64,000 nt of DNA from an uncultured bacterium (GTDB lineage: Bacteria; Zixibacteria; MSB-5A5; UBA10806). The stretch's first letter is position 1. Each line of letters opens with the position of its first letter. The DNA lies in contig CBEUCH010000014.1 in the NCBI GenBank assembly GCA_965541585.1, forward strand, positions 12,670 through 76,669. The letters run 5' to 3'. The notes under the pieces are model-generated. The model made no database searches, was not told the origin of the DNA, and saw only the letters and a list, made by a program, of their open reading frames with translations. This document shows positions 1-64,000 of the stretch, piece after piece. A program made the translations under genes and the position numbers.

Positions 1-494
1 GGGGAATCAAGGTTAACAGGGTAGAGATACAGAGGATCGACCCGCCGATGGATATCACCGAGGCAATGAGCCGTCAGATGAAGGCCGAGCGCGACAAGCG
101 GGCGGCGATCCTGGAGGCCGAGGGTGTCAAGCAGGCCGATATTACGACGGCAGAGGGTTCCAAGCAGGCGACCATTCTGGAGGCCGAGGGTAAAGCCGTG
201 GCCGTGAAGAAAATCGCCGATGCGGAAAAATACAGGAAAATTGCCGAGGCCGCCGGGGAGGGGGAGGCTATCATCAATGTGTTTTCCGCTATACATAAGG
301 GCGCGCCCGATGATAAACTGATAACGCTGAAATATCTTGAGGCGCTTAAGGGCATGGCCGACGGTCAGGCCACGAAATTCTTCATTCCATATGAGGCATC
401 CGCTCTCATTTCGGGGCTGGGGGCGATTGCCGATGTCTTGAAGCCTGAAATGAAAACCGGGCTGAAAGAAGAGTCTGATACCGGGGGAGATTAG
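1..494 (+). CDS. SPFH/band-7 (stomatin/prohibitin-like) protein, C-terminal part; the gene starts upstream of the window
   Basis: ORF 48..494 continues in frame to the window edge. Ala/Glu-rich tail with repeated ILEAEG/AEAEG-type motifs, as in SPFH-family C-termini. Confidence 0.55.
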   Translation, partial: GIKVNRVEIQRIDPPMDITEAMSRQMKAERDKRAAILEAEGVKQADITTAEGSKQATILEAEGKAVAVKKIADAEKYRKIAEAAGEGEAIINVFSAIHKGAPDDKLITLKYLEALKGMADGQATKFFIPYEASALISGLGAIADVLKPEMKTGLKEESDTGGD

Positions 495-495
495 C

Positions 496-939
496 ATGGA
501 ACAGGTTAAATCGTTGGTTGCCGGCAAACGTTTGACGTTCGTCAAGCCCGAGATGACCGTATTCGAGACAGTCGCAAAAATGGCCGACACCAAAATCGGA
601 GCGGTGATTGTTCTCGATGACAGCAAGCTTGTGGGGATATTTACCGAGCGTGACCTTCTTAACAGGGTCGTCAGCGTTGGCAAGGACCCTCAGAAGACGA
701 AGATATCGGACGTGATGACCAGGGATGTCGCCGTCTGCAATGCCGACGATACCTATGAGAGTTGCTTAGCCCAGATGAGAAAGATTGGCTGCCGTCATAT
801 GCCGGTGGTCGAGGGCGATAAATTGCTGGGAGTGCTATCCATACGGGATCTGTTGAGACATCATATATCGGTTCAGGACGCCGAGATAAAAATGATGAGC
901 TCTCTATATCAATACCAGCCACCGGACATGGAATATTAA
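496..939 (+). CDS. CBS-pair domain protein
   Basis: 147 aa with two CBS-like modules (GAVIVLDD..LVGIFTERDLL and VMTRDVAVC...HMPVV..LLGVLSIRDLL). Starts 2 bp after the upstream stop, so probably co-operonic. Confidence 0.75.
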   Translation: MEQVKSLVAGKRLTFVKPEMTVFETVAKMADTKIGAVIVLDDSKLVGIFTERDLLNRVVSVGKDPQKTKISDVMTRDVAVCNADDTYESCLAQMRKIGCRHMPVVEGDKLLGVLSIRDLLRHHISVQDAEIKMMSSLYQYQPPDMEY

Positions 940-1147
940 GCAGGCTAAAACGGCTGGCAGGCATTCAGTTAACATATAAGTATAGACGATTTTTCGTTTC
1001 TTTATGAATGTTGCGGGTTGTCTGATTTAATCTCACAGGCAAATATCATCTGAAAAAGCAAAATAGTTGATGCGATAATTCTTACTATTTAGTATTATAT
1101 GTTTATGAGACAGGCCCGCGGAGGTTTTTTTACCACCTGAAAAAGTT

Positions 1148-2407
1148 ATGATATTCAGTCCGGAAAAGAGACGCCTCATTTTCATTCTTCTTGCGTTGTT
1201 GTTGGCGTTGACGACTCATTATGGTCCGGTTAAGGCTCAGGAGAGCATTTCTGAAGCGCCGATAATAGATCCGGATTCGGGTTTCATCTTTAGCTACAGC
1301 CTGCTGGCGCCGCCGCCGGGCCCGCCGACAGATCTTACGGCCGGCGATCTACCGAATGATCCGGGAGGAGCGGTCACGGTTGGCTGGAGAAAGGCTCCGG
1401 GCGACAACAGCATTTTCCACGCGGTACTGGGTTATCTTCTTTTTCGGTCAAGGTCGCCGGATACCGGTTTCGTTCTCCTGACAAGACTTCCAGCCGGCGC
1501 CGGCGGTTATTCCGATTCAGACACGTCGTTGGTCAACGGGGGAAATTATTATTATAAGGCAGCCTCGATCTATGAATCTGATACTCTATTTGCAGGAGTA
1601 GCCGGGCCCGCAGTTCCGAGGGCTCAGTTTTTTCATTCAAAGAGAATTCCGGTGCTTCTTTTTATGCTTCTTTTTACAGGCGCCGCTCTATATCTGATTT
1701 CCCACTCCAAGCGCGGAGGCAAGCTGTATATCCGCCCTATCGCCGGCATCGATGCGGTCGACGAGGCAATCGGGCGGGCGACAGAGATGGGCCGGCCGAT
1801 ATTGTTCGTTCCCGGGCTGGGCGAGGCCTCGCGCGTGGCAACCATTGCGGCCTTCACTATACTTGGCCGGGTAGCGAGAAAGGTAGCCGAATACCAAACC
1901 AGGATCATCGTACCGAATTACGATCCGGTGGTCATGACCATCTGCCAGGAAGTCGTAAAAGAGGCTTATACGTCTGCGGGCAGGCCCGAGGCTTACGATG
2001 CTAAGGACGTCTATTTTGTGACTCAGGATCAGTTTCCATATACGGCCTCTGTCAACGGTACCATGCTGAGGGAACGGCCGGCCACCAATTTCTATATGGG
2101 CATGTTTTATGCTGAATCGCTGATTCTGGCGGAGACAGGTTTCGTCGCCGGTTCCATTCAGATTGCCGGGACCGACCAGTTGATTCAGATCCCGTTTTTC
2201 GTAGCCGCCTGCGATTACACCTTGATGGGCGAGGAACTTTACGCCGCCTCTGCATATCTCTCACAGGAACCTCAGCAGATTGGCACCTTGAAGGCTCAGG
2301 ATTGGGGTAAGGTATTGGCTATCGCGCTGATGTTTGCCGGTGTTATCGCATATTTGTTCGGGAATGGCGCAGGGGAGGCGTTGACCACCTGGGTCACGGG
2401 AGGATAG
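1148..2407 (+). CDS. hypothetical exported/membrane protein: signal peptide, Pro-rich region, central TM segment, conserved C-terminal domain
   Basis: 419 aa ORF with N-terminal hydrophobic leader (LIFILLALLLALTT) and a mid-protein TM stretch (IPVLLFMLLFTGAALYLI). No motif recognised by eye. Confidence 0.5.
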   Translation: MIFSPEKRRLIFILLALLLALTTHYGPVKAQESISEAPIIDPDSGFIFSYSLLAPPPGPPTDLTAGDLPNDPGGAVTVGWRKAPGDNSIFHAVLGYLLFRSRSPDTGFVLLTRLPAGAGGYSDSDTSLVNGGNYYYKAASIYESDTLFAGVAGPAVPRAQFFHSKRIPVLLFMLLFTGAALYLISHSKRGGKLYIRPIAGIDAVDEAIGRATEMGRPILFVPGLGEASRVATIAAFTILGRVARKVAEYQTRIIVPNYDPVVMTICQEVVKEAYTSAGRPEAYDAKDVYFVTQDQFPYTASVNGTMLRERPATNFYMGMFYAESLILAETGFVAGSIQIAGTDQLIQIPFFVAACDYTLMGEELYAASAYLSQEPQQIGTLKAQDWGKVLAIALMFAGVIAYLFGNGAGEALTTWVTGG

Positions 2408-2475
2408 ACCAACAAGATGAGTATGCCGATTGCTGCAATAGAACAGCACCGACAAACGAACGGTCAGGCTATTAG

Positions 2476-3126
2476 ATGAGACGGGAAGTCCCCTTAGGGA
2501 TAGTCTTTGTCTGCGGCGCCTTCATGGCCCTTCAGTTTTTTGTACCGCACTATGTATCGGCTACCATATATCAGTATGCTCTGAACTGGACCATTATCAT
2601 CGGCATATTTACGCTGGTGGTCGGGATCGGCTCATTGGTGAATCTTCACTATGACAGGGTTTCCAAACAGAAAGAGAACTGGCCTTATTCAATTGTGACG
2701 CTTACGGCGCTTCTTTTCATGACGGTAATCGGTCTATTTTCTCCCGATGCTCTCCAGAACACCAAGGGCCTCTTTATGAAAATGTATTTTTATGTCTTAT
2801 CGCCGGTTCAGGCGACCATGTTCGCGCTCCTGGCGTTCTTTATCGCTTCGGCGGCTTATCGCGCTTTCAGAGCCAAGACATTACTGGCGACTTTGCTTTT
2901 GCTCTCGGCCGCTGTGGTTATGCTGGGGCGGGTGCCGATCGGCGATATGCTGACAGGCTGGCTGCCCGAGGGTTTGAGGTTCTCCGACATCGCCAAATAT
3001 ATTCTCGATTACCCGAACACCGCGGCCAAGCGGGCAATCTATATAGGCGTAGGGCTGGGCATAGCTGCCACCTCGCTTAAGATCATCCTGGGCATTGAGA
3101 GAACCTGGCTGGGTGGAGGGAAATGA
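2476..3126 (+). CDS. hypothetical polytopic membrane protein
   Basis: 216 aa with several hydrophobic helices. Overlaps the next ORF by 4 bp (operon). Confidence 0.5.
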   Translation: MRREVPLGIVFVCGAFMALQFFVPHYVSATIYQYALNWTIIIGIFTLVVGIGSLVNLHYDRVSKQKENWPYSIVTLTALLFMTVIGLFSPDALQNTKGLFMKMYFYVLSPVQATMFALLAFFIASAAYRAFRAKTLLATLLLLSAAVVMLGRVPIGDMLTGWLPEGLRFSDIAKYILDYPNTAAKRAIYIGVGLGIAATSLKIILGIERTWLGGGK

Positions 3127-3959
3127 TGGCGCAGGGGATCTGGCAAAAATTATTAGATCTCGACCGCAGATGGATATATCTCGTCATCGGTATAGTTACT
3201 TTCATACCGATGCTCAGATATATCGGGCTGCCGATCAAGATCACGCCGGAGGTGATAGCGGTTTATGATAGAATAGAATCGCAACCTCCCGGAACAGTAG
3301 TCATGGTACCCATGGAGTTCAGTCCGTCTACAATGGCCGAGCTTGAACCGATGGCCAGGGCGGTCTTGATTCACTGCTTTTCGCGGGATTTGAGGGTCAT
3401 ATCAACAGCGCTGCAGATTGACGGAGTGATTTTGATCGAACAGGTTTTAAGAGAATCGGCGGCGGAGTACGGCAAAAAATATGGCGAAGATTATGTTTTC
3501 CTGGGATATAAACCGTATCCCGAAATGGTCATTTTAGGAATGGGAGAAAATTTCCGCAATAATTTCCCTAAAGACTATTATAATAATGATCTCGACGATT
3601 TGCCGATGATGGCAGGGGTCAATAATTATTCCAGTGTTTCCTTCATTGTAAATATTAACGCCACTTCGGGAGTCGATTACTGGATTAACTATGCTAACGG
3701 CAGCTACGGTGTGCCCCTGGCTCTGGGCGTTACCGCGGTCATCGCCACCGACTATTACGCCTTCCTGCAGTCGGAGCAGATTTTCGGCCTGATGGGCGGG
3801 CTGAAGGGTGCCGCCGAATATGAGAGGCTTATCGGACGACCAAAAGATGTCGCCAATCGCGCCATGACCTCGGTTTCGGTGGCGCACGTATTCATTCTAC
3901 TCTTCATAATCCTGGGTAACGTGGCCTTCTTTGCCGCACGCCGATCGGAACGGAGCTGA
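3123..3959 (+). CDS. hypothetical membrane-anchored protein
   Basis: 278 aa with N- and C-terminal hydrophobic segments. Tightly packed with its neighbours. Confidence 0.5.
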   Translation: MMAQGIWQKLLDLDRRWIYLVIGIVTFIPMLRYIGLPIKITPEVIAVYDRIESQPPGTVVMVPMEFSPSTMAELEPMARAVLIHCFSRDLRVISTALQIDGVILIEQVLRESAAEYGKKYGEDYVFLGYKPYPEMVILGMGENFRNNFPKDYYNNDLDDLPMMAGVNNYSSVSFIVNINATSGVDYWINYANGSYGVPLALGVTAVIATDYYAFLQSEQIFGLMGGLKGAAEYERLIGRPKDVANRAMTSVSVAHVFILLFIILGNVAFFAARRSERS

Positions 3960-3962
3960 GTT

Positions 3963-4715
3963 ATGGAATCAATATCCCTTGGCGCAATGTTCTGGATGAC
4001 AATAGCGGCCTTTCTGACCCTTTGCATATTTTCCTTTCTCTATCGGGATAACCCGTTTTACAGATTTGCCGAACACCTGATTGTGGGCATATCCGCGGGA
4101 TACTGGATAGTCGTACTGTATCACACATCATTGACCATCCTGTGGATCGAACCATTACTTGCGTCCGTAAAAGCTTTCTCCAGCTCTGAAGGATCCTTCC
4201 TGGGCAAAACGGGGATGCTCATTGTGAGTATCATGCCGGGAGCCATCGGACTGTTGATGTTCAGCAGGTTTTTCAAAAAGACATCCTGGATCTCACGATG
4301 GCCCATCGCATTCTATCTCGGCGTTTCGGCAGGGGTGGCCTTACCTCGGTTTCTGCAAAGTTTCGTAATCAGGCAGGTGGCGGCCAATATGATAGATCCC
4401 AGGGCAATTTATAACACCATGTCATCGGACCTGACCATATTATTCACCTACGGCAACAGCACTATGCAGTTCTGGCAGGGACTGGGCCAGATTATAATAC
4501 TCCTGGGGACCATCTGCGGTCTGGCTTATTTCTATTTTTCCGCCGAGCATAAGGGTATTTTCGGTGGGGCCGCCAAGATCGGGATATGGATATTGATGAT
4601 CGGGTTTGGCGCCACGTTCGGGTATACCGTCATGGCGCGCATCTCGCTTTTGATCGGACGTTTCAATTTTCTGATCGGCTGGGTTTCCGCTCTGGGTGAG
4701 CTCTTTAGAACGTAG
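3963..4715 (+). CDS. hypothetical polytopic membrane protein
   Basis: 250 aa with about 6-7 predicted TM helices. Starts 4 bp after the upstream stop. Confidence 0.5.
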   Translation: MESISLGAMFWMTIAAFLTLCIFSFLYRDNPFYRFAEHLIVGISAGYWIVVLYHTSLTILWIEPLLASVKAFSSSEGSFLGKTGMLIVSIMPGAIGLLMFSRFFKKTSWISRWPIAFYLGVSAGVALPRFLQSFVIRQVAANMIDPRAIYNTMSSDLTILFTYGNSTMQFWQGLGQIIILLGTICGLAYFYFSAEHKGIFGGAAKIGIWILMIGFGATFGYTVMARISLLIGRFNFLIGWVSALGELFRT

Positions 4716-4756
4716 AGGAACTCTTTACAAACTTAAATATGTTTTAATCATCGGCC

Positions 4757-6571
4757 ATGAATGCCGCGATAATTTTCATTATAACGCTGATTCTGACACT
4801 GGTTTCGGTTTCGGAATTTGCGCTGGCAAAGGGAGTGGTTTGCCTATACGACAGCACCGATATCGAGGTGAAAAAGAACTTATCGGCGGTCGTTAAGGTA
4901 TTCAAGACCTTTGAGATTACCACCGAAGCGGGAGCGAGATTCGCGGAGGTGACTGTTCCCCTGAACGATTTTATAAAGATAAAAGATATCAAGGGCTACA
5001 CTCTTCTGCCGGGCGGGCGCAGAGTAAAGCTCAAATCGCAAGACGTTCAAAGGGCGTCCGCCACCAGAATTCGGGAGTTCGGGGGCACACGGTTGTTGTT
5101 GATATCCCTCAGGTCTCCCGCAGTTGGCGCCATAATTCATTATGAATACACCTTGGATATAAGGAGCCTGCTGTACCTGCCTCGTATTACCCGCGATACC
5201 TCATATCCTACCGAGCGATTCGTGGTGCGCCTCAGGTGGCATAAAAATGTTAAACTGAATTATGATTTTAACGGTCTGGAAATAGAATTGTCAAAAAAGG
5301 ATATCAGATTTCATGCGGAGAATCTCCCGGAATTGCCGGCTGAGAATCAGTCCTGTCCGGATGACCTGTATCTGCTTTTGAGCACCGAGGCCTTCGCATA
5401 TGGTAAGATGAAATACCACTCAAGATCCTGGGCTGATGTCGGCCGGTTTTTTGCGCAGCAGGCCCTCCAGTCGGAGGAATCTTTAATAGAGGCGGGGCGG
5501 CTGGCATCGAGACTGGCCGGAGGATCTCTATCTCGCGAGGATACTCTGAAAGCCCTGTTCGATTTTGTGGCCGATTCGGTTTCCTACGTGGCGTTAGAAA
5601 TAGGCAGAGGTGATTTCGAGCCGCACTCCTGCGGCCGCATAATCGAGCGGCGTTTCGGAGATTGCAAGGATCAATCGGTTCTGCTTAGCTCGCTTTTCAG
5701 GAGCGTGGGTATCGATGCCTATCCGGCTTTAGTTTTCACAGGAGATTATCCCAGAGTGAGCGATCTTCATCCCTGGCCGGCATTTTTCGATCATGCCGTG
5801 GTAGTTGTCAAGGAGCCCCGGAGTAATCTGGTTCTGGATCCCAGCGATCCGCTGTCATCTATCAATTCGCCGCCTCCTCGTCTGCAGGGCAAGAGCTTTA
5901 TAGTGGCCGACGGTTACTCCGGATTGCAGGAGCCTGATCCGAGCTCTAAGCCATCCCGTGGAATTATCTGGCAATTCACCATAACGGAGGAAATCTCTGG
6001 TGGGCTAAGTGTGGATTTTTCACTTAAGTATCTGAACGATGCGGCCATATCAGCAGGTGAGAGGTACGGTAATAATCACCGGCAACAATTATACGAACCG
6101 GTTGTGACGGCCCTTCAGGATGCCGGCTGGCAGATGTCATCTATTGATTTTCAACCGGTCGTAAAAGGTTTGGATTCGCTGGTTATCGCCGGCCGATTTC
6201 GAATATCAGATGATAATATTCGCCCGCTTGGGAATCTGGCCGTAGGTTCTCCGCTGGTCTCATACCTGTTGGATAATCTCTTCGGACAGGTAAGGGAAGG
6301 AGACTATTGCCATAACGGTTCTATTCTCCTCGAAGAATCGGTGCGGATCAGGTTGTCTCCGCACCTGCTAGTTGATATAGCCGAATATCATGATCTGTGG
6401 CTGCGCGACAGTCTGGAATTTTCAGATGAGATCTCTTTTGACGATGGTTCGGTGCTTTTTCGTCGGGCATTCGATTTTGCAGGTGGCATGATCAGCGCTG
6501 ACGATTATAACAATTTCCGCGATTATATCCTCTCCGCGAGAAACCAGCGGTATGTCCAGATCAGCCGATAG
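4757..6571 (+). CDS. transglutaminase-like cysteine protease superfamily protein (DUF3857-type N-terminal region plus TGase-like core)
   Basis: Signal peptide. Core motif ..EPHSCGRIIERRFGDCKDQSVLLSSLFRSVGIDAYPALVF...HPWPAFFDHAVVVV.. fits a Cys-His-Asp transglutaminase-like core. Confidence 0.6.
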   Translation: MNAAIIFIITLILTLVSVSEFALAKGVVCLYDSTDIEVKKNLSAVVKVFKTFEITTEAGARFAEVTVPLNDFIKIKDIKGYTLLPGGRRVKLKSQDVQRASATRIREFGGTRLLLISLRSPAVGAIIHYEYTLDIRSLLYLPRITRDTSYPTERFVVRLRWHKNVKLNYDFNGLEIELSKKDIRFHAENLPELPAENQSCPDDLYLLLSTEAFAYGKMKYHSRSWADVGRFFAQQALQSEESLIEAGRLASRLAGGSLSREDTLKALFDFVADSVSYVALEIGRGDFEPHSCGRIIERRFGDCKDQSVLLSSLFRSVGIDAYPALVFTGDYPRVSDLHPWPAFFDHAVVVVKEPRSNLVLDPSDPLSSINSPPPRLQGKSFIVADGYSGLQEPDPSSKPSRGIIWQFTITEEISGGLSVDFSLKYLNDAAISAGERYGNNHRQQLYEPVVTALQDAGWQMSSIDFQPVVKGLDSLVIAGRFRISDDNIRPLGNLAVGSPLVSYLLDNLFGQVREGDYCHNGSILLEESVRIRLSPHLLVDIAEYHDLWLRDSLEFSDEISFDDGSVLFRRAFDFAGGMISADDYNNFRDYILSARNQRYVQISR

Positions 6572-8471
6572 ATTCTTTATTCGCAGACGCCTGTTGGCCT
6601 GTTTCCTGCCGATCCTGGGCTTCTTCTTCTTGCCGTCGGTGTGCGGCTCGCAGTCCGTCTTCGAGGAGCTGCGTGGTCGATATCGCCTTGTTTATGATTC
6701 TACATTCATCTGGCCCGACGGCAAGGGCGGATTCGATTACGTCAGACGATTCATATCTGAGGTAGTCCTTGCAGAGGATGGAAGGGGTGTGCTCTCACGC
6801 CCGGCGACCCCGATTCTGAAAAAGGAAGATGAGATCGGGATAACAGCCTATACCGTGCTGCCATCCGGGGAAATTCATTATGCAGATTCAACCGATCTGG
6901 TCACCAGGACTTTTCCCGGAGACGCCAGGAGAATCTTCGTCAATTTCCGGCAACCGGAACCGGGTGCGATGCTGCATTTTGAATGGACCCTGATATCGAA
7001 AAAGGCGAACATATCCGGTAAGCGTTTCCTGGGCAGGACGGTCGGAGTCGATTCAGCGATAATCATTATAACTGTTCCGGAGACCTGGGTTTTCAATTTC
7101 GCGATCTCCCCGGAACTTGCTGTCAGAGAGGCAAGACTAAGAGAGCGACTTGTAGATGGCCCCGCCCGGGTAAGCTATTCCTGGGCTGCGACGAATCTTG
7201 GCCCCCTGAATATTGAGGAGTTTTCCCCACCTGTCCATCGAATGATATACTGCGTTTATTTTTCTCTATCGCTCGATGTTGGATGGCCCGATCCTGAATT
7301 GCAGAAGGTAAGCTGGGCGAAGATCGCAAAGCTCTATTACACCGAATTACAAGATTTCATCAAAGAGAGCTCGTCTATCGATCGGATTGTCGATTCGCTA
7401 GATGCCCTGGTTTCGGATGATAGGGAGGCGGCCGAAGCCGCCTTCGATTGGGTCAGAGGGAATTTCATACCTCAATATCCCGGCATATCGTTTTCCAAAC
7501 GGTTAGACGAGGTTATTGAACGGGGCAGGGGAACCCGGGCGGAGGGGGCGGCAATTCTGTATGCGATTCTTCAAAAGTTGGTTATTCCCTGCGCCCCTTA
7601 TCTGGCAGCCTCCCACGACACTGGAGATCCGATGCCGGATCTGCCCGGCCTTTTCTGGTTCGATCGGGTGCTGGTGGCCTGTTTCCTGGATGGAGACACG
7701 ATCTGGACAGATCCTTCTTATCCGGCAATAGAGCTGGGTATTCTGCCGTTCGAGGATCAGAATATCCCGGTGCTTCGTCTCGATGAAGCCACCGCGGAAT
7801 TCGCCTCCACACCCGATATCGATTACCATGACAACGGCAAAGCGATTCATCTAAAGCTCGATATCGATTCGTCAGGAGCGCTATATGGTGAGGCAACTGA
7901 AATATATTCAGGGGCGTTGATAGCCGAAATATCCTCTTATATGTTCAGCCTGGAAGAGGAGCAGAGAAAAATGCCCTGGGAGAGGAAGCTGGCCAAATCC
8001 TTTCCGGGGGTGAAGCTTCTGAGGTTCGTTTCTATTCCTCCGGTGGCGGAGGGCGAGGCTTATCGGGTCGGCTATACATTTACCACGGGGCCGATAATCA
8101 GGCCTTTCGCCAGGCGGGCATATATCCCGATGGATCTCCTGGGGCGATGGGAGGATTTGCCCGCGCTACCGCCGGGAAGCAGGCAATTCCCGATCGAGCT
8201 CCGCAGGCCGAGGTTTGAATTTGAGAGGATTACGCTGAATATCTCGCCTGCTCTGGAGGTGGAATACATCCCCAAGAATTTTTCCATGAATAGCTATATC
8301 GGCGAGATATATTCGGTAGCGCGAAAAGACGAAAATACCATTACGATTACCCGGGGTTTTGGCCTGAAGAGATCGAAGCTTCCGCTCTCGGCATATAAAT
8401 CGCTCAGAAGATTTTTCAACGCAGCGCGAACTGAGGCCGATAAGCAGATCATTTTAAGAAGGATTGATTGA
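6552..8471 (+). CDS. DUF3858/transglutaminase-like partner protein (core possibly degenerate)
   Basis: 639 aa overlapping the previous gene by 20 bp. Region RGTRAEGAAILYAILQKLVIPCAPYL...FDRVLVACFLDGDTIWTDPSYP resembles a TGase-like fold. The paired DUF3857/DUF3858 arrangement is a known pattern. Confidence 0.45.
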   Translation: MSRSADRFFIRRRLLACFLPILGFFFLPSVCGSQSVFEELRGRYRLVYDSTFIWPDGKGGFDYVRRFISEVVLAEDGRGVLSRPATPILKKEDEIGITAYTVLPSGEIHYADSTDLVTRTFPGDARRIFVNFRQPEPGAMLHFEWTLISKKANISGKRFLGRTVGVDSAIIIITVPETWVFNFAISPELAVREARLRERLVDGPARVSYSWAATNLGPLNIEEFSPPVHRMIYCVYFSLSLDVGWPDPELQKVSWAKIAKLYYTELQDFIKESSSIDRIVDSLDALVSDDREAAEAAFDWVRGNFIPQYPGISFSKRLDEVIERGRGTRAEGAAILYAILQKLVIPCAPYLAASHDTGDPMPDLPGLFWFDRVLVACFLDGDTIWTDPSYPAIELGILPFEDQNIPVLRLDEATAEFASTPDIDYHDNGKAIHLKLDIDSSGALYGEATEIYSGALIAEISSYMFSLEEEQRKMPWERKLAKSFPGVKLLRFVSIPPVAEGEAYRVGYTFTTGPIIRPFARRAYIPMDLLGRWEDLPALPPGSRQFPIELRRPRFEFERITLNISPALEVEYIPKNFSMNSYIGEIYSVARKDENTITITRGFGLKRSKLPLSAYKSLRRFFNAARTEADKQIILRRID

Positions 8472-8474
8472 GCG

Positions 8475-9284
8475 ATGCCGGAGTTGCCGGAGGTTGAGAC
8501 CATCGTAAGAGATCTCAAGGGACGAGTGATCGGGGCGGAGATCCGGGGAGTCAGCTTTCTAAATGGGTCGATATGGCGCAACGGCAAACCTCCTTCACGA
8601 TCCCTGATTCAAAGGAAGATCGAAAATATAGATCGCAAGGGCAAAAACATCCTCATACATCTTTCCAAAAACCGCACGCTGGTTGTACATCTGAAGATGA
8701 CGGGGAGATTGACGTTCGAGGCCTCCGGAGTTCCGCTGGTCAAGCATACGCATTTTGCGATCAAGCTTGATAATGGAGAACTTCGGTTTAACGATGTCAG
8801 GCGGTTTGGCTATCTCGATCTTGTGAAATCATCTGAACTTGACAAAATAGGTTATCTATCACGACTGGGACCTGATCCTCTCCTGATAGCTGAAGATGAA
8901 TTTATCAGGATCATCCGGTTGAAAAGGCGGATCATTAAATCTTTACTATTAGACCAGAGAATCATCTCCGGCCTGGGGAATATTTACACCGACGAGGCGT
9001 TGTTCCTGGCGGGGATACATCCGCGAAGAATCTCCTGTGGTCTTAGCCGAAAACGCTTAGGACAACTCTACCAGGCAATAATTGAGATATTGAATGCGGC
9101 GATCGAGGGCCGGGGCTCATCCGTCGGCGATTATGTGGATGGCTCAGGTTTGCCGGGCTTCTACCAGGAACGCCACAAGGTATACGGTCGCGAAGGGCAA
9201 CCATGTTTTCAGTGTGATAGACCTATTAAAAGGGAGATTATCGGCAGCCGGTCTGCGCATTTCTGCACGCGCTGCCAGAGGTAG
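8475..9284 (+). CDS. mutM: formamidopyrimidine-DNA glycosylase
   Basis: Canonical N-terminus MPELPEVETI, H2TH region, and C-terminal zinc finger CFQCDRPIKREIIGSRSAHFCTRCQR. Confidence 0.9.
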   Translation: MPELPEVETIVRDLKGRVIGAEIRGVSFLNGSIWRNGKPPSRSLIQRKIENIDRKGKNILIHLSKNRTLVVHLKMTGRLTFEASGVPLVKHTHFAIKLDNGELRFNDVRRFGYLDLVKSSELDKIGYLSRLGPDPLLIAEDEFIRIIRLKRRIIKSLLLDQRIISGLGNIYTDEALFLAGIHPRRISCGLSRKRLGQLYQAIIEILNAAIEGRGSSVGDYVDGSGLPGFYQERHKVYGREGQPCFQCDRPIKREIIGSRSAHFCTRCQR

Positions 9285-9432
9285 ACATTTGGAGGATGAG
9301 ATCGCTTCGTCGTCTCATACGAGTCGTACGACCTGCGGACTCCTCGCGATGACGAAACCTCCCGCTGACATTCCCGATCCTACAGATCCGTAGGACCCCG
9401 GTCAGGAATCCAGCGCAGAGGCTTCCCTATGG

Positions 9433-9452
9433 ATTCCCGCGTGCGCGGGAAT
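9433..9452 (+). terminator. candidate hairpin downstream of mutM
   Basis: Inverted repeat attcccgcg-tgc-gcgggaat followed by an AT-rich stretch. About 150 bp after the mutM stop. Confidence 0.25.
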
Positions 9453-9638
9453 GACATTATTATCTTTATACAGCAGGGGCGAGGTTACCTCGCCCCTACA
9501 AACATGATTATTATTATCTCAAATATATTAATTTTATGGTCGTTGAATTCCGTGGAGTCTTTGCTCTGGCGAAATAGATTCCGGATGAGATTTTATTTCC
9601 CAGGGCATCCCGGGCGTCCCATATGATTTTTCCCTCCT

Positions 9639-11023
9639 TTATCTACATTTCAAGAATCCTATTTCTTGTTTCGAATGCTGTAAATCCCGATCATACCTCC
9701 TCTCGATTCTCAACGCTGTCTCTCTCCTCCTCGCAATCGCAATCGTGCTGGCAGCCAACAACAACAAAGCCAAGATGAGCATCCCCCATTCAGACAATGT
9801 TGGTATCTCCAAAATCTCATCCCGGCGGCTATAGTAAATACCGCGCCCATCCAGGCCGCTATCCTGCCGCCAGACAACGTGCACGGTCTCATCCACAACA
9901 GCCAGATCCGGCGCCAGAGACATTCCGGGATCATCCTCTATCCTCTGCTGTTCTCCCCATGTAGTTCCATTGTCTTCACTCAGCATATAAAAGATATCCC
10001 CCTGGTTATATCTCCAATCCTCCCAAACCGAATGAATCAAATCCCCCTGCCAGATGACATTCGGATATAGAGCATCATGGGTGAACGTTATTTGCTCTTC
10101 CTCCGACCAGATTTCTCCAGAATCATAGCTGTATCTTACGAACAGATCCCCGCGCCAGAGATTGGGCGAATATTTGTAGTCCATCCAGCAGACAATCAAC
10201 TCGCCCCGGTCATTTATGGCGACGGAGGGCCAGTCGGAGCCCTCGCTATCAAGAGTCGAAAGCATGATGTTCTCAGACCAGCTATCACCGGAATCGGTGC
10301 TTCTTTTATAGTAGATTTCCCATTCGTCATCATAATTGAACCTGCCTACCCAGACGAAGTGAATGATATCTTCTCTGGCCACGATTTCAAAGCGCCCCGT
10401 CTCCTGTGTCTGGAAAACCTCTGTTGGTTCCGCCCAGGTCTCGCCCCAGTCGTTACTCTTAGTGAATTCAACCACGATCTGCTGCTCAGCTGTGCGACTA
10501 TAAATCAAGAATAGTGAAGAGCCAAAGAAGGAGAATGCATGTTTATGAAGTTCATAGCTGTTTGAGGGTAGAATATAGGTGACGTTTCCCCATGATCCGC
10601 CTCCGTTTGACGAACGCCGAAATCCAAGATTGTATTGCCCCCCCCTGGAAGATTCTGCCACCATATGGTAGCCACACTATCTCCTTTCACTTGGACCCAA
10701 GGCGAATCTTCGCCCTCTGATATCAAAGAATTACCTAGACGGAAGGGCTCCGCCCAATTTCCCCCCGCGTTTATACTTCTCAGATAATGTGACTCTGCAT
10801 GCCCTGTCCATATCCAATAAACGACATGCAAGGTATCCCCATTAGCGGCTATCCCCGGGCCAAAGGACGTAGCCTCATCGCTTATCCGCACCGGTGGCGT
10901 CCAGCCGGCATAAGAAACTGAGGCCAGCAACACCAACCACGGAATTATCAGGTTTCGACAAACACGCATGATGATACCTGCCACTGCTTCGCAATAGATA
11001 TGGCTTTTAATAAATATAACCAA
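9639..11023 (-). pseudogene. BNR/Asp-box repeat exported protein with IPTL-CTERM-like sorting tail. It is apparently frameshifted, or there is an assembly error
   Basis: Two overlapping minus-strand ORFs (11023..10505 and 10664..9639) read as one protein. N-terminal signal peptide, then multiple S-x-D-x-G-x-T-W Asp-box motifs (SNDWGETW, STDSGDSW, SYDSGEIW, SEDNGTTW), then ...IPTLSEWGMLILALLLLAASTIAIARRRE. Confidence 0.5.
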
Positions 11024-11088
11024 TTTCCAAGAAAATGTGATATTTTTCTTAGAAGATATATACTGGATTGGCGCGTTGGCGGGAATGA

Positions 11089-12216
11089 CTATAGCGGTTT
11101 TTCATAAACCCGGTATCGCTTATACGGCCGGGCGCCCATGTCGACTGCGCCTTTATTCATAAGCGTGTTGCGCTCCAAGATCCAGGACAACTCGGCCCAC
11201 TTGTAACCCTTGCGCCTACCCTCGTTGTAGGTATCGACGAAGAAAATCATATCCAGGCCGAGCTTCTGATATTTATGCACGACACCCATCGTAACTAACC
11301 TGAGCCCGGTGATTATCTTTTTGACTTTCGTGTAATAAAGGAACTTGAACAGTCCCAGCGGGAATAGCCGTCCGTTCATCTTCTTAAGCACCGGATTGTA
11401 ATCGGGCAGGGCCAGGCAAAATCCGGCGGGCTCGTTATCGATGAATGCCAGCAAAACAATATCGGGATCGACAATCTTTCTAAAATCGTCGGCAGTATAT
11501 TTGAATTCCTCCGGTGTCATGGGAACGAAACCCCAGTTTTTGCTCCAGGCGGAATTGTAGATAGTCCTGACGATATCGAGCTCGTTTTCAAAATCTTTCA
11601 TATCGATTGTGCGTATCGTGATCCTGTTTCTGGAGCGAATTTTCCGGACAATTCTCTGTATTCTCTCCGACGGGGCGCTACTATCATCGATATAATAGGC
11701 AAGCAAATCCTCCACCTTTTTCAGGCCGAGTTTATCATATAGAGCAAGATAATACTGTGGGTTGTAAACCATCATAAACGACGGCAGCGAATCAAAACCT
11801 TCCACTAATAGCCCCATTTCATCGTTGGAGGAGAAATTCGCGGGACCCCTAATGGTCTCCATTCCCTCGGCCTTAACGAAATCCTCGGCGGCGCGCAGAA
11901 GCCCGGAGGCCACATCGATATCGTCGATGCAATCGAAAAAGCCGAAGAAGCCGGTCTTTTCGTCATGGAATTCATTATGAAGGTCGTTTATTATACCGGC
12001 GATCCGGCCCACGGGCTCATCGTTTTTGTATGCCAGGAAATATGACACGCGGGCATGCTGAAAGAACGGGTTGGCCTGTTTGTCGAGAAACTTCTTTCGG
12101 TCCGATATCAGATGCGGGACATAATAAGGATCGTTTTTATACAGTCTGAAGGTCAGTTTTATGAATTTTCGTAAATCGTTTTTGGTCTTGACTTCTCTTA
12201 TAGCTATCGATGACAA
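11089..12216 (-). CDS. GNAT-fold N-acyltransferase (BioF2-associated/FemAB-like type; candidate bacterial ceramide synthase-like)
   Basis: 375 aa. Sits directly downstream of, and translationally adjacent to, the AOS-family gene (12217 stop vs 12216 start). Confidence 0.5.
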   Translation of the reverse strand: MSSIAIREVKTKNDLRKFIKLTFRLYKNDPYYVPHLISDRKKFLDKQANPFFQHARVSYFLAYKNDEPVGRIAGIINDLHNEFHDEKTGFFGFFDCIDDIDVASGLLRAAEDFVKAEGMETIRGPANFSSNDEMGLLVEGFDSLPSFMMVYNPQYYLALYDKLGLKKVEDLLAYYIDDSSAPSERIQRIVRKIRSRNRITIRTIDMKDFENELDIVRTIYNSAWSKNWGFVPMTPEEFKYTADDFRKIVDPDIVLLAFIDNEPAGFCLALPDYNPVLKKMNGRLFPLGLFKFLYYTKVKKIITGLRLVTMGVVHKYQKLGLDMIFFVDTYNEGRRKGYKWAELSWILERNTLMNKGAVDMGARPYKRYRVYEKPL

Positions 12217-13443
12217 TTATATGATTCCGAATTGTTTGCCGATTTGATGGAATGTCTCCAGGACCCGGTCAATTTGTTCGTCGGTATGGGTGGCAGTATA
12301 GCTAGTCCTTATTAGCGCCTTACCGGGTGGCACGGCGGGCGGGATGATGGGGTTGGTGAAGAGGCCGGCTTCGGTGAGCGCTTTCCAGAACGTGAAAGTC
12401 TTCATATCTTCGCCGATGTAGATTGGAACTATAGGCGTTTGCGTGGGGCCGATATCAAAACCCATATTGGTGAATTCTTTATGCATCCGCTTTGTAATCT
12501 CCCACAGGCGAGCCCGTCTCTCCGGCTCGGATCTCAATATCTTGAGAGTGGCCCGCACCGCAGCCACTGCCGCCGGTGGAGGTGAAGCGGAGAATATCAG
12601 CGTCCTTGAGTGATGTTTTATATAATGAATGGTTTCCTCATCGCCTGCAATAAACCCTCCAAGGGAAGCGAATGACTTGGAGAAGGTTCCCATTACGATA
12701 TCGACCTTATCCTCGAGATGAAAATGCTCTGCAGTTCCCCGCCCGTTATCCCCTAACACCCCGATGCTATGGGCATCGTCGACCATAAGCCGGGCATCAT
12801 ATTTTGATGCCAGCTCCGTGATCTTCGGCAGATCTGCGATATCACCCTCCATGGAGAAGACACCATCGGTGGCTATCAGTTTTCCTCCGGGGGAGTTGTT
12901 TTTCTCCAGAAGCCGTTCCAGGTCGGCCGTATCATTATGCTTATATTTCTTGAACTCTCCGAACACCAGCCGGCAACCATCGACGATAGAGGCGTGATTG
13001 GCTCTATCACCGAATATTATATCATCTTTGCCGACAAGGGTAGGAATGGTGCCCAGGTTGGTCTGGAAGCCGGTCGAAAAAACCAGGGCGGCTTCTTTTT
13101 GCATAAAATCCGCCAGCTCTTCTTCCAGTTTGACATGTATATCGAGTGTACCATTGAGAAAACGGGAACCGGTACAGCCTGAACCGTATTTGTCCACCGC
13201 TTTGTGTATAGCCTCGATGACATCGGGGTGGTTTGTCAGGCCCAGATAATTATTGGAGCCGATCATTATAACTTTTTTACCCTCGGCGATAACCTCTGTG
13301 CCGGGAGAGGACGATATCTGTCTGAAATATGGATACAGCCCCGCCGCTTCCACTTCGCGGGCAACCTTGAAGTTCTTATACTTTTCAAATAAGTCCATTA
13401 AATCTCCGGGATCGCAACAAACGCCTTGCAGGGATACCATCAA
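12217..13443 (-). CDS. alpha-oxoamine synthase family PLP enzyme (serine palmitoyltransferase / KBL / BioF-like)
   Basis: Motifs [22 protein letters not shown], and the PLP-lysine region [15 protein letters not shown] typical of AOS enzymes. Confidence 0.85.
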
Positions 13444-13513
13444 TCACCTAATTTTGCCATGCGAATTGTCAAGTTACCGTGCGCTTTTTTGAAAGTCAAG
13501 AGGATAAGGCAAG

Positions 13514-14497
13514 ATGCGAAAGATACTCGTAACCGGCGCTAATGGATTCATTGGATCGCATATCTGCGAAACGTTGCAGAGCGCTGGCTTCGACGTCCGG
13601 GCGCTGGTCAGGCGGACATCGGATTTGACCAATATAATGCATCTCGATCTTGAGCTTGCTCACGGCGATTTGAACGACGCTGATTCGCTTCCGGCGGCGA
13701 TCGAAGGTGCAGAGGCAATAGTCAACAACGCAGGTATTACAAAAGCTCTGGATAGTGATATGTTTGATCGCGTGAACTCAGCCGGAACAGAAAATATTCT
13801 GAAGGCGATTGAGAGATCAAATCCGGATATTAAGGATTTTATACAGATTTCTTCAACCGCGGCCTCAGGCCCGGCGCCATCGGATACGCCCATCGATGAG
13901 GATTATCCACCGCGGCCGCTGACGGCTTACGGAAAATCGAAGCTTGCAGGCGAGACGGCGGTTTTAGCCTATCGTGATAAATTCCCGGTGACTGTACTGA
14001 GACCTTCTGCCGTTTATGGCCCCCGCGACAAAGAAATGCTGTCGTTTTTCAAGGCCGTGAGTTTTCGGCTCAAGCCGACATTCGGAACAGGGGAATGCTA
14101 TGTCAATTTCACCTACGTTAAGGACCTGGCGCAGGCCGTGGCGAGAACGCTTACAGAAGCTTCGTCATCTGGCAGCGTATATTTTGTTGCTGAGAAAAGA
14201 CGGTATTCGTACAGCGAGGCCGGTGATATAATGAGCGAGGTTCTGGGAATTAAGGGGTTGGATATACATGTGCCTGCCACCTTGCTGAGGTTTGCGGGAA
14301 AGATATCGGAGATAACTGCTAAATTAAGAAATAAGGCGTCCATATTTTCAGCGGATAAGGCCTTGGAGATATCGCAAAAATACTGGCTTGTCGATACTTC
14401 CAGAATTGAGCGCGAGTTGAGCTTTGTGTCTCCCACGTCGTTCAGAAATGGCGTTATAGAAACGGTTGACTGGTACAGGAGGCATGGGTGGCTGTAG
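13514..14497 (+). CDS. NAD-dependent epimerase/dehydratase-family reductase (candidate CerR-like)
   Basis: N-terminal Rossmann motif ILVTGANGFIGSHI, YxxxK region (YGKSK). Divergently transcribed from the AOS/GNAT pair. Confidence 0.75.
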   Translation: MRKILVTGANGFIGSHICETLQSAGFDVRALVRRTSDLTNIMHLDLELAHGDLNDADSLPAAIEGAEAIVNNAGITKALDSDMFDRVNSAGTENILKAIERSNPDIKDFIQISSTAASGPAPSDTPIDEDYPPRPLTAYGKSKLAGETAVLAYRDKFPVTVLRPSAVYGPRDKEMLSFFKAVSFRLKPTFGTGECYVNFTYVKDLAQAVARTLTEASSSGSVYFVAEKRRYSYSEAGDIMSEVLGIKGLDIHVPATLLRFAGKISEITAKLRNKASIFSADKALEISQKYWLVDTSRIERELSFVSPTSFRNGVIETVDWYRRHGWL

Positions 14498-15642
14498 ACA
14501 TGTTCGACTTTCAGAAAGCTCGCTCGAATTTTATGCTGGCCGATGGCTTAATCTATCTGAATCACGCATCGCAAGGTCCTCTACCGATACCATCGCGGGA
14601 GGCCTATGACCTGTATCTTGATAGATGGCAAAAGATGGATCATCGGCACGAGGCCGAGCTCTTTACGAGCCTCGAGAACGTCCGAAAAGACCTGGCCGGG
14701 CTGATCGGTGCCACTCCCGACCGGATAGGGATCTCGTCCACGACCTCTTTCGGCCTGAATATCGTCTCGGCAGGATATCCCTGGGCCGCGGGTGACAATG
14801 TGGTTGTTTCCGACGGGGATTTTCCAGCCAGTATTTATCCCTGGATGCGTTTGGAATCCAGCGGCGTAGAGATTAGATTCGCCAGAAACAGAGGCGGCTT
14901 TATCGATGAGGACGCCTTAATGTCGCTGTCCGACGGCAGGACGCGTGTGATCTGTATAAGCTGGGTGCAATTCAACAACGGTTATCGGGTCGATCTTGGG
15001 AAATTGGGGGGATTCTGTCGTGAAAATGGGATTATCTTCTGCGTGGACGGCATCCAGGGAACCGGCGTAATTCCCATTGACGTGCCGTCGGAGTATATCG
15101 ACCTGTTCAGTTGTGGCTGCCAGAAGTGGATGCTTGGCCCGTATGGTACAGGCTTCTTTTATCTATCTGAAAGGGCCGAGGAGATGATCCATCCGCCACT
15201 TCTGGGCTGGCTTTCTGTCGACTGGGGGGGCGAATTTACAGATCTATTAAAATACAGGTTGGCTCCGCGGACGGGGCCGTCGAGATACGAAATAGGAACC
15301 TACCCATTCCAGGATATATCTGCCCTTGAAGCCTCTGTCGACCTGCTACAGTCATTCGACAGGCAGGCTGCATGGGACCATATAAGATCGCTGACAGGCA
15401 TGATAGGCGAATTTGTGGAATCCGATCGCAGATACGAATTGAAATCATCGATGGATGATTCAAGAAGATCAGGAATTATGGCCATTCAAGCCACTGATTC
15501 TCGAAAGCTCTTTTCCTACCTGACGGATAAGAGCTTCGCGGTCAGCCTCCGTGAGGGGGCCGTGCGGATCTCTCCCCATTTCTACAACAGCCCGGGTGAG
15601 ATCGAATCGCTAATTGAGTCATTACAGAGTTTTAAAGCATAG
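14488..15642 (+). CDS. class V aminotransferase (cysteine desulfurase/selenocysteine lyase-like) PLP enzyme
   Basis: 384 aa. PLP-lysine context SCGCQKWMLGPYGTGFFY. Overlaps the upstream gene by 10 bp. Confidence 0.75.
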   Translation: MAVDMFDFQKARSNFMLADGLIYLNHASQGPLPIPSREAYDLYLDRWQKMDHRHEAELFTSLENVRKDLAGLIGATPDRIGISSTTSFGLNIVSAGYPWAAGDNVVVSDGDFPASIYPWMRLESSGVEIRFARNRGGFIDEDALMSLSDGRTRVICISWVQFNNGYRVDLGKLGGFCRENGIIFCVDGIQGTGVIPIDVPSEYIDLFSCGCQKWMLGPYGTGFFYLSERAEEMIHPPLLGWLSVDWGGEFTDLLKYRLAPRTGPSRYEIGTYPFQDISALEASVDLLQSFDRQAAWDHIRSLTGMIGEFVESDRRYELKSSMDDSRRSGIMAIQATDSRKLFSYLTDKSFAVSLREGAVRISPHFYNSPGEIESLIESLQSFKA

Positions 15643-15813
15643 AATCCGGCTCTCACTAAAAGGGGCTGTAAAGCCTGGATATAAAAGAATTATCGGATTA
15701 ACAGATAATTATTCTTAAGACCGTAACTGGTGCTCTCCTGACTCAAATATTCCGAACTGCCCATCAAACAAGGTTTCTATTGACAGCCCCGTATTTAATT
15801 ATTAAAATAACCT

Positions 15814-16554
15814 GTGCCGCATGTAATTGGAATAATTCCAGCCCGATATCAGTCAAAACGTTTCCCCGGCAAGCCCCTGGCTCTGCTTGGAGGAATCCCC
15901 TTAATTGTCCGGGTCCTTGAAACCGCACGGAATGCAAAGCTCATTTCTGAGGCGTATGTGGCAACCGACGATGATAGAATCGCATCGACCGTTAGGCAAC
16001 ACGGCGGACAGGTACTGATGACATCGAGTGATCCGCCCACCGGAACGGACAGGGTAGCCGAGGCGGTTTCGGATCTCAGAGGTGGTGATTTCATCGTTAA
16101 TATCCAGGGAGACGAACCGTTTCTCTCCGGCGACGTTATAGATAAGGTCATAACCGCTCTTGATGATAGTGACGTCGCGATGTCGACCGCCTGTTCGCCG
16201 ATCGAAGAACGGAGTCAGGCGGACGATCCTAATGTCGTTAAGGTTGTACTGGACGGGGCCGGGAACGCCCTTTTCTTTTCGAGAAGCAGAATACCGTACG
16301 ACCGCTCGGGTCAGGCCGGCGTAGCACAGCTATATCGCCATATCGGGATCTACGGCTTCAAGAGAGATTTCTTGATGAAATTCAGATCGCTGGAGAGAAC
16401 CCCGCTTGAAAAGTCCGAAGGCTTAGAGCAGCTCCGCGCTCTTGAGCATGGATATAATATTAAAACGGTTGTTGTCGAAGGGGAATTCCCGGGGATAGAC
16501 TCCGAAGAAGATTTGTTCAAGGCGGAGGAGCTTCTGGGTAAGAGGAGACGCTGA
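15814..16554 (+). CDS. kdsB: 3-deoxy-manno-octulosonate cytidylyltransferase (CMP-Kdo synthetase)
   Basis: N-terminus [24 protein letters not shown] and an NIQGDEP motif. Confidence 0.85.
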
Positions 16555-16555
16555 G

Positions 16556-18211
16556 ATGGCTGATAATAACAGGGGAACGAAATACATATTCGTAACGGGC
16601 GGAGTTGTGTCGTCCCTGGGTAAAGGAATTGCCGCGGCATCTATCGGGCTGCTTTTGAAATGCAGGGGCTTGAGCGTCAGAATGATGAAATGCGATCCCT
16701 ATATCAATGTCGACCCGGGAACCATGAATCCCTTTCAGCATGGGGAGGTATTCGTTCTCGACGACGGTTCCGAGACGGATCTCGACCTGGGCTATTATGA
16801 GCGGTTTCTCGACATAAACTTAAATAGCCTTTCAAATATAACCTCGGGGCAGGTTTACGATGCAGTGATCCAGAGTGAGAGAAGGGGCGTGTATTTAGGC
16901 GCCACGGTTCAGGTAATTCCCCATATAACCAATGAGATTAAATCGAGGATCAGGCAACTGGCCGAGACGCCGGAGCCGGCGGACGTGGTCATCATAGAGA
17001 TCGGCGGGACCGTCGGTGATATCGAGTCTCTGCCATTCCTTGAGGCTATCAGACAGATGGCGCTCGAGGAGGATGACTCAGACACGCTATTTATACATTT
17101 GACTCTGGTCCCCTATATAGAGGGCGCGGGTGAGTTGAAGACGAAACCGACCCAGCATTCGGTAAAGGCTTTGCGAGAGATCGGGATAGATGCGGATATA
17201 TTGATATGCCGCAGCTCCCGGCCTTTAACACGCGATGCCAAGAAGAAAATCGGCCTGTTCTGCAATGTGCCGCCGGAGGCGGTGATTCAGGATCTCGATG
17301 TAGAGTCGATCTATGAGCTTCCTATCGAATTCCACAAGGAGCTTGTAGATAATATCCTGGTTCATTATCTGAAGCTGCTATGCAAGGATCTCGATATATC
17401 GCAATGGGCGTCAATGGTTCAGCGTTTGAAGAACCCGGAGCATAAGGTGAAGATAGGCATCTGCGGGAAGTATATCGATTTAAAGGATGCCTATAAATCT
17501 ATAATTGAGTCATTTGTGCATGCCGGCACGGTCCATAAATCGTCGGTAAGCCTCAAGTGGATATCATCGGAAGGGATCTCCGAAGATGGAGCCGAAGCTC
17601 ACCTATCCGATATCGACGGGCTCCTGGTTCCGGGGGGGTTCGGGGAACGGGGGATCGAGGGGAAAATCGAAGCGGTCAGGTATGTTCGAGAGAATAATAT
17701 ACCGTTTTTGGGCATATGCCTGGGTTTGCAGTGCGCGGTAGTGGATTTCGCCAGGAACGTGGCCGGGCTGAAGCATGCCAATTCCTCGGAATTCGACAAT
17801 AAGACGGCGCATCCTGTCATAGATCTCATGGACGAACAAAAAGGCGTAACCGACAAGGGGGGGACCATGAGGCTTGGCAGTTATCCATGCAGAATTGTCC
17901 CGGCGACCCTGGCGCACAAACTTTATGGAGCTGTAAATATTAAGGAACGTCACCGCCACCGTTACGAGGTCAACAACGAGTACAGGGAGAATCTGGGCTC
18001 GGCGGGCATGGTTCTATCGGGCCTTTCGCCGGACGGAAACCTGGTGGAGATAATTGAGCTGCCGTCCCACCCCTTTTTCATAGCCTGCCAGTTTCATCCG
18101 GAATTGAAATCCCATCCCATGAATCCTCATCCGCTGTTCGCAGGGCTCGTGGGTGCTGCGCTCGAATATAAGCAGGTCAGTAGCAAGGCCGCTGAGAAAG
18201 TAGAAAAGTAG
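16556..18211 (+). CDS. pyrG: CTP synthase
   Basis: N-terminal [18 protein letters not shown]-terminal class I GATase with GICLGLQ and HPE motifs. 551 aa. Confidence 0.95.
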
Positions 18212-18225
18212 CCGGGGGGCTGATT

Positions 18226-18651
18226 TTGAAATCTATTCGAGAATTAATCTCCGGGATTCTAATGCTTACGTTCGCCGGCGTGCTGGCCTGGTTTGGCTGT
18301 AAAGGGCCGGATAATACCGCAGATGATAAAATTCCGTTACCCTTCCCGGATGAGAGGATGTCTAAATTTTACCAGAGCCGCGTCGATTCCTCCGAATTCG
18401 AGTGGTTTACCGATGTCAAGGCCGCGGCATCATCCTTCATAAACGAAATGGATTTTGTTGAGGGTGGAATTTCGACAACGGATGTCGTGATTCTGGGGGA
18501 AGGATTGTTCCATGCTAAAGTCGAGGTGGAGCTTCCTGACAAGATCATGGTGCTGACAATGGAGAGACCGTACAAGCACAAGGGCAAGAATTCTATCTGG
18601 CAGGTAATGGGGGTAGAAGAGAAGGAATGGCCGAAAAGAAAGTCGGAATAG
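18226..18651 (+). CDS. hypothetical small exported/lipo-protein
   Basis: 141 aa, signal peptide ending ..AWFGC. Overlaps the kdsA start. Confidence 0.4.
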   Translation: MKSIRELISGILMLTFAGVLAWFGCKGPDNTADDKIPLPFPDERMSKFYQSRVDSSEFEWFTDVKAAASSFINEMDFVEGGISTTDVVILGEGLFHAKVEVELPDKIMVLTMERPYKHKGKNSIWQVMGVEEKEWPKRKSE

Positions 18652-19439
18652 GCAATGTGACGGTTGGAGGCGACCAGTTGGCGCTTATAGCTGGGCCGTG
18701 CGCCGTAGAGTCTGAGGATATAACATTTAAAGCAGCAGAGACGGTTGCTGCGGTCCGCGATAAGTACAAGATTCCGGTAATATTCAAATCGTCGTATATG
18801 AAAGCCAATCGCTTGTCGGGGCAGTCGTTTTCCACCATGGGGATTGGCAAGGCGCTCTCCATTTTGCAGGATGTAAAAGGGAAATTCAATCTCCCTATCC
18901 TGACCGATATTCACAGCGTGGAGGAGATCGAACTGGTCTCCGATATCGCCGATTGCCTGCAGATACCGGCTTTTCTTTGCCGCCAGACCGAGCTTGTTAT
19001 GGCGGCTGCGAAGACGATGCTGCCATTGAATATCAAAAAGGGTCAGTTCCTGGCGCCGGAGGATATGAAACCTATTGCCGAGAAGGTCACCGCTACCGGC
19101 AACTCTAAGGTTCTGCTAACCGAACGGGGCACCAGTTTCGGATACCACGATCTGGTGGTTGATTTCCGAGGTCTTCTGATCATGGCCGAACTGGGTTTCC
19201 CGGTGGTGTTCGATTGTACCCATTCGGTTCAAAAACCGGGAGCGGCGGGAGGCTCCTCCGGCGGCGATCCCAGGTTTATCATTCCGCTGGCGCGTGCAGC
19301 AGTGGCAGTTGGTGTCGATGCCATTTTTGTGGAGACGCATCCCGAACCGTCGAAAGCGCTATCTGACAAAGAATGCCAGCTGCCTACGGATAAACTTGCT
19401 GAGTTGGTGGAGAGCATTCTGGAGATAAGAGCAGTTTAG
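18627..19439 (+). CDS. kdsA: 2-dehydro-3-deoxyphosphooctonate aldolase (Kdo-8-P synthase)
   Basis: LALIAGPCAVES, KSSYMKANRLS, LTDIH, GFPVVFDCTHS motifs. Confidence 0.9.
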   Translation: MAEKKVGIGNVTVGGDQLALIAGPCAVESEDITFKAAETVAAVRDKYKIPVIFKSSYMKANRLSGQSFSTMGIGKALSILQDVKGKFNLPILTDIHSVEEIELVSDIADCLQIPAFLCRQTELVMAAAKTMLPLNIKKGQFLAPEDMKPIAEKVTATGNSKVLLTERGTSFGYHDLVVDFRGLLIMAELGFPVVFDCTHSVQKPGAAGGSSGGDPRFIIPLARAAVAVGVDAIFVETHPEPSKALSDKECQLPTDKLAELVESILEIRAV

Positions 19440-19454
19440 AGTATAGAGGGGATC

Positions 19455-19925
19455 ATGCCATCCAAAAAATCCTGGCGTGAGAAGCTGGCCGATAGCAAGG
19501 ATCTGCCTAAAATCCAGAAGGTCGAGGGGAAAATGTCCAGGCGCTGGGGCGAGGGGACATTCGTTATCCCTGCACCGGTGGAGGTTAATGAAATGATGCG
19601 CCGGGTTCCCAAGGGGAAGCTGGTCACCATTAATGAGATCCGGGCCAAGCTGGCAAAGAAGCATCGGGTAAACTTCGGGTGCCCAATCACCACAGGAATC
19701 TTTGCCTGGATCGCGGCCAACGCCGCCGAAGAGATGGCCGCCGAGGGGAAAAAGAGGATCACGCCCTATTGGCGGACTCTCAAAGCCGGCGGCGAGCTCA
19801 ATCCCAAATACCCGGGCGGGATCAGGAATATCAGATCGCGTTTGAAGGCTGAGGGCCATAAGGTCGTCAGCAAAGGCAAGAAGTTTGTCGTCGAAGATTA
19901 CGAGAAAGCGCTGGTAATGATTTAG
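19455..19925 (+). CDS. hypothetical conserved basic protein
   Basis: 156 aa ORF with good coding appearance. No recognised motif. Confidence 0.4.
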   Translation: MPSKKSWREKLADSKDLPKIQKVEGKMSRRWGEGTFVIPAPVEVNEMMRRVPKGKLVTINEIRAKLAKKHRVNFGCPITTGIFAWIAANAAEEMAAEGKKRITPYWRTLKAGGELNPKYPGGIRNIRSRLKAEGHKVVSKGKKFVVEDYEKALVMI

Positions 19926-20056
19926 CCGTATTTCATTTGCTTTTTTTATCCCGTGATTTTCCCCGGCGAACGCATTAGCATCTTATCGTGAATCATGGTA
20001 GATCCAGCTTCCACCATTATATGAGCGCTTGACACTTTTTTGCCTTAGAGGTTATT

Positions 20057-21607
20057 TTGACAATAATGAAAAAACTCAATTCCAGCCTTTTAATATTCAT
20101 TATTTTTCTGCTCTTTTTTCTGGCAGTACAAAATGCCGACCAGCAGGTAGATTCATACTCTTTCGTTCTGGACGCCCGAAATGGAGAGGGTTTATTTCAT
20201 CCACACCACCTGCTTTATAACGTTTTCCGATATGCCCTGTACCAGGCATCGATATCAGTGGACATGGATGCGATGAAAGTCCTGTCTATTGCCAATTCCC
20301 TGTTCGGCGCGCTTTCGTTGGCGTTTATATTTATGATCGTAAGAACTAGAACATCTTCCACTTTAGCCCTGACGGCGTCAGTGGCGGTGGGATTTCTATA
20401 TTCCTTCTGGTATTTTTCAACATCGGTCGAAGTTAACATTACATCGCTGATGTTTTTGTGCCTTGCGCTCTATTATCTGTCTGCCAAACCACCCAATGAA
20501 AAAAACACCATGGCCGTTTTCGCGTTTATAACGGCCGGAATACTCTTCCACCAGCATATGGTATTGGCCGTAATACCTATTCTGCTTTACGAGGCCCACC
20601 GGCATCGATCTTTTGCGCTGGCCGTGAGGTATTCCATGCCGAGCTTTGTGACGGGAGCGCTGATATATCTCATCATAGGAATAATCGAGGCGCCGGATAA
20701 AAGCATCGGAGGCCTGTATAGATGGTTGACGCTATACACCCACTTAGGCCATTGGGGAAAGCTCCGGTGGACAAACTTCCTGACCAGCCTGTGGGGAGTT
20801 GCCAAATCGGTCTTTGGCGGGGACAACCTGAGGCAGGTATTTTACAGTGACAACTTAGCGGTGTCAAACGTGATATACATCGTAGCGGCGGCTCTGTCAT
20901 CTATGGGATTTCTTCTGCTTCTGGTCTCAGCTTTTCGTCATTTTTCGAAAAAGAGGAATTCATTTGAGTGGCTGTTATTGTCACTGGCGGTAATTTTCGT
21001 AGTTTTCGCATTCTGGTGGGCACCCACTGATTCTGGTTTCTGGCTATATCCAGTTGTGCTGTTTCTTCTGTTCATCATCATGGCGGTCAGCGAGAATTAT
21101 CGGATGAAAAGAGTATTATATCTCGCCGTAGTGCTGCTGGTCACGATTAATACCTTCTATGAAATAGTATCGTCATCGGTGGCGAAAAAGTCAATTGCCC
21201 GGCAGGGGGCCGAAGCTTTGAGCAGACTCGAGCTTACCCCGGATGATCTGCTGTTGACCAATCTCGGGCGGATACCTCTAGCGCTCGATTATCACTATGG
21301 GATAAAAGTGCCATCTACCGGCCTGGCCTTTCTGGAAGAGGGTGAAAATGACGAGACCGTCAAAGAATACCACAGGCTGATTGGACAGAATCGAGGAAGA
21401 GTCATCATATTCGAGAATGAGATCAGCCCCGAAGCGCATCGACGCTTCCTGTTCGAGAGGTTTTCGGTGGAAGATTATTCCAACGTATATAGCCGATACA
21501 TTCCTCTTTTAATACCCCTCGATTCCATCGCGGTTTATGGCAAGAAAGTAAAAATATATCAAATCCGCAACAATGTGACTAAGGGTGATGGAATTCTCTC
21601 TCAATAG
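20057..21607 (+). CDS. polytopic membrane protein, possibly a glycosyltransferase-C fold (ArnT/PMT-like) enzyme
   Basis: 516 aa with about 10 or more hydrophobic helices. Embedded in the Kdo/LPS cluster. Confidence 0.4.
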   Translation: MTIMKKLNSSLLIFIIFLLFFLAVQNADQQVDSYSFVLDARNGEGLFHPHHLLYNVFRYALYQASISVDMDAMKVLSIANSLFGALSLAFIFMIVRTRTSSTLALTASVAVGFLYSFWYFSTSVEVNITSLMFLCLALYYLSAKPPNEKNTMAVFAFITAGILFHQHMVLAVIPILLYEAHRHRSFALAVRYSMPSFVTGALIYLIIGIIEAPDKSIGGLYRWLTLYTHLGHWGKLRWTNFLTSLWGVAKSVFGGDNLRQVFYSDNLAVSNVIYIVAAALSSMGFLLLLVSAFRHFSKKRNSFEWLLLSLAVIFVVFAFWWAPTDSGFWLYPVVLFLLFIIMAVSENYRMKRVLYLAVVLLVTINTFYEIVSSSVAKKSIARQGAEALSRLELTPDDLLLTNLGRIPLALDYHYGIKVPSTGLAFLEEGENDETVKEYHRLIGQNRGRVIIFENEISPEAHRRFLFERFSVEDYSNVYSRYIPLLIPLDSIAVYGKKVKIYQIRNNVTKGDGILSQ

Positions 21608-21744
21608 ATTTGCGGCCTGGAGTACCGAGAACGATCGGAATTTCCTTCGGGTAGCAGTAAAATGGCCACCCGAGGGGCAAATCTATCCCGCCACCCCCGC
21701 CTTTTCTATTGACTAAGTGCATCAGTATAAATTAATTCTCTACT

Positions 21745-22278
21745 ATGCGGAAAGCGGTGCATAAGAATCTGAAGTCGAAGCTTAAGAAGATCGAGCTTTT
21801 CGTTTTCGATGTCGATGGCGTTCTCACCGACAACACCGTCTGGATGGGAGGCGACGGTGATGAATACAAGCGGTTCAATATCGCTGACGGTATGGCGGTT
21901 TATATCGCCCGGCGGGCGGGGATACCCACGGCGTTTGTCTCGGGCCGAAAATCTAAAGCCACCACCGCACGGGCACGGGAGTTGAAGATAAAAGACCTTT
22001 TCCAGGAGGCCGGGCCGAAACGGGTGCCGTTTGAAAAGCTTCTGAAGAAATATAAACTGGTTGCCGAACAGGTGGCGTTCATGGGCGATGACGTTATCGA
22101 TGTGGCGGTGATGAGAATGGCCGGCATCGCGGTCACCGTGCCGCATGCACCCTCATATGTCAGAAGATACGCTGATATCGTGACCAAACGGCGGGCCGGT
22201 ATGGGTGCGGCGAGAGAATTGGTGGACATGGTGTTGAAGGCGAAAGGACTGGATCCGGTTGAACTCACTTATAGATAA
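21745..22278 (+). CDS. kdsC: Kdo-8-phosphate phosphatase (HAD family)
   Basis: FVFDVDGVLTD HAD motif I and FMGDDVIDV motif. 177 aa. Confidence 0.8.
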   Translation: MRKAVHKNLKSKLKKIELFVFDVDGVLTDNTVWMGGDGDEYKRFNIADGMAVYIARRAGIPTAFVSGRKSKATTARARELKIKDLFQEAGPKRVPFEKLLKKYKLVAEQVAFMGDDVIDVAVMRMAGIAVTVPHAPSYVRRYADIVTKRRAGMGAARELVDMVLKAKGLDPVELTYR

Positions 22279-23221
22279 GGCCAGAGAGGTTATTCTCAAA
22301 GAGGCCGAGGCCCTGCAGGAAATGGCCGGACGGCTTGACGGGAGTTTCGTCAAGGCTGTTGATCTTCTATTCAAAGCGAAAGGCAGGGTTATAATCGCCG
22401 GCATCGGTAAGTCGGGGCAGGTGGCCAGGAAGATTGCGGCGACGCTCTCGTCCACAGGGACACCGGCGTTTTTCATTCATCCCACCGAAGGTGTTCACGG
22501 CGATATCGGCATGGTGCTGGGTGGTGATGTGGCAATTCTGATCAGCAAATCAGGCGATACCGAGGAGCTTTTAAGGCTTCTGCCTATTTTCAAACGCCTG
22601 GAGGTACCCGCCATAGCGCTTACCGGCAGCAACGGTTCCCCGCTGGCTCAGCAATCCGATGTCGTCCTCGATACGTCTGTAAAGAGTGAAGCCTGCCGCT
22701 TGAATCTGGTTCCGACATCATCGGCCACCGCCGCCCTGGTCATGGGGGATGCTCTGGCTGTAGTGCTGGTGGAATTACGAGGCTTCACGGTCGATGATTT
22801 TTCATTCATTCATCCCGGCGGCGCTTTAGGACGGAAACTCATCAAGGTCGGCGATCTGATGCATACCGGAGATGAACTGCCGATTGTCAGGGATGATGCC
22901 AGTTTCAAGGATATGCTGGTGGCCATGACATCGAGGCGGTTTGGCCTGACGTTGATAGTGAGTGACACCGGAAAACTCATCGGTATTTTCACCGACGGCG
23001 ATCTCCGTCGCACGGTGGAGGCGCATGACAATCCGCTGGATCTGAAGGCCGGTGATATAGCTATTTCAAATCCAAAGAAGATCGGCGCCGATGAACTGGC
23101 GGCTACCGCGGTGGCCATTATGGAGGATCATAACATAACCAGCCTGGTCATTACCGACGGAGATGGTCGGCCGGTGGGATTGATACACCTCCACGATCTT
23201 TTGAAAGCCAAGGTTATCTGA
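22259..23221 (+). CDS. kdsD: arabinose-5-phosphate isomerase (SIS domain plus CBS pair)
   Basis: SIS motif VIIAGIGKSGQVARKIAATL and C-terminal CBS pair. Probable TTG start overlapping kdsC. Confidence 0.85.
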   Translation: MNSLIDKAREVILKEAEALQEMAGRLDGSFVKAVDLLFKAKGRVIIAGIGKSGQVARKIAATLSSTGTPAFFIHPTEGVHGDIGMVLGGDVAILISKSGDTEELLRLLPIFKRLEVPAIALTGSNGSPLAQQSDVVLDTSVKSEACRLNLVPTSSATAALVMGDALAVVLVELRGFTVDDFSFIHPGGALGRKLIKVGDLMHTGDELPIVRDDASFKDMLVAMTSRRFGLTLIVSDTGKLIGIFTDGDLRRTVEAHDNPLDLKAGDIAISNPKKIGADELAATAVAIMEDHNITSLVITDGDGRPVGLIHLHDLLKAKVI

Positions 23222-24174
23222 TGTCGAATCTGCGGCAGATCAAGAATGATATTATATATATATTGATAAGAGCGCTTATATTCTTACTTGAGAATATGCC
23301 TCGCAATGCGGCCCTGAGATTCGCCGGCATGATAGGTGAGATTGCTGCTATGATCGATGTCAGGGAGCGAAAAATAGCCGAGGAAAACCTCCGGCGTATA
23401 TACGGCGGGAAATGGAGCGATACTAAGATTAAGCTTGTAGCCAGAGAATGTTTTGTTAAGATAGCCTTGAACGCCGCGGATGTGATTCAATCGAGGAATT
23501 GGACGCCTGATGATCTTGAGAAGCTGGTTGACGTGGAGGGCATTGAGCATTTTGACAGGGCATTCGAAAGAGGCAAGGGAGTGGTAGCAATAACGGGCCA
23601 TATCGGTAATTTTGAGCTGCTGGCCGCCTGGTTCGCCGCCGTAAAAAAAATCCCCCTCTCGGTTATCGGTAGGAGGCTTTACGATGACAGGCTGGATCAA
23701 CTGGTAGTGCAAAACCGGCAGCGGTTCGGAATAGAGAATATACCGTCGGATGCATCCGCGAAGACGGTTTTCTCGGCTTTGAGGGTGGGCCGGATGCTGG
23801 GCGTGCTTATCGACCTGGACTCCTCGAAAATCGCCGGAGAATTTGTTCCCTTTTTCGGTATTCCCGCCAGGACGGCATCCGGACCGATAGTCATCGGCCG
23901 CAGGACAGCAAGCCCCGTGGTCCCCATGGCCATGTTCCGAACCGAAGACGATCGTTTCAAAATAAAGATCCTGGCATCATTTGATATAGCGCATACCGGG
24001 GATAAAGAGGCCGATGTTCTCGAAGCGCTCAGCAAATGCAATAGAGCGCTGGAGGAACTGATAAATCTCGATCCTACCCAATGGCCCTGGATTCATGACC
24101 GCTGGAAATCAAAACCTTCCGGGGTTAACGGCGTAAAAGAGAAACCGGAGGAGGTAGGATTATCAGCAGGCTGA
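23221..24174 (+). CDS. lpxL: lipid A biosynthesis lauroyl/myristoyl acyltransferase family (LpxL/HtrB-like)
   Basis: 317 aa. HxxxxD-type region (ITGHIGNFELL) and Kdo2-lipid IVA acyltransferase-like length and context. Confidence 0.7.
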   Translation: MSNLRQIKNDIIYILIRALIFLLENMPRNAALRFAGMIGEIAAMIDVRERKIAEENLRRIYGGKWSDTKIKLVARECFVKIALNAADVIQSRNWTPDDLEKLVDVEGIEHFDRAFERGKGVVAITGHIGNFELLAAWFAAVKKIPLSVIGRRLYDDRLDQLVVQNRQRFGIENIPSDASAKTVFSALRVGRMLGVLIDLDSSKIAGEFVPFFGIPARTASGPIVIGRRTASPVVPMAMFRTEDDRFKIKILASFDIAHTGDKEADVLEALSKCNRALEELINLDPTQWPWIHDRWKSKPSGVNGVKEKPEEVGLSAG

Positions 24175-24176
24175 TT

Positions 24177-24746
24177 TTGAATATCTTTCTGGTTCTCACA
24201 ACGGCGGCCGCCTGCAGCAAAACTGAAAGGCAGCCGGAAGAGCCTCTGGATGAAAAAATACCGGATTCGGTTATCCAGAACGCTACAATAGCTTTGACCT
24301 CCGAGGGATTAAAAGAGGCTGTGATTTTCGCTGATACGTTGACTGTTTTCGACCGGGAGGATTCCACGATTGCCGTAGGGGTCAAGGTCGATTTTTACGA
24401 TGAGAACGGCGAATATCAATCTACACTGACCTCGAAAGAGGGTCTGGTAAGGCAGACGAGGCGTGAGTTTTGGGTACGGGGCGACGTTGTTGTCGTCAGC
24501 GATTCATCGCGGCTCGAGACTGAATCGCTGAAGTGGGATCCGGTGCAAAAACTGATTACCACCGATGATTTCGTAAGACTTCACAGGGGAAAAGACATTA
24601 TTACCGGCTACGGAATGGAGGCCGATAGCAGGCTTGAGAATGTGAGAATCCTCCGGGATATTAAAGGCAGCATAACGGATATTCCTCAAAGCGAGGAAGA
24701 GTTGGATGAACTCGAAGGAGACGAGGGCGGGGGGAATCTTCCATGA
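24177..24746 (+). CDS. lptC: LptC/LptA-family (OstA-like) LPS export protein
   Basis: 189 aa with lipoprotein-like leader (..TTAAACS). Directly upstream of and overlapping lptB. Probable TTG start. Confidence 0.5.
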
Positions 24747-25501
24747 TGGCCGTAACTGAAGGCGGAAACATTAATTCGTCCCGGCTGAGATCCGAGGAGC
24801 TTCTTAAGATTTACCGAAAGCGCCGCGTTGTCGACGGCGTTTCAATATCGGTTTCTTCGGGGGAGATTGTCGGTCTTTTAGGCCCCAATGGCGCCGGGAA
24901 AACCACAACGTTCTATATGATTACAGGGTTAATCCGTCCCAATGATGGCAAGATTTATATGGACGATGAGGACCTGACCCGGCTCCCGATGTATAAGAGA
25001 TCTCGCAAGGGAATCGGGTATCTGCCGCAGGAACCTTCGATATTCAGAAAGCTGAGCGTCGAGCAAAATATAATGGCCATTCTGGAGACGCTGCCGATCT
25101 CCCGGAGCGAGCGCAAAGGCCGCCTGGAGAAACTGTTAGACGATCTGGACATAAAACCTCTCGCCAGGTCTATGGCCTATAATCTATCAGGTGGCGAGAG
25201 ACGCCGTGTGGAGATCGCCAGGGCGCTGGTGACAGAGCCAAAATTTATGCTGCTGGATGAGCCATTTTCCGGCATCGATCCCATCACCGTCGAGGAGATA
25301 CAGAGGATAATAGCGGGCCTGAAGGAAAAAGGGCTCGGTATTTTGATCACCGATCATAACGTCAGGGAGACTCTATCTATCACCGATCGGGCCTACGTTA
25401 TTTGTGACGGCGAGATTCTCAAAAGCGGCACCTCGGAGTTCCTGGCTAATGATCCCGAGGCCAGGAAAATCTATCTTGGTGAAAAATTCAGGTTGAATTA
25501 G
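24743..25501 (+). CDS. lptB: LPS export ABC transporter ATP-binding protein
   Basis: Walker [10 protein letters not shown], signature [15 protein letters not shown], Walker [11 protein letters not shown]. Confidence 0.9.
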
Positions 25502-25619
25502 GGGGGAGTCGTGCCCGGCTGTTACAGTCTTAACCATATAAAGGAAAATTGTGTTGATCCGCTATTTAACGTATTCGCAATTGGTGGCTTAATTTTTCCT
25601 AGATAATTTCGGGAGGGAC

Positions 25620-28600
25620 ATGTTACTAACAGAAAATCAACTTGATGAGTGGGTACGAGCCAATTCGCGCGATGCTCAGGGGGTAATCGTTGAGCTTATA
25701 TGGCGGTTGGTGGTCGGATCTTGTCCCCGTCCTCCCGAGCGGCGATTTCCGCTGGGCGACAGCATCAATCAGCCGGGTCCCGACGGTTTCCTAAATACGG
25801 ATATGGCATATGAGCCTTTTGTACCGTTGGGAAAATCTTTTTGGGAAATCGGTACAGGTTTAAACGCAGCCAGTAAGGCGACTTCGGACTATAACGACCG
25901 TACAGCTGACACACCTGGAGAAATCCGAAAAGAATCTGCGTTTATTTTTGTTACGCCCTTGTCGGCAACACGGGATTGGAAATACACATGGAAGGAAGGA
26001 TCTCAAGCTTCTTGGATTGAGAAACGGGCCAAGAAGAAAGAATGGAAAGAGATTCGTGTGATAGATGGCACCAAACTAATAGATTGGTTGCGACAATTCC
26101 CCGCTGCTGAATTGTGGATGTCGGCCAATATGGGTATTCCTGCAGACGGAATGGAAACGATAGAGCAAAGTTGGGGATTGCTGCGAAACATTGGTGCGCC
26201 TCCTCCATTATTACCTGATGTTTTTCTTGGGAATCGAGATGACGCGTGTGTCAAACTTAAGGAATTTTTTTCACGCACTCAACTGCAACTCAAACTTGAG
26301 TCGCATTTCCCCTATCAGATTGTCCAATTTGTCGCTGCTTACGTGGCGAATATGGAAGACAATTTTCGAGTCGAAATTATCGGCCGCTGCGCGGTAGTCT
26401 CGAATATTAAAGCGTGGAATGCTATTATGGAACTCAAGGACAAGCATTTTTTGGTGGCCGATCCTAGTCTTGATTTAACAAGTGAAGTTGGTATGAAATT
26501 GATAGAGAAAGCTCGCATGGCAGGTCACTTTGTTGTCTACGGTGCAGCACCAGGGGGCATTCCACATCCAAATACCGCCAAAATCCCTAATCCAAGAGAT
26601 TATCAGATTCGAGAAGCCTTGATAAAATCTGGTTATAAAGAGGAGCGAGCACGAACAATTGCCCAGAAAAGCGGCGGGAATCTTGGCTCTTTGCTTCGAT
26701 GCTTACAGAATTTGTCTTTGATGCCAGAATGGGCAGAACGAACCACGGCGGCGGAACTGGCCATTGCCGAAATTCTGGGAAGCTGGGATGAGAGCTCTAA
26801 AGCGGATATAACAGCGGCCGAGAGATTATCGGGAAAAGCATACGGGGAGTGGATCGAGACGATACGTGAAATCATACTTCGTCCGGGCACTCCCCTAATT
26901 CAGAGGGATTCTATTTGGAAGTTTATTGCCCGGTATGAAGGATGGTATGCTTTAGGGCCGCGTCTGTTTGACAAGCATTTAGATTTAATTCTAAAAGAAT
27001 CGGTTAGAATTTTGAAAGAAGCTGATCCTAAATTCGATTTGCCACGTGAAGAACAATTTACTGCCAGTATTCATGGAAAAGTCCTCTCGCATTCGACTGC
27101 GCTGCGAAACGGTCTCGCAGATTGTCTTGCGCTGCTGGGAAGTCACCCTAAAGCTCTCTTATCATGTACTTTAGGCAAACCCGAATCCACTGCCGCGCTT
27201 GCGGTTCGCGGAATTCTATCGGGAACTGATTGGAAATTATGGGCCAGTTTGAATGATCAATTGCCCTTACTTGCTGAGGCATCTCCTGATGAGTTTCTTG
27301 ACGCTGTCGAAAAAGCGTTAAGCAGTGATCCATGTCCATTTGATAAAGTGTTCGAGCAAGAAGGTTCGGGTGTTATGGACTGGAATTATATGACCGGTTT
27401 ACTTTGGGCGTTGGAGACACTGGCTTGGAGCGAGGTATATTTGGCTCGAGCAACTGTAATTTTGGGTGAGCTTGCCGTACGTGATCCCGGAGGAAATTGG
27501 GCAAACCGTCCGTCCAATTCTCTAACGACGATTATGCTCCCGTGGATGCCGCAGACATGTGCTCCCATCGAAAAGAGGATTGGCGCGGTTTCCATATTAA
27601 TTAAAGAAAAACCGGATATAGCATGGAACTTATTATTAAGCCTGCTGCCTAGTTCACATCAAATGTCATCAGGTACAAGAAGACCTGCTTGGCGAGAATT
27701 CATACCTGAAAATTGGCCATCTGCCATAACGCGACAGGAATACGCCGATCAAGTTATTCGTTATACGGATATAGTTATAGAAGCCGCCAAGAATGATCTC
27801 TCAAAACTCGCCCAACTTATCGACAGGATCGAAGATCTGCCATTAGAAGCGCGCAATCGCTTGATTGAACACTTGGACTCCGATTCAATAGCTGATTTGC
27901 CGGAGGAAACCAGACTCAAACTATGGGAAGAACTAATCGATCTTATTAACAAACATAAGAGGCATGCAGATGCTAAATGGGCGATGGAACAAGATCAAAT
28001 TGATGTACTTTCCAATATCGCTGGTCGGCTTGAACCCAGAACCCCGGCCCACCTATACCGACGGTTATTTAGCGAAAGGGATCTTGATTTATATGAAGGG
28101 AAGGGAGATTGGCACAAACAGGCTGAAGACTTGGAAGAACGTCGCCGGAAAGCGGTCGCGCATATATATGAGGAAAACGGCATTGGAACGGTTATTGATT
28201 TTGCTAAAAAGGTTGAATCTCCCTGGCGCGTAGGAATAGCATTGGGAGCTATTTCTCAAGAAGATGCTGATAAGATCATTTTACCTGATTTTATAAATAT
28301 TGATGACAAGACTCTTATTCAATTTACTGCTGGTTTTGTTAGAGGAAAATTCAATTGCTGCGGGTGGTCTTGGGTTGATAAGATTAATACTGCAAATTGG
28401 TCTAATATTCAAATAGGCCAGTTTCTTGCTTATCTACCTTTTGGTCTCGATACATGGAAACGAGCAAAGGATTTTCTCAAAGATGACGAATCTATTTATT
28501 GGAACCAGACCAATGCCAATCCATATGAAACAGATAATAATCTCGATATTGCGGTAAATCGCCTTATTGAATTTGGAAGGCCAGGTGCGGCAATTCGATG

Positions 28601-29417
28601 TTTGCATAAGAATATTCGGGATAAAAACCTCATGATGGATTCTACTCTTGCAATTCGTGCTTTACTAGCATTTCCGAAATCATCGGAGAGGCCTTTGAGT
28701 TCTATGCTATCTCATGAAATTGCGGAAGTGATAAGAGCTTTGCAGGAAGATCCAAATGTGTCAGTAGATGACTTGTTTAGGATCGAATGGATATTCCTAC
28801 GTCTTTTGGATAGAAACACCGGCGGGCCCCCGAGGTTACTTGAAAAAATGCTTTCTGAAAAACCAGAATTTTATTGCGAGGTGATTCGCACGGTTTACCG
28901 GTCAAAAAATGAGGAAGAGACCGTTGAACCGACAGAGCTTCAAAAAAACATGGCAAGCAACGCATATCATTTACTTCACTATTGGAGGAAACCACCGGGC
29001 ATCGTAGAAGATGGTTCTTTTGATGGGGACCGATTAAATAGATGGGTAAAATTCGTTAAAGAGGAATCCGCTAAAACAGGTCATTTTGAGGTTGCCATGC
29101 ATCGGCTCGGCTATGTTCTAATCTATGCACCCCCCGACCCAGACGGATTATGGATTCACAATGCGGCCGCTTCCATCCTAAACGAAAAAGACACAGATAT
29201 GATCCGCGATGGTTTTAGAAATGGGCAATTTAATTCCCGTGGTGTGTATACCGGTACAGGTGGCAAAGAGGAACTAAAGATAGCAGAAAATTACAAATCT
29301 CGAGCAGATGAACTGGAAGCCAAAGGATTTCATCGTCTTGCTGCTACAATAAGGGAATTGGCAAAAGCCTATGAGCATGAATCTGAGCGTGAATCTAGAA
29401 AAGAAGATGATTTTTAA
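25620..29417 (+). CDS. large (1265 aa) orphan protein of unknown function. Compositionally atypical (lower GC, AT-rich third positions). No P-loop or other motif recognised
   Basis: Single uninterrupted 3.8 kb ORF sitting between lptB and rpoN. Codon usage visibly differs from flanking genes. Confidence 0.7.
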   Translation: MLLTENQLDEWVRANSRDAQGVIVELIWRLVVGSCPRPPERRFPLGDSINQPGPDGFLNTDMAYEPFVPLGKSFWEIGTGLNAASKATSDYNDRTADTPGEIRKESAFIFVTPLSATRDWKYTWKEGSQASWIEKRAKKKEWKEIRVIDGTKLIDWLRQFPAAELWMSANMGIPADGMETIEQSWGLLRNIGAPPPLLPDVFLGNRDDACVKLKEFFSRTQLQLKLESHFPYQIVQFVAAYVANMEDNFRVEIIGRCAVVSNIKAWNAIMELKDKHFLVADPSLDLTSEVGMKLIEKARMAGHFVVYGAAPGGIPHPNTAKIPNPRDYQIREALIKSGYKEERARTIAQKSGGNLGSLLRCLQNLSLMPEWAERTTAAELAIAEILGSWDESSKADITAAERLSGKAYGEWIETIREIILRPGTPLIQRDSIWKFIARYEGWYALGPRLFDKHLDLILKESVRILKEADPKFDLPREEQFTASIHGKVLSHSTALRNGLADCLALLGSHPKALLSCTLGKPESTAALAVRGILSGTDWKLWASLNDQLPLLAEASPDEFLDAVEKALSSDPCPFDKVFEQEGSGVMDWNYMTGLLWALETLAWSEVYLARATVILGELAVRDPGGNWANRPSNSLTTIMLPWMPQTCAPIEKRIGAVSILIKEKPDIAWNLLLSLLPSSHQMSSGTRRPAWREFIPENWPSAITRQEYADQVIRYTDIVIEAAKNDLSKLAQLIDRIEDLPLEARNRLIEHLDSDSIADLPEETRLKLWEELIDLINKHKRHADAKWAMEQDQIDVLSNIAGRLEPRTPAHLYRRLFSERDLDLYEGKGDWHKQAEDLEERRRKAVAHIYEENGIGTVIDFAKKVESPWRVGIALGAISQEDADKIILPDFINIDDKTLIQFTAGFVRGKFNCCGWSWVDKINTANWSNIQIGQFLAYLPFGLDTWKRAKDFLKDDESIYWNQTNANPYETDNNLDIAVNRLIEFGRPGAAIRCLHKNIRDKNLMMDSTLAIRALLAFPKSSERPLSSMLSHEIAEVIRALQEDPNVSVDDLFRIEWIFLRLLDRNTGGPPRLLEKMLSEKPEFYCEVIRTVYRSKNEEETVEPTELQKNMASNAYHLLHYWRKPPGIVEDGSFDGDRLNRWVKFVKEESAKTGHFEVAMHRLGYVLIYAPPDPDGLWIHNAAASILNEKDTDMIRDGFRNGQFNSRGVYTGTGGKEELKIAENYKSRADELEAKGFHRLAATIRELAKAYEHESERESRKEDDF

Positions 29418-29630
29418 ACATAGTTGTTAAATTTAACCCCCCCCTATCCGATCCCAAAAAAAATCGTATTATTTTCGCTTTCATTACTAATTTGGACTAA
29501 ATTTTGCTTGCAATTACCGCCTAAACTGATATATTGACTCATAGAAAGAAGAGGCTTTCGTTTAAGTCTAATTCCGGTTATGCCGATAAATAGAGCGGTG
29601 GTGAGGAAGTCTCTGAATTAGGATAAGTCT

Positions 29631-31070
29631 ATGGTTAATATTAGGATGTCACAAATAGTGGGGCTTCGGGCCGAACTTACGGTAAGGCCCGATCTGATCC
29701 AGTCGCTGAAACTCCTGATGGAGCCTATCCTGAATCTCGAGCAGGTTTTAAGGCAGAATCTGGCCGAAAATCCCCTTCTGGAGGAGATCGAGGAGCAGGA
29801 GGAGGAGATAATACAACCCGAGGTTCCGGAGCCGGCCCGCAAGAATGACGAGAAACTCAAGGAGATCGACTGGCAGGAGTTCTTAGGCGAGGAGAATGAA
29901 TGGGTTTCGGGGCATTACAGGGATTTTTCCGAAAGCGACGAGGAGAGAACCGAGCGGACCCAGGTTGTGGAGAAAACTCTTTATGATCATCTTTTCGAGC
30001 AGCTTGGCTATACCCGTCTGAGCGATGAGGAGATTGAAATAGGAGCATACATTATAGGCAATATTGATGAATCCGGTTTTTTGCAATCGGAAGTCAACAG
30101 GATGGCCGAGGAGCTTCAGAAGGATCCGGAGATGGTTGAGAAGGTATTGAAGGTTATCAAGAAGTTTGACCCTCCGGGGGTCGCTTCACGTGATCTGCGC
30201 GAATGTCTCCTGGCTCAGCTCGAGGAACAAGGGCTTAACGGTTCTCTGGTATGGGAGCTTGTGGATGAACATCTTTACACGCTTGATAAGAAAAGCGTTT
30301 CTCAGCTCTCCAAACTGACGGGAGCATCGCCTGAGAAGGTACAGTCTGCGCTGGATATCATAAAGAGTCTATCGCCAAAGCCGGCTCAGGGTCAATTTGT
30401 GAAACCCGCGGCAGCAGTGGTGCCGGATCTGATTGTCGAGAAAATGGACGGGGACTATGTGATCTTTCATAACGATAAGAATCTTCCCAGAATGCGTATC
30501 AATCAATCCTACCGGTCTTTGATCAGGCGGGGTAATAAAACCCCGGAAACCACAAAGAATTATATTCGTGAAAAGCTGGAGCAGGCCCGATGGCTCATTA
30601 ACGCCATAAACCAGAGGCGGAGCACCATGATTAACGTTATGGAAGCCATAGTGGAGGAACAAGTAGGCTTTCTCGAACATGGCGAGGACCATATCAGGCC
30701 GCTGACAATGGAGCAAATAGCCGATAAAGTCGGGATGAATGTTGCTACCATATCGCGGGTGGCCAGCGGAAAATATGTCCAGACGCCTCTCGGGGTGTTC
30801 GAAATCAAATACTTTTTCAACACCGGGGTTTCGACGGCGAATGGGGAGGATCTATCAAAGCGGGTGGTGAAGAACAGGATCCAGGCTGTCATTTCGGGTG
30901 AAAACCCGGCCCTGCCACTGTCCGACCAGGAGATTGCGAATATTCTTAAAGAGGATGGTGTGAAGCTTGCCCGGCGAACAGTCACCAAATACCGTGAAGA
31001 ATTGGGCATAAAATCGGCGAGATTCAGAAAACAGTTATCGGGGAGTTCCTCCGGTTCCTCATCGATTTAG
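29631..31070 (+). CDS. rpoN: RNA polymerase sigma-54 factor
   Basis: Acidic Glu-rich region II, HTH, and C-terminal RpoN box ARRTVTKYRE. Confidence 0.9.
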   Translation: MVNIRMSQIVGLRAELTVRPDLIQSLKLLMEPILNLEQVLRQNLAENPLLEEIEEQEEEIIQPEVPEPARKNDEKLKEIDWQEFLGEENEWVSGHYRDFSESDEERTERTQVVEKTLYDHLFEQLGYTRLSDEEIEIGAYIIGNIDESGFLQSEVNRMAEELQKDPEMVEKVLKVIKKFDPPGVASRDLRECLLAQLEEQGLNGSLVWELVDEHLYTLDKKSVSQLSKLTGASPEKVQSALDIIKSLSPKPAQGQFVKPAAAVVPDLIVEKMDGDYVIFHNDKNLPRMRINQSYRSLIRRGNKTPETTKNYIREKLEQARWLINAINQRRSTMINVMEAIVEEQVGFLEHGEDHIRPLTMEQIADKVGMNVATISRVASGKYVQTPLGVFEIKYFFNTGVSTANGEDLSKRVVKNRIQAVISGENPALPLSDQEIANILKEDGVKLARRTVTKYREELGIKSARFRKQLSGSSSGSSSI

Positions 31071-31464
31071 ATATCCCGGATCTGGCGATCGTCCGTATCG
31101 AATCTAACGTATAAAAATGCTTGCCTGCCGCCTGAAATCCTCATAAATTGGTTTCCAAATTATGGAACACGGTATCGTGAGAATGCGCTTCCCCGGTCTG
31201 AACTTGGCCGGTTTTTGTATTAAAATGAAATCTAAACGGAGACAATTCTTAGGCTAAATGATTTAATGCCATTGAATTCTAGGCGGATACAGGACAGAGG
31301 CCCGATGCCGAAAATAAGCATGGGAATAGGGGAGTATTTCGATATCGAGCCCCGAAATCAGATAATGGTCACCCGGTTTGAAATCTTTGAAACAAAGCTT
31401 GATCCCACCAGGTAGAATCGGCATAGCGCCGGATTGCCGTCGAAACCGATTGAGAGGTGTTTAA

Positions 31465-31821
31465 ATGGATATTAGAACAACAGCGAGACACTTCCAGCTG
31501 ACCGATAACCTGAGGAAATATTCTGAGAATGAGATAAAGAGACTGGAGAAATACTACGATCATATAATAGACACCCATCTGACAATGTCGGTGGAGAAGT
31601 CCAGGCAAATAGCGGAATTGATCGTAAAGGTTTATGGCACGGTACTTACATCCAAGGCCAAGGCCTTCGATATGTATGTCGCTGTCGAGCAGGTCATCAG
31701 TAAAATGGAGACTCAGATAAAGAAGTATAAAGCCAAGCTCAGGGATAGGAAGAGTGCCAGGAAATCACCGCTGAAAACGCGGAATTTCAATGTCGAGACA
31801 GAGGAAACGGAGGACGAGTAA
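31465..31821 (+). CDS. hpf: ribosome hibernation promoting factor / sigma-54 modulation protein
   Basis: 118 aa with N-terminus MDIRTTARHFQLTDNLR. Conserved position after rpoN. Confidence 0.85.
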   Translation: MDIRTTARHFQLTDNLRKYSENEIKRLEKYYDHIIDTHLTMSVEKSRQIAELIVKVYGTVLTSKAKAFDMYVAVEQVISKMETQIKKYKAKLRDRKSARKSPLKTRNFNVETEETEDE

Positions 31822-31826
31822 CAGAT

Positions 31827-32795
31827 ATGCCAACCCTCACAGTCGGCAAGTTGATCTCGGAAAAGCGTGATTTTCTGGAACTGTTTCCGCTTCTGGAGGG
31901 GATAGGATATGAGAAGTCTCTGAAGGACAGCCAGATTCATCGTCCCGGGCTGGCCCTGACGGGATTTAACGAACGGTTTCCCAATGATAGAACCCAGGTT
32001 CTCGGGCAGACGGAGATTTCCTATCTGAATAGCCTTACAGACAGCCAGCTCGACGAGCGTTTAGCTAATCTATTCGCCTTTGATATTCCTCTTTTTATTG
32101 TAACCAAAGGCATGGTTCCTCCGAATAAATTTCTCCGTTACGCCGAAAATTCCGGCACTGCGGTTTTGCAGACAAATCTTTCGACGACAGAATTGATAGG
32201 CCGGCTCTCTGCTTATCTTATCAACATTTTCGCTCCCCAGACCACTATTCACGGTTCATTGGTGGATGTTTATGGTGTTGGCCTTCTTTATACGGGAAAA
32301 TCGGGGATAGGAAAGTCCGAATGCGCTCTCGATCTCGTCGAACGGGGGCATAGGTTGGTGGCCGATGACTCCATAAAGATCACGAAAAAGACGCCCGACG
32401 TTATCGTGGGCCATGCGGTCGAAAAACTGGGCCATCATATGGAAGTACGCGGCATCGGGATCATCGATATTGAAAAACTGTTCGGGATAAGGGCTATTAG
32501 ATTGCAGAAAAGGATCGAGGTGGAGGTTCGTCTGGAACGCTGGGATGAATCCAAGGAATATGATCGCCTGGGGATCGATGATCATCGGACGTCGATACTG
32601 GGAGTTGAAATTCCTTATGTGGTTATCCCGGTTTCCCCGGGAAAGAATATAACGGTGATTTCCGAGGTCATCAGCATGAATCATATGCTGAAAGTCTACG
32701 GCGAAAACACCGCCCAGAGATTTATTCAGAAGCTAACGGAGGAAATCGCTCGTAGGAAGACCACGCTGGCTTATCTCGAGGCTGATATGGAATAG
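31827..32795 (+). CDS. hprK: HPr kinase/phosphorylase
   Basis: Walker A GKSGIGKSE and motif LVADD. 322 aa. Confidence 0.9.
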   Translation: MPTLTVGKLISEKRDFLELFPLLEGIGYEKSLKDSQIHRPGLALTGFNERFPNDRTQVLGQTEISYLNSLTDSQLDERLANLFAFDIPLFIVTKGMVPPNKFLRYAENSGTAVLQTNLSTTELIGRLSAYLINIFAPQTTIHGSLVDVYGVGLLYTGKSGIGKSECALDLVERGHRLVADDSIKITKKTPDVIVGHAVEKLGHHMEVRGIGIIDIEKLFGIRAIRLQKRIEVEVRLERWDESKEYDRLGIDDHRTSILGVEIPYVVIPVSPGKNITVISEVISMNHMLKVYGENTAQRFIQKLTEEIARRKTTLAYLEADME

Positions 32796-32933
32796 CGATT
32801 CAAGAAAGCAGACCGCTTTATCCGGCGGACTGCTTTCCGGAGACGCCGTTACAAATAAATGTTTTATGATCCGCTGAAACCAAATCCTATTCCTGCCGAA
32901 TATAAATGTTAGAGAGAGGTTAGAGGGAACAAG

Positions 32934-33830
32934 ATGCGAGATCTTTCGGTCGAGTTAAAAGTGGGAACGGTCGTCATCGTGGCGGCCCTTATATTATTTT
33001 TCGGAATAGTCTGGGTGAAGGATTATAAATTCAACGTAAAAAGGTATGATTATTCAGTATTGTTTCCCAATATTGGCACTCTCGAGGTGGGAGACCCGGT
33101 CAGCGTCCTGGGCGTCAAAAAAGGGGGGGTTAAGAAGATCGTCCTTTCAGGCAACGATGTTCTGGTGACGTTCAATCTTACGGATGATGTCGATCTGAGA
33201 AACGACGCTATATTTACGGTCATGAATATCGGCCTCATGGGGGAGCGATTCATCAATATTATCCCCGGCGTGTCAGCGGTGCCGCTGGATCTTTCCTATC
33301 CCGTGCATGGTTTCTATGACACAGGTATTCCTGAGGTGATGGGTATGATGGGCGCCGCCATCGATGAGGTCCGGCATCTGGTAGCCATACTCGAAGGTAC
33401 GGTGGGCACTCCTGAGGCGACGACGTCCATCAAGAACATAATAGCCAATATGGAACGAATATCGAGCGATTTGCGTATGCTGACAGAGGAGAATACGGAG
33501 AAGATGTCGCAGACTGTGGAGGATCTCTCGGTCTCGTCAGCCAGGATGAGGGATTTCGTGGATCGCAATGAACAGAAGCTTCAGGGTACGCTTGATAACT
33601 TCAACGAGGCATCAGGAAACATCGCCGTCTTTTCAGGGAGGATGGATAGTCTATCGATGTCGGTTCAAAATTTAATCGCCGATATGGAAGCGGGGCAGGG
33701 GACTCTGGGAAGAATGCTGAAAGAGGATTCTCTATATCAGAGCCTTTATAAAACTGCTGTTGATTTGGATTCTCTTATTACGGATTTCAAGGCCAATCCC
33801 AAGAAATATATCCACTTCTCAATATTCTGA
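32934..33830 (+). CDS. MCE/MlaD-family protein
   Basis: N-terminal TM, then an MCE-like beta domain (VGDPVSVLGVKKGGVKKIVL). 298 aa. Confidence 0.65.
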   Translation: MRDLSVELKVGTVVIVAALILFFGIVWVKDYKFNVKRYDYSVLFPNIGTLEVGDPVSVLGVKKGGVKKIVLSGNDVLVTFNLTDDVDLRNDAIFTVMNIGLMGERFINIIPGVSAVPLDLSYPVHGFYDTGIPEVMGMMGAAIDEVRHLVAILEGTVGTPEATTSIKNIIANMERISSDLRMLTEENTEKMSQTVEDLSVSSARMRDFVDRNEQKLQGTLDNFNEASGNIAVFSGRMDSLSMSVQNLIADMEAGQGTLGRMLKEDSLYQSLYKTAVDLDSLITDFKANPKKYIHFSIF

Positions 33831-35962
33831 TGGTACGCCTCGTTTTCGGGATACATATCCACCAGCCGGTTGGGAATTTCGATTCCGTTTTTGAATCTGC
33901 CTATGATAAATGCTACCTGCCCTTCTTGAAAACGATCGCTAACCACCCATCCATCAAATTCTGCCTTCATGCCACGGGGCCGCTTTATCACTGGATCGAA
34001 CAAAATAAACCGGAGTGGTTTGAACTCTTGAGAGGGATGCTGGCTTCCGGTCAGGTGGATATGATGGGCGGCGGATTTTACGAACCGATTTTAAGCGCCA
34101 TACCGATGGAGGATAGCATCGGCCAGATCGAGAAAATGTCAGACTATATAGAACAGAAGTTTGGTGTTGTCCCGAAGGGCATGTGGACCGCGGAACGCGT
34201 CTGGGAACCGGGCCTGCCGGCGATAATGGCGCGGGCGGGGATGACCTATACCGTCCTGGATGATACTCATTTTCGATGGGCGGGTTTGAAAGAAGACCAG
34301 CTTTTCGGGTACTATATTACAGAGGATGGTGGTCTACCGGTTTATGTTTTTCCAATCAGCAAATTCCTAAGATACAGCATACCGTTTCAGCAGCCGCGGG
34401 CGACAATAGAATATCTGAAAAAACTATATGACGAACGGGGCGATATTATTGTGGTGTATGCCGACGACGGCGAGAAATTCGGCGTCTGGCCCGGCACTCA
34501 TAACACCTGTTACAACGAAAGGTGGCTGGAACGTTTTTTCCACCAGCTGGCGGAAAACGTCGGCTGGATAAAGCCGGTATTTTTTTCTGAGGCGATTGAG
34601 GAATTACCGGCTATCGGCAGAGTCTATCTTCCAACATCATCATACGCCGAGATGGGACAATGGTCATTGCCGCCGGATGGATTCGGAGAATATGAACAGA
34701 TAGAGAATAAGTTCAAGGACGAAAAGCTCTGGGACGAATACGGTTATCTCATTCGGGGAGGTTTCTGGCGCAATTTTATGACGAAATATCCAGAGGCCAA
34801 CAATATGCATAAGAAAATGATGTATCTTACATATCAAATCCGGGAGGCCTCGGAGAAGAAGACCCTCGATGACGATACTCTCGCCAGGGTCATCGATCTC
34901 AAATGGCAGGGGCAATGTAATTGTCCTTACTGGCACGGGATATTCGGCGGATTGTATCTAAATCATTTAAGGCATGCCACCTATTCGCGTTTTCTACAGG
35001 CCGAGTCGATGCTCGAGAGCGTCAAAGAAGAATCGTTTATCGAACATGAGGTGTTCGATTTTGACATAGACGGCCACGAGGAGGTAATATTAAAAAACCG
35101 CTACATAAACCTTTATATATCGCCGTCTCTCGGAGGCTCGATTTTCGAACTCGATTATAAGCCGGCATCGATAAATCTTCTGGACACCATGACCAGACGG
35201 AAGGAGGGTTACCATAGCAGGCTTGTGCAGGCGACGCCGGCAGACGATTCGGCGGAAGGTTCGATCCACGACAGGGTCGAGGTTAAAGAGGGAGGGCTGG
35301 AGAAATATCTGATTTATGACTGGTACCGGCGAACAGGTTTCCTCGATCATTTCCTGGAGCGGGATGTCGATATCGAGAAATTCGCCGGAAACGAATACAC
35401 CGAATGCGGGGATTTTGTCGATCAGCCTTACTCTGCAGAGCTGGTCAAAAAGGAAGATCGGGTCGGGCTGGTGATGGCTAGAGACGGGCATGTCTGGATT
35501 AACAAAATCTGGGCGCCGGTAATCGTGGGGAAAATGGTAGTCCTCTGGTCCGGTAGTCCGAAGTTTGATGTTTTTTACCGTGTGGAAAACAAATCCGATT
35601 CGCATCTGAAATCTCTGTTCGGGATCGAAACCGCCTGGGCCATGCTGGCGGGGAATTCGCCTGACAGGTTTTATCATATCGATGGTTCTAAACCTGCGGC
35701 CTGCGAAATGCTCTCGAGCGGCGTGATTTCAGACTCGGAAATTTTCGGAATCAGGGATAATGCTTTAAAGTATGACATCACCCTGAAGGCTGATCAAAAA
35801 CTCGATTGGTGGCGATTCCCGATTGAGACTGTCAGCCTGTCGGAGAATGGATTTGAACGAAATTACCAGCAGTCAACGGTCATGCCGGTCGTGAAACTGG
35901 ACCTGGGGCCGGGTGATTCCGCAAAAATAAGAATCACCGTAGAAATCAACAAAACTGAATAA
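33830..35962 (+). CDS. glycoside hydrolase family 57 enzyme (4-alpha-glucanotransferase/amylase-like) with C-terminal extension
   Basis: N-terminus VFGIHIHQPVGNF (GH57 HxHQP signature). 710 aa. Confidence 0.7.
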   Translation: MVRLVFGIHIHQPVGNFDSVFESAYDKCYLPFLKTIANHPSIKFCLHATGPLYHWIEQNKPEWFELLRGMLASGQVDMMGGGFYEPILSAIPMEDSIGQIEKMSDYIEQKFGVVPKGMWTAERVWEPGLPAIMARAGMTYTVLDDTHFRWAGLKEDQLFGYYITEDGGLPVYVFPISKFLRYSIPFQQPRATIEYLKKLYDERGDIIVVYADDGEKFGVWPGTHNTCYNERWLERFFHQLAENVGWIKPVFFSEAIEELPAIGRVYLPTSSYAEMGQWSLPPDGFGEYEQIENKFKDEKLWDEYGYLIRGGFWRNFMTKYPEANNMHKKMMYLTYQIREASEKKTLDDDTLARVIDLKWQGQCNCPYWHGIFGGLYLNHLRHATYSRFLQAESMLESVKEESFIEHEVFDFDIDGHEEVILKNRYINLYISPSLGGSIFELDYKPASINLLDTMTRRKEGYHSRLVQATPADDSAEGSIHDRVEVKEGGLEKYLIYDWYRRTGFLDHFLERDVDIEKFAGNEYTECGDFVDQPYSAELVKKEDRVGLVMARDGHVWINKIWAPVIVGKMVVLWSGSPKFDVFYRVENKSDSHLKSLFGIETAWAMLAGNSPDRFYHIDGSKPAACEMLSSGVISDSEIFGIRDNALKYDITLKADQKLDWWRFPIETVSLSENGFERNYQQSTVMPVVKLDLGPGDSAKIRITVEINKTE

Positions 35963-36454
35963 TCATTGAATATCAGGCCATTCCCCCCTGAGGTTTTCAT
36001 AGGGGATGGCGGACTTAAGCTTCCTCAACAACGCCTTATAATGACTGCCCTTCCAGTAAAATCTCTTACAAGAGGGGCATCGTTTGATGATATCCTGGGT
36101 CTTCAGGATAAAAGGGAAAACCTCCGTGGAGATTGTGCGTTTATCTACGATGTGGCAAAGGTCGTTGCATCTGGAGCACCGGTTGAACAACAGCTCGGGG
36201 TCGATTTTTAAATTTAATTCCTGAATTACTTTAGAGAGCTGATTCAAGGGGTTATCGTTTTCCAGAATAAAGATACCATAGGGGATGCTCATCGATGATA
36301 ATTTATGGTCGCGTGTTAACAAATATCGTTCCTCGGAGGCTGCGGTTCTGAGCAGTTTGCTATCGTCGATGCTCTCGTCGAAATGGGTATCGAACCCCAG
36401 TACGCGCAGGTAGCCGGCGAGCTTGCCCAGGTTATCGTCGCAAATGAACTTCAC
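35963..36454 (-). CDS. Mut7-C/DUF82 PIN-like RNase domain protein with C-terminal zinc ribbon
   Basis: MKFICDDNLGKLAGYLRVLGFDT.. N-terminus, and CSRCN...CPSCK cysteines. Confidence 0.6.
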   Translation of the reverse strand: MKFICDDNLGKLAGYLRVLGFDTHFDESIDDSKLLRTAASEERYLLTRDHKLSSMSIPYGIFILENDNPLNQLSKVIQELNLKIDPELLFNRCSRCNDLCHIVDKRTISTEVFPFILKTQDIIKRCPSCKRFYWKGSHYKALLRKLKSAIPYENLRGEWPDIQ

Positions 36455-36572
36455 AGCTGAAATCTAACAGCGGTCGGTGCATCGGTCAAGCGTCCCGCCT
36501 CCTATTTCGGGTAGTTTTTGCTTGACTACAGGGAAGCATCGGCTATTATTATTTTTCGCCGCGGTAAGGCGT

Positions 36573-36644
36573 GGGGGTGTAGCTCAGTGGTAGAGCATCT
36601 GCCTTTTAAGCAGGTGGTCGAAGGTTCAATCCCTTCCACCCTCA
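36573..36644 (+). tRNA. tRNA-Lys (anticodon TTT)
   Basis: Cloverleaf traced by hand: acceptor gggggtg/caccctc, D-arm tagctcagtggtagagca, anticodon loop cttttaa, T-arm ggttcaatccc. CCA not encoded. Confidence 0.8.
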
Positions 36645-36671
36645 TTTGAGATGAGAAAAAGATGTTTCAAT

Positions 36672-36745
36672 GCGCCTTTAGCTCAGCTAGGTAGAGCAGC
36701 TGACTCTTAATCAGGAGGTCGTAGGTTCGATCCCTACAAGGCGCA
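36672..36745 (+). tRNA. tRNA-Lys (anticodon CTT, read by hand; Arg-TCT not fully excluded)
   Basis: Acceptor gcgcctt/aaggcgc, D-arm tagctcagctaggtagagca, anticodon loop ctcttaa, T-arm ggttcgatccc. Confidence 0.7.
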
Positions 36746-36991
36746 TTTTATGATACCACATAATGAAAAATCCGCGCCAGGAATCGGACCGGAACCTCCC
36801 GGATCGTAAGTGTTTATTATTCAGCCAGTTTTATTGTAGTTAACAGTGTAGCCCGTGACGAACCATCCAAATAAGCCAATTCGGGGGATTATTTTGTATA
36901 TGTATCCTTATCTTCAAACTTCCTATTGACATATGGCGAAATTGGAGATAAAAGATAGAATGAGATCAAACTCACGCACTGAGGATTATTG

Positions 36992-37117
36992 ATGCCAGCT
37001 AAGAAAAAACGCTTAAAAAAAACTCGCTGTACCGGCAGGACGAAAAACGGGAAAAGGTGCAATCGCCAGGTGTTTCCGCCCGTCAAATACTGCCATCTTC
37101 ATAGGAAAAAGGAATAA
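36992..37117 (+). CDS. possible 41 aa basic zinc-ribbon peptide (MPAKKKRLKKTRCTGRTKNGKRCNRQVFPPVKYCHLHRKKE)
   Basis: Short ORF below the ORF-track cutoff, downstream of the tRNAs. C-x12-C ... C-x2-H spacing. Confidence 0.25.
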   Translation: MPAKKKRLKKTRCTGRTKNGKRCNRQVFPPVKYCHLHRKKE

Positions 37118-37387
37118 TGGCCTGCCTCCGGGATTTTTCTTGCTTGTTATTTGACCGACCTTAATATTTGAATCTATAAACGGGAAATAAGCATCCCCGG
37201 CGATATTGTGGCAAGGCTAATTTAGCAGGCGGCTGCCAACAGTCCGATGGATATATACTTGAGAGCAACTATAAAAGGCTTGACATAAGAGCCATAATAT
37301 ATTAACTATGAATTGGTTAGTATTATTGCTTCTCTCAGATAAGCGTCGTTGTTGATAAGTAAACCTTAAGATTATGCGGAGATCATC

Positions 37388-38506
37388 ATGAGGCTAATCG
37401 CTATGACGTTGTTATTGATATTTCTGTTAGCGCCACCAATTTGTATTATGGCGCAGTCGAATCTTAGCGCAGATTTAGTAATGTCCAGTCAAAAGGATAA
37501 TGGTCCACGGTCGGCCCTGACTTACTATGACTATCCTCTCTATCGGCTCGGGGATTGTAATGGGGATGGTTGGTGTAACTATGGTGATCTTGTGACTCTT
37601 ATCCGCGACTACCAGGGTTGGCCCCCGGAACCGTGCATGCCGGCAGGGGACATTAATGACGATGGAGAAATGAATATCTTGGATATTATCGATCTCATCT
37701 TCTGGCTGAGGCAGTACCAGGGGAATAACCCACCGGCCAATGAATGCCCATGGGAGGTTCCGGATGCTGAAACCGGCGGCGGCTTATGTATAGATAATTG
37801 CATTGGCGATCCGGGGGAGACCGTTTATATAGGCGTCTATGTTCAAACCTCCTTAATGAATTGCTTTCATTTTTCATTGGCTTACGACAATGAAAATGTT
37901 GAGAATATATTCTTTGGCGATGTAAATCCCATTTTCTATGATGTTTCCTGGTCAGACTGGGCAATCATAAGGGAGAATATGCCGCCTGGAAATGATGATA
38001 CTCTAAACACAGTAACTCTTGCCCTGTTCGGTGGTGACGAAGCCGGTAATATTTTTTCTCCGATTGAACTTCCCGAGTTGACGTGGGCATTTGACATCGG
38101 CGTGACAATTTCTCCCGGCTCTCAGGGAGGTTATCATCCCCTTCTTCTGGAGGCCGACCCTTATTTCGGACCGCCGATGTTTCACGCGGAATTCGGTTGG
38201 GATTGGTATGAATTTCCCGCAGTCACCGATAATTGCATATATATACCCGGCGATTGTGATCATAACGGAACAGCATTGGAACTGGTAGATGTGGTAGCCA
38301 TGGTCGGGATGTACAGGGGCACCATCGAAGCTGACTATACATGCGCCTGTGGAGTTCGGGGATGCAGTTTTTCTCCGCAGGCCGATCCAAATGGCAATTG
38401 TATATCTTTTGAACTTACTGACGTTGTTATCGAGATAGGTGCCTACAGGAATGATCCGCCTGGTACAGTTGCCCAGGGTTGTCCTGACTGTCCGGGGTCC
38501 CGCTGA
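37388..38506 (+). CDS. secreted protein with dockerin-type calcium-binding repeats
   Basis: Signal peptide. Repeats GDCNGDGWCNYGDLVTLI, GDINDDGEMNILDIIDLIFWL, GDCDHNGTALELVDVVAMV. Lower GC than its neighbours. Confidence 0.6.
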   Translation: MRLIAMTLLLIFLLAPPICIMAQSNLSADLVMSSQKDNGPRSALTYYDYPLYRLGDCNGDGWCNYGDLVTLIRDYQGWPPEPCMPAGDINDDGEMNILDIIDLIFWLRQYQGNNPPANECPWEVPDAETGGGLCIDNCIGDPGETVYIGVYVQTSLMNCFHFSLAYDNENVENIFFGDVNPIFYDVSWSDWAIIRENMPPGNDDTLNTVTLALFGGDEAGNIFSPIELPELTWAFDIGVTISPGSQGGYHPLLLEADPYFGPPMFHAEFGWDWYEFPAVTDNCIYIPGDCDHNGTALELVDVVAMVGMYRGTIEADYTCACGVRGCSFSPQADPNGNCISFELTDVVIEIGAYRNDPPGTVAQGCPDCPGSR

Positions 38507-38883
38507 TTGATCCCGGATGAAGGTGATTATCCATTGGCAGTGCCATCTTCCAAATCAAATGCCAGGATTGGCATCAAAAAACTTCCGGACTAAAGCGATT
38601 GACTGATAGTAAGCAAAGATAAAAGAGGCTGCCATCACGATCGCCCCTTTTCTCACTCTACTTTCAAAGGCGCATTTTCCATCTATTCTCAGAAATCAGA
38701 AGTCTCGAGATCCGAACCGCCGTATCCCGCATTTTAGGGCTTGACTGTACAGAATAATTGTTGGATCATGTGAGACCACCGTGTGCGTGATGAGATGGTT
38801 GTTCCCAGCATTCAATGGTAGATTTTATTTTTAATTTTTAAAACATGGCAAATATCGGTTACCGAACCCAATAATAATGGAGG

Positions 38884-39270
38884 ATGGATATGAAAAACGT
38901 GGGTAAAATAGTGCTGTACGGTTTCTTGTTATGGCTAATACCGTTCTTGGTTTCGTTTCCGATTTTTACATTACGTGAATCCAACCGGGCGCTTTTCGAA
39001 TCTATTATGCCGGTAGTGGTGACGATCGCGGTTGTGGTTCTGGCCATCCTGTATATCCGGAAGAGGGAAACGTTCTCCGCTGGCGACGGATTACAGATAG
39101 GAATAATCTGGCTTATAATATGTATCCTGATAGATCTGCCATTGTTCATTTTTGGGGGGCCGATGAAGATGTCGTTGGGGCAGTATATGGCGGATATAGG
39201 GCTGACCTATGTCATCATCCCGACGGTGACGGTCGGGTATGGATATCTCATGGGGATCAGAAGACAATAG
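38884..39270 (+). CDS. small hypothetical membrane protein (4 TM)
   Basis: 128 aa hydrophobic ORF. Confidence 0.4.
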   Translation: MDMKNVGKIVLYGFLLWLIPFLVSFPIFTLRESNRALFESIMPVVVTIAVVVLAILYIRKRETFSAGDGLQIGIIWLIICILIDLPLFIFGGPMKMSLGQYMADIGLTYVIIPTVTVGYGYLMGIRRQ

Positions 39271-39382
39271 AAAAGGCGAGGAAACATCAGAATTTACCAA
39301 TGGATTGGCAACGGTATAAGAAATTTTCCCGAATCCGCAACCCTGTTCGATTTCAAGGGTATAATAAAATATTGATGAGGGG

Positions 39383-40330
39383 TTGTTATCATTTCCTAAA
39401 AATAGATCGGCGGGCGAAATGTATCGATTAAATTCCAAGAGGGTGATATTATCATCTTTGACCGCTCTTTCGATGAGCTTTTTATTTTCGTTGACAGCTT
39501 TCGCACAGGAAGAAGCGGATAGATTTTCGCATCTGATTATTCCGGACGAGAATTCGGTACAGATTCTTACTCTTGAGGATGGATCGACCATCCTGGGGAG
39601 GATTACCGAGATCAGGGCAAGAGAAATAGTGTTTAAAAGCGATATAGGCGATTTAAGCATAGACAGGGCGAAAATCTCGGATATAGTGCTAGTTTCAGCA
39701 AGCTCCATCAGGCATGGCAGTCACTGGTTCGAAAATCCCAATTCCACCCGGCTGTTTTTCGGACCGACAGCGCGGATGTTGAAGAAAGGCAGGGGGTATT
39801 TTTCGGATTATTATATTTTCTTTCCAGGCATCGCTGTTGGAATAACCGATAATCTCAATATTGGTGGGGGGATGTCACTGTTTCCGAGAATGGATCTCCT
39901 GGACCAGGTTTACTACATAGCGCCTAAGGTTGGCGTCAAAGCGTCCCGTTACTCCAATCTTGCCGCCGGGGCATTGATAATAGCGTTGCCCCGGGAAGAT
40001 AACGAGAGCCGCACCGTGGGGGTATTATACGGTGTCGGCACATTCGGCGGTGTCGATGCCAGCCTGACCACAGGCCTGGGGTATGGAGTCGTGGATAACC
40101 ATATCGCGGATAAGCCAATGTTCATGATAGGCGGGGAGAAGAGGCTATCGAGCCGGGTTTCATTTGTCACTGAAAACTGGATTTTACCCGGAGTCGACTG
40201 GCCGATTATATCGTATGGACTGCGTTTCATGGGCCCCAGCTCGAGTTTTGATTTAGCCTTGATCAGTGTGCTGGGAAAAGGCGAGCCCCTGCCGGTTCTA
40301 CCGTATGTCGATTTCGTGATTAATTTTTAG
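39383..40330 (+). CDS. hypothetical exported protein (possible outer-membrane beta-barrel)
   Basis: Signal peptide (..LTAFAQEE), alternating hydrophobic pattern, C-terminal aromatic residue. Confidence 0.4.
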   Translation: MLSFPKNRSAGEMYRLNSKRVILSSLTALSMSFLFSLTAFAQEEADRFSHLIIPDENSVQILTLEDGSTILGRITEIRAREIVFKSDIGDLSIDRAKISDIVLVSASSIRHGSHWFENPNSTRLFFGPTARMLKKGRGYFSDYYIFFPGIAVGITDNLNIGGGMSLFPRMDLLDQVYYIAPKVGVKASRYSNLAAGALIIALPREDNESRTVGVLYGVGTFGGVDASLTTGLGYGVVDNHIADKPMFMIGGEKRLSSRVSFVTENWILPGVDWPIISYGLRFMGPSSSFDLALISVLGKGEPLPVLPYVDFVINF

Positions 40331-40501
40331 ATCCGGCAAATCAGATCGCATGATTTTCAGATCCCATGACACCCAAAATCTCATTTATCGCGCCGATTCG
40401 CTGAAACCGGGCGCTTCTATTTTGAGTATATTCCATTGGGATTGGATTGACGGATATACAGCCGATCATTATATTGAATCGGAGTTGTTCTTTGATAACA
40501 T

Positions 40502-40857
40502 GGGGGCGACAGGTTTCGACGGGATGACTGATGTCTGACCTGCGCGTCGAGGTCCCGGTAACCTCGTAAAACAATCGGGAAACCTTACAAGTGCCGACGA
40601 TTATTCGTACGCACTGGCTGCCTAAGACACTGGCGGCTCGTTCTACCTGGATTTGCTTATCGGTCCGGGATAGAGCGTCGATTAGATAAGATAGCGGCAT
40701 AAACCGTCCCCGATTATGTCGCGAAACAAAAGGGGGCTGGACGGGAGGAAAGCCCGGCGATCGGCGTTTCTCCTGTTGAGATTAAATATTCGCCTACGCG
40801 CGTAGACGGTTATTCGGAGGCATTTTCGGACGGGGGTTCGATTCCCCCCGCCTCCAT
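40502..40857 (+). ncRNA. ssrA: transfer-messenger RNA (tmRNA), one-piece
   Basis: 5' end gggggcgacaggtttcgacggg. Internal tag reading frame gcc gac gat tat tcg tac gca ctg gct gcc taa = ADDYSYALAA* at 40592..40624. 3' T-arm/acceptor ggacgggggttcgattccccccgcctcca. Confidence 0.85.
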
Positions 40858-40874
40858 TAATTTGTCTTGACAAT

Positions 40875-41135
40875 ATGATTTATCTTTATGTATTACAGGG
40901 CGAAAAGGGTAAGCGCTATGTTGGTATTACCAACAACTTAGAACGCCGTTTATCTGAACATCGTAGCGGAAAAACTAAGGGCGGACAAATCATAGGTAAG
41001 TTTAAACTACTGCACATTGAGAAATTTGAAGATTATAAAGAAGCTCGGAAACGCGAGGTATTCCTTAAATCAGGAGTTGGCCGTGAGTGGTTAAATCAAG
41101 AATTTCCTCGGACGGGGTCCGCCGAAGGCGGATAA
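40875..41135 (+). CDS. small GIY-YIG nuclease-family protein
   Basis: N-terminus MIYLYVLQGEKGKRYVGITNNLERRLSEH matches the GIY-YIG core. The last ~9 codons are read out of the tmRNA-3'-end repeat, so the native C-terminus is uncertain. Confidence 0.65.
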   Translation: MIYLYVLQGEKGKRYVGITNNLERRLSEHRSGKTKGGQIIGKFKLLHIEKFEDYKEARKREVFLKSGVGREWLNQEFPRTGSAEGG

Positions 41136-41179
41136 AGCTTGGTCGCCTCCGGCGACTTCGATTCCCCCCGCCTCCACCA
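41108..41179 (+). repeat. direct repeat B: copy of the ssrA 3' terminus (with encoded CCA) carrying a 39-nt insertion
   Basis: cggacgggg[tccgccgaaggcggataaagcttggtcgcctccggcgac]ttcgattccccccgcctccacca. Matches 40830..40857 apart from the bracketed insertion. Confidence 0.8.
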
Positions 41180-41518
41180 ATTGCAAGTGCCTATGTTACA
41201 ACAGGATATAGAAACAACTGGCAGAGCATTATTGCCGTGATCCCCCACCTATCATCCAATAACTTTTATGACTAAGAATAACCTAAGACCGTTTTGGGCA
41301 CGATTTGGCCGCACTCTATTTTGCCGATTATGAAACCTAATTAATACTATATTGGAAATAAAGATGCATTTTACGATTTCTTGTTGTATATATAAAAAGT
41401 AATTAGATATTAGAAATATGAAAAGTAAAAGACTTTACCACAGAATTGATGAGGTCTGGCAGGTGCGAGCGATGACGAGGAAGCAACTCGAGGAGAAGAA
41501 ATAGGGATACTTTAACTC

Positions 41519-42529
41519 ATGACTCCCAATGATAAGGCATCGCTCAGCGAAGAGGCTATAGAAAGGCAATATCCTGATATCTATAATTCTCTTATGCCGC
41601 TCCTTCGTAGGTCCCAGCCGGGTTCACTAGACGCGTACTTGGAAACGGTTGCCTGCGACGTGAATATTGAGCAAACTCAAACTAATGCTCATTGTAGATT
41701 CATTGCTTTGGATGGAAACAAGAGAGCACGGGTTAAGGATTTTGTACGATTCATTGGAAAAAAAATTACAGATTTTGCGATTCCGCGTGGTGAGATAAAC
41801 CGTGCTTTGAACGAAGGAGCAAAAACAAGTTCAACAGCCCCAGTAGATAAACTTAGTAAAAAAGCAAGGAACCTTTTTACTCGTTTGCCTAAAAGTGGTG
41901 AAGGAGGAGAGGTTCTGCTTTCAATCTTAGCCGAAACCATCCTTCGCCTGCCTCAGCTGTTTACAAAAATGGTTTTAAAAACCAATGCCAATATGCATGT
42001 TCACGGAAGTGATGCCATTCACTTCGGGATTAACCAATCGAATGGTAGTCTTGCACTGTATTGGGGAGAGTCAAAACTTTATGCAGATGCGGGCGCGGCT
42101 ATTAGAGAATGTTTTACTAGTCTTGCACCATTCCTGTTGGGCGCAGGTGGCAGCGGGGCGGCGCAGGAACGCGACCTGCAACTCATGCGTGATGGGATCG
42201 ATCTAGATGACATCAAACTTGAAAATGCGCTGAAACAATACCTCGATCCGGACAGCACCATGTTTAAACAGTTTGAATACCGGGGTCTATGCCTTGTTGG
42301 ATTTAACTCGGAGGCTTATCCAACATCACCAAACTCACCGGAGGCAAATCAATTAAAACAAAAGATCGAAACGACCTTTGACAATTGCAAAAACCAAATC
42401 CAGAATCGTGTATTAGCAGAGAGAATAGAAACTTTCACGATTGAATTATTCTGTGTTCCCTTCCCAAAGGTTGACGATTTCCGAAGTGCCTTCCGTGAAG
42501 AATTGGGGTTGCCGGATGGGCAAAGCTGA
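41519..42529 (+). CDS. candidate HamA-like protein (possible PD-(D/E)xK nuclease)
   Basis: 336 aa. Segment HVHGSDAIHFGINQSNGSLALYWGESKLY gives a D...E-x-K arrangement. Stop overlaps the downstream start (ATGGGCAAAGCTGA). Low GC. Confidence 0.45.
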   Translation: MTPNDKASLSEEAIERQYPDIYNSLMPLLRRSQPGSLDAYLETVACDVNIEQTQTNAHCRFIALDGNKRARVKDFVRFIGKKITDFAIPRGEINRALNEGAKTSSTAPVDKLSKKARNLFTRLPKSGEGGEVLLSILAETILRLPQLFTKMVLKTNANMHVHGSDAIHFGINQSNGSLALYWGESKLYADAGAAIRECFTSLAPFLLGAGGSGAAQERDLQLMRDGIDLDDIKLENALKQYLDPDSTMFKQFEYRGLCLVGFNSEAYPTSPNSPEANQLKQKIETTFDNCKNQIQNRVLAERIETFTIELFCVPFPKVDDFRSAFREELGLPDGQS

Positions 42530-45119
42530 TTTCCAAGACTGGCTTCTTCAAAATTCGGGTTTTCAAAATCAATATCATCTTTTGATCATCGACTCTGTTG
42601 CTAGCCAATTTCCCAACCTGAAACGAAATGATCATTATGACCAGACAAAGCATGACTGGAATTATTTGTTGTTATGTGCCAGTTTACTTGCGCAGTCGGA
42701 AACTGAGAAGTGTCAAAGTGCTGCCCTTCGAATCTCTCAGTATTGCTTGGAATGTGCAAGTACGTCAGAGGTAGAAAAAGATGCAGCAGCAGTTGTCTTA
42801 GATACTCTGGCGAACCGCCCAGCGATTAAATTAGCAGAAGAGCGAGAGCTTATCCAGCCGGGCTATTCGGATAGAATACCGTTCCCTCTTTTCCAGGAAT
42901 GGACCCGCCATTCTATTGAGAATTCAATCACGTTATCTAATGCCGAAACCATACGGGCGAACAAGTTTCAATGCAGGTTTTGGGAAAGCGTCAAACGCTA
43001 TGATCGGATCAGCATTTCAGCTCCTACATCTGCCGGCAAATCATTCATAATTGGACGTTGGTTGGCTGAATACCTGCGAAAGAATCAAAGGGCATCAATT
43101 ATTTATATTGTGCCAACACGCGCACTTATACAGCAAGTCCAGCGAGATATAAGGGACGTACTCAAATGTGAAGTTATCGAAAACGTAGAGGTTACCACTC
43201 TACCACTGAGAGCATCTTTTAAGGCTGACAGGGCAAACATATTTGTTTTCACCCAAGAACGGTTTCATATCCTCCTTGCAGCGTTCAACAATAATGTGCC
43301 AGTAGATCTGTTGATAATTGATGAAGCTCAGAAGATAGGAGATAATTATCGGGGCGTATTATTGCAACAGGCCATTGAAGCCATCTCTCAAAGAAGACCA
43401 GCAGCTAATTTCCTCTTTTCCAGCCCAATGACGGATAATCCAAAAGTGTTGCTTGAAGATGCCCCTGATGGAGTTTCTCAAGACGCCATCGTAAGTGAAG
43501 ATACTACAGTCAACCAGAATCTTATTTGGGCGTCGCAGGTCCCAAGGAAACCTTGTACTTGGAGTGTTGATTTGATTCTACAAGAAGACGCTGTCGAAAT
43601 AGGTAAAATAGAACTTTCGACAAGTCCGACACATACAAGTAAACGTTTGCCGTTCGTTGCGTTCTCTTTAGGCAACTCAAAAGGGGGAAACATTATTTAC
43701 GTCAACGGCGCTGCCGATGCGGAGAAGACCGCCAAGCAACTCTATGATTTGATCGGAAATGATTCGAACACACCGGGAGATACGGAATTATGCGATCTCA
43801 TCGAACTAATTCGCAAGACTATTCATCGACACTATTCACTTGGAAACGTCATCAGTCGAGGGGTTGCTTTTCACTATGGTAATATGCCGCTCCTTGTCCG
43901 GACAGAAATTGAAAGATTGTTCCGTGCCAACAAGATTAAATACCTGGTATGTACATCAACACTGATTGAAGGCATGAATATGCCGTGCCAAAGCATATTC
44001 GTCCGAGGGCCAACGAAAGGGAAAGGAAATCCTATGACATCAAGTGATTTCTGGAATCTTGCCGGACGCGCCGGACGATGGGGCAAAGAATTTCAGGGTA
44101 ATATTGTTTGTGTCGATCCTCGGAAAGACAATGTATGGAAGAATGGTGCCCCAAAGGGGCGAACGAGGTTCAGGATAAATAGAACAGCGGATGACGTCCT
44201 TTTAAATCAGGAGGAGAAGCTACTCAAATTTATTGATACTGGCACACCACGAAATGAAGCACGTAAGGACCCAAATTTGGAGTATGTATTTTCCTTCCTT
44301 GTCTCATCATACATACGCAACAACGGTATTGTAACTGCACCCTGGGCAAAACGTTATCCTGAAGAGTTTGTTAATAAGCTGGAAGCAAAAATCAAAAGTA
44401 TAATTGAGAGTATTGCTATACCAGAAGAAGTCATCCTGCGGAATCCGGGCATTAGCCCAATCGCAATGAATGATCTTCTTGGATATTTCCATGAGCGGAC
44501 AGCTAATCGTAATGAACCTGTTGAAACGCTGATTCCCGTTCGGGCAGAGAGTGATGATGCATTCGATGAATATGCAAAGATTCTTAACCGAATCAACAAG
44601 TGTCTAGGATACGAGTTTGGCAGTGGAAAACGAGTGCGGCAACTTGCTTTATTGATCGTTGACTGGATGAAAGGCTATCCATTGGCACGGATTATATCTA
44701 GCCGTGAAAGCTATTATGGCTCCAGCGATTTGCCAGCATTGATAAGGAATACCATGAATGATGTGGAAGAATATGCACGTTTTCATGCGCCAAAGTATCT
44801 TGCATGCTATGTGGATATTCTAAAGGTGCATTTAGCCAAAAATGAGCGCCATGATCTTATTGAAAGCTTGCTGGAGCTTAATGTTCTCCTTGAGTTTGGC
44901 GTTTCACATAAGACTCAGCTTTCACTTATGGGATTAGGGCTGAGTCGGACGAGCGTTATTACAATATCAGAGTTCATCGCTGAAGACTCACTAAATGAAT
45001 CTGAATGTTTGCAGTGGTTAAAAGAAAATGATTGGATGACACAAGATATGCCTGAAATCATCAAACGAGAAGTAGGAAATCTACTAACGAGCCGCCAAGA
45101 GGTAGGCACAGAGGAATAG
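42441..45119 (+). CDS. SF2 helicase (DEAQ-box). Candidate HamB-like partner. Probable true start at 42516 (MGKADF)
   Basis: Walker A ISAPTSAGKSF, motif II LLIIDEAQKIGD, further helicase-like blocks (VPTRALIQQV, FHYGNMPLLVRTEIE, CTSTLIEGMNMP), and a long C-terminal domain. Confidence 0.6.
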   Translation: MNYSVFPSQRLTISEVPSVKNWGCRMGKADFQDWLLQNSGFQNQYHLLIIDSVASQFPNLKRNDHYDQTKHDWNYLLLCASLLAQSETEKCQSAALRISQYCLECASTSEVEKDAAAVVLDTLANRPAIKLAEERELIQPGYSDRIPFPLFQEWTRHSIENSITLSNAETIRANKFQCRFWESVKRYDRISISAPTSAGKSFIIGRWLAEYLRKNQRASIIYIVPTRALIQQVQRDIRDVLKCEVIENVEVTTLPLRASFKADRANIFVFTQERFHILLAAFNNNVPVDLLIIDEAQKIGDNYRGVLLQQAIEAISQRRPAANFLFSSPMTDNPKVLLEDAPDGVSQDAIVSEDTTVNQNLIWASQVPRKPCTWSVDLILQEDAVEIGKIELSTSPTHTSKRLPFVAFSLGNSKGGNIIYVNGAADAEKTAKQLYDLIGNDSNTPGDTELCDLIELIRKTIHRHYSLGNVISRGVAFHYGNMPLLVRTEIERLFRANKIKYLVCTSTLIEGMNMPCQSIFVRGPTKGKGNPMTSSDFWNLAGRAGRWGKEFQGNIVCVDPRKDNVWKNGAPKGRTRFRINRTADDVLLNQEEKLLKFIDTGTPRNEARKDPNLEYVFSFLVSSYIRNNGIVTAPWAKRYPEEFVNKLEAKIKSIIESIAIPEEVILRNPGISPIAMNDLLGYFHERTANRNEPVETLIPVRAESDDAFDEYAKILNRINKCLGYEFGSGKRVRQLALLIVDWMKGYPLARIISSRESYYGSSDLPALIRNTMNDVEEYARFHAPKYLACYVDILKVHLAKNERHDLIESLLELNVLLEFGVSHKTQLSLMGLGLSRTSVITISEFIAEDSLNESECLQWLKENDWMTQDMPEIIKREVGNLLTSRQEVGTEE

Positions 45120-45161
45120 TTGAAAGGCAAAGTGTAAGAGCTCGGTGTGCTTTGGTTATTT

Positions 45162-45258
45162 GCGCGTAGACTGTTATTCGGAGGCATTTTCGGACGGGGT
45201 CCGCCGAAGGCGGATAAAGCTTGGTCGCCTCCGGCGACTTCGATTCCCCCCGCCTCCA
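45162..45258 (+). repeat. direct repeat C: longer copy of the ssrA 3' region with the same 39-nt insertion
   Basis: cgcgtagactgttattcggaggcattttcggacgggg[39-nt insertion identical to repeat B]ttcgattccccccgcctcca. The 5' 37 nt match 40801..40837. Confidence 0.8.
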
Positions 45259-45510
45259 GTAAAGTATCTTATTGCATAGTAACGGGCTATACCCGGACGG
45301 GGGATCCGTACCCCGAATTTTGAGGTTTTTTCCCCCTTTAATCCTCAATAACTTAAAATAACTTGAAACCTAAATAGTCACAATTTCGTAAAAAAATAAG
45401 GTCGGGCCGAAGAAAGAGATTTGCTATTCCTACAGAAATTGGCCCTGTCAAATAGTACTTAGCAAATCAGAGGTGACAACCTGAAGAATGAAAGAAAGGC
45501 GGAAAAAGCA

Positions 45511-45882
45511 ATGAAATTAATGACAAAGTCGATTTTGACTTTAACAGCAATGGCTCTCATCTTTACAATCTTCTCATGCGCTTCTGCCAAGTTCATCTCT
45601 ACCGGATCATCATATTCTCCCCGAGCTGATGACTGTCCAATCGAGGTTTTTAGCTCGAAGCTGCCCGACCAAGAGTATGAGGAACTAGGCGTCATCGAGG
45701 GCGAGGGATCCTTAGGTTTCGATACCTTGGAGAAGGTTCTGCCCAAAATGAAGCGAGAGGCATGTAAGGCGGGAGGGGACGCCATCATCCTCATGTCCAG
45801 TCAGAAGTCCGTAGACATCTACAAGGACGGCAGCGATGATCAACTCAACGTCATGGCTACTGTAGTTCGGTGGAAGGAATAG
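45511..45882 (+). CDS. small lipoprotein
   Basis: Leader ..LIFTIFSCASA with lipobox-like FSC. 123 aa. Confidence 0.5.
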   Translation: MKLMTKSILTLTAMALIFTIFSCASAKFISTGSSYSPRADDCPIEVFSSKLPDQEYEELGVIEGEGSLGFDTLEKVLPKMKREACKAGGDAIILMSSQKSVDIYKDGSDDQLNVMATVVRWKE

Positions 45883-46073
45883 ATGCGGTCAGGTTCTGGC
45901 GGGGTTGGCTGCATCTTTCTAATTTTCCTATATCCCCTCATAACTTAGAATAACAGAAAACCTATATTGTCCCAATTTGAAGAAACCGGATTTAGCTTGT
46001 AATTATCAAAACCGTCTCTTAAGATTTTAACGGTTCTGTTAAAAAGGTTCTGACGACGTACAAGGAAATTCAA

Positions 46074-47063
46074 ATGAAAGCGATTGTATACACAAAATAC
46101 GGACCACCTGATGTTCTTCAGCTCAAGGAGGTAGAAAAACCTACTCCTAAGGACGATGAAGTCTTGATAAAGGTTCATGCGGCGTCCGCAAATGCATATG
46201 ACTGGCATATGCTGAGAGCTGACCCGTTCTTGGTCCGCCTAATGGGCGGGGGGCTACTAAAACCAAAACACAAGATACTCGGAGTTGACGTAGCAGGGCG
46301 GGTTGAAGCGGTTGGCAGAAACGTAAAGCATTTTCAGCCAGGTGATGAGGTATTCGGAGACGTATCCGGGTGTGGTTGCGGCGGTTTTGCCGAGTATGTA
46401 TGTGCTCGCGAAAATGCATTGGCGTTGAAACCGGCCAGTATGTCATTCGACGGAGCAGCGGTGGTGCCTTTGGCGGCAATCACCGCCCTGCAGGGTCTTC
46501 GCGATAAAGGACAGATTCAGCCAGGGCAGAAAGTTTTGATTAATGGTGCGTCTGGTGGCGTGGGTACGTTTGCGGTGCAGATTGCCAAATCGTTCGGGGC
46601 TGAAGTCACTGCCGTATGCAGCATGAGGAATTTGGACATGGCACGCTCGATTGGTGCAGACCAGGTCATTGATTACACTCAAGAAGATTTCACCAAAAGC
46701 AGGCAGCGTTATGACCTGATTCTTGCTGCTAACGGATATCATCCGATTTTAGATTACAAGCGTGCATTAAGTCCCAGGGGGATTTATGTCATGGCCGGAG
46801 GTTCCATGGCTCAATTCTACCAGGCTATGCTCCTGGGACCATGGATTTCAATGACAGGGAGTAAGAAAATGGGTTTCTTTGTGATGAAACCAAACAAAAA
46901 GGATTTGGTTTTTATGACAGAGCTTCTTGAAGCTGGCAAAGTAAAACCTGTTATAGATAGACGTTACAAGTTAAGTGAGGTTCCTGAAGCTATCCGGTAT
47001 CTTGAAGAAGGACACGCCCGAGGAAAAGTAGTCATAAATTTGGAACATAATAATAAAACCTGA
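46074..47063 (+). CDS. zinc-type alcohol dehydrogenase / quinone oxidoreductase (MDR family)
   Basis: MKAIVYTKYGPPDVLQLKEVEKPTP N-terminus and NAD(P) motif LINGASGGVGTFAVQIAK. Confidence 0.85.
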   Translation: MKAIVYTKYGPPDVLQLKEVEKPTPKDDEVLIKVHAASANAYDWHMLRADPFLVRLMGGGLLKPKHKILGVDVAGRVEAVGRNVKHFQPGDEVFGDVSGCGCGGFAEYVCARENALALKPASMSFDGAAVVPLAAITALQGLRDKGQIQPGQKVLINGASGGVGTFAVQIAKSFGAEVTAVCSMRNLDMARSIGADQVIDYTQEDFTKSRQRYDLILAANGYHPILDYKRALSPRGIYVMAGGSMAQFYQAMLLGPWISMTGSKKMGFFVMKPNKKDLVFMTELLEAGKVKPVIDRRYKLSEVPEAIRYLEEGHARGKVVINLEHNNKT

Positions 47064-47162
47064 CAAAGCGTTGCAGTGGACGGCGGAGAGCTGTGGTTTT
47101 TAATAATGTTTTTTAAAACCGTCACAATTTGGTCACACCACCTGTTAGCTTGTTGCTAGACA

Positions 47163-47200
47163 ATAGGGATAATGGGGTTCGATTCCCCACGTTCCCATAT
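47163..47200 (+). repeat. orphan tRNA 3'-half fragment (T-arm plus acceptor), possible att-site remnant
   Basis: ..atggggttcgattccccacgttccca has no matching 5' half upstream. Differs from both tRNA-Lys genes. Confidence 0.45.
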
Positions 47201-47433
47201 GATGCAATTGTTTATTTATAGGCGGATTCCAGTTAAGCATGGCCTCAACAATAATCGGTAGTTACGAACCAGGAATTGCAGCAAATCCCTACGCATCATA
47301 GGCCACAAACAACATTCTTGACAAAATTATCAATATTTATTATTTTTACCAAAACAGGCGTCACAGTATTGTGCCTGCCTTGTCTTCGAAGTCGATTAAT
47401 GCAACTGCTCAAAACCCCAAACAAGGAGAGATC

Positions 47434-50400
47434 ATGTTTTCTAGTGGAAAGTCTGTGTCCGGCTTAATTGGGGCACTGCTGTTTTCAGCAACCATGTCGA
47501 CGATAGGCGCTCAAGCCGAAAACGATGTCGCAGGCGACGTAAAATCATCTGGTTTGATTACTTCGGTACCACGGACTATGTCTTATCAGGGGTATCTAAA
47601 AGACGCGGGGGGGCTACCCGTATCAGACACTCTCGAAATCACTTTCCGTATCTATGATGTCGAATCAGGGGGAAGCGCCCTATGGACGGAAACGGTTGCC
47701 GCCGTATCAATCATTGACGGTAACTTCACCGCCATCGTCGGAGAAACCACTCCGATAAACTTGAGCTTCGATGTCGACTACTGGATGTCGTTGCAGGTGG
47801 AGGGCGATCCCCTGGAGATGGACCCGAGACTGAAACTTCATATGTCGGCTTACGCGGCACGAAGCGACACGACCGATTATGCCCTCAACTCCGATTTGCT
47901 GGATGGTCTCGACTCGGGCGATTTTGCCGGTTCCGCTCATGACCATGACGCGGATTATGTCAACGAGGGGCAGGCAAATTCCGTTACAGGCGCTATGGTA
48001 GTTGATGGCACGGTACAGTTTGGCGACATTGGCCAGAACGGCGCCTCCGCAGGCCAGATTATGAAATGGAATGGTTCGGCCTGGATTGCGGATAATGATG
48101 AGACTGGACCAGGGGGTGGCAGTGGCTGGGTCGATGATGGTAATTATATCAGGTTAGAGACGGGCACTGATTCTGTCGGAATAGGCACGGCCACGCCATC
48201 GGAAAAGCTGGAGGTTGCAGGGAGTATTCTGGTAACCGATAAAGCCACCATCGGTCCAAGCAACTCAAATACCGGTGCGAACGCGTTTGTGGCAGGTTTA
48301 GCCAATACGGTAAGCGGAGATTGGACTACAATCGGCGGTGGTCGGATAAACACGGCAAGCGGCCATGATGCGGTGATCGGAGGCGGTCGAGGCAACACTG
48401 CCAGCAGCTCATATTATGCCACGGTCGGCGGCGGCAACGAAAACACCGCCGGCGCTGGTGGCGCTACTATAAGTGGCGGAAGATTTAATCTGTGCAACGC
48501 GGATTACGCAACTGTCGGCGGAGGTTATGCCGATACTGCCAGCGGGGCCTCTTCCACAATCGGCGGAGGTTGGAGTAATATCGCTAGTGGAGTAGAAGCT
48601 ACAGTCAGCGGAGGTCAGATGAATATCGCCGCCGGCCAACAGGCATCGATCGGCGGTGGAAGTCAAAACTCCGCAAGCGGTTTCAGAGCTACGGTCGGTG
48701 GAGGTGTGGGAAATTTTGCTACCGGAGACAATGCAACGATCGCTGGCGGCTTCGGTAACCACGCAACCGCGAATGGTGCGACAGTAGGGGGCGGCAGTAC
48801 GAACACCGCCAGCGGTACCGCCGCCACTGTTCCGGGCGGGAATATGAATGAAGCTGCCGGTATTTACTCTTTTGCCGCCGGCCGTCGAGCTAAAGCTAAT
48901 CACATTGGAGCATTTGTGTGGGCAGATCAGACCAACTCGGATTTTGCCTCCACCGGTGTCGATCAATTCCTCATTCGTGCGTCAGGGGGTGTTGGAATCG
49001 GTACGACGAGTCCAGCATCGGAATTGGATGTTGCCGGCACCATCCAGGCTACCGGATTTATGATGACCACCGGTGCCTCCGACGGATATATTCTCACCTC
49101 CGATGCCTCGGGATCAGGATCTTGGCAATCTCCGGCCCCCAGCGGCGGCTGGATAGATGATGGAAATGCTGTCAGGCTGGAGACAGTTAACGATTCGGTT
49201 GGTATTGGAACTGCTACGCCGTCGGAAAAATTGGATGTTTCAGGTAATATCCTGGTGAGCGGAACGGCGACTATCGGAACGGGACATACCAACACAGGCA
49301 CGAGCGCTTTCTTAGCGGGGGAGAACAATACGGCCAGTGGAAATTACACCGCTGTTGGTGGAGGTCTGAATAACACCTCAAGTGCGAATTACGCGACAGT
49401 CAGCGGCGGCTGGAATAACAACGCCGGAGAGATAAACGCAACAGTCGGTGGCGGTTGGGACAATGCTGCCAATGGGCAATACTCAGTTGTCGCCGGAGGA
49501 AGGGAGAACACCGCCGGTATAGATTTCGCCTCGGTTGGTGGCGGAGCTTATAACTTCGCGGGCATCAGCAGCTACGCTACTGTCGCCGGGGGGTATGCCG
49601 ACACCGCCAGCGGAGGCTACGCCACAGTTAGCGGCGGTCAAAGTAACATCGCCAGCGAGCAAAATGCGGCCGTGGGTGGCGGTAGTAACAATTCTGCCAG
49701 CGGTACGTATGCGACCGTTGCCGGCGGTCGAGACAATATCAGTTCAGGGCAAAATGCGACGATTGGCGGCGGTACTACTAACACGGCCAACGGCGGTAGT
49801 GCTACAGTTGCCGGTGGTGGAAATAATATTTCCAGCGGTTCGTCCAGCACAATCGGTGGAGGAGACAGTAATACCTCCGGTGCCAGTTCCAGTACTGTAG
49901 GCGGCGGAAAGAGAAACAATGCCAGCGGATATGTCAGCACAATCGGTGGTGGTCAGGATAACATAGCCAGTAACCAATATGCTACTGTGCCGGGTGGATA
50001 TTTAAATGAGGCGACAGGTATTTATTCCTTCGCGGCCGGGCGTCGGGCTAAAGCCAATCATGATGGGGCTTTCGTATGGGGCGACCGGACCAACGCGGAT
50101 ATAACTTCCTCCGCTGCAGATGAATTCAAAATACGCGCCTCCGGCGGAACCTATCTATACTCTAACTCCAGTCTCACCGCAGGTGTAACGCTGGCGGCCG
50201 GAGCTTCATCCTGGAGTTCCGTTTCCGACAGCACGCTAAAGCGTAATATCAGACAGGTAAACGGTGAAGAAATTCTCGAAAAACTGGCACAGTTACCCAT
50301 CAGCCAGTGGAGCTATAAAGCTCAGGATGAAAGCATTGAACATATCGGCCCGATGGCACAGGATTTCTATGAGATCTTCGGGCTCGGCGCCGACAACAAA

Positions 50401-50508
50401 ACGATCTCTACGATAGATCCGTCGGGGATAGCTCTAGCCGGTATACAAGCGTTATTGGATGAAATCGAACTATTGAAAGCCCGTATCGCCGAGCTTGAAG
50501 GTAAGTAA
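47434..50508 (+). CDS. large exported repeat protein: tandemly duplicated ~320 aa fibre-like module with Gly-rich short repeats, plus C-terminal S74 intramolecular-chaperone (endosialidase/tail-fibre type) domain
   Basis: Strong SD aaggagag before ATG 47434. Signal peptide. Repeated ..ATVGGG.xN.ASG.. units. Two copies of GW(V/I)DDGN..RLET..DSVGIGTATPSEKL(E/D)V... . C-terminus SDSTLKRNI...IELLKARIAELEGK. Confidence 0.65.
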   Translation: MFSSGKSVSGLIGALLFSATMSTIGAQAENDVAGDVKSSGLITSVPRTMSYQGYLKDAGGLPVSDTLEITFRIYDVESGGSALWTETVAAVSIIDGNFTAIVGETTPINLSFDVDYWMSLQVEGDPLEMDPRLKLHMSAYAARSDTTDYALNSDLLDGLDSGDFAGSAHDHDADYVNEGQANSVTGAMVVDGTVQFGDIGQNGASAGQIMKWNGSAWIADNDETGPGGGSGWVDDGNYIRLETGTDSVGIGTATPSEKLEVAGSILVTDKATIGPSNSNTGANAFVAGLANTVSGDWTTIGGGRINTASGHDAVIGGGRGNTASSSYYATVGGGNENTAGAGGATISGGRFNLCNADYATVGGGYADTASGASSTIGGGWSNIASGVEATVSGGQMNIAAGQQASIGGGSQNSASGFRATVGGGVGNFATGDNATIAGGFGNHATANGATVGGGSTNTASGTAATVPGGNMNEAAGIYSFAAGRRAKANHIGAFVWADQTNSDFASTGVDQFLIRASGGVGIGTTSPASELDVAGTIQATGFMMTTGASDGYILTSDASGSGSWQSPAPSGGWIDDGNAVRLETVNDSVGIGTATPSEKLDVSGNILVSGTATIGTGHTNTGTSAFLAGENNTASGNYTAVGGGLNNTSSANYATVSGGWNNNAGEINATVGGGWDNAANGQYSVVAGGRENTAGIDFASVGGGAYNFAGISSYATVAGGYADTASGGYATVSGGQSNIASEQNAAVGGGSNNSASGTYATVAGGRDNISSGQNATIGGGTTNTANGGSATVAGGGNNISSGSSSTIGGGDSNTSGASSSTVGGGKRNNASGYVSTIGGGQDNIASNQYATVPGGYLNEATGIYSFAAGRRAKANHDGAFVWGDRTNADITSSAADEFKIRASGGTYLYSNSSLTAGVTLAAGASSWSSVSDSTLKRNIRQVNGEEILEKLAQLPISQWSYKAQDESIEHIGPMAQDFYEIFGLGADNKTISTIDPSGIALAGIQALLDEIELLKARIAELEGK

Positions 50509-50766
50509 TACGAGATAGACTATTAAAGATATGAATAGGGAATAAAGAACTCCCAACTCTTGCATTATTGTGAGGGTGTCCACCGGAACAAGTTCAGCGA
50601 CCCGAATCGGTCGGAAAGCTTTTAAACCTAACAGTTGAAAAAGCGGGCAATATCCGTTAAATTTATTGATATTGTAATTGGATTAGAGGAACGTTTTGAG
50701 TGTAAATTCGATCGTGTAGAATTAGCGGCTATTAATGGAAAAGCCGAAAGCCCGAAAGGACCCGGA

Positions 50767-51669
50767 ATGAAAAGAGTTAAGATTTTGATTGTCGCCATAA
50801 TTGCGTCAAACGTTCTGTTTCACGCATGTGGCGGAGGAAAGAAGTCATCCCCGGATCTGAGCTGTTCGGATTTTTTACCGGAGGAAATTGCTCAAGCCGG
50901 AATCGAACGATCGTCGGAGATAAGAACTTTTGAGGGCGAATCACTTTTTGAATATATCAATGGCGGAGCCGAAATCTACCATTCGTATAACTTCGTTGAG
51001 GTCGCCGCGGCAAATTATACATCCAACGGTATGGAGATGGCGGCGGATATCTATCGCTTTGAGAATTCGGATAATGCGTATGGATTATTCGCCTCGTTTC
51101 GGCCGGATAATCCGGCGTTCGTCGTGCTCGGCGCTGAAGGATTCAGTTCTCCAACGAGTATCGATTTCGTCAAAGGGCCGTTTGTTGTCAGGGTAATTGG
51201 ATTTGAAGAGTCAGCCGAGATCGAACAGGCAATAAATGTGCTGGCATCGGAAATTAACGGCATCTTACCGGCAGACGATCGTCTTCCTCAAAAGTTCTCT
51301 CTTTTTCCGGGGGGGGATATTATCGACGCCACCGATAGAATCTACGCCGAATCGTTTCTCGGTCATGGTTTCCTGGCTGACGTATACACCCGAAAATATA
51401 GACTGGACGGCGATACGCTTACCTTATTTATGACTGAAGATGGATCGGGAGAGAAATTCAGTATGTGGTTTGAGTCCGGCGCTGTCGACGGTTCGGCGGA
51501 GCCTGCCGCCGAATATCTTTTATTCGATGACGGAAGAGCCTTTGTAATTGAAAATAACTACTATGGAATGATCGTAGCCGGCCTGAAAGGCGGGGACTTG
51601 CTGGGGGGAATAAATTACAGCGATGATAAGAAAGATTTCCTGACGGCCTGGCTTGATTCGTTCTATTGA
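50767..51669 (+). CDS. hypothetical exported protein
   Basis: ORF 50635..51669 with likely start MKRVKILIV and signal peptide. No motif recognised. Confidence 0.45.
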   Translation: MKRVKILIVAIIASNVLFHACGGGKKSSPDLSCSDFLPEEIAQAGIERSSEIRTFEGESLFEYINGGAEIYHSYNFVEVAAANYTSNGMEMAADIYRFENSDNAYGLFASFRPDNPAFVVLGAEGFSSPTSIDFVKGPFVVRVIGFEESAEIEQAINVLASEINGILPADDRLPQKFSLFPGGDIIDATDRIYAESFLGHGFLADVYTRKYRLDGDTLTLFMTEDGSGEKFSMWFESGAVDGSAEPAAEYLLFDDGRAFVIENNYYGMIVAGLKGGDLLGGINYSDDKKDFLTAWLDSFY

Positions 51670-51712
51670 TCTTCCGGATGTGCTCGAGGATCAATCTCGT
51701 CTCTTAAAGGCT

Positions 51713-52951
51713 CTATGCATACATCGTCTTAAGTTCGCCGATTCTTCGATGAATATCAACCGCATTGGCGCATTGAGCTAAGCACTGCGCACATGATGTG
51801 CATGCCTGGATGCCTCTGGATCTGGGAATGTCATCTAATACCGCCCGGGCATGATGGAAATTCGCATATTGGGCAGCATACATATGTGTTCTCATGAGCG
51901 TCGGCACGTCGGCGCCCTTCGGACAGGATGGCACACATTGACGGCATTGCCGGCAAAATCCCATGCTCAACGTGATGCTGTTGTCTGAGAGAAACTCCTT
52001 TTCCTCGGGTGTATATTCCAAGTTTCCAGCGACGGAGAAGTCCTCATGCATATGCTCGAAGTTGTTGTATCCCGGAATTGCAGTGGTAATATTTTCGTTG
52101 CGCATCACCCATTTGAGGCAGGCCGTGGCGATTGTTGTGCTCTTGAATCTTCTAAGTGTTTCGGGATTCGGTAACCTTGGCCCGCCGGCCTGGGTCTTCA
52201 TGGCTATTATGCCGACGCCCTTAGATGCTGCATTTTCGATGGCGCTTAAAAGGTCGACATCGTCGGCCATGGCAACATTGATAGCCGTAAGTACAACGTC
52301 ATAAAATCCTTTCTCGGCGACCGCATTTATAACCTCTGACATTGCTTCATGCGTGGATACGCCGACAAATCTTATTTTCCCCTGCTTTTTTAATAGCGCC
52401 AGCGCTTCCATGACATCCGGGTCGTTGACTTCCTCGGCGCTGGTTACCGTGTGGATATACAATATATCGATATAATCAGTTTTAAGGCGATTGAGACTGC
52501 CCTCGCAAAGATCGATCAGCTTCTCTTTGACCAGCTTCGGCGTCATATCGCCTCGCTGAACCGGTCTGAGCTCCTTGGTGGCGATTACCACCTTATCTCT
52601 TACTCCTAATTGTTTGATGACGCTGCCAACCATCTGCTCATTTCGTCCATACTGATACCGAGCCGCAGTGTCGAAATGGCGAACACCGATCTCGTAAGAT
52701 GCCTGTACTATCTCCGGGTTGTTGGCATTCATAACACCCATACTGACTATGGGAATTTTCAAACCTGTTCTACCAAGCGTGCGGTACAGAATTTCTCCCT
52801 TGGAATTGGCCGTCTCTTTGGTTTCCTGGGCCAGAACCATCCCGGGTGAGAGGCCCAGGATACTCGTTGTAGCTAAGCCGGTTATCGATGTTGACAGAAA
52901 TCCTCTTCTTGTAAACTTACTATCTCCCATTGCGTCCTCCATCGGTGCCAT
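51713..52951 (-). CDS. aldo/keto reductase fused to C-terminal 4Fe-4S cluster domain, with Tat signal
   Basis: Twin-arginine leader FTRRGFLSTSITGLATTSILG, AKR core, and CxxCxxC...C cysteine clusters at the C-terminus. Confidence 0.7.
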   Translation of the reverse strand: MAPMEDAMGDSKFTRRGFLSTSITGLATTSILGLSPGMVLAQETKETANSKGEILYRTLGRTGLKIPIVSMGVMNANNPEIVQASYEIGVRHFDTAARYQYGRNEQMVGSVIKQLGVRDKVVIATKELRPVQRGDMTPKLVKEKLIDLCEGSLNRLKTDYIDILYIHTVTSAEEVNDPDVMEALALLKKQGKIRFVGVSTHEAMSEVINAVAEKGFYDVVLTAINVAMADDVDLLSAIENAASKGVGIIAMKTQAGGPRLPNPETLRRFKSTTIATACLKWVMRNENITTAIPGYNNFEHMHEDFSVAGNLEYTPEEKEFLSDNSITLSMGFCRQCRQCVPSCPKGADVPTLMRTHMYAAQYANFHHARAVLDDIPRSRGIQACTSCAQCLAQCANAVDIHRRIGELKTMYA

Positions 52952-53054
52952 CTACCAAAGAGCCTTATCTTAGCCTGGCAAATATTCCCTGAATGAATTT
53001 GTTTAGCAAGACCTAATGCTTTTATTCTCCCAACTTTTTATAATCGTTCCTGGT

Positions 53055-54623
53055 CTATCCTTCCAGCCTTTTCAAGCTCTCTTCAGCGTGATTCTTGATG
53101 GCCTCTTTCAACTGTTCCGAAGTTGTTGTGTCTCCGGGCAGAGCTTCCAGAGCTTTCCTGAGGTATTTGATTGCCTGCTCATTCTGGCCGCTCGCTTCAC
53201 ATGCCTCGGCGAGACTGTCCCAGGTATTGGCGGAAAGCGGATACGCATCGCTATTCATTTTGAATATCCTGATAGCATCGTCGAAATTTCCCATCTGAAG
53301 AAATTGGTAACCGATGGCATTGAATACGGCCTCAGTGAAAAACACCCGTCCGGAATCCTTGAATTTTTCATATATCTCAAAAGCTTTCTCTACGCTGTCT
53401 TCTCTTATGATACCCATAAATTGCGCTGGTGTTGGTGGAACCTCTCCGGCCGGCTGAAACCTGTATTCGATTCCCTTTTTTTCATCGAAGTCTTCCAAAA
53501 ACCGTCGGCTCTCGTTATCATCGTTCAGATGAGCATTGAGAAAATTGAACACATAGAAGCACAATTCATCGTAATGGGCTCCGTCTGTCTCCTGCGGTTG
53601 AGTCTCTCCACGCAGAATCATAGATGATGACTTTCCATAACTGGTAAGATCCAAGTGGTTCAGCCGGCTGAATTTCACTGAGTATCTTTGAGAATATTCG
53701 AATGAGTCGACCAGAGAGAAGTCAACGGATTCTATCTCTCCGGAGTAGATCTGTGCCAGGGGGGAAGTCATCCTCTGAACATCGTAGTATGGATTTCGCC
53801 GCGCCTGTTCGAGATTGTCCTCTGAAATATATGACCCATCAAAGCTCGCCATAGCATCTATGTCGCTGTTGCGCATTTGCAGAAGCAAGGCCGCCAGACC
53901 TCCCGAGCCGCAGCCCACGACTCCAAATTTGTTGACGTTTACGTTCGGGAGATCACGCGCAGTAGCGATAATATATTCCATATCCCTGACAACTGTTTCG
54001 ATATCTCGTTGATCGAGCGCGGGATTTAAACCCGTCATTCCTACCGAATGGGTGGTCGCCACCATGAATCCCCGGCTGGCCAGGTATTCACATAAGACCA
54101 GATTCTCAGATATTCCTCTACTTAGCTCAGGGCTGTAAATTATCAGGGGAAATGATCCCGCCTGCGGAGGGGCGTCCCTGATTGCGCCAACTTTCACGCT
54201 GAGCAGATCCAGGACGCCGCCGCGGTTGTTCTCCAGCAGACGATGCAGCCATTGAATTTCACGACCCTGGATTTCCGACAAAAAATCGAAAAATCTGCTG
54301 TCCTCAGGATAGGGAAAAACATATTCCCCGTATACCATCGGTGATAACTCCGTTGTCGTTTGGGCGGGATACCAGATGCAGATCTGAATCGGACGAGCCC
54401 TCTCACCGTCAGTCGGCCTGCCGAAATAGTCGTGCTTGGCCCTGGATACTCTCGAATTGTCATACTTTTCAATCGTTTTAAATCCGACCGCATACGGGCC
54501 GGGCTCGAGGTTTCCCCATATCGCCGGTGTTTTGCCAATTGCGCTGGTTCGACTGATGAAGATGAATAATATTAGAGAAACCGTAATCACCAGATAGAAT
54601 CTTATACCTTTGAGCATTTTCAC
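53055..54623 (-). CDS. alpha/beta hydrolase (dienelactone hydrolase / PAF-acetylhydrolase-like) with C-terminal TPR repeats
   Basis: Signal peptide, GCGSGG nucleophile elbow-like motif, TPR-like C-terminus. Confidence 0.55.
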   Translation of the reverse strand: MKMLKGIRFYLVITVSLILFIFISRTSAIGKTPAIWGNLEPGPYAVGFKTIEKYDNSRVSRAKHDYFGRPTDGERARPIQICIWYPAQTTTELSPMVYGEYVFPYPEDSRFFDFLSEIQGREIQWLHRLLENNRGGVLDLLSVKVGAIRDAPPQAGSFPLIIYSPELSRGISENLVLCEYLASRGFMVATTHSVGMTGLNPALDQRDIETVVRDMEYIIATARDLPNVNVNKFGVVGCGSGGLAALLLQMRNSDIDAMASFDGSYISEDNLEQARRNPYYDVQRMTSPLAQIYSGEIESVDFSLVDSFEYSQRYSVKFSRLNHLDLTSYGKSSSMILRGETQPQETDGAHYDELCFYVFNFLNAHLNDDNESRRFLEDFDEKKGIEYRFQPAGEVPPTPAQFMGIIREDSVEKAFEIYEKFKDSGRVFFTEAVFNAIGYQFLQMGNFDDAIRIFKMNSDAYPLSANTWDSLAEACEASGQNEQAIKYLRKALEALPGDTTTSEQLKEAIKNHAEESLKRLEG

Positions 54624-54818
54624 CCTGCCTTTTCAAGCATTCTGATCGGAATTATCTTCTTTATCATGGTGGCTCGATAAGACCATCACCTTATACCGGA
54701 TACGGGAAATAGAGCCTGTTGTTGCCTGTTTTCGGAATCAAGTTCCGGTAACAAACCGCTCATGACTATTTTTCCTCGTAATGACCTCTGGATGATGGCG
54801 AATGATTGATTCGGTCTC

Positions 54819-56147
54819 TTACTTTCGCTCACCGGCTAACCACTCTTCCACTGCCGTGCGCTCCCTGGGAATTTGTGCGGAGAGAATCTTATGTCCTTTT
54901 CGGGTTACCAGGATATCATCCTCAATGCGGACTCCGATTTCGAGATCGGGCAAATAGATTCCCGGTTCGACAGTTATGACCATCCCCGGCGCCAGCGGCA
55001 CCCAGGGATCGGAGAGATCGTGTACTGCCAATCCTAAATGATGCGATGTTGAATGGATGAAATCATCGGCATAACCCGCCTGACGGATGATATCCCTCGC
55101 GATCTCATCAATTTCGCGCAAGGTAATCCCGGGTTTGATGGCGTCTATGGCTGCATTTTGTGCACTGAGCACAATGTCGTAGATTTTTGCCTGTTCGGCG
55201 GAGAACGTGCCATCTACCGGCAGGGTACGACTGATATCGGAGGCGTAATGATCCCACTCAGCGCCGACATCCAGCAAAAGCAATTGGCCGGCAGTTAATG
55301 CCTGGTTGCGTTTCTCGTAGTGGAGTATGGTTGTTTCCTCTCCCGCGCCGACGATTGGCGAAAAAGCCATGTGCTGCGCACCGCGCCTCTTGAACGATTC
55401 CTCGAGTATACCGTCAAGCTGGAATTCTTTAACGCCGGGCTTTATCGATGCCAGAAGTTCCGTTAATCCTTCATAAGTTACTTGAATCGCCGTTTCTATC
55501 GCTGCAATCTCCTCGCCTGTTTTTATCATTCTCATCGATTCAAGAAAGCGCGAGGAATTCTCGATTTTGACTCCGGGAATACGTTCCTTGACCTTTTCGT
55601 AATATTCCAGATCCGGCGGAACGTCCACCGAGGGTTTTACTATCTTTGAAATAAGGTGCAGCGTTGGATTTTGCTTCATCTGCGACACGATCAGGCCGTC
55701 AAGGGAGCGTATTCTATAGATGCGATCGAATCCCCATGCGACCTTCAGTGATTCGGATAGCGCGGGACGTATCCCGGTCCAGCGTTCAGCCTCGATATCC
55801 CGGGGAGGCAGAAGCAAAACCTGTCTATCGACTGCTTCCGGGCACAAAACCAGGATAGCATCCGGCTCGTCAAGGCCGGTCAGATACCAGAAATTACCGT
55901 CGGAACGATAACCGGTATCGCCACTGTAACCCTGCGAATAGAGTACCGCGGTCCCAGCGCCGATGGAATCAAGCAAAGCTAACCTACGTTTCTTAAACTC
56001 CTCCATGCCGATTTGCCGCCGATCAGAATTGTCCGGATTCTGCGCACTTATACCCACAACTCCCAGGATATAAGACGATATGAAGATCAATACCGATATT
56101 ATACAAAAGAGGCGCCTGCTATCACGTTTATGGAGCTTGTTTTTCAT
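54819..56147 (-). CDS. Xaa-Pro aminopeptidase (M24B)
   Basis: N-terminal creatinase-like domain and pita-bread core with HxxGLxVHD and metal-ligand residues. Confidence 0.8.
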   Translation of the reverse strand: MKNKLHKRDSRRLFCIISVLIFISSYILGVVGISAQNPDNSDRRQIGMEEFKKRRLALLDSIGAGTAVLYSQGYSGDTGYRSDGNFWYLTGLDEPDAILVLCPEAVDRQVLLLPPRDIEAERWTGIRPALSESLKVAWGFDRIYRIRSLDGLIVSQMKQNPTLHLISKIVKPSVDVPPDLEYYEKVKERIPGVKIENSSRFLESMRMIKTGEEIAAIETAIQVTYEGLTELLASIKPGVKEFQLDGILEESFKRRGAQHMAFSPIVGAGEETTILHYEKRNQALTAGQLLLLDVGAEWDHYASDISRTLPVDGTFSAEQAKIYDIVLSAQNAAIDAIKPGITLREIDEIARDIIRQAGYADDFIHSTSHHLGLAVHDLSDPWVPLAPGMVITVEPGIYLPDLEIGVRIEDDILVTRKGHKILSAQIPRERTAVEEWLAGERK

Positions 56148-56416
56148 ACTTTACCGACCTTTAAGAAGAACCTTTCTGACATACGAACTCTATCGACTCA
56201 TCTTAATGTATCCTATGAGAAGAATTCGATTTTTTCAAGCTCGTTCTTTTACCTATTGCAGCCAACCCGCACCCGTCGTTTAACAGCGTATAGCTTTTCT
56301 CTGAGCGATTTAATGTATTACTGACAGGGGCCGGAATTTGTCTTAAAATGCCTGCAGGGCTGACAATCGTAGTGACGGTTGGGAGAATTCGGTTCAAATT
56401 TGTTGAGGAGGTCCTC

Positions 56417-57640
56417 ATGTCTTCATTCGTTGCCCATATGGAAAGCGCTATCGACGGAACGCTTCTGCCCGCAGATAGGCCTCAAACCACTCATGCCGAC
56501 AAGCCTCTATGGGTTCGCTATGATCTGGATGCCATCCGAAAAGCATTGACCAGGGAAAAGCTGAAGGATCGAGAGCCGACAATCTGGCGTTATAGAGAAT
56601 TGCTTCCCCCCGGCATAGACGATGAGGTTATCTCGCTGGGGGAGGGAATGACTCCGCTGCTCCGCTGCTCGAACCTGGGAGCAAAGATCGGATCGGATGA
56701 TCTGTGGATCAAAGACGAGTCACAATTGCCGACCGGCAGCTTCAAGAGCCGTGGACTCGCCATGGCGATTAACATGGCACACAAGTTCGGGATTAAGCGG
56801 GTCGCCGTTCCCACCGCCGGAAATGCCGGTGCCGCAACGGCCGCTTACGCTGCGCGGGCCGGTATAGAAGCTTATGTTTTTATGCCCGAGGATACGCCGT
56901 CGATCAATCAATACGAGACACATCTTTATGGAGCCCGGACCTTTCTTGTCAACGGTCTCATAGCCGATTGCGGCAGGATCGTCCGAGAGGGCAAGGAGGC
57001 TATGGACTGGTTCGATCTTTCCACTCTCAAGGAACCATATCGTATAGAGGGGAAAAAGACAATGGGTCTGGAGTTGGCGGAGCAGTTTAACTGGGAGCTG
57101 CCTGACGTGATTCTCTATCCCACCGGAGGCGGCACCGGTTTGATCGGCATCTGGAAGGCATTCGAGGAACTGGGTGAATTAGGGTGGCTCAAAAATGAGA
57201 AACGACCGCGTATGGTGGCTGTTCAATCCGATGGATGTTGTCCAATCGTTAGCGCTTTCGAGTCGGGGAAACGTTTCGCCGAACCCTTCGCGGGCCCAAA
57301 AACTATCGCCAGCGGCATAAGGGTGCCGTCGGCTGTGGGTGATTTCATGATCCTGGATACGATCCGGGCCAGCGGAGGCCGGGCTGTTGCAGTGGAGGAG
57401 AAGCGTTTAAGAGAATGGATGAACCTGGCAATCTCTACCGAAGGTATATCGATTTGCCCGGAGACCGCGGCCTGCGTTGGAGCGCTCGAGCTTTTGACTT
57501 CCGAGGGCTGGATTACACGTGGAGAGCGAACGGTTATTCTAAATACAGCAGCGGCACAGAAATACGTAGAGATCATAGCGCTCGACCTGCCGCGAATAGA
57601 CAAAGACATCCCTATCGATTGGGAGAGAATTATCGGCTGA
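56417..57640 (+). CDS. thrC: threonine synthase
   Basis: PLP-lysine motif GSFKSRG and PTAGNAGAA glycine-rich loop. SD gaggagg before ATG 56417. Confidence 0.85.
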   Translation: MSSFVAHMESAIDGTLLPADRPQTTHADKPLWVRYDLDAIRKALTREKLKDREPTIWRYRELLPPGIDDEVISLGEGMTPLLRCSNLGAKIGSDDLWIKDESQLPTGSFKSRGLAMAINMAHKFGIKRVAVPTAGNAGAATAAYAARAGIEAYVFMPEDTPSINQYETHLYGARTFLVNGLIADCGRIVREGKEAMDWFDLSTLKEPYRIEGKKTMGLELAEQFNWELPDVILYPTGGGTGLIGIWKAFEELGELGWLKNEKRPRMVAVQSDGCCPIVSAFESGKRFAEPFAGPKTIASGIRVPSAVGDFMILDTIRASGGRAVAVEEKRLREWMNLAISTEGISICPETAACVGALELLTSEGWITRGERTVILNTAAAQKYVEIIALDLPRIDKDIPIDWERIIG

Positions 57641-57648
57641 CGTTATTT

Positions 57649-59544
57649 CTATATTTCGCCGGACAATTGCTTTGCTAAGAAACTTTCCATCGCACGGTAG
57701 AAATCGAATTTATTTTCCTCGTTAACAAACCCATGCCCTTCGTTTTCTTTGACAATGTATTCGACTTCTATTCCGCGTTCCCTCAGGGCATTCACAATCT
57801 GGTCGGATTCTTCTTTATTCACTCTTGGATCATTGGCACCTTGAGCTACAAGAAGCGGTACTTTTATCTTGTCGATATGGAAAACCGGGGATACGGCTGC
57901 CAGAAGCGCACTGTCTTTCTCGGGATGGCCAACCATTTCATATATCATCTCTCTATAGGGCTCCCAGTATGGTGGAATGGCGTTCATCCAGGTAAAAATG
58001 TTGGAGACACCGACATAATCCACACCGCAGGTATAAAGATCCGGAGTAAAAGCAAGTCCGGCAAGAGTCGCATATCCGCCATAACTACCGCCATAAATAG
58101 CTATTCTCTCAGGATCGGCAATCTCCTGATCAATAAGCCAATTAACGCCGTCGGTTATATCGTCCTGCATCTTCTTGCCCCACTCCTTAAAAGAAGATTG
58201 CCAGAATTTCTTCCCGTAGCCAATCGATCCCCTGAAATTCATTTGAAAAACAGCATAGCCGCGATTGGCCAGAAACTGTATTTCCGGGCTGAAACGCCAG
58301 CTATCCCGGGCCCAGGGGCCACCGTGCGGGTTCACGACAACCGGAAGATTATTCGCTTTCTGCCCTTTCGGCATTGTCAAATAACCATGGATTGTCAATC
58401 CATCCCTTGATTTGTAAACAATCGGCTTCATTTCTGCCAGCTGGTCTTCGTCGAGCCAGGGATTTCTCTCCGCCAATTTTGTTATTTTGCCGGTCTCTTT
58501 TTCATAAAGATGATATGAGCCCAACGTGCGATCACTCAGAATTCGAACGATGAATACATCCTCGTCCCGATTGTTAAACGTGAGATGCACTTCGTAACCG
58601 GGGAATTTCTTATCTAATGTCTTATATAATTTTTTTGTTTCTTTGTCCAGCAATTCTCTTTCATACTTCCAGGTGACATATCCGATTTCTGTGAGCACTT
58701 TTCGTTTCCTGGAATAACTCATTCCACTCACATCCACATCAGGATGCTCATAGACCAATTCCAGTTCATTGTTGTTGGCCAGGTCATATTTTACTATGGC
58801 CTGTTTATCCCGTTCAAGATCGGATAGTGCGTAGATATATTTATTATCAAATGTAAAGAATAATGGCTGAAAGGTATCCTTAAAAGAGGTAGTCATTACC
58901 TTCTTAAAGGCCTCTTGTTCATTATTCCGATAGAGAATAGTATTATTTACGCCATCGGTCTCAGCGGCAATCCTGATACGGTAATCATGATCTGTTATCC
59001 ACTGAGTTACTTTACCGGGATTCTCAGCCGCCAATGTAAGTTCCCCGGTCACAGTATTAAGCCGATAGGCATCAAATACCTCTCGGTTCCTCCTGTTCAT
59101 CTGGATCAATATATCCGTATCGCTGTCTTTCATCTCGTCTATGATACTTACCTTGACACCCTCGAAAGGCGTCAGGTCCGCTTCATTTTCTCCGTTTCTG
59201 TCCACGCCAAAGACATGATAATTCTCGTCGCCTCCAAAATCGCGGATATAGAGAAGGCGATCATTACCTTTCCAGTAATACCACCAGATATCTCGATCGG
59301 TAACGGAAGTGATACGTTTCGCTTCCTGAGAGCCGACTTCCCGGACAAAAATGTTCATGCGTCTTTCGTAAGGCTGGGTGAACGAAATGTATTTGCCATC
59401 CGGCGAAATCTGAAAGTAGGCCTGCTGAGGATTTTTGAAGAAATCCTCCATAGGAATAAGAGCTGGCTGTTCAGTTGTGCACATAAGGGAGATCGAAAGC
59501 ATCATTACTAAAACAACAAGTCCCAGGAAAATCCTATTTCTCAT
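57649..59544 (-). CDS. S9-family serine peptidase (prolyl oligopeptidase / dipeptidyl-peptidase type) with N-terminal beta-propeller
   Basis: Catalytic GGSYGGY motif, signal peptide. 631 aa. Confidence 0.8.
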   Translation of the reverse strand: MRNRIFLGLVVLVMMLSISLMCTTEQPALIPMEDFFKNPQQAYFQISPDGKYISFTQPYERRMNIFVREVGSQEAKRITSVTDRDIWWYYWKGNDRLLYIRDFGGDENYHVFGVDRNGENEADLTPFEGVKVSIIDEMKDSDTDILIQMNRRNREVFDAYRLNTVTGELTLAAENPGKVTQWITDHDYRIRIAAETDGVNNTILYRNNEQEAFKKVMTTSFKDTFQPLFFTFDNKYIYALSDLERDKQAIVKYDLANNNELELVYEHPDVDVSGMSYSRKRKVLTEIGYVTWKYERELLDKETKKLYKTLDKKFPGYEVHLTFNNRDEDVFIVRILSDRTLGSYHLYEKETGKITKLAERNPWLDEDQLAEMKPIVYKSRDGLTIHGYLTMPKGQKANNLPVVVNPHGGPWARDSWRFSPEIQFLANRGYAVFQMNFRGSIGYGKKFWQSSFKEWGKKMQDDITDGVNWLIDQEIADPERIAIYGGSYGGYATLAGLAFTPDLYTCGVDYVGVSNIFTWMNAIPPYWEPYREMIYEMVGHPEKDSALLAAVSPVFHIDKIKVPLLVAQGANDPRVNKEESDQIVNALRERGIEVEYIVKENEGHGFVNEENKFDFYRAMESFLAKQLSGEI

Positions 59545-59691
59545 GATTCTATTCCTCCGGTTGATAAGTTGAGATTTCTTTTCTAAAAAGGGCGACCTTA
59601 TTATTCAATGCTTGCAGGAAAGCTACTAACCGCAGTTTGCGGAAATGAACAGGGAAACGATTGTCAGCCATTTTTCGAAATTTACCAGTCC

Positions 59692-62688
59692 TTATTTCAG
59701 CAATAGCATTTTATTCGCTTCTGAGAAATCACCGGCCTGAATCCTATAGAAATACAGACCGGAGCTACTTCGTCTAGAGTCCCAGGTAATCTGGTGATAG
59801 CCGGCTTGTTTTTCACCATCGACCAGAGTTTCCACCCGGCGACCAAGAAGATCGTATATCTCTATCGTAACATGCGATTGTTCCGGAAGCGCATATTCTA
59901 TATTGACGCGGTTATTGAATGGATTGGGATAACTTCCGAGAAGGGCAAATTCGTCCGGGATACTAGCATCGCTTTCCTGATCAGGGATGGAGGTAGCATC
60001 ACAGTTCAATTCGAGAACCTCAAAAGCGTCGATACCGGCCTCGACAACGGATCCCTCTTCAAGATCAGAAACCTCGAAGCGAACCTTGATCATTCCGGTG
60101 GAGGTCATGGAATCCGCTATGTCAATTGAATATTCCTCCCAGCCATTAGTGCTTGCGGGCCCGACAGTTTCGGCGAGGATCCAACTTGATCCATCGTCGC
60201 TGGAGATGTATGTCTTGAAGAAATCGCGGTTTGGATTTTCACCGAAATTATTGGTATACCACAAAGCGTAATTGATCTTCGGAGTTTCGGCGCCGTACAG
60301 ATAGATTAAAGGCGACGTCAGGTAAGTATAGCCGCCGTCAACATCGGAGTCGCCCTGCACGTTGCCTGTAACGTAACATTGGCCCGAACCATCGTAATCT
60401 CTCGCCGGATCCCCGCGTTCACCGCCGCCGACAGGAAACCCTCGCTCCCAATGACCCGCGATGGCATCTCCACTGACTGTCCAACCTTGGTCGGTTTCAA
60501 AATCGTCCTCCATAACCTCGATAAGATTTCCAACCGATGAAACATGATAGGAGTCCGGTGCATCAGGCGGGTCCGAAACCGACGAACCTTCATCTCCGGA
60601 CGCGCTAATATAGAATTCCGGCAGGGCCTCGCAATCAGCGGGCGGTAAAGTTGCTTCAAACAGGTCATTTCCAATCGATATCAACTCCAGTGTCGAAAAA
60701 TCGCCGCCCTCGTAGCGATAACTGAGAGTCCCGGATCCCGGCAGGTAATTCTCGCTGCCATTCTCAATTCTCACGATAAACGTATTCGGAACGCCGGGTT
60801 GGATATATTCCGGTAATCCATCGGGGAACAGGATGACCAACGCCTGAGGCACAGGAGGAGCCATCCCCAGATCGGGATTACCCCAGTACGCTCCCCATTC
60901 AAACGTCTCGTACTTTACGTAATACCACAATCCGTAAGTGTACATTATACGCAAAGCCCTCTGATGAGCTTCACCCTGAGAATATTCGCCGGATGTGACT
61001 GAAGTTGTGAAGAAATAGTCCAGCGATTGGCTGGAACCATCCAAGGGATCATCCCAACCCGGACGTCCGAGAGCGACCTGTGTTGCCCCTAAAAAGCCCA
61101 CGGCCCCTCGATACATCATGGCCTGACCGATATTCAAATGATCGGTATCAGAGTTGCTGCAAGCATCCGCAAAAATAATGGCGGGATAATCGTCATTCAA
61201 CTGAGGGCAGTCGCTGGACGAGATAAAAGCTTCTTGCGTAGAATGCCATATATGGCTTGAGGTCGGCGATCCATGGCCCGCCCAGTTTACAAAGGCATAT
61301 GTGCCTGACGACCAGACTGAAATTACATTACTATGCCTTAAGTCATAGTCCATGGGATATGAGGAATACCCCCGCTCATACATTCTGGTCATAGTCCAAT
61401 CGGACATCCACGGCTGATCCACTTTCGCTTCCATGAGAACGGCGCAATCAGTACGCGGGTTGGGGTCATCATCCCAGAAAAAACCGCCAAGAAGGAGTAT
61501 ATTTTTCTTAAAGGCCGGATCATCATTTATTTCATAGGCAACCGACTTTTCGCAGATATCAAAAACGATATTGGGATCACTCCAGGGGATTCTGCCAACG
61601 GTAACTTCCGTATAAAAATCGTTGTAATCCGTTTCCTCACCATAAAGATGGTCTCCATCTACGTCCCAGGACTGATCGTCGGGCAAACTGAGTTCGGCAT
61701 AATAATAATCGGTTTCGGGTTGGCCGTAGCCAAGATCCAGCCCCGTGCGGCGCATGGGGACATCGTCATAATGGCCTACCAGTAACACGTCTTCAACGCC
61801 CCATTCGCTCGATGGGTATTTTTCTCTAAGGAAATTTCTTATCTTCTCTGGCAGATCGTAACCAGCATAATTGGTATTGATCCAGGACGTGGTCACGACC
61901 TCGACACTTCTTCCCTTTTGAGTTTCCCAATCCACAAGGGGCGTTATTGACGATGTAAGCGAACTGAGCGTGATCATCACGAAATCATGAAAATCCTCAT
62001 CCGTGCGCATATCCCGGGGATACCAGTTCACTGCCTGATCATAATTGATTATAATCTCTTCAGCAATTCGCTCAGGTCTCTCCAGGTGGTCAACGACAAC
62101 GCCGCTTGAGCGCTCGGAGGTTTCATATTCCACGTTGACTGAAATATCCGGAAAATAAACTAACTCGCCTGAGATGGGACGGTATGCGAACGGGGTTACC
62201 CTGACATCCACCAGATTGTATTTTCTGTAACCTGCCGTACGAACAAATTCCACAACATTCTGAGGATAGACGTCGTTGTTTGCATAAACTGAATTATAAT
62301 TATCTTCGTAGAGTCGTCTTTCCTTTTCGTAAATTATCGGATCCTCCTGACCGATAACTCTCGGCAGAGGGGCAGGCGGAATTCTGTAGCTTCCGGGGAG
62401 CCTTACTCCAGCACCCGTGTCGAAACTGATCCCGGCAAACTCTGTTCCCGGAGGAATCGCAACAGCAAAGATCCTCGAAGGAAGAACCGGTTTGCCCGGC
62501 ACCAGAAGATGACCGAAATCTCCAACGGAAATCTCCTGACCCTGATGAGTATCATTGATTTCGTAGCCCTCTATCGGTATGCTAACCGCAATACTTTCCT
62601 GATCATCCGATGCTAAGATATGGCTTGCTGCCAACAGACTAAGGCAAAGTACGATTGACATCGCGGGGAGTATCAGCGGACGTTTCAT
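59692..62688 (-). CDS. C25 (gingipain-like) cysteine peptidase family protein with T9SS C-terminal sorting domain
   Basis: 998 aa, signal peptide. C-terminus ..GLYFYRIQAGDFSEANKMLLLK typical of Por/T9SS CTDs. Confidence 0.6.
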   Translation of the reverse strand: MKRPLILPAMSIVLCLSLLAASHILASDDQESIAVSIPIEGYEINDTHQGQEISVGDFGHLLVPGKPVLPSRIFAVAIPPGTEFAGISFDTGAGVRLPGSYRIPPAPLPRVIGQEDPIIYEKERRLYEDNYNSVYANNDVYPQNVVEFVRTAGYRKYNLVDVRVTPFAYRPISGELVYFPDISVNVEYETSERSSGVVVDHLERPERIAEEIIINYDQAVNWYPRDMRTDEDFHDFVMITLSSLTSSITPLVDWETQKGRSVEVVTTSWINTNYAGYDLPEKIRNFLREKYPSSEWGVEDVLLVGHYDDVPMRRTGLDLGYGQPETDYYYAELSLPDDQSWDVDGDHLYGEETDYNDFYTEVTVGRIPWSDPNIVFDICEKSVAYEINDDPAFKKNILLLGGFFWDDDPNPRTDCAVLMEAKVDQPWMSDWTMTRMYERGYSSYPMDYDLRHSNVISVWSSGTYAFVNWAGHGSPTSSHIWHSTQEAFISSSDCPQLNDDYPAIIFADACSNSDTDHLNIGQAMMYRGAVGFLGATQVALGRPGWDDPLDGSSQSLDYFFTTSVTSGEYSQGEAHQRALRIMYTYGLWYYVKYETFEWGAYWGNPDLGMAPPVPQALVILFPDGLPEYIQPGVPNTFIVRIENGSENYLPGSGTLSYRYEGGDFSTLELISIGNDLFEATLPPADCEALPEFYISASGDEGSSVSDPPDAPDSYHVSSVGNLIEVMEDDFETDQGWTVSGDAIAGHWERGFPVGGGERGDPARDYDGSGQCYVTGNVQGDSDVDGGYTYLTSPLIYLYGAETPKINYALWYTNNFGENPNRDFFKTYISSDDGSSWILAETVGPASTNGWEEYSIDIADSMTSTGMIKVRFEVSDLEEGSVVEAGIDAFEVLELNCDATSIPDQESDASIPDEFALLGSYPNPFNNRVNIEYALPEQSHVTIEIYDLLGRRVETLVDGEKQAGYHQITWDSRRSSSGLYFYRIQAGDFSEANKMLLLK

Positions 62689-63309
62689 TTTTCGCCTCCT
62701 TCTCTACAGACCAATGCGACTATTCAAATTTGGGGAAATATCCTAAAATGGATTGAAATAAACATCATATTGTATATTAGTAGCTTGACCGGATTAAGTA
62801 AAGCAGAATAAACGCTGAAGGTAGAGAATATCAATTTTCTGCTGAAGACGAGAGGGGTGAAATTCAGTCCATTGCTGAGAACGGCCACCCGGCTTCTGAG
62901 CCTCACCGGATTATTATGGCGATGTCCTCACCACGGATCCGCATATTAGGGGGACGCTTATTGACCCGGGCAACGATATTCCTCCAATAGTAATACCAAA
63001 TCTTAAGTGGTCCTGTCATAGCAAAAGTCAAGTTTGTTTGAGGTTTTTTAGCTCTGAGAGCAGGGAAATTCGATTCTGATTGAGGTTCGGCGTCATATGC
63101 AATAGTATCCGGCACGAAACTCCGTATTCAGTATGACAGGGATGTGGATTAATTCCCAGGCTCGGAGCAGGCTATTGGCTCTTCAGTTCTTCCATCTCAA
63201 GAGAAATCTCGAATGAACGGTTAAATACAGCTTTACAATAGACATCCCGCTTCGAGATTCATATATTGCCGCCCACCTGAAAAAGGCATCAACCGAAAGG
63301 AGAATCTCA

Positions 63310-63696
63310 ATGTCCAATGAAAAACCTGCCCATGGAACGTTCTGCTGGAACGAGCTGGTAACACGCGATACGGCGGGCGCCGAAAAATTCTATACCGAAT
63401 TGCTGGGGTGGAAAGCCGTTGACAGCGACATGCCCGGAATGAAGTATACGCTGTTTAAAGCCGGCGACAAGGATGCCGGCGGGATGATGGTTATGCCACC
63501 TGATGTGCCCAAAGAGGTTCCCTCGCACTGGGTGGCCTATATTACTGTCGATGATGTCGATAGCCTGGTCAAGAAAGTTGGGGAACTGGGTGGCACCATC
63601 CTGCATGGCCCTCAGGATGTTCCCAAGGTGGGCCGCTTCTGCATCGTCCAGGACCCGACCGGCGCAGTGGTGTCTTTGATTAAGCTAGCCAGCTAG
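63310..63696 (+). CDS. VOC-family (glyoxalase/bleomycin-resistance fold) protein
   Basis: 128 aa with GTFCWNEL...FYTELLGW... motif pattern typical of VOC proteins. Confidence 0.65.
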   Translation: MSNEKPAHGTFCWNELVTRDTAGAEKFYTELLGWKAVDSDMPGMKYTLFKAGDKDAGGMMVMPPDVPKEVPSHWVAYITVDDVDSLVKKVGELGGTILHGPQDVPKVGRFCIVQDPTGAVVSLIKLAS

Positions 63697-64000
63697 CAAG
63701 AAAGGGAGGCACCAATCCACGGTTTGATAGCCATACAATAGAGAATTGTCGTTACCCGAGCTTTGGCTAATGAGCCTCACGATTAAGATTTGCCAAGCAG
63801 AAATCGGAGACCATTATCGTGTTCCCTGAATATTTTCGCTAAAGACGTTACCCGAAAAAGATGTGCAGTTTGGGAAACGTTGTTATGGGGCAGAGGACAT
63901 AGATGATAGATGTGAGATTTGAAACTCCCCGGGATATACCACGAGTACACGACATTAATGAAGAAGCGTTCGGACAGCCTATGGAGGCGGACTTAGTTGA

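Follow-up and report, generated by a model that had tools for sequence, protein, structure and literature searches.

What is the long glycine-rich protein encoded on the forward strand near 47.4 kb of the window, the 64-kb stretch of Zixibacteria DNA analysed here, and does it serve a phage-like particle or the cell itself? A sequence-only reading had offered three roles: a surface fibre or adhesin, a tailocin-like fibre, or an S-layer-like component. The first of these fits best. We conclude that the protein is probably a Sec-exported, most likely homotrimeric surface fibre of the kind described in Bdellovibrio as "mosaic adhesive trimer" (MAT) fibres. Adhesin-type repeats are combined in it with a folding domain of the self-cleaving phage type. 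Its protein family is very large but has been little studied, and the system is of a kind already known.

The fibre gene and its chromosomal setting

The mechanically called open reading frame spans 47371-50508 on the forward strand and reads as 1045 aa. The true start is the ATG at 47434 and not the GTG at 47371: a Shine-Dalgarno sequence, AAGGAGA, lies at 47423-47429 upstream of this ATG, and the gene call of a 97%-identical homologue (P0001) also gives 1024 aa. The exported 1045-aa protein of the earlier reading therefore survives as a long forward-strand frame with a corrected start, and we place the fibre gene at 47434-50508 (1024 aa, stop codon 50506-50508). A promoter-like site upstream of it, at 47318-47346 on the forward strand (TTGACA, a 17-nt spacer, TATTTT), matched 10 of the 12 consensus positions in a consensus scan; the number of such sites in the region was not above shuffle expectation, and the assignment as the fibre promoter is suggestive only. 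The interval 47371-51669, previously treated as a single finding, holds two genes. The second, at 50767-51669 on the forward strand, encodes a DUF6599 protein (Pfam PF20244, E 5.2e-35), a probable lipoprotein (MKRVKILIVAIIASNVLFHAC). It adjoins the fibre only in the relatives L001 and L002; it does so in 0 of 80 other S74 loci and in neither L083 nor L084, and it is a separate gene, not a conserved partner. The analysis turned up no partner for outer-membrane translocation or anchoring, and family members do not keep the adjoining DUF6599 as a neighbour.

Upstream of the fibre gene and outside it, a forward-strand fragment at 47163-47200 resembles the T-arm and acceptor end of a tRNA or tmRNA (TTCGATTCCCCACGTTCCCA, reading GGGGTTCGATTCCCC-ACGTTCCCA) and shares 63% identity with the 3' end of the tmRNA. 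ARAGORN made no call at this position and Rfam gave only a sub-threshold match to the tmRNA clan (15 bits, E 0.77), so the tRNA 3' fragment reported earlier keeps its T-arm and acceptor look and is suggestive only. Synteny with a close, 97%-identical relative (L001) begins at 47216, directly to the right of this fragment. The window and L001 have the fibre, DUF6599 and downstream genes in common, whereas the upstream cargo differs (Hachiman and ADH in the window). By this pattern, the fibre gene lies outside the ssrA island, to which it had tentatively been assigned, and the variable region linked to ssrA ends on its right side at the tRNA-like fragment.

The flanks from 25.6 to 62.7 kb contained no capsid, terminase, tail or baseplate gene, bearing out the non-phage setting first proposed, and the same held for the surroundings of homologues on three other Zixibacteria contigs. 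Instead, the surroundings are cellular, with sigma-54, HPr kinase, tRNA-Lys, tmRNA, an aldo-keto reductase and peptidases. Since phage genes are absent nearby, the fibre gene is chromosomal and not that of a prophage fibre. Among 50,697 phage records searched, only phage Itty13 (two records) matched, and only over the S74 part. The family has more than 4,900 homologues and occurs at no fewer than 583 genome loci in many phyla. Tandem copies are common (121 members in 76 loci), and T9SS-tailed proteins, histidine kinases and more fibre paralogues recur as neighbours across 80 genome loci.

Domain architecture of the fibre

A Sec-type signal peptide, read directly from the sequence, occupies aa 1-28 (47434-47517, forward strand, as are all features below), with a basic n-region, the hydrophobic core LIGALLFSATMSTIG and AQA ahead of the predicted cleavage site (AQA|EN). 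Most of the 150 best relatives have the start of the N-domain at about residue 22-30, directly behind a leader. This domain, aa 44-145 (47563-47868), carries the motif YQGxL...F.IY...GG..LW.E...G.F...LG...PR and was confidently modelled by AlphaFold2 as a beta-sandwich (pLDDT 88.6, pTM 0.79). It had no Pfam match and no PDB match at E<=1e-3; a profile search with it returned 80,107 cluster representatives at E<=1e-3. We presume that it is the cell-proximal retention domain. The linker that follows, aa 146-230 (47869-48123), is modelled with low confidence (pLDDT 36-47) and contains HDHDADYVNEGQANSVTGAMVVDG, a motif that recurs in family members P0141 and P0234.

Two tandem modules, each about 335 aa long, make up the shaft. 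Module 1, aa 231-570 (48124-49143), comprises an N-cap, 12 repeat units and a C-cap with connector; its units are 15 aa long, of the GGGxxNxAxG type, and span aa 300-480. Module 2, aa 571-905 (49144-50148), is a diverged duplicate with 15 repeat units at aa 640-866. The many short glycine-rich units seen earlier are thus borne out and counted: 12 + 15 in the protein register, or about 27-31 with degenerate edge units, and in the DNA each repeat family numbers 9-12 copies, spaced by multiples of 45 nt. The near-verbatim duplication of about 320 aa proposed at the outset holds in that the module occurs twice, at 48124 and 49144, but not in its degree. At the protein level the modules share 49% identity and at the DNA level about 63%, the latter being our own estimate from the alignment in place of the tool's 75% mean column identity, which counts single-sequence columns. 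Five indel blocks (four of 42-45 nt, one of 3 nt) and short end gaps interrupt the DNA alignment, and there is no long exact repeat. Because the modules have diverged to this extent and share no long exact repeat, the suspected risk of assembly collapse or expansion is unfounded.

The 15-residue GGG repeats are homologous to the head of the Moraxella adhesin UspA1: structure 3PR7 matches module 1 at aa 331-490 (E 1.6e-21) and 3NTN matches module 2 at aa 817-889 (E 1.9e-6). The full-length model reached only moderate confidence (mean pLDDT 62); in a Foldseek search with it, UspA1 and BpaC heads took ranks 1, 2 and 13, with a weak best E of 0.019. The kinship of the glycine-rich units with these trimeric-autotransporter heads had been overlooked in the earlier reading.

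The shaft connectors, in turn, are homologous to MAT fibres of Bdellovibrio. The module 1 connector matches 8OND (Bd2133, E 2.2e-8), followed by 8OJN (2e-4), 8OL4 (0.0044) and 8OML (0.039). The last three are deposited merely as 'cell wall surface anchor family protein'; since their entry codes adjoin 8OND, we regard them as MAT fibres from the study that yielded it. The capping-loop motif published for MAT fibres is [G/N]-pi-x-x-P-x-x-x-L (PMC10769870). This motif occurs three times in the fibre, at aa 251 in the module 1 N-cap (VGIGTATPSEKL), at aa 523 in its C-cap and connector, and at aa 592 in module 2. The connector homology to these fibres, described in 2024 (PMC10769870), had likewise escaped the first reading.

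The C-terminus, aa 931-1024 (50224-50508), is a Peptidase_S74 chaperone with the catalytic motif S931-D-S-T-L-K936. In the profile check that had been called for, Pfam PF13884 matched residues 952-1003 of the 1045-aa frame well above threshold (E 1.1e-12; 48.4 bits against a cut-off of 22). Across 25 homologues S931 is invariant and K936 is kept in at least 90%. The 25 residues ahead of S931, aa 906-930 (50149-50223), would be the last of the mature fibre and its distal tip, exposed if self-cleavage occurs.

Exchange of the tip and S74 cassette, and how the fibre may work

Comparison with L001 revealed a feature absent from the earlier reading. In 150-nt windows, nucleotide identity falls from 93-100% to 72-79% within a tract covering codons 916-1024 (50179-50508) and returns to about 91% in the next window past the stop codon. 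These last 109 codons have a dS of 2.1 and a dN of 0.136, whereas the remainder of the gene has 0.034 and 0.006, respectively; aa 906-930 are 84% identical in protein, the upstream part 98.7%. Relative to L001, then, the tip and S74 cassette has been swapped for a divergent allele by recombination.

By homology, the fibre would form a trimer and cleave itself. In the mechanism that we propose, the signal peptide would carry the chain over the inner membrane, and the S74 C-termini of three chains would associate and nucleate folding of the shaft from the C-terminus. The Ser931/Lys936 dyad may then cut ahead of Ser931, freeing the 94-aa chaperone; what is left would be a mature fibre of about 900 aa, kinetically stable and with the distal tip as its new C-terminus. 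The shaft would be two tandem UspA1-like beta-roll 'head' modules with MAT-type connectors between them. The N-terminal beta-sandwich is envisaged to remain cell-proximal and to anchor the fibre on the envelope, from where it could bind a putative ligand such as a surface, a polymer or another cell. Surface display, some route across the outer membrane and adhesion are all implied by this scheme.

Other readings of the protein must be weighed against this one. In one, a prophage, tailocin or contractile injection system encoded elsewhere would use it as tail fibre or receptor-binding protein and mount it on its particle in the cytoplasm. S74 domains are most familiar from the tail fibres and spikes of phages, aa 703-1023 match PHROG 1980 ('tail fiber protein', E 1.6e-10), and NCBI names homologues 'tail fiber domain-containing protein'. 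However, particle fibres assemble in the cytoplasm and this one has a Sec-type signal peptide. Against the idea also stand the lack of phage structural genes here and around the Zixibacteria homologues, the company kept at the 80 loci, and the lone phage match, limited to S74. It is very improbable and largely refuted, and a tailocin-type fibre in particular is unlikely because of the signal peptide and the absence of tail genes nearby. S74 chaperones also end endosialidases and K5 lyases, and beta-helical shafts often bear glycanase sites, which would suit a secreted polysaccharide depolymerase, endosialidase- or tailspike-like, in place of an adhesin. We consider this quite improbable, as Pfam, NCBIfam and PHROGs revealed no catalytic domain and the shaft is made of UspA1-type repeats, a known adhesin scaffold.

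The repeats themselves raise two further possibilities. Their strong match to the UspA1 head, the UspA1 and BpaC hits in Foldseek and a Hep_Hag Pfam match in one homologue (P0054) would suit a UspA1/YadA-like trimeric autotransporter adhesin (type Vc secretion). Yet the protein ends in an S74 chaperone and not in a YadA-type membrane anchor, it lacks a coiled-coil stalk, and its polarity is opposite, with a presumed conserved anchor at the N-terminus and a C-terminus that would be cleaved off; we hold this origin to be extremely improbable. When membership of that class was examined directly, the YadA_anchor domain was absent and only the head fold was common. A secreted, non-adhesive structural or protective protein (S-layer-like, a sheath, or an ice-binding antifreeze beta-roll) is unlikely. 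The fibre's flat beta-roll faces, in which Thr, Ser, Asn and Gly abound, are typical of ice binders, and there were matches to Pfam LbR_Ice_bind (22.9 bits, E 9.4e-5) and to the ice-recrystallisation-inhibition protein 3ULT in the PDB (E 6.6e-5). But the Pfam match is weak, below the gathering score of 30, and the similarity is one of generic beta-roll periodicity. No SLH or other S-layer domain was found, leaving the S-layer-like role suggested earlier unsupported, and the S74 and MAT-type architecture together with the tip-cassette exchange argues for a functional distal end.

Comparison with known systems

We return to the MAT-type surface fibre as the favoured reading. With phage endosialidase K1F (3GW6), the T5 L-shaped tail fibre pb1 (4UW8) and eukaryotic MYRF, it shares a C-terminal intramolecular chaperone with a Ser-Lys dyad, placed behind a beta-rich shaft that is trimeric in those proteins and presumably here. 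It differs from the phage proteins in having a Sec signal peptide and in lacking both a virion context and an enzymatic domain; its S74 profile had no significant sequence match among solved S74 structures (MYRF, E 0.69).

UspA1/YadA-like heads (3PR7, 3NTN; BpaC, 7O23) resemble the fibre in their 15-residue GGG repeats, and UspA1 is the best fold match of its model. Unlike them, the Zixibacteria fibre has no C-terminal beta-barrel anchor; its trimerisation is presumably driven by S74 and its anchoring is presumably N-terminal.

The MAT fibres come closest. Differences are that the Zixibacteria host is uncultured and not known as predatory, and that the window holds one copy whereas 21 MAT fibres are reported per Bdellovibrio genome (PMC10769870). 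The shaft, too, is mostly two UspA1-type 15-residue beta-roll modules, which do not appear in the portion of the MAT description cited here. According to that portion, S74-type MATs consist of a signal peptide, a conserved beta-rich N-domain without a PDB homologue, a fibre of about 1000 aa and an S74 domain with SDxxxK, and self-cleavage was shown for one of them, Bd3182 of Bdellovibrio bacteriovorus (Caulton et al. 2024, PMC10769870). The Zixibacteria protein has the same domain order, a confident beta-sandwich N-domain likewise lacking a PDB homologue, a connector homologous to Bd2133, and three occurrences of the capping-loop motif. Like the Bdellovibrio MATs it is chromosomal and non-phage, and it shares with them mosaic evolution through tip swapping.

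Anatomy of the fibre

The mechanical open reading frame on the forward strand (47371-50508) opens with GTG. We place the likely start of the fibre gene at the ATG at 47434, which lies four bases after AAGGAGA and gives a product of 1024 aa; P0001, a 97%-identical homologue from a close relative (locus L001), is also called at 1024 aa. Residues are numbered from this ATG throughout. The sequence-only reading had taken 47371-51669 as a single feature, a span that includes a second, separate gene encoding a DUF6599 protein with a lipoprotein-like leader (likely start 50767, to 51669).

By inspection, residues 1-28 of the fibre form a Sec-type signal peptide with a K-containing n-region, a 15-residue hydrophobic core, and an AQA/EN junction. 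They are followed by a beta-sandwich, the N-domain (aa 44-145; 47563-47868), which was modelled alone with a pLDDT of 88.6 and a pTM of 0.79, and by a poorly modelled linker (aa 146-230) common to other family members. Module 1 (aa 231-570) has a cap with a VGIGTxxPxxxL motif, 12 units of 15 aa (xGGGxxNxAxGxxAT), and a closing segment, GIYSFAAGRRAKANH..FVW.D...F.IRASGG. Module 2 (aa 571-905) has the same plan with 15 units. The protein ends in a Peptidase_S74 domain (PF13884; aa 931-1024). NCBIfam and PADLOC scans of the fibre returned no families, and a search with Pfam did not find the type IX sorting domain Por_Secre_tail at its C-terminus. Gly and Ala, residues with GC-rich codons, make up 21% and 14.5% of the shaft; this composition accounts for the rise in G+C to 0.56 at 48-50 kb, and we rejected the bump as a sign of foreign origin.

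The glycine-rich periodicity described from the sequence was recovered as repeat families with 9-12 copies at multiples of 45 nt. The ~1 kb module is indeed duplicated, but the copies are far from the near-verbatim repeat that had been described: in a protein alignment of 361 columns their identity is 49%. At the DNA level the alignment of the two is broken by four indel blocks of 42-45 nt and a fifth of 3 nt, besides short end gaps, and an estimated ~63% of its aligned positions are identical. DNA repeat searches found no long exact repeat between the modules. With modules that differ at roughly one base in three, the warning that the repeat might collapse during assembly does not hold. The internal duplication is an old one.

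The S74 assignment was confirmed by profile search, in which PF13884 matched the fibre with an E-value of 1.1e-12 and 48.4 bits against a gathering cut-off of 22. Domains of this family undergo trimer-dependent autoproteolysis that releases the chaperone. The SDxxxK motif, which provides the Ser nucleophile and the Lys base, lies at the domain boundary as S931-DSTL-K936; all 25 homologues compared have the Ser, and at least 90% of them keep the Lys. The C-terminal region was modelled as strands and a long terminal helix with a pLDDT of 53-77. S74 structures were absent from the top 50 Foldseek matches of the full-length model, which is only moderate (pLDDT 62), and the S74 sequence profile matched MYRF with an E-value of only 0.69. 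In a further homologue, P0153, the nucleophile is replaced by Cys (..AKCDSTLKQNI..) and the rest of the S74 domain is well conserved; the self-cleaving dyad of this protein may be of a thiol type.

Genomic setting and exchange of the tip

All sigma-54 homologues that carry a name are from Zixibacteria, which places the window in an uncultured member of this phylum. The fibre gene lies among cellular genes. Between 25.6 and 62.7 kb, the upstream block encodes sigma-54, HPr kinase, MlaD, GH57, two tRNA-Lys genes and the tmRNA, followed by a GIY-YIG ORF, the Hachiman proteins HamAB and a zinc alcohol dehydrogenase (ADH). The fibre and DUF6599 genes come next, and beyond them are an aldo-keto reductase, a DLH/TPR protein, an M24 peptidase, a PLP enzyme, an S9 peptidase and a C25 peptidase. 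Pfam and PHROGs searches of these neighbours found no phage structural genes, and none was found around the homologues in L001 or on two further Zixibacteria contigs, L083 and L084, in agreement with the original view that the fibre stands outside a phage context. The C25 peptidase (59692-62688) carries Por_Secre_tail, and thus the organism appears to have type IX secretion system (T9SS) cargo.

Several other features of this region were recorded. An ORF of 1265 aa at 25620-29417, in the lowest-GC stretch of the window (0.43-0.46), has no Pfam or NCBIfam match and may encode another large surface or secreted protein. A 372-aa ORF at 37388-38506 has a borderline Dockerin_1 match (22.9 bits, exactly at the cut-off), and a dockerin-like protein is also found near the fibre homologue in L083. 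Two stretches are missing from L001: 54740-56267, which holds the whole M24 aminopeptidase gene (54819-56147), and 58244-59688, which holds most of the S9 peptidase gene (631 aa in the window, 173 aa in L001).

After the tmRNA gene (40502-40856) come two islets in tandem, reaching to 45258, and each of them terminates in a copy of the tmRNA 3' end (41157-41176 and 45239-45258); at 47178-47200 there is a further, weaker end that resembles a tRNA. The segments 41108-41176 and 45190-45258 form an exact 69-nt repeat, and in both copies the T-arm region carries a 39-nt insertion made up of two hairpins, TCCGCCGAAGGCGGA and GTCGCCTCCGGCGAC. An 86-aa GIY-YIG ORF (40875-41135) occupies the first islet, its 3' end falling within the 69-nt repeat, and the second islet contains a complete Hachiman system at 41519-45119 (PADLOC; HamA E 1.8e-115, HamB E 0). 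No integrase gene is present at 40502-45258. L001 has the same GIY-YIG islet and a different second one, in which a 166-aa gene takes the place of Hachiman.

The fibre had been suggested to belong to this ssrA island. Colinear homology with L001, at ~95% identity, begins at 47216 and continues through the fibre, DUF6599 and downstream genes, whereas the cargo between the tmRNA and 47216 differs, with HamAB and the ADH in the window and other small genes in L001. The variable cargo therefore ends before the fibre gene, which abuts the variable region and lies outside it.

Comparison with L001 also revealed an exchange at the 3' end of the gene. From 47.5 to 49.9 kb the fibre gene is mostly 97-100% identical to L001 in DNA, with flanks at ~95%. 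Identity drops to 72-79% between about 50180 and the stop codon, and in the first interval past the stop it is back at ~91%. Codons 1-915 have a dS of 0.034 and a dN of 0.006 relative to L001, and codons 916-1024 have a dS of 2.1 and a dN of 0.136. Here an old and divergent allele, under purifying selection, has taken the place of the last 15 residues of the mature fibre together with the entire chaperone. Such an exchange is consistent with the tip swapping described for phage fibres and for the mosaic adhesive trimers (MATs) of Bdellovibrio. Sharply bounded, and set between strains that are otherwise ~99% identical in the fibre gene, it provides a clean natural case of a non-phage tip swap.

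A large family and its N-terminal domain

More than 4,900 homologues of the full-length fibre were found at E<=1e-5; those with names are called 'tail fiber domain-containing protein' and come from Zixibacteria, Planctomycetota, Kiritimatiellia and Anaerolineae. No fewer than 583 loci in species-representative genomes carry the S74 subtype, and these span Bacteroidota, Ignavibacteria, Chlorobi, Acidobacteriota, Verrucomicrobiota, Chloroflexota, Alphaproteobacteria, CPR lineages and others. Tandem arrangement is frequent (121 members in 76 loci). Fibres of this kind are already known and widespread, and barely characterised.

Clustering of 915 ORFs from 81 loci yielded no universal neighbour family. 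The recurrent clusters were fibre paralogues, T9SS-tailed proteins (29 loci), histidine kinases (14) and a few others. DUF6599 was rejected as a functional partner or anchor: by tblastn it adjoins the fibre only in L001 and in L002, a second near-identical relative, and at 0 of the 80 other S74 loci. It is also absent beside the homologues in L083 and L084, which lie in unrelated cellular neighbourhoods. At six loci, several of them in Alphaproteobacteria MAGs, an ORF of ~180-200 aa lies directly downstream of the fibre gene (for example L010 10878-11414, L011 4026-4532, L013 13344-13898 and L015 2221-2832). The two copies scanned, from L010 and L015, have no Pfam match; this ORF could be a lineage-specific accessory gene.

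Pfam offers no model for the N-domain, no structure in the PDB matches it at E<=1e-3, and fold searches against the PDB and viral models returned generic Ig-like matches only. With its HMMER profile, 80,107 representatives of 50%-identity clusters were matched at E<=1e-3, of which 47,338 also pass E<=1e-10. Directly behind the leader peptide, the domain nearly always begins at residue 22-30, and in some proteins (P0125-P0138) it is repeated 2-4 times. We surveyed the ends of the best 146 of the 80,107 representatives with hmmsearch and phmmer and found the same N-domain joined to many shafts and tips: 27 of these 146 have heads like that of UspA1, a trimeric autotransporter adhesin of Moraxella, 10 belong to the S74 subtype described here, and others have collagen-like, pectate-lyase-like or unassigned ends.

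One tentative reading, which we consider rather doubtful at present, is that the N-domain serves as the handle of a phylum-spanning, undescribed system that displays fibres on the cell surface. If so, swappable shafts and tips (UspA1-like rolls, S74 cassettes, collagen-like and other ends) would be exported and retained by some outer-membrane route, used in non-predatory bacteria such as Zixibacteria, and tip and S74 cassettes would be shuffled among strains to change binding specificity, as in phages. An unmodelled domain of such abundance could reasonably be curated as a protein family of its own, and it offers an entry point to the question of how these fibres are anchored.

Proposed assembly and relation to known fibres

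Alongside the observed domain content, homologies, motif conservation, cellular context and cassette exchange, we propose the following sequence of events. Sec would export the chain, the S74 domain would nucleate a homotrimer from the C-terminus, and self-cleavage would occur before Ser931. The resulting fibre of ~900 aa would be displayed, held by the N-terminal domain, and would bind a ligand. We infer trimerisation, cleavage, the outer-membrane route, surface location and adhesion alike.

The predicted self-cleaving end is of phage type. A phage or tailocin fibre was considered as a rival. This origin is unlikely, since the protein has a signal peptide and tail genes were not found nearby; among 50,697 phage records only Itty13 (two records) matches, over the S74 part alone. 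That the protein is an enzyme, a depolymerase, is also improbable because no catalytic domain was found. An ice-binding or S-layer role could be read into the LbR_Ice_bind (PF21300) match, but at 22.9 bits this falls below the gathering cut-off of 30 and reflects shared beta-roll periodicity; with such domains absent, we consider this role unlikely too. The original call of a non-phage S74 fibre is right on domain content and cellular context, its surface location being probable. Annotation should not count the locus as a prophage or tailocin, or treat its internal repeat as an assembly hazard. More broadly, uncultured environmental bacteria combine phage-type ends, predicted to cleave themselves, with autotransporter-type head repeats in chromosomal genes of an ordinary kind.

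The repeats show homology to the UspA1 head (3PR7, E 1.6e-21; 3NTN, E 1.9e-6), and in the Foldseek search with the full-length model (pLDDT 62) UspA1 and BpaC heads ranked 1, 2 and 13, with weak E-values. The fibre thus shares YadA/UspA1-like head repeats with trimeric autotransporter adhesins (type Vc). These adhesins, however, end in a YadA-type beta-barrel membrane anchor, whereas in the fibre Pfam gives S74 alone at the C-terminus and no such anchor was found, making a true trimeric autotransporter unlikely. To our knowledge, the combination of an S74 end with an autotransporter-type head has been experimentally characterised only in Bdellovibrio.

The segment between the modules is homologous to the crystal structure of the Bdellovibrio fibre Bd2133 (8OND, E 2.2e-8) and also matches 8OJN (2e-4), 8OL4 (4.4e-3) and 8OML (0.039). 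The latter three bear only the deposited name 'cell wall surface anchor family protein' and, judged by their adjacent entry codes, are taken to be MAT fibres of the same study. As described in that study (Caulton et al. 2024; PMC10769870), MATs are chromosomal, surface-exposed fibres of ~1000 aa, each with a signal peptide, a conserved beta-rich N-domain of ~130 aa directly after it, and a C-terminus that is either an S74 domain with SDxxxK or another adhesive tip. Self-cleavage was demonstrated in the S74-type MAT Bd3182, and the MAT N-domain was reported to have no PDB homologue (PMC10769870). The fibre's N-terminal beta-sandwich, of ~100 aa, likewise lacks a PDB homologue and may correspond to the MAT N-domain. 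The MAT capping-loop motif, given there as [G/N]-pi-x-x-P-x-x-x-L, occurs three times in the fibre, at aa 251, 523 and 592. On this account of MATs, the fibre shares with them a signal peptide, a homologous beta-helical shaft with the capping-loop motif, and an S74 tip with mosaic exchange.
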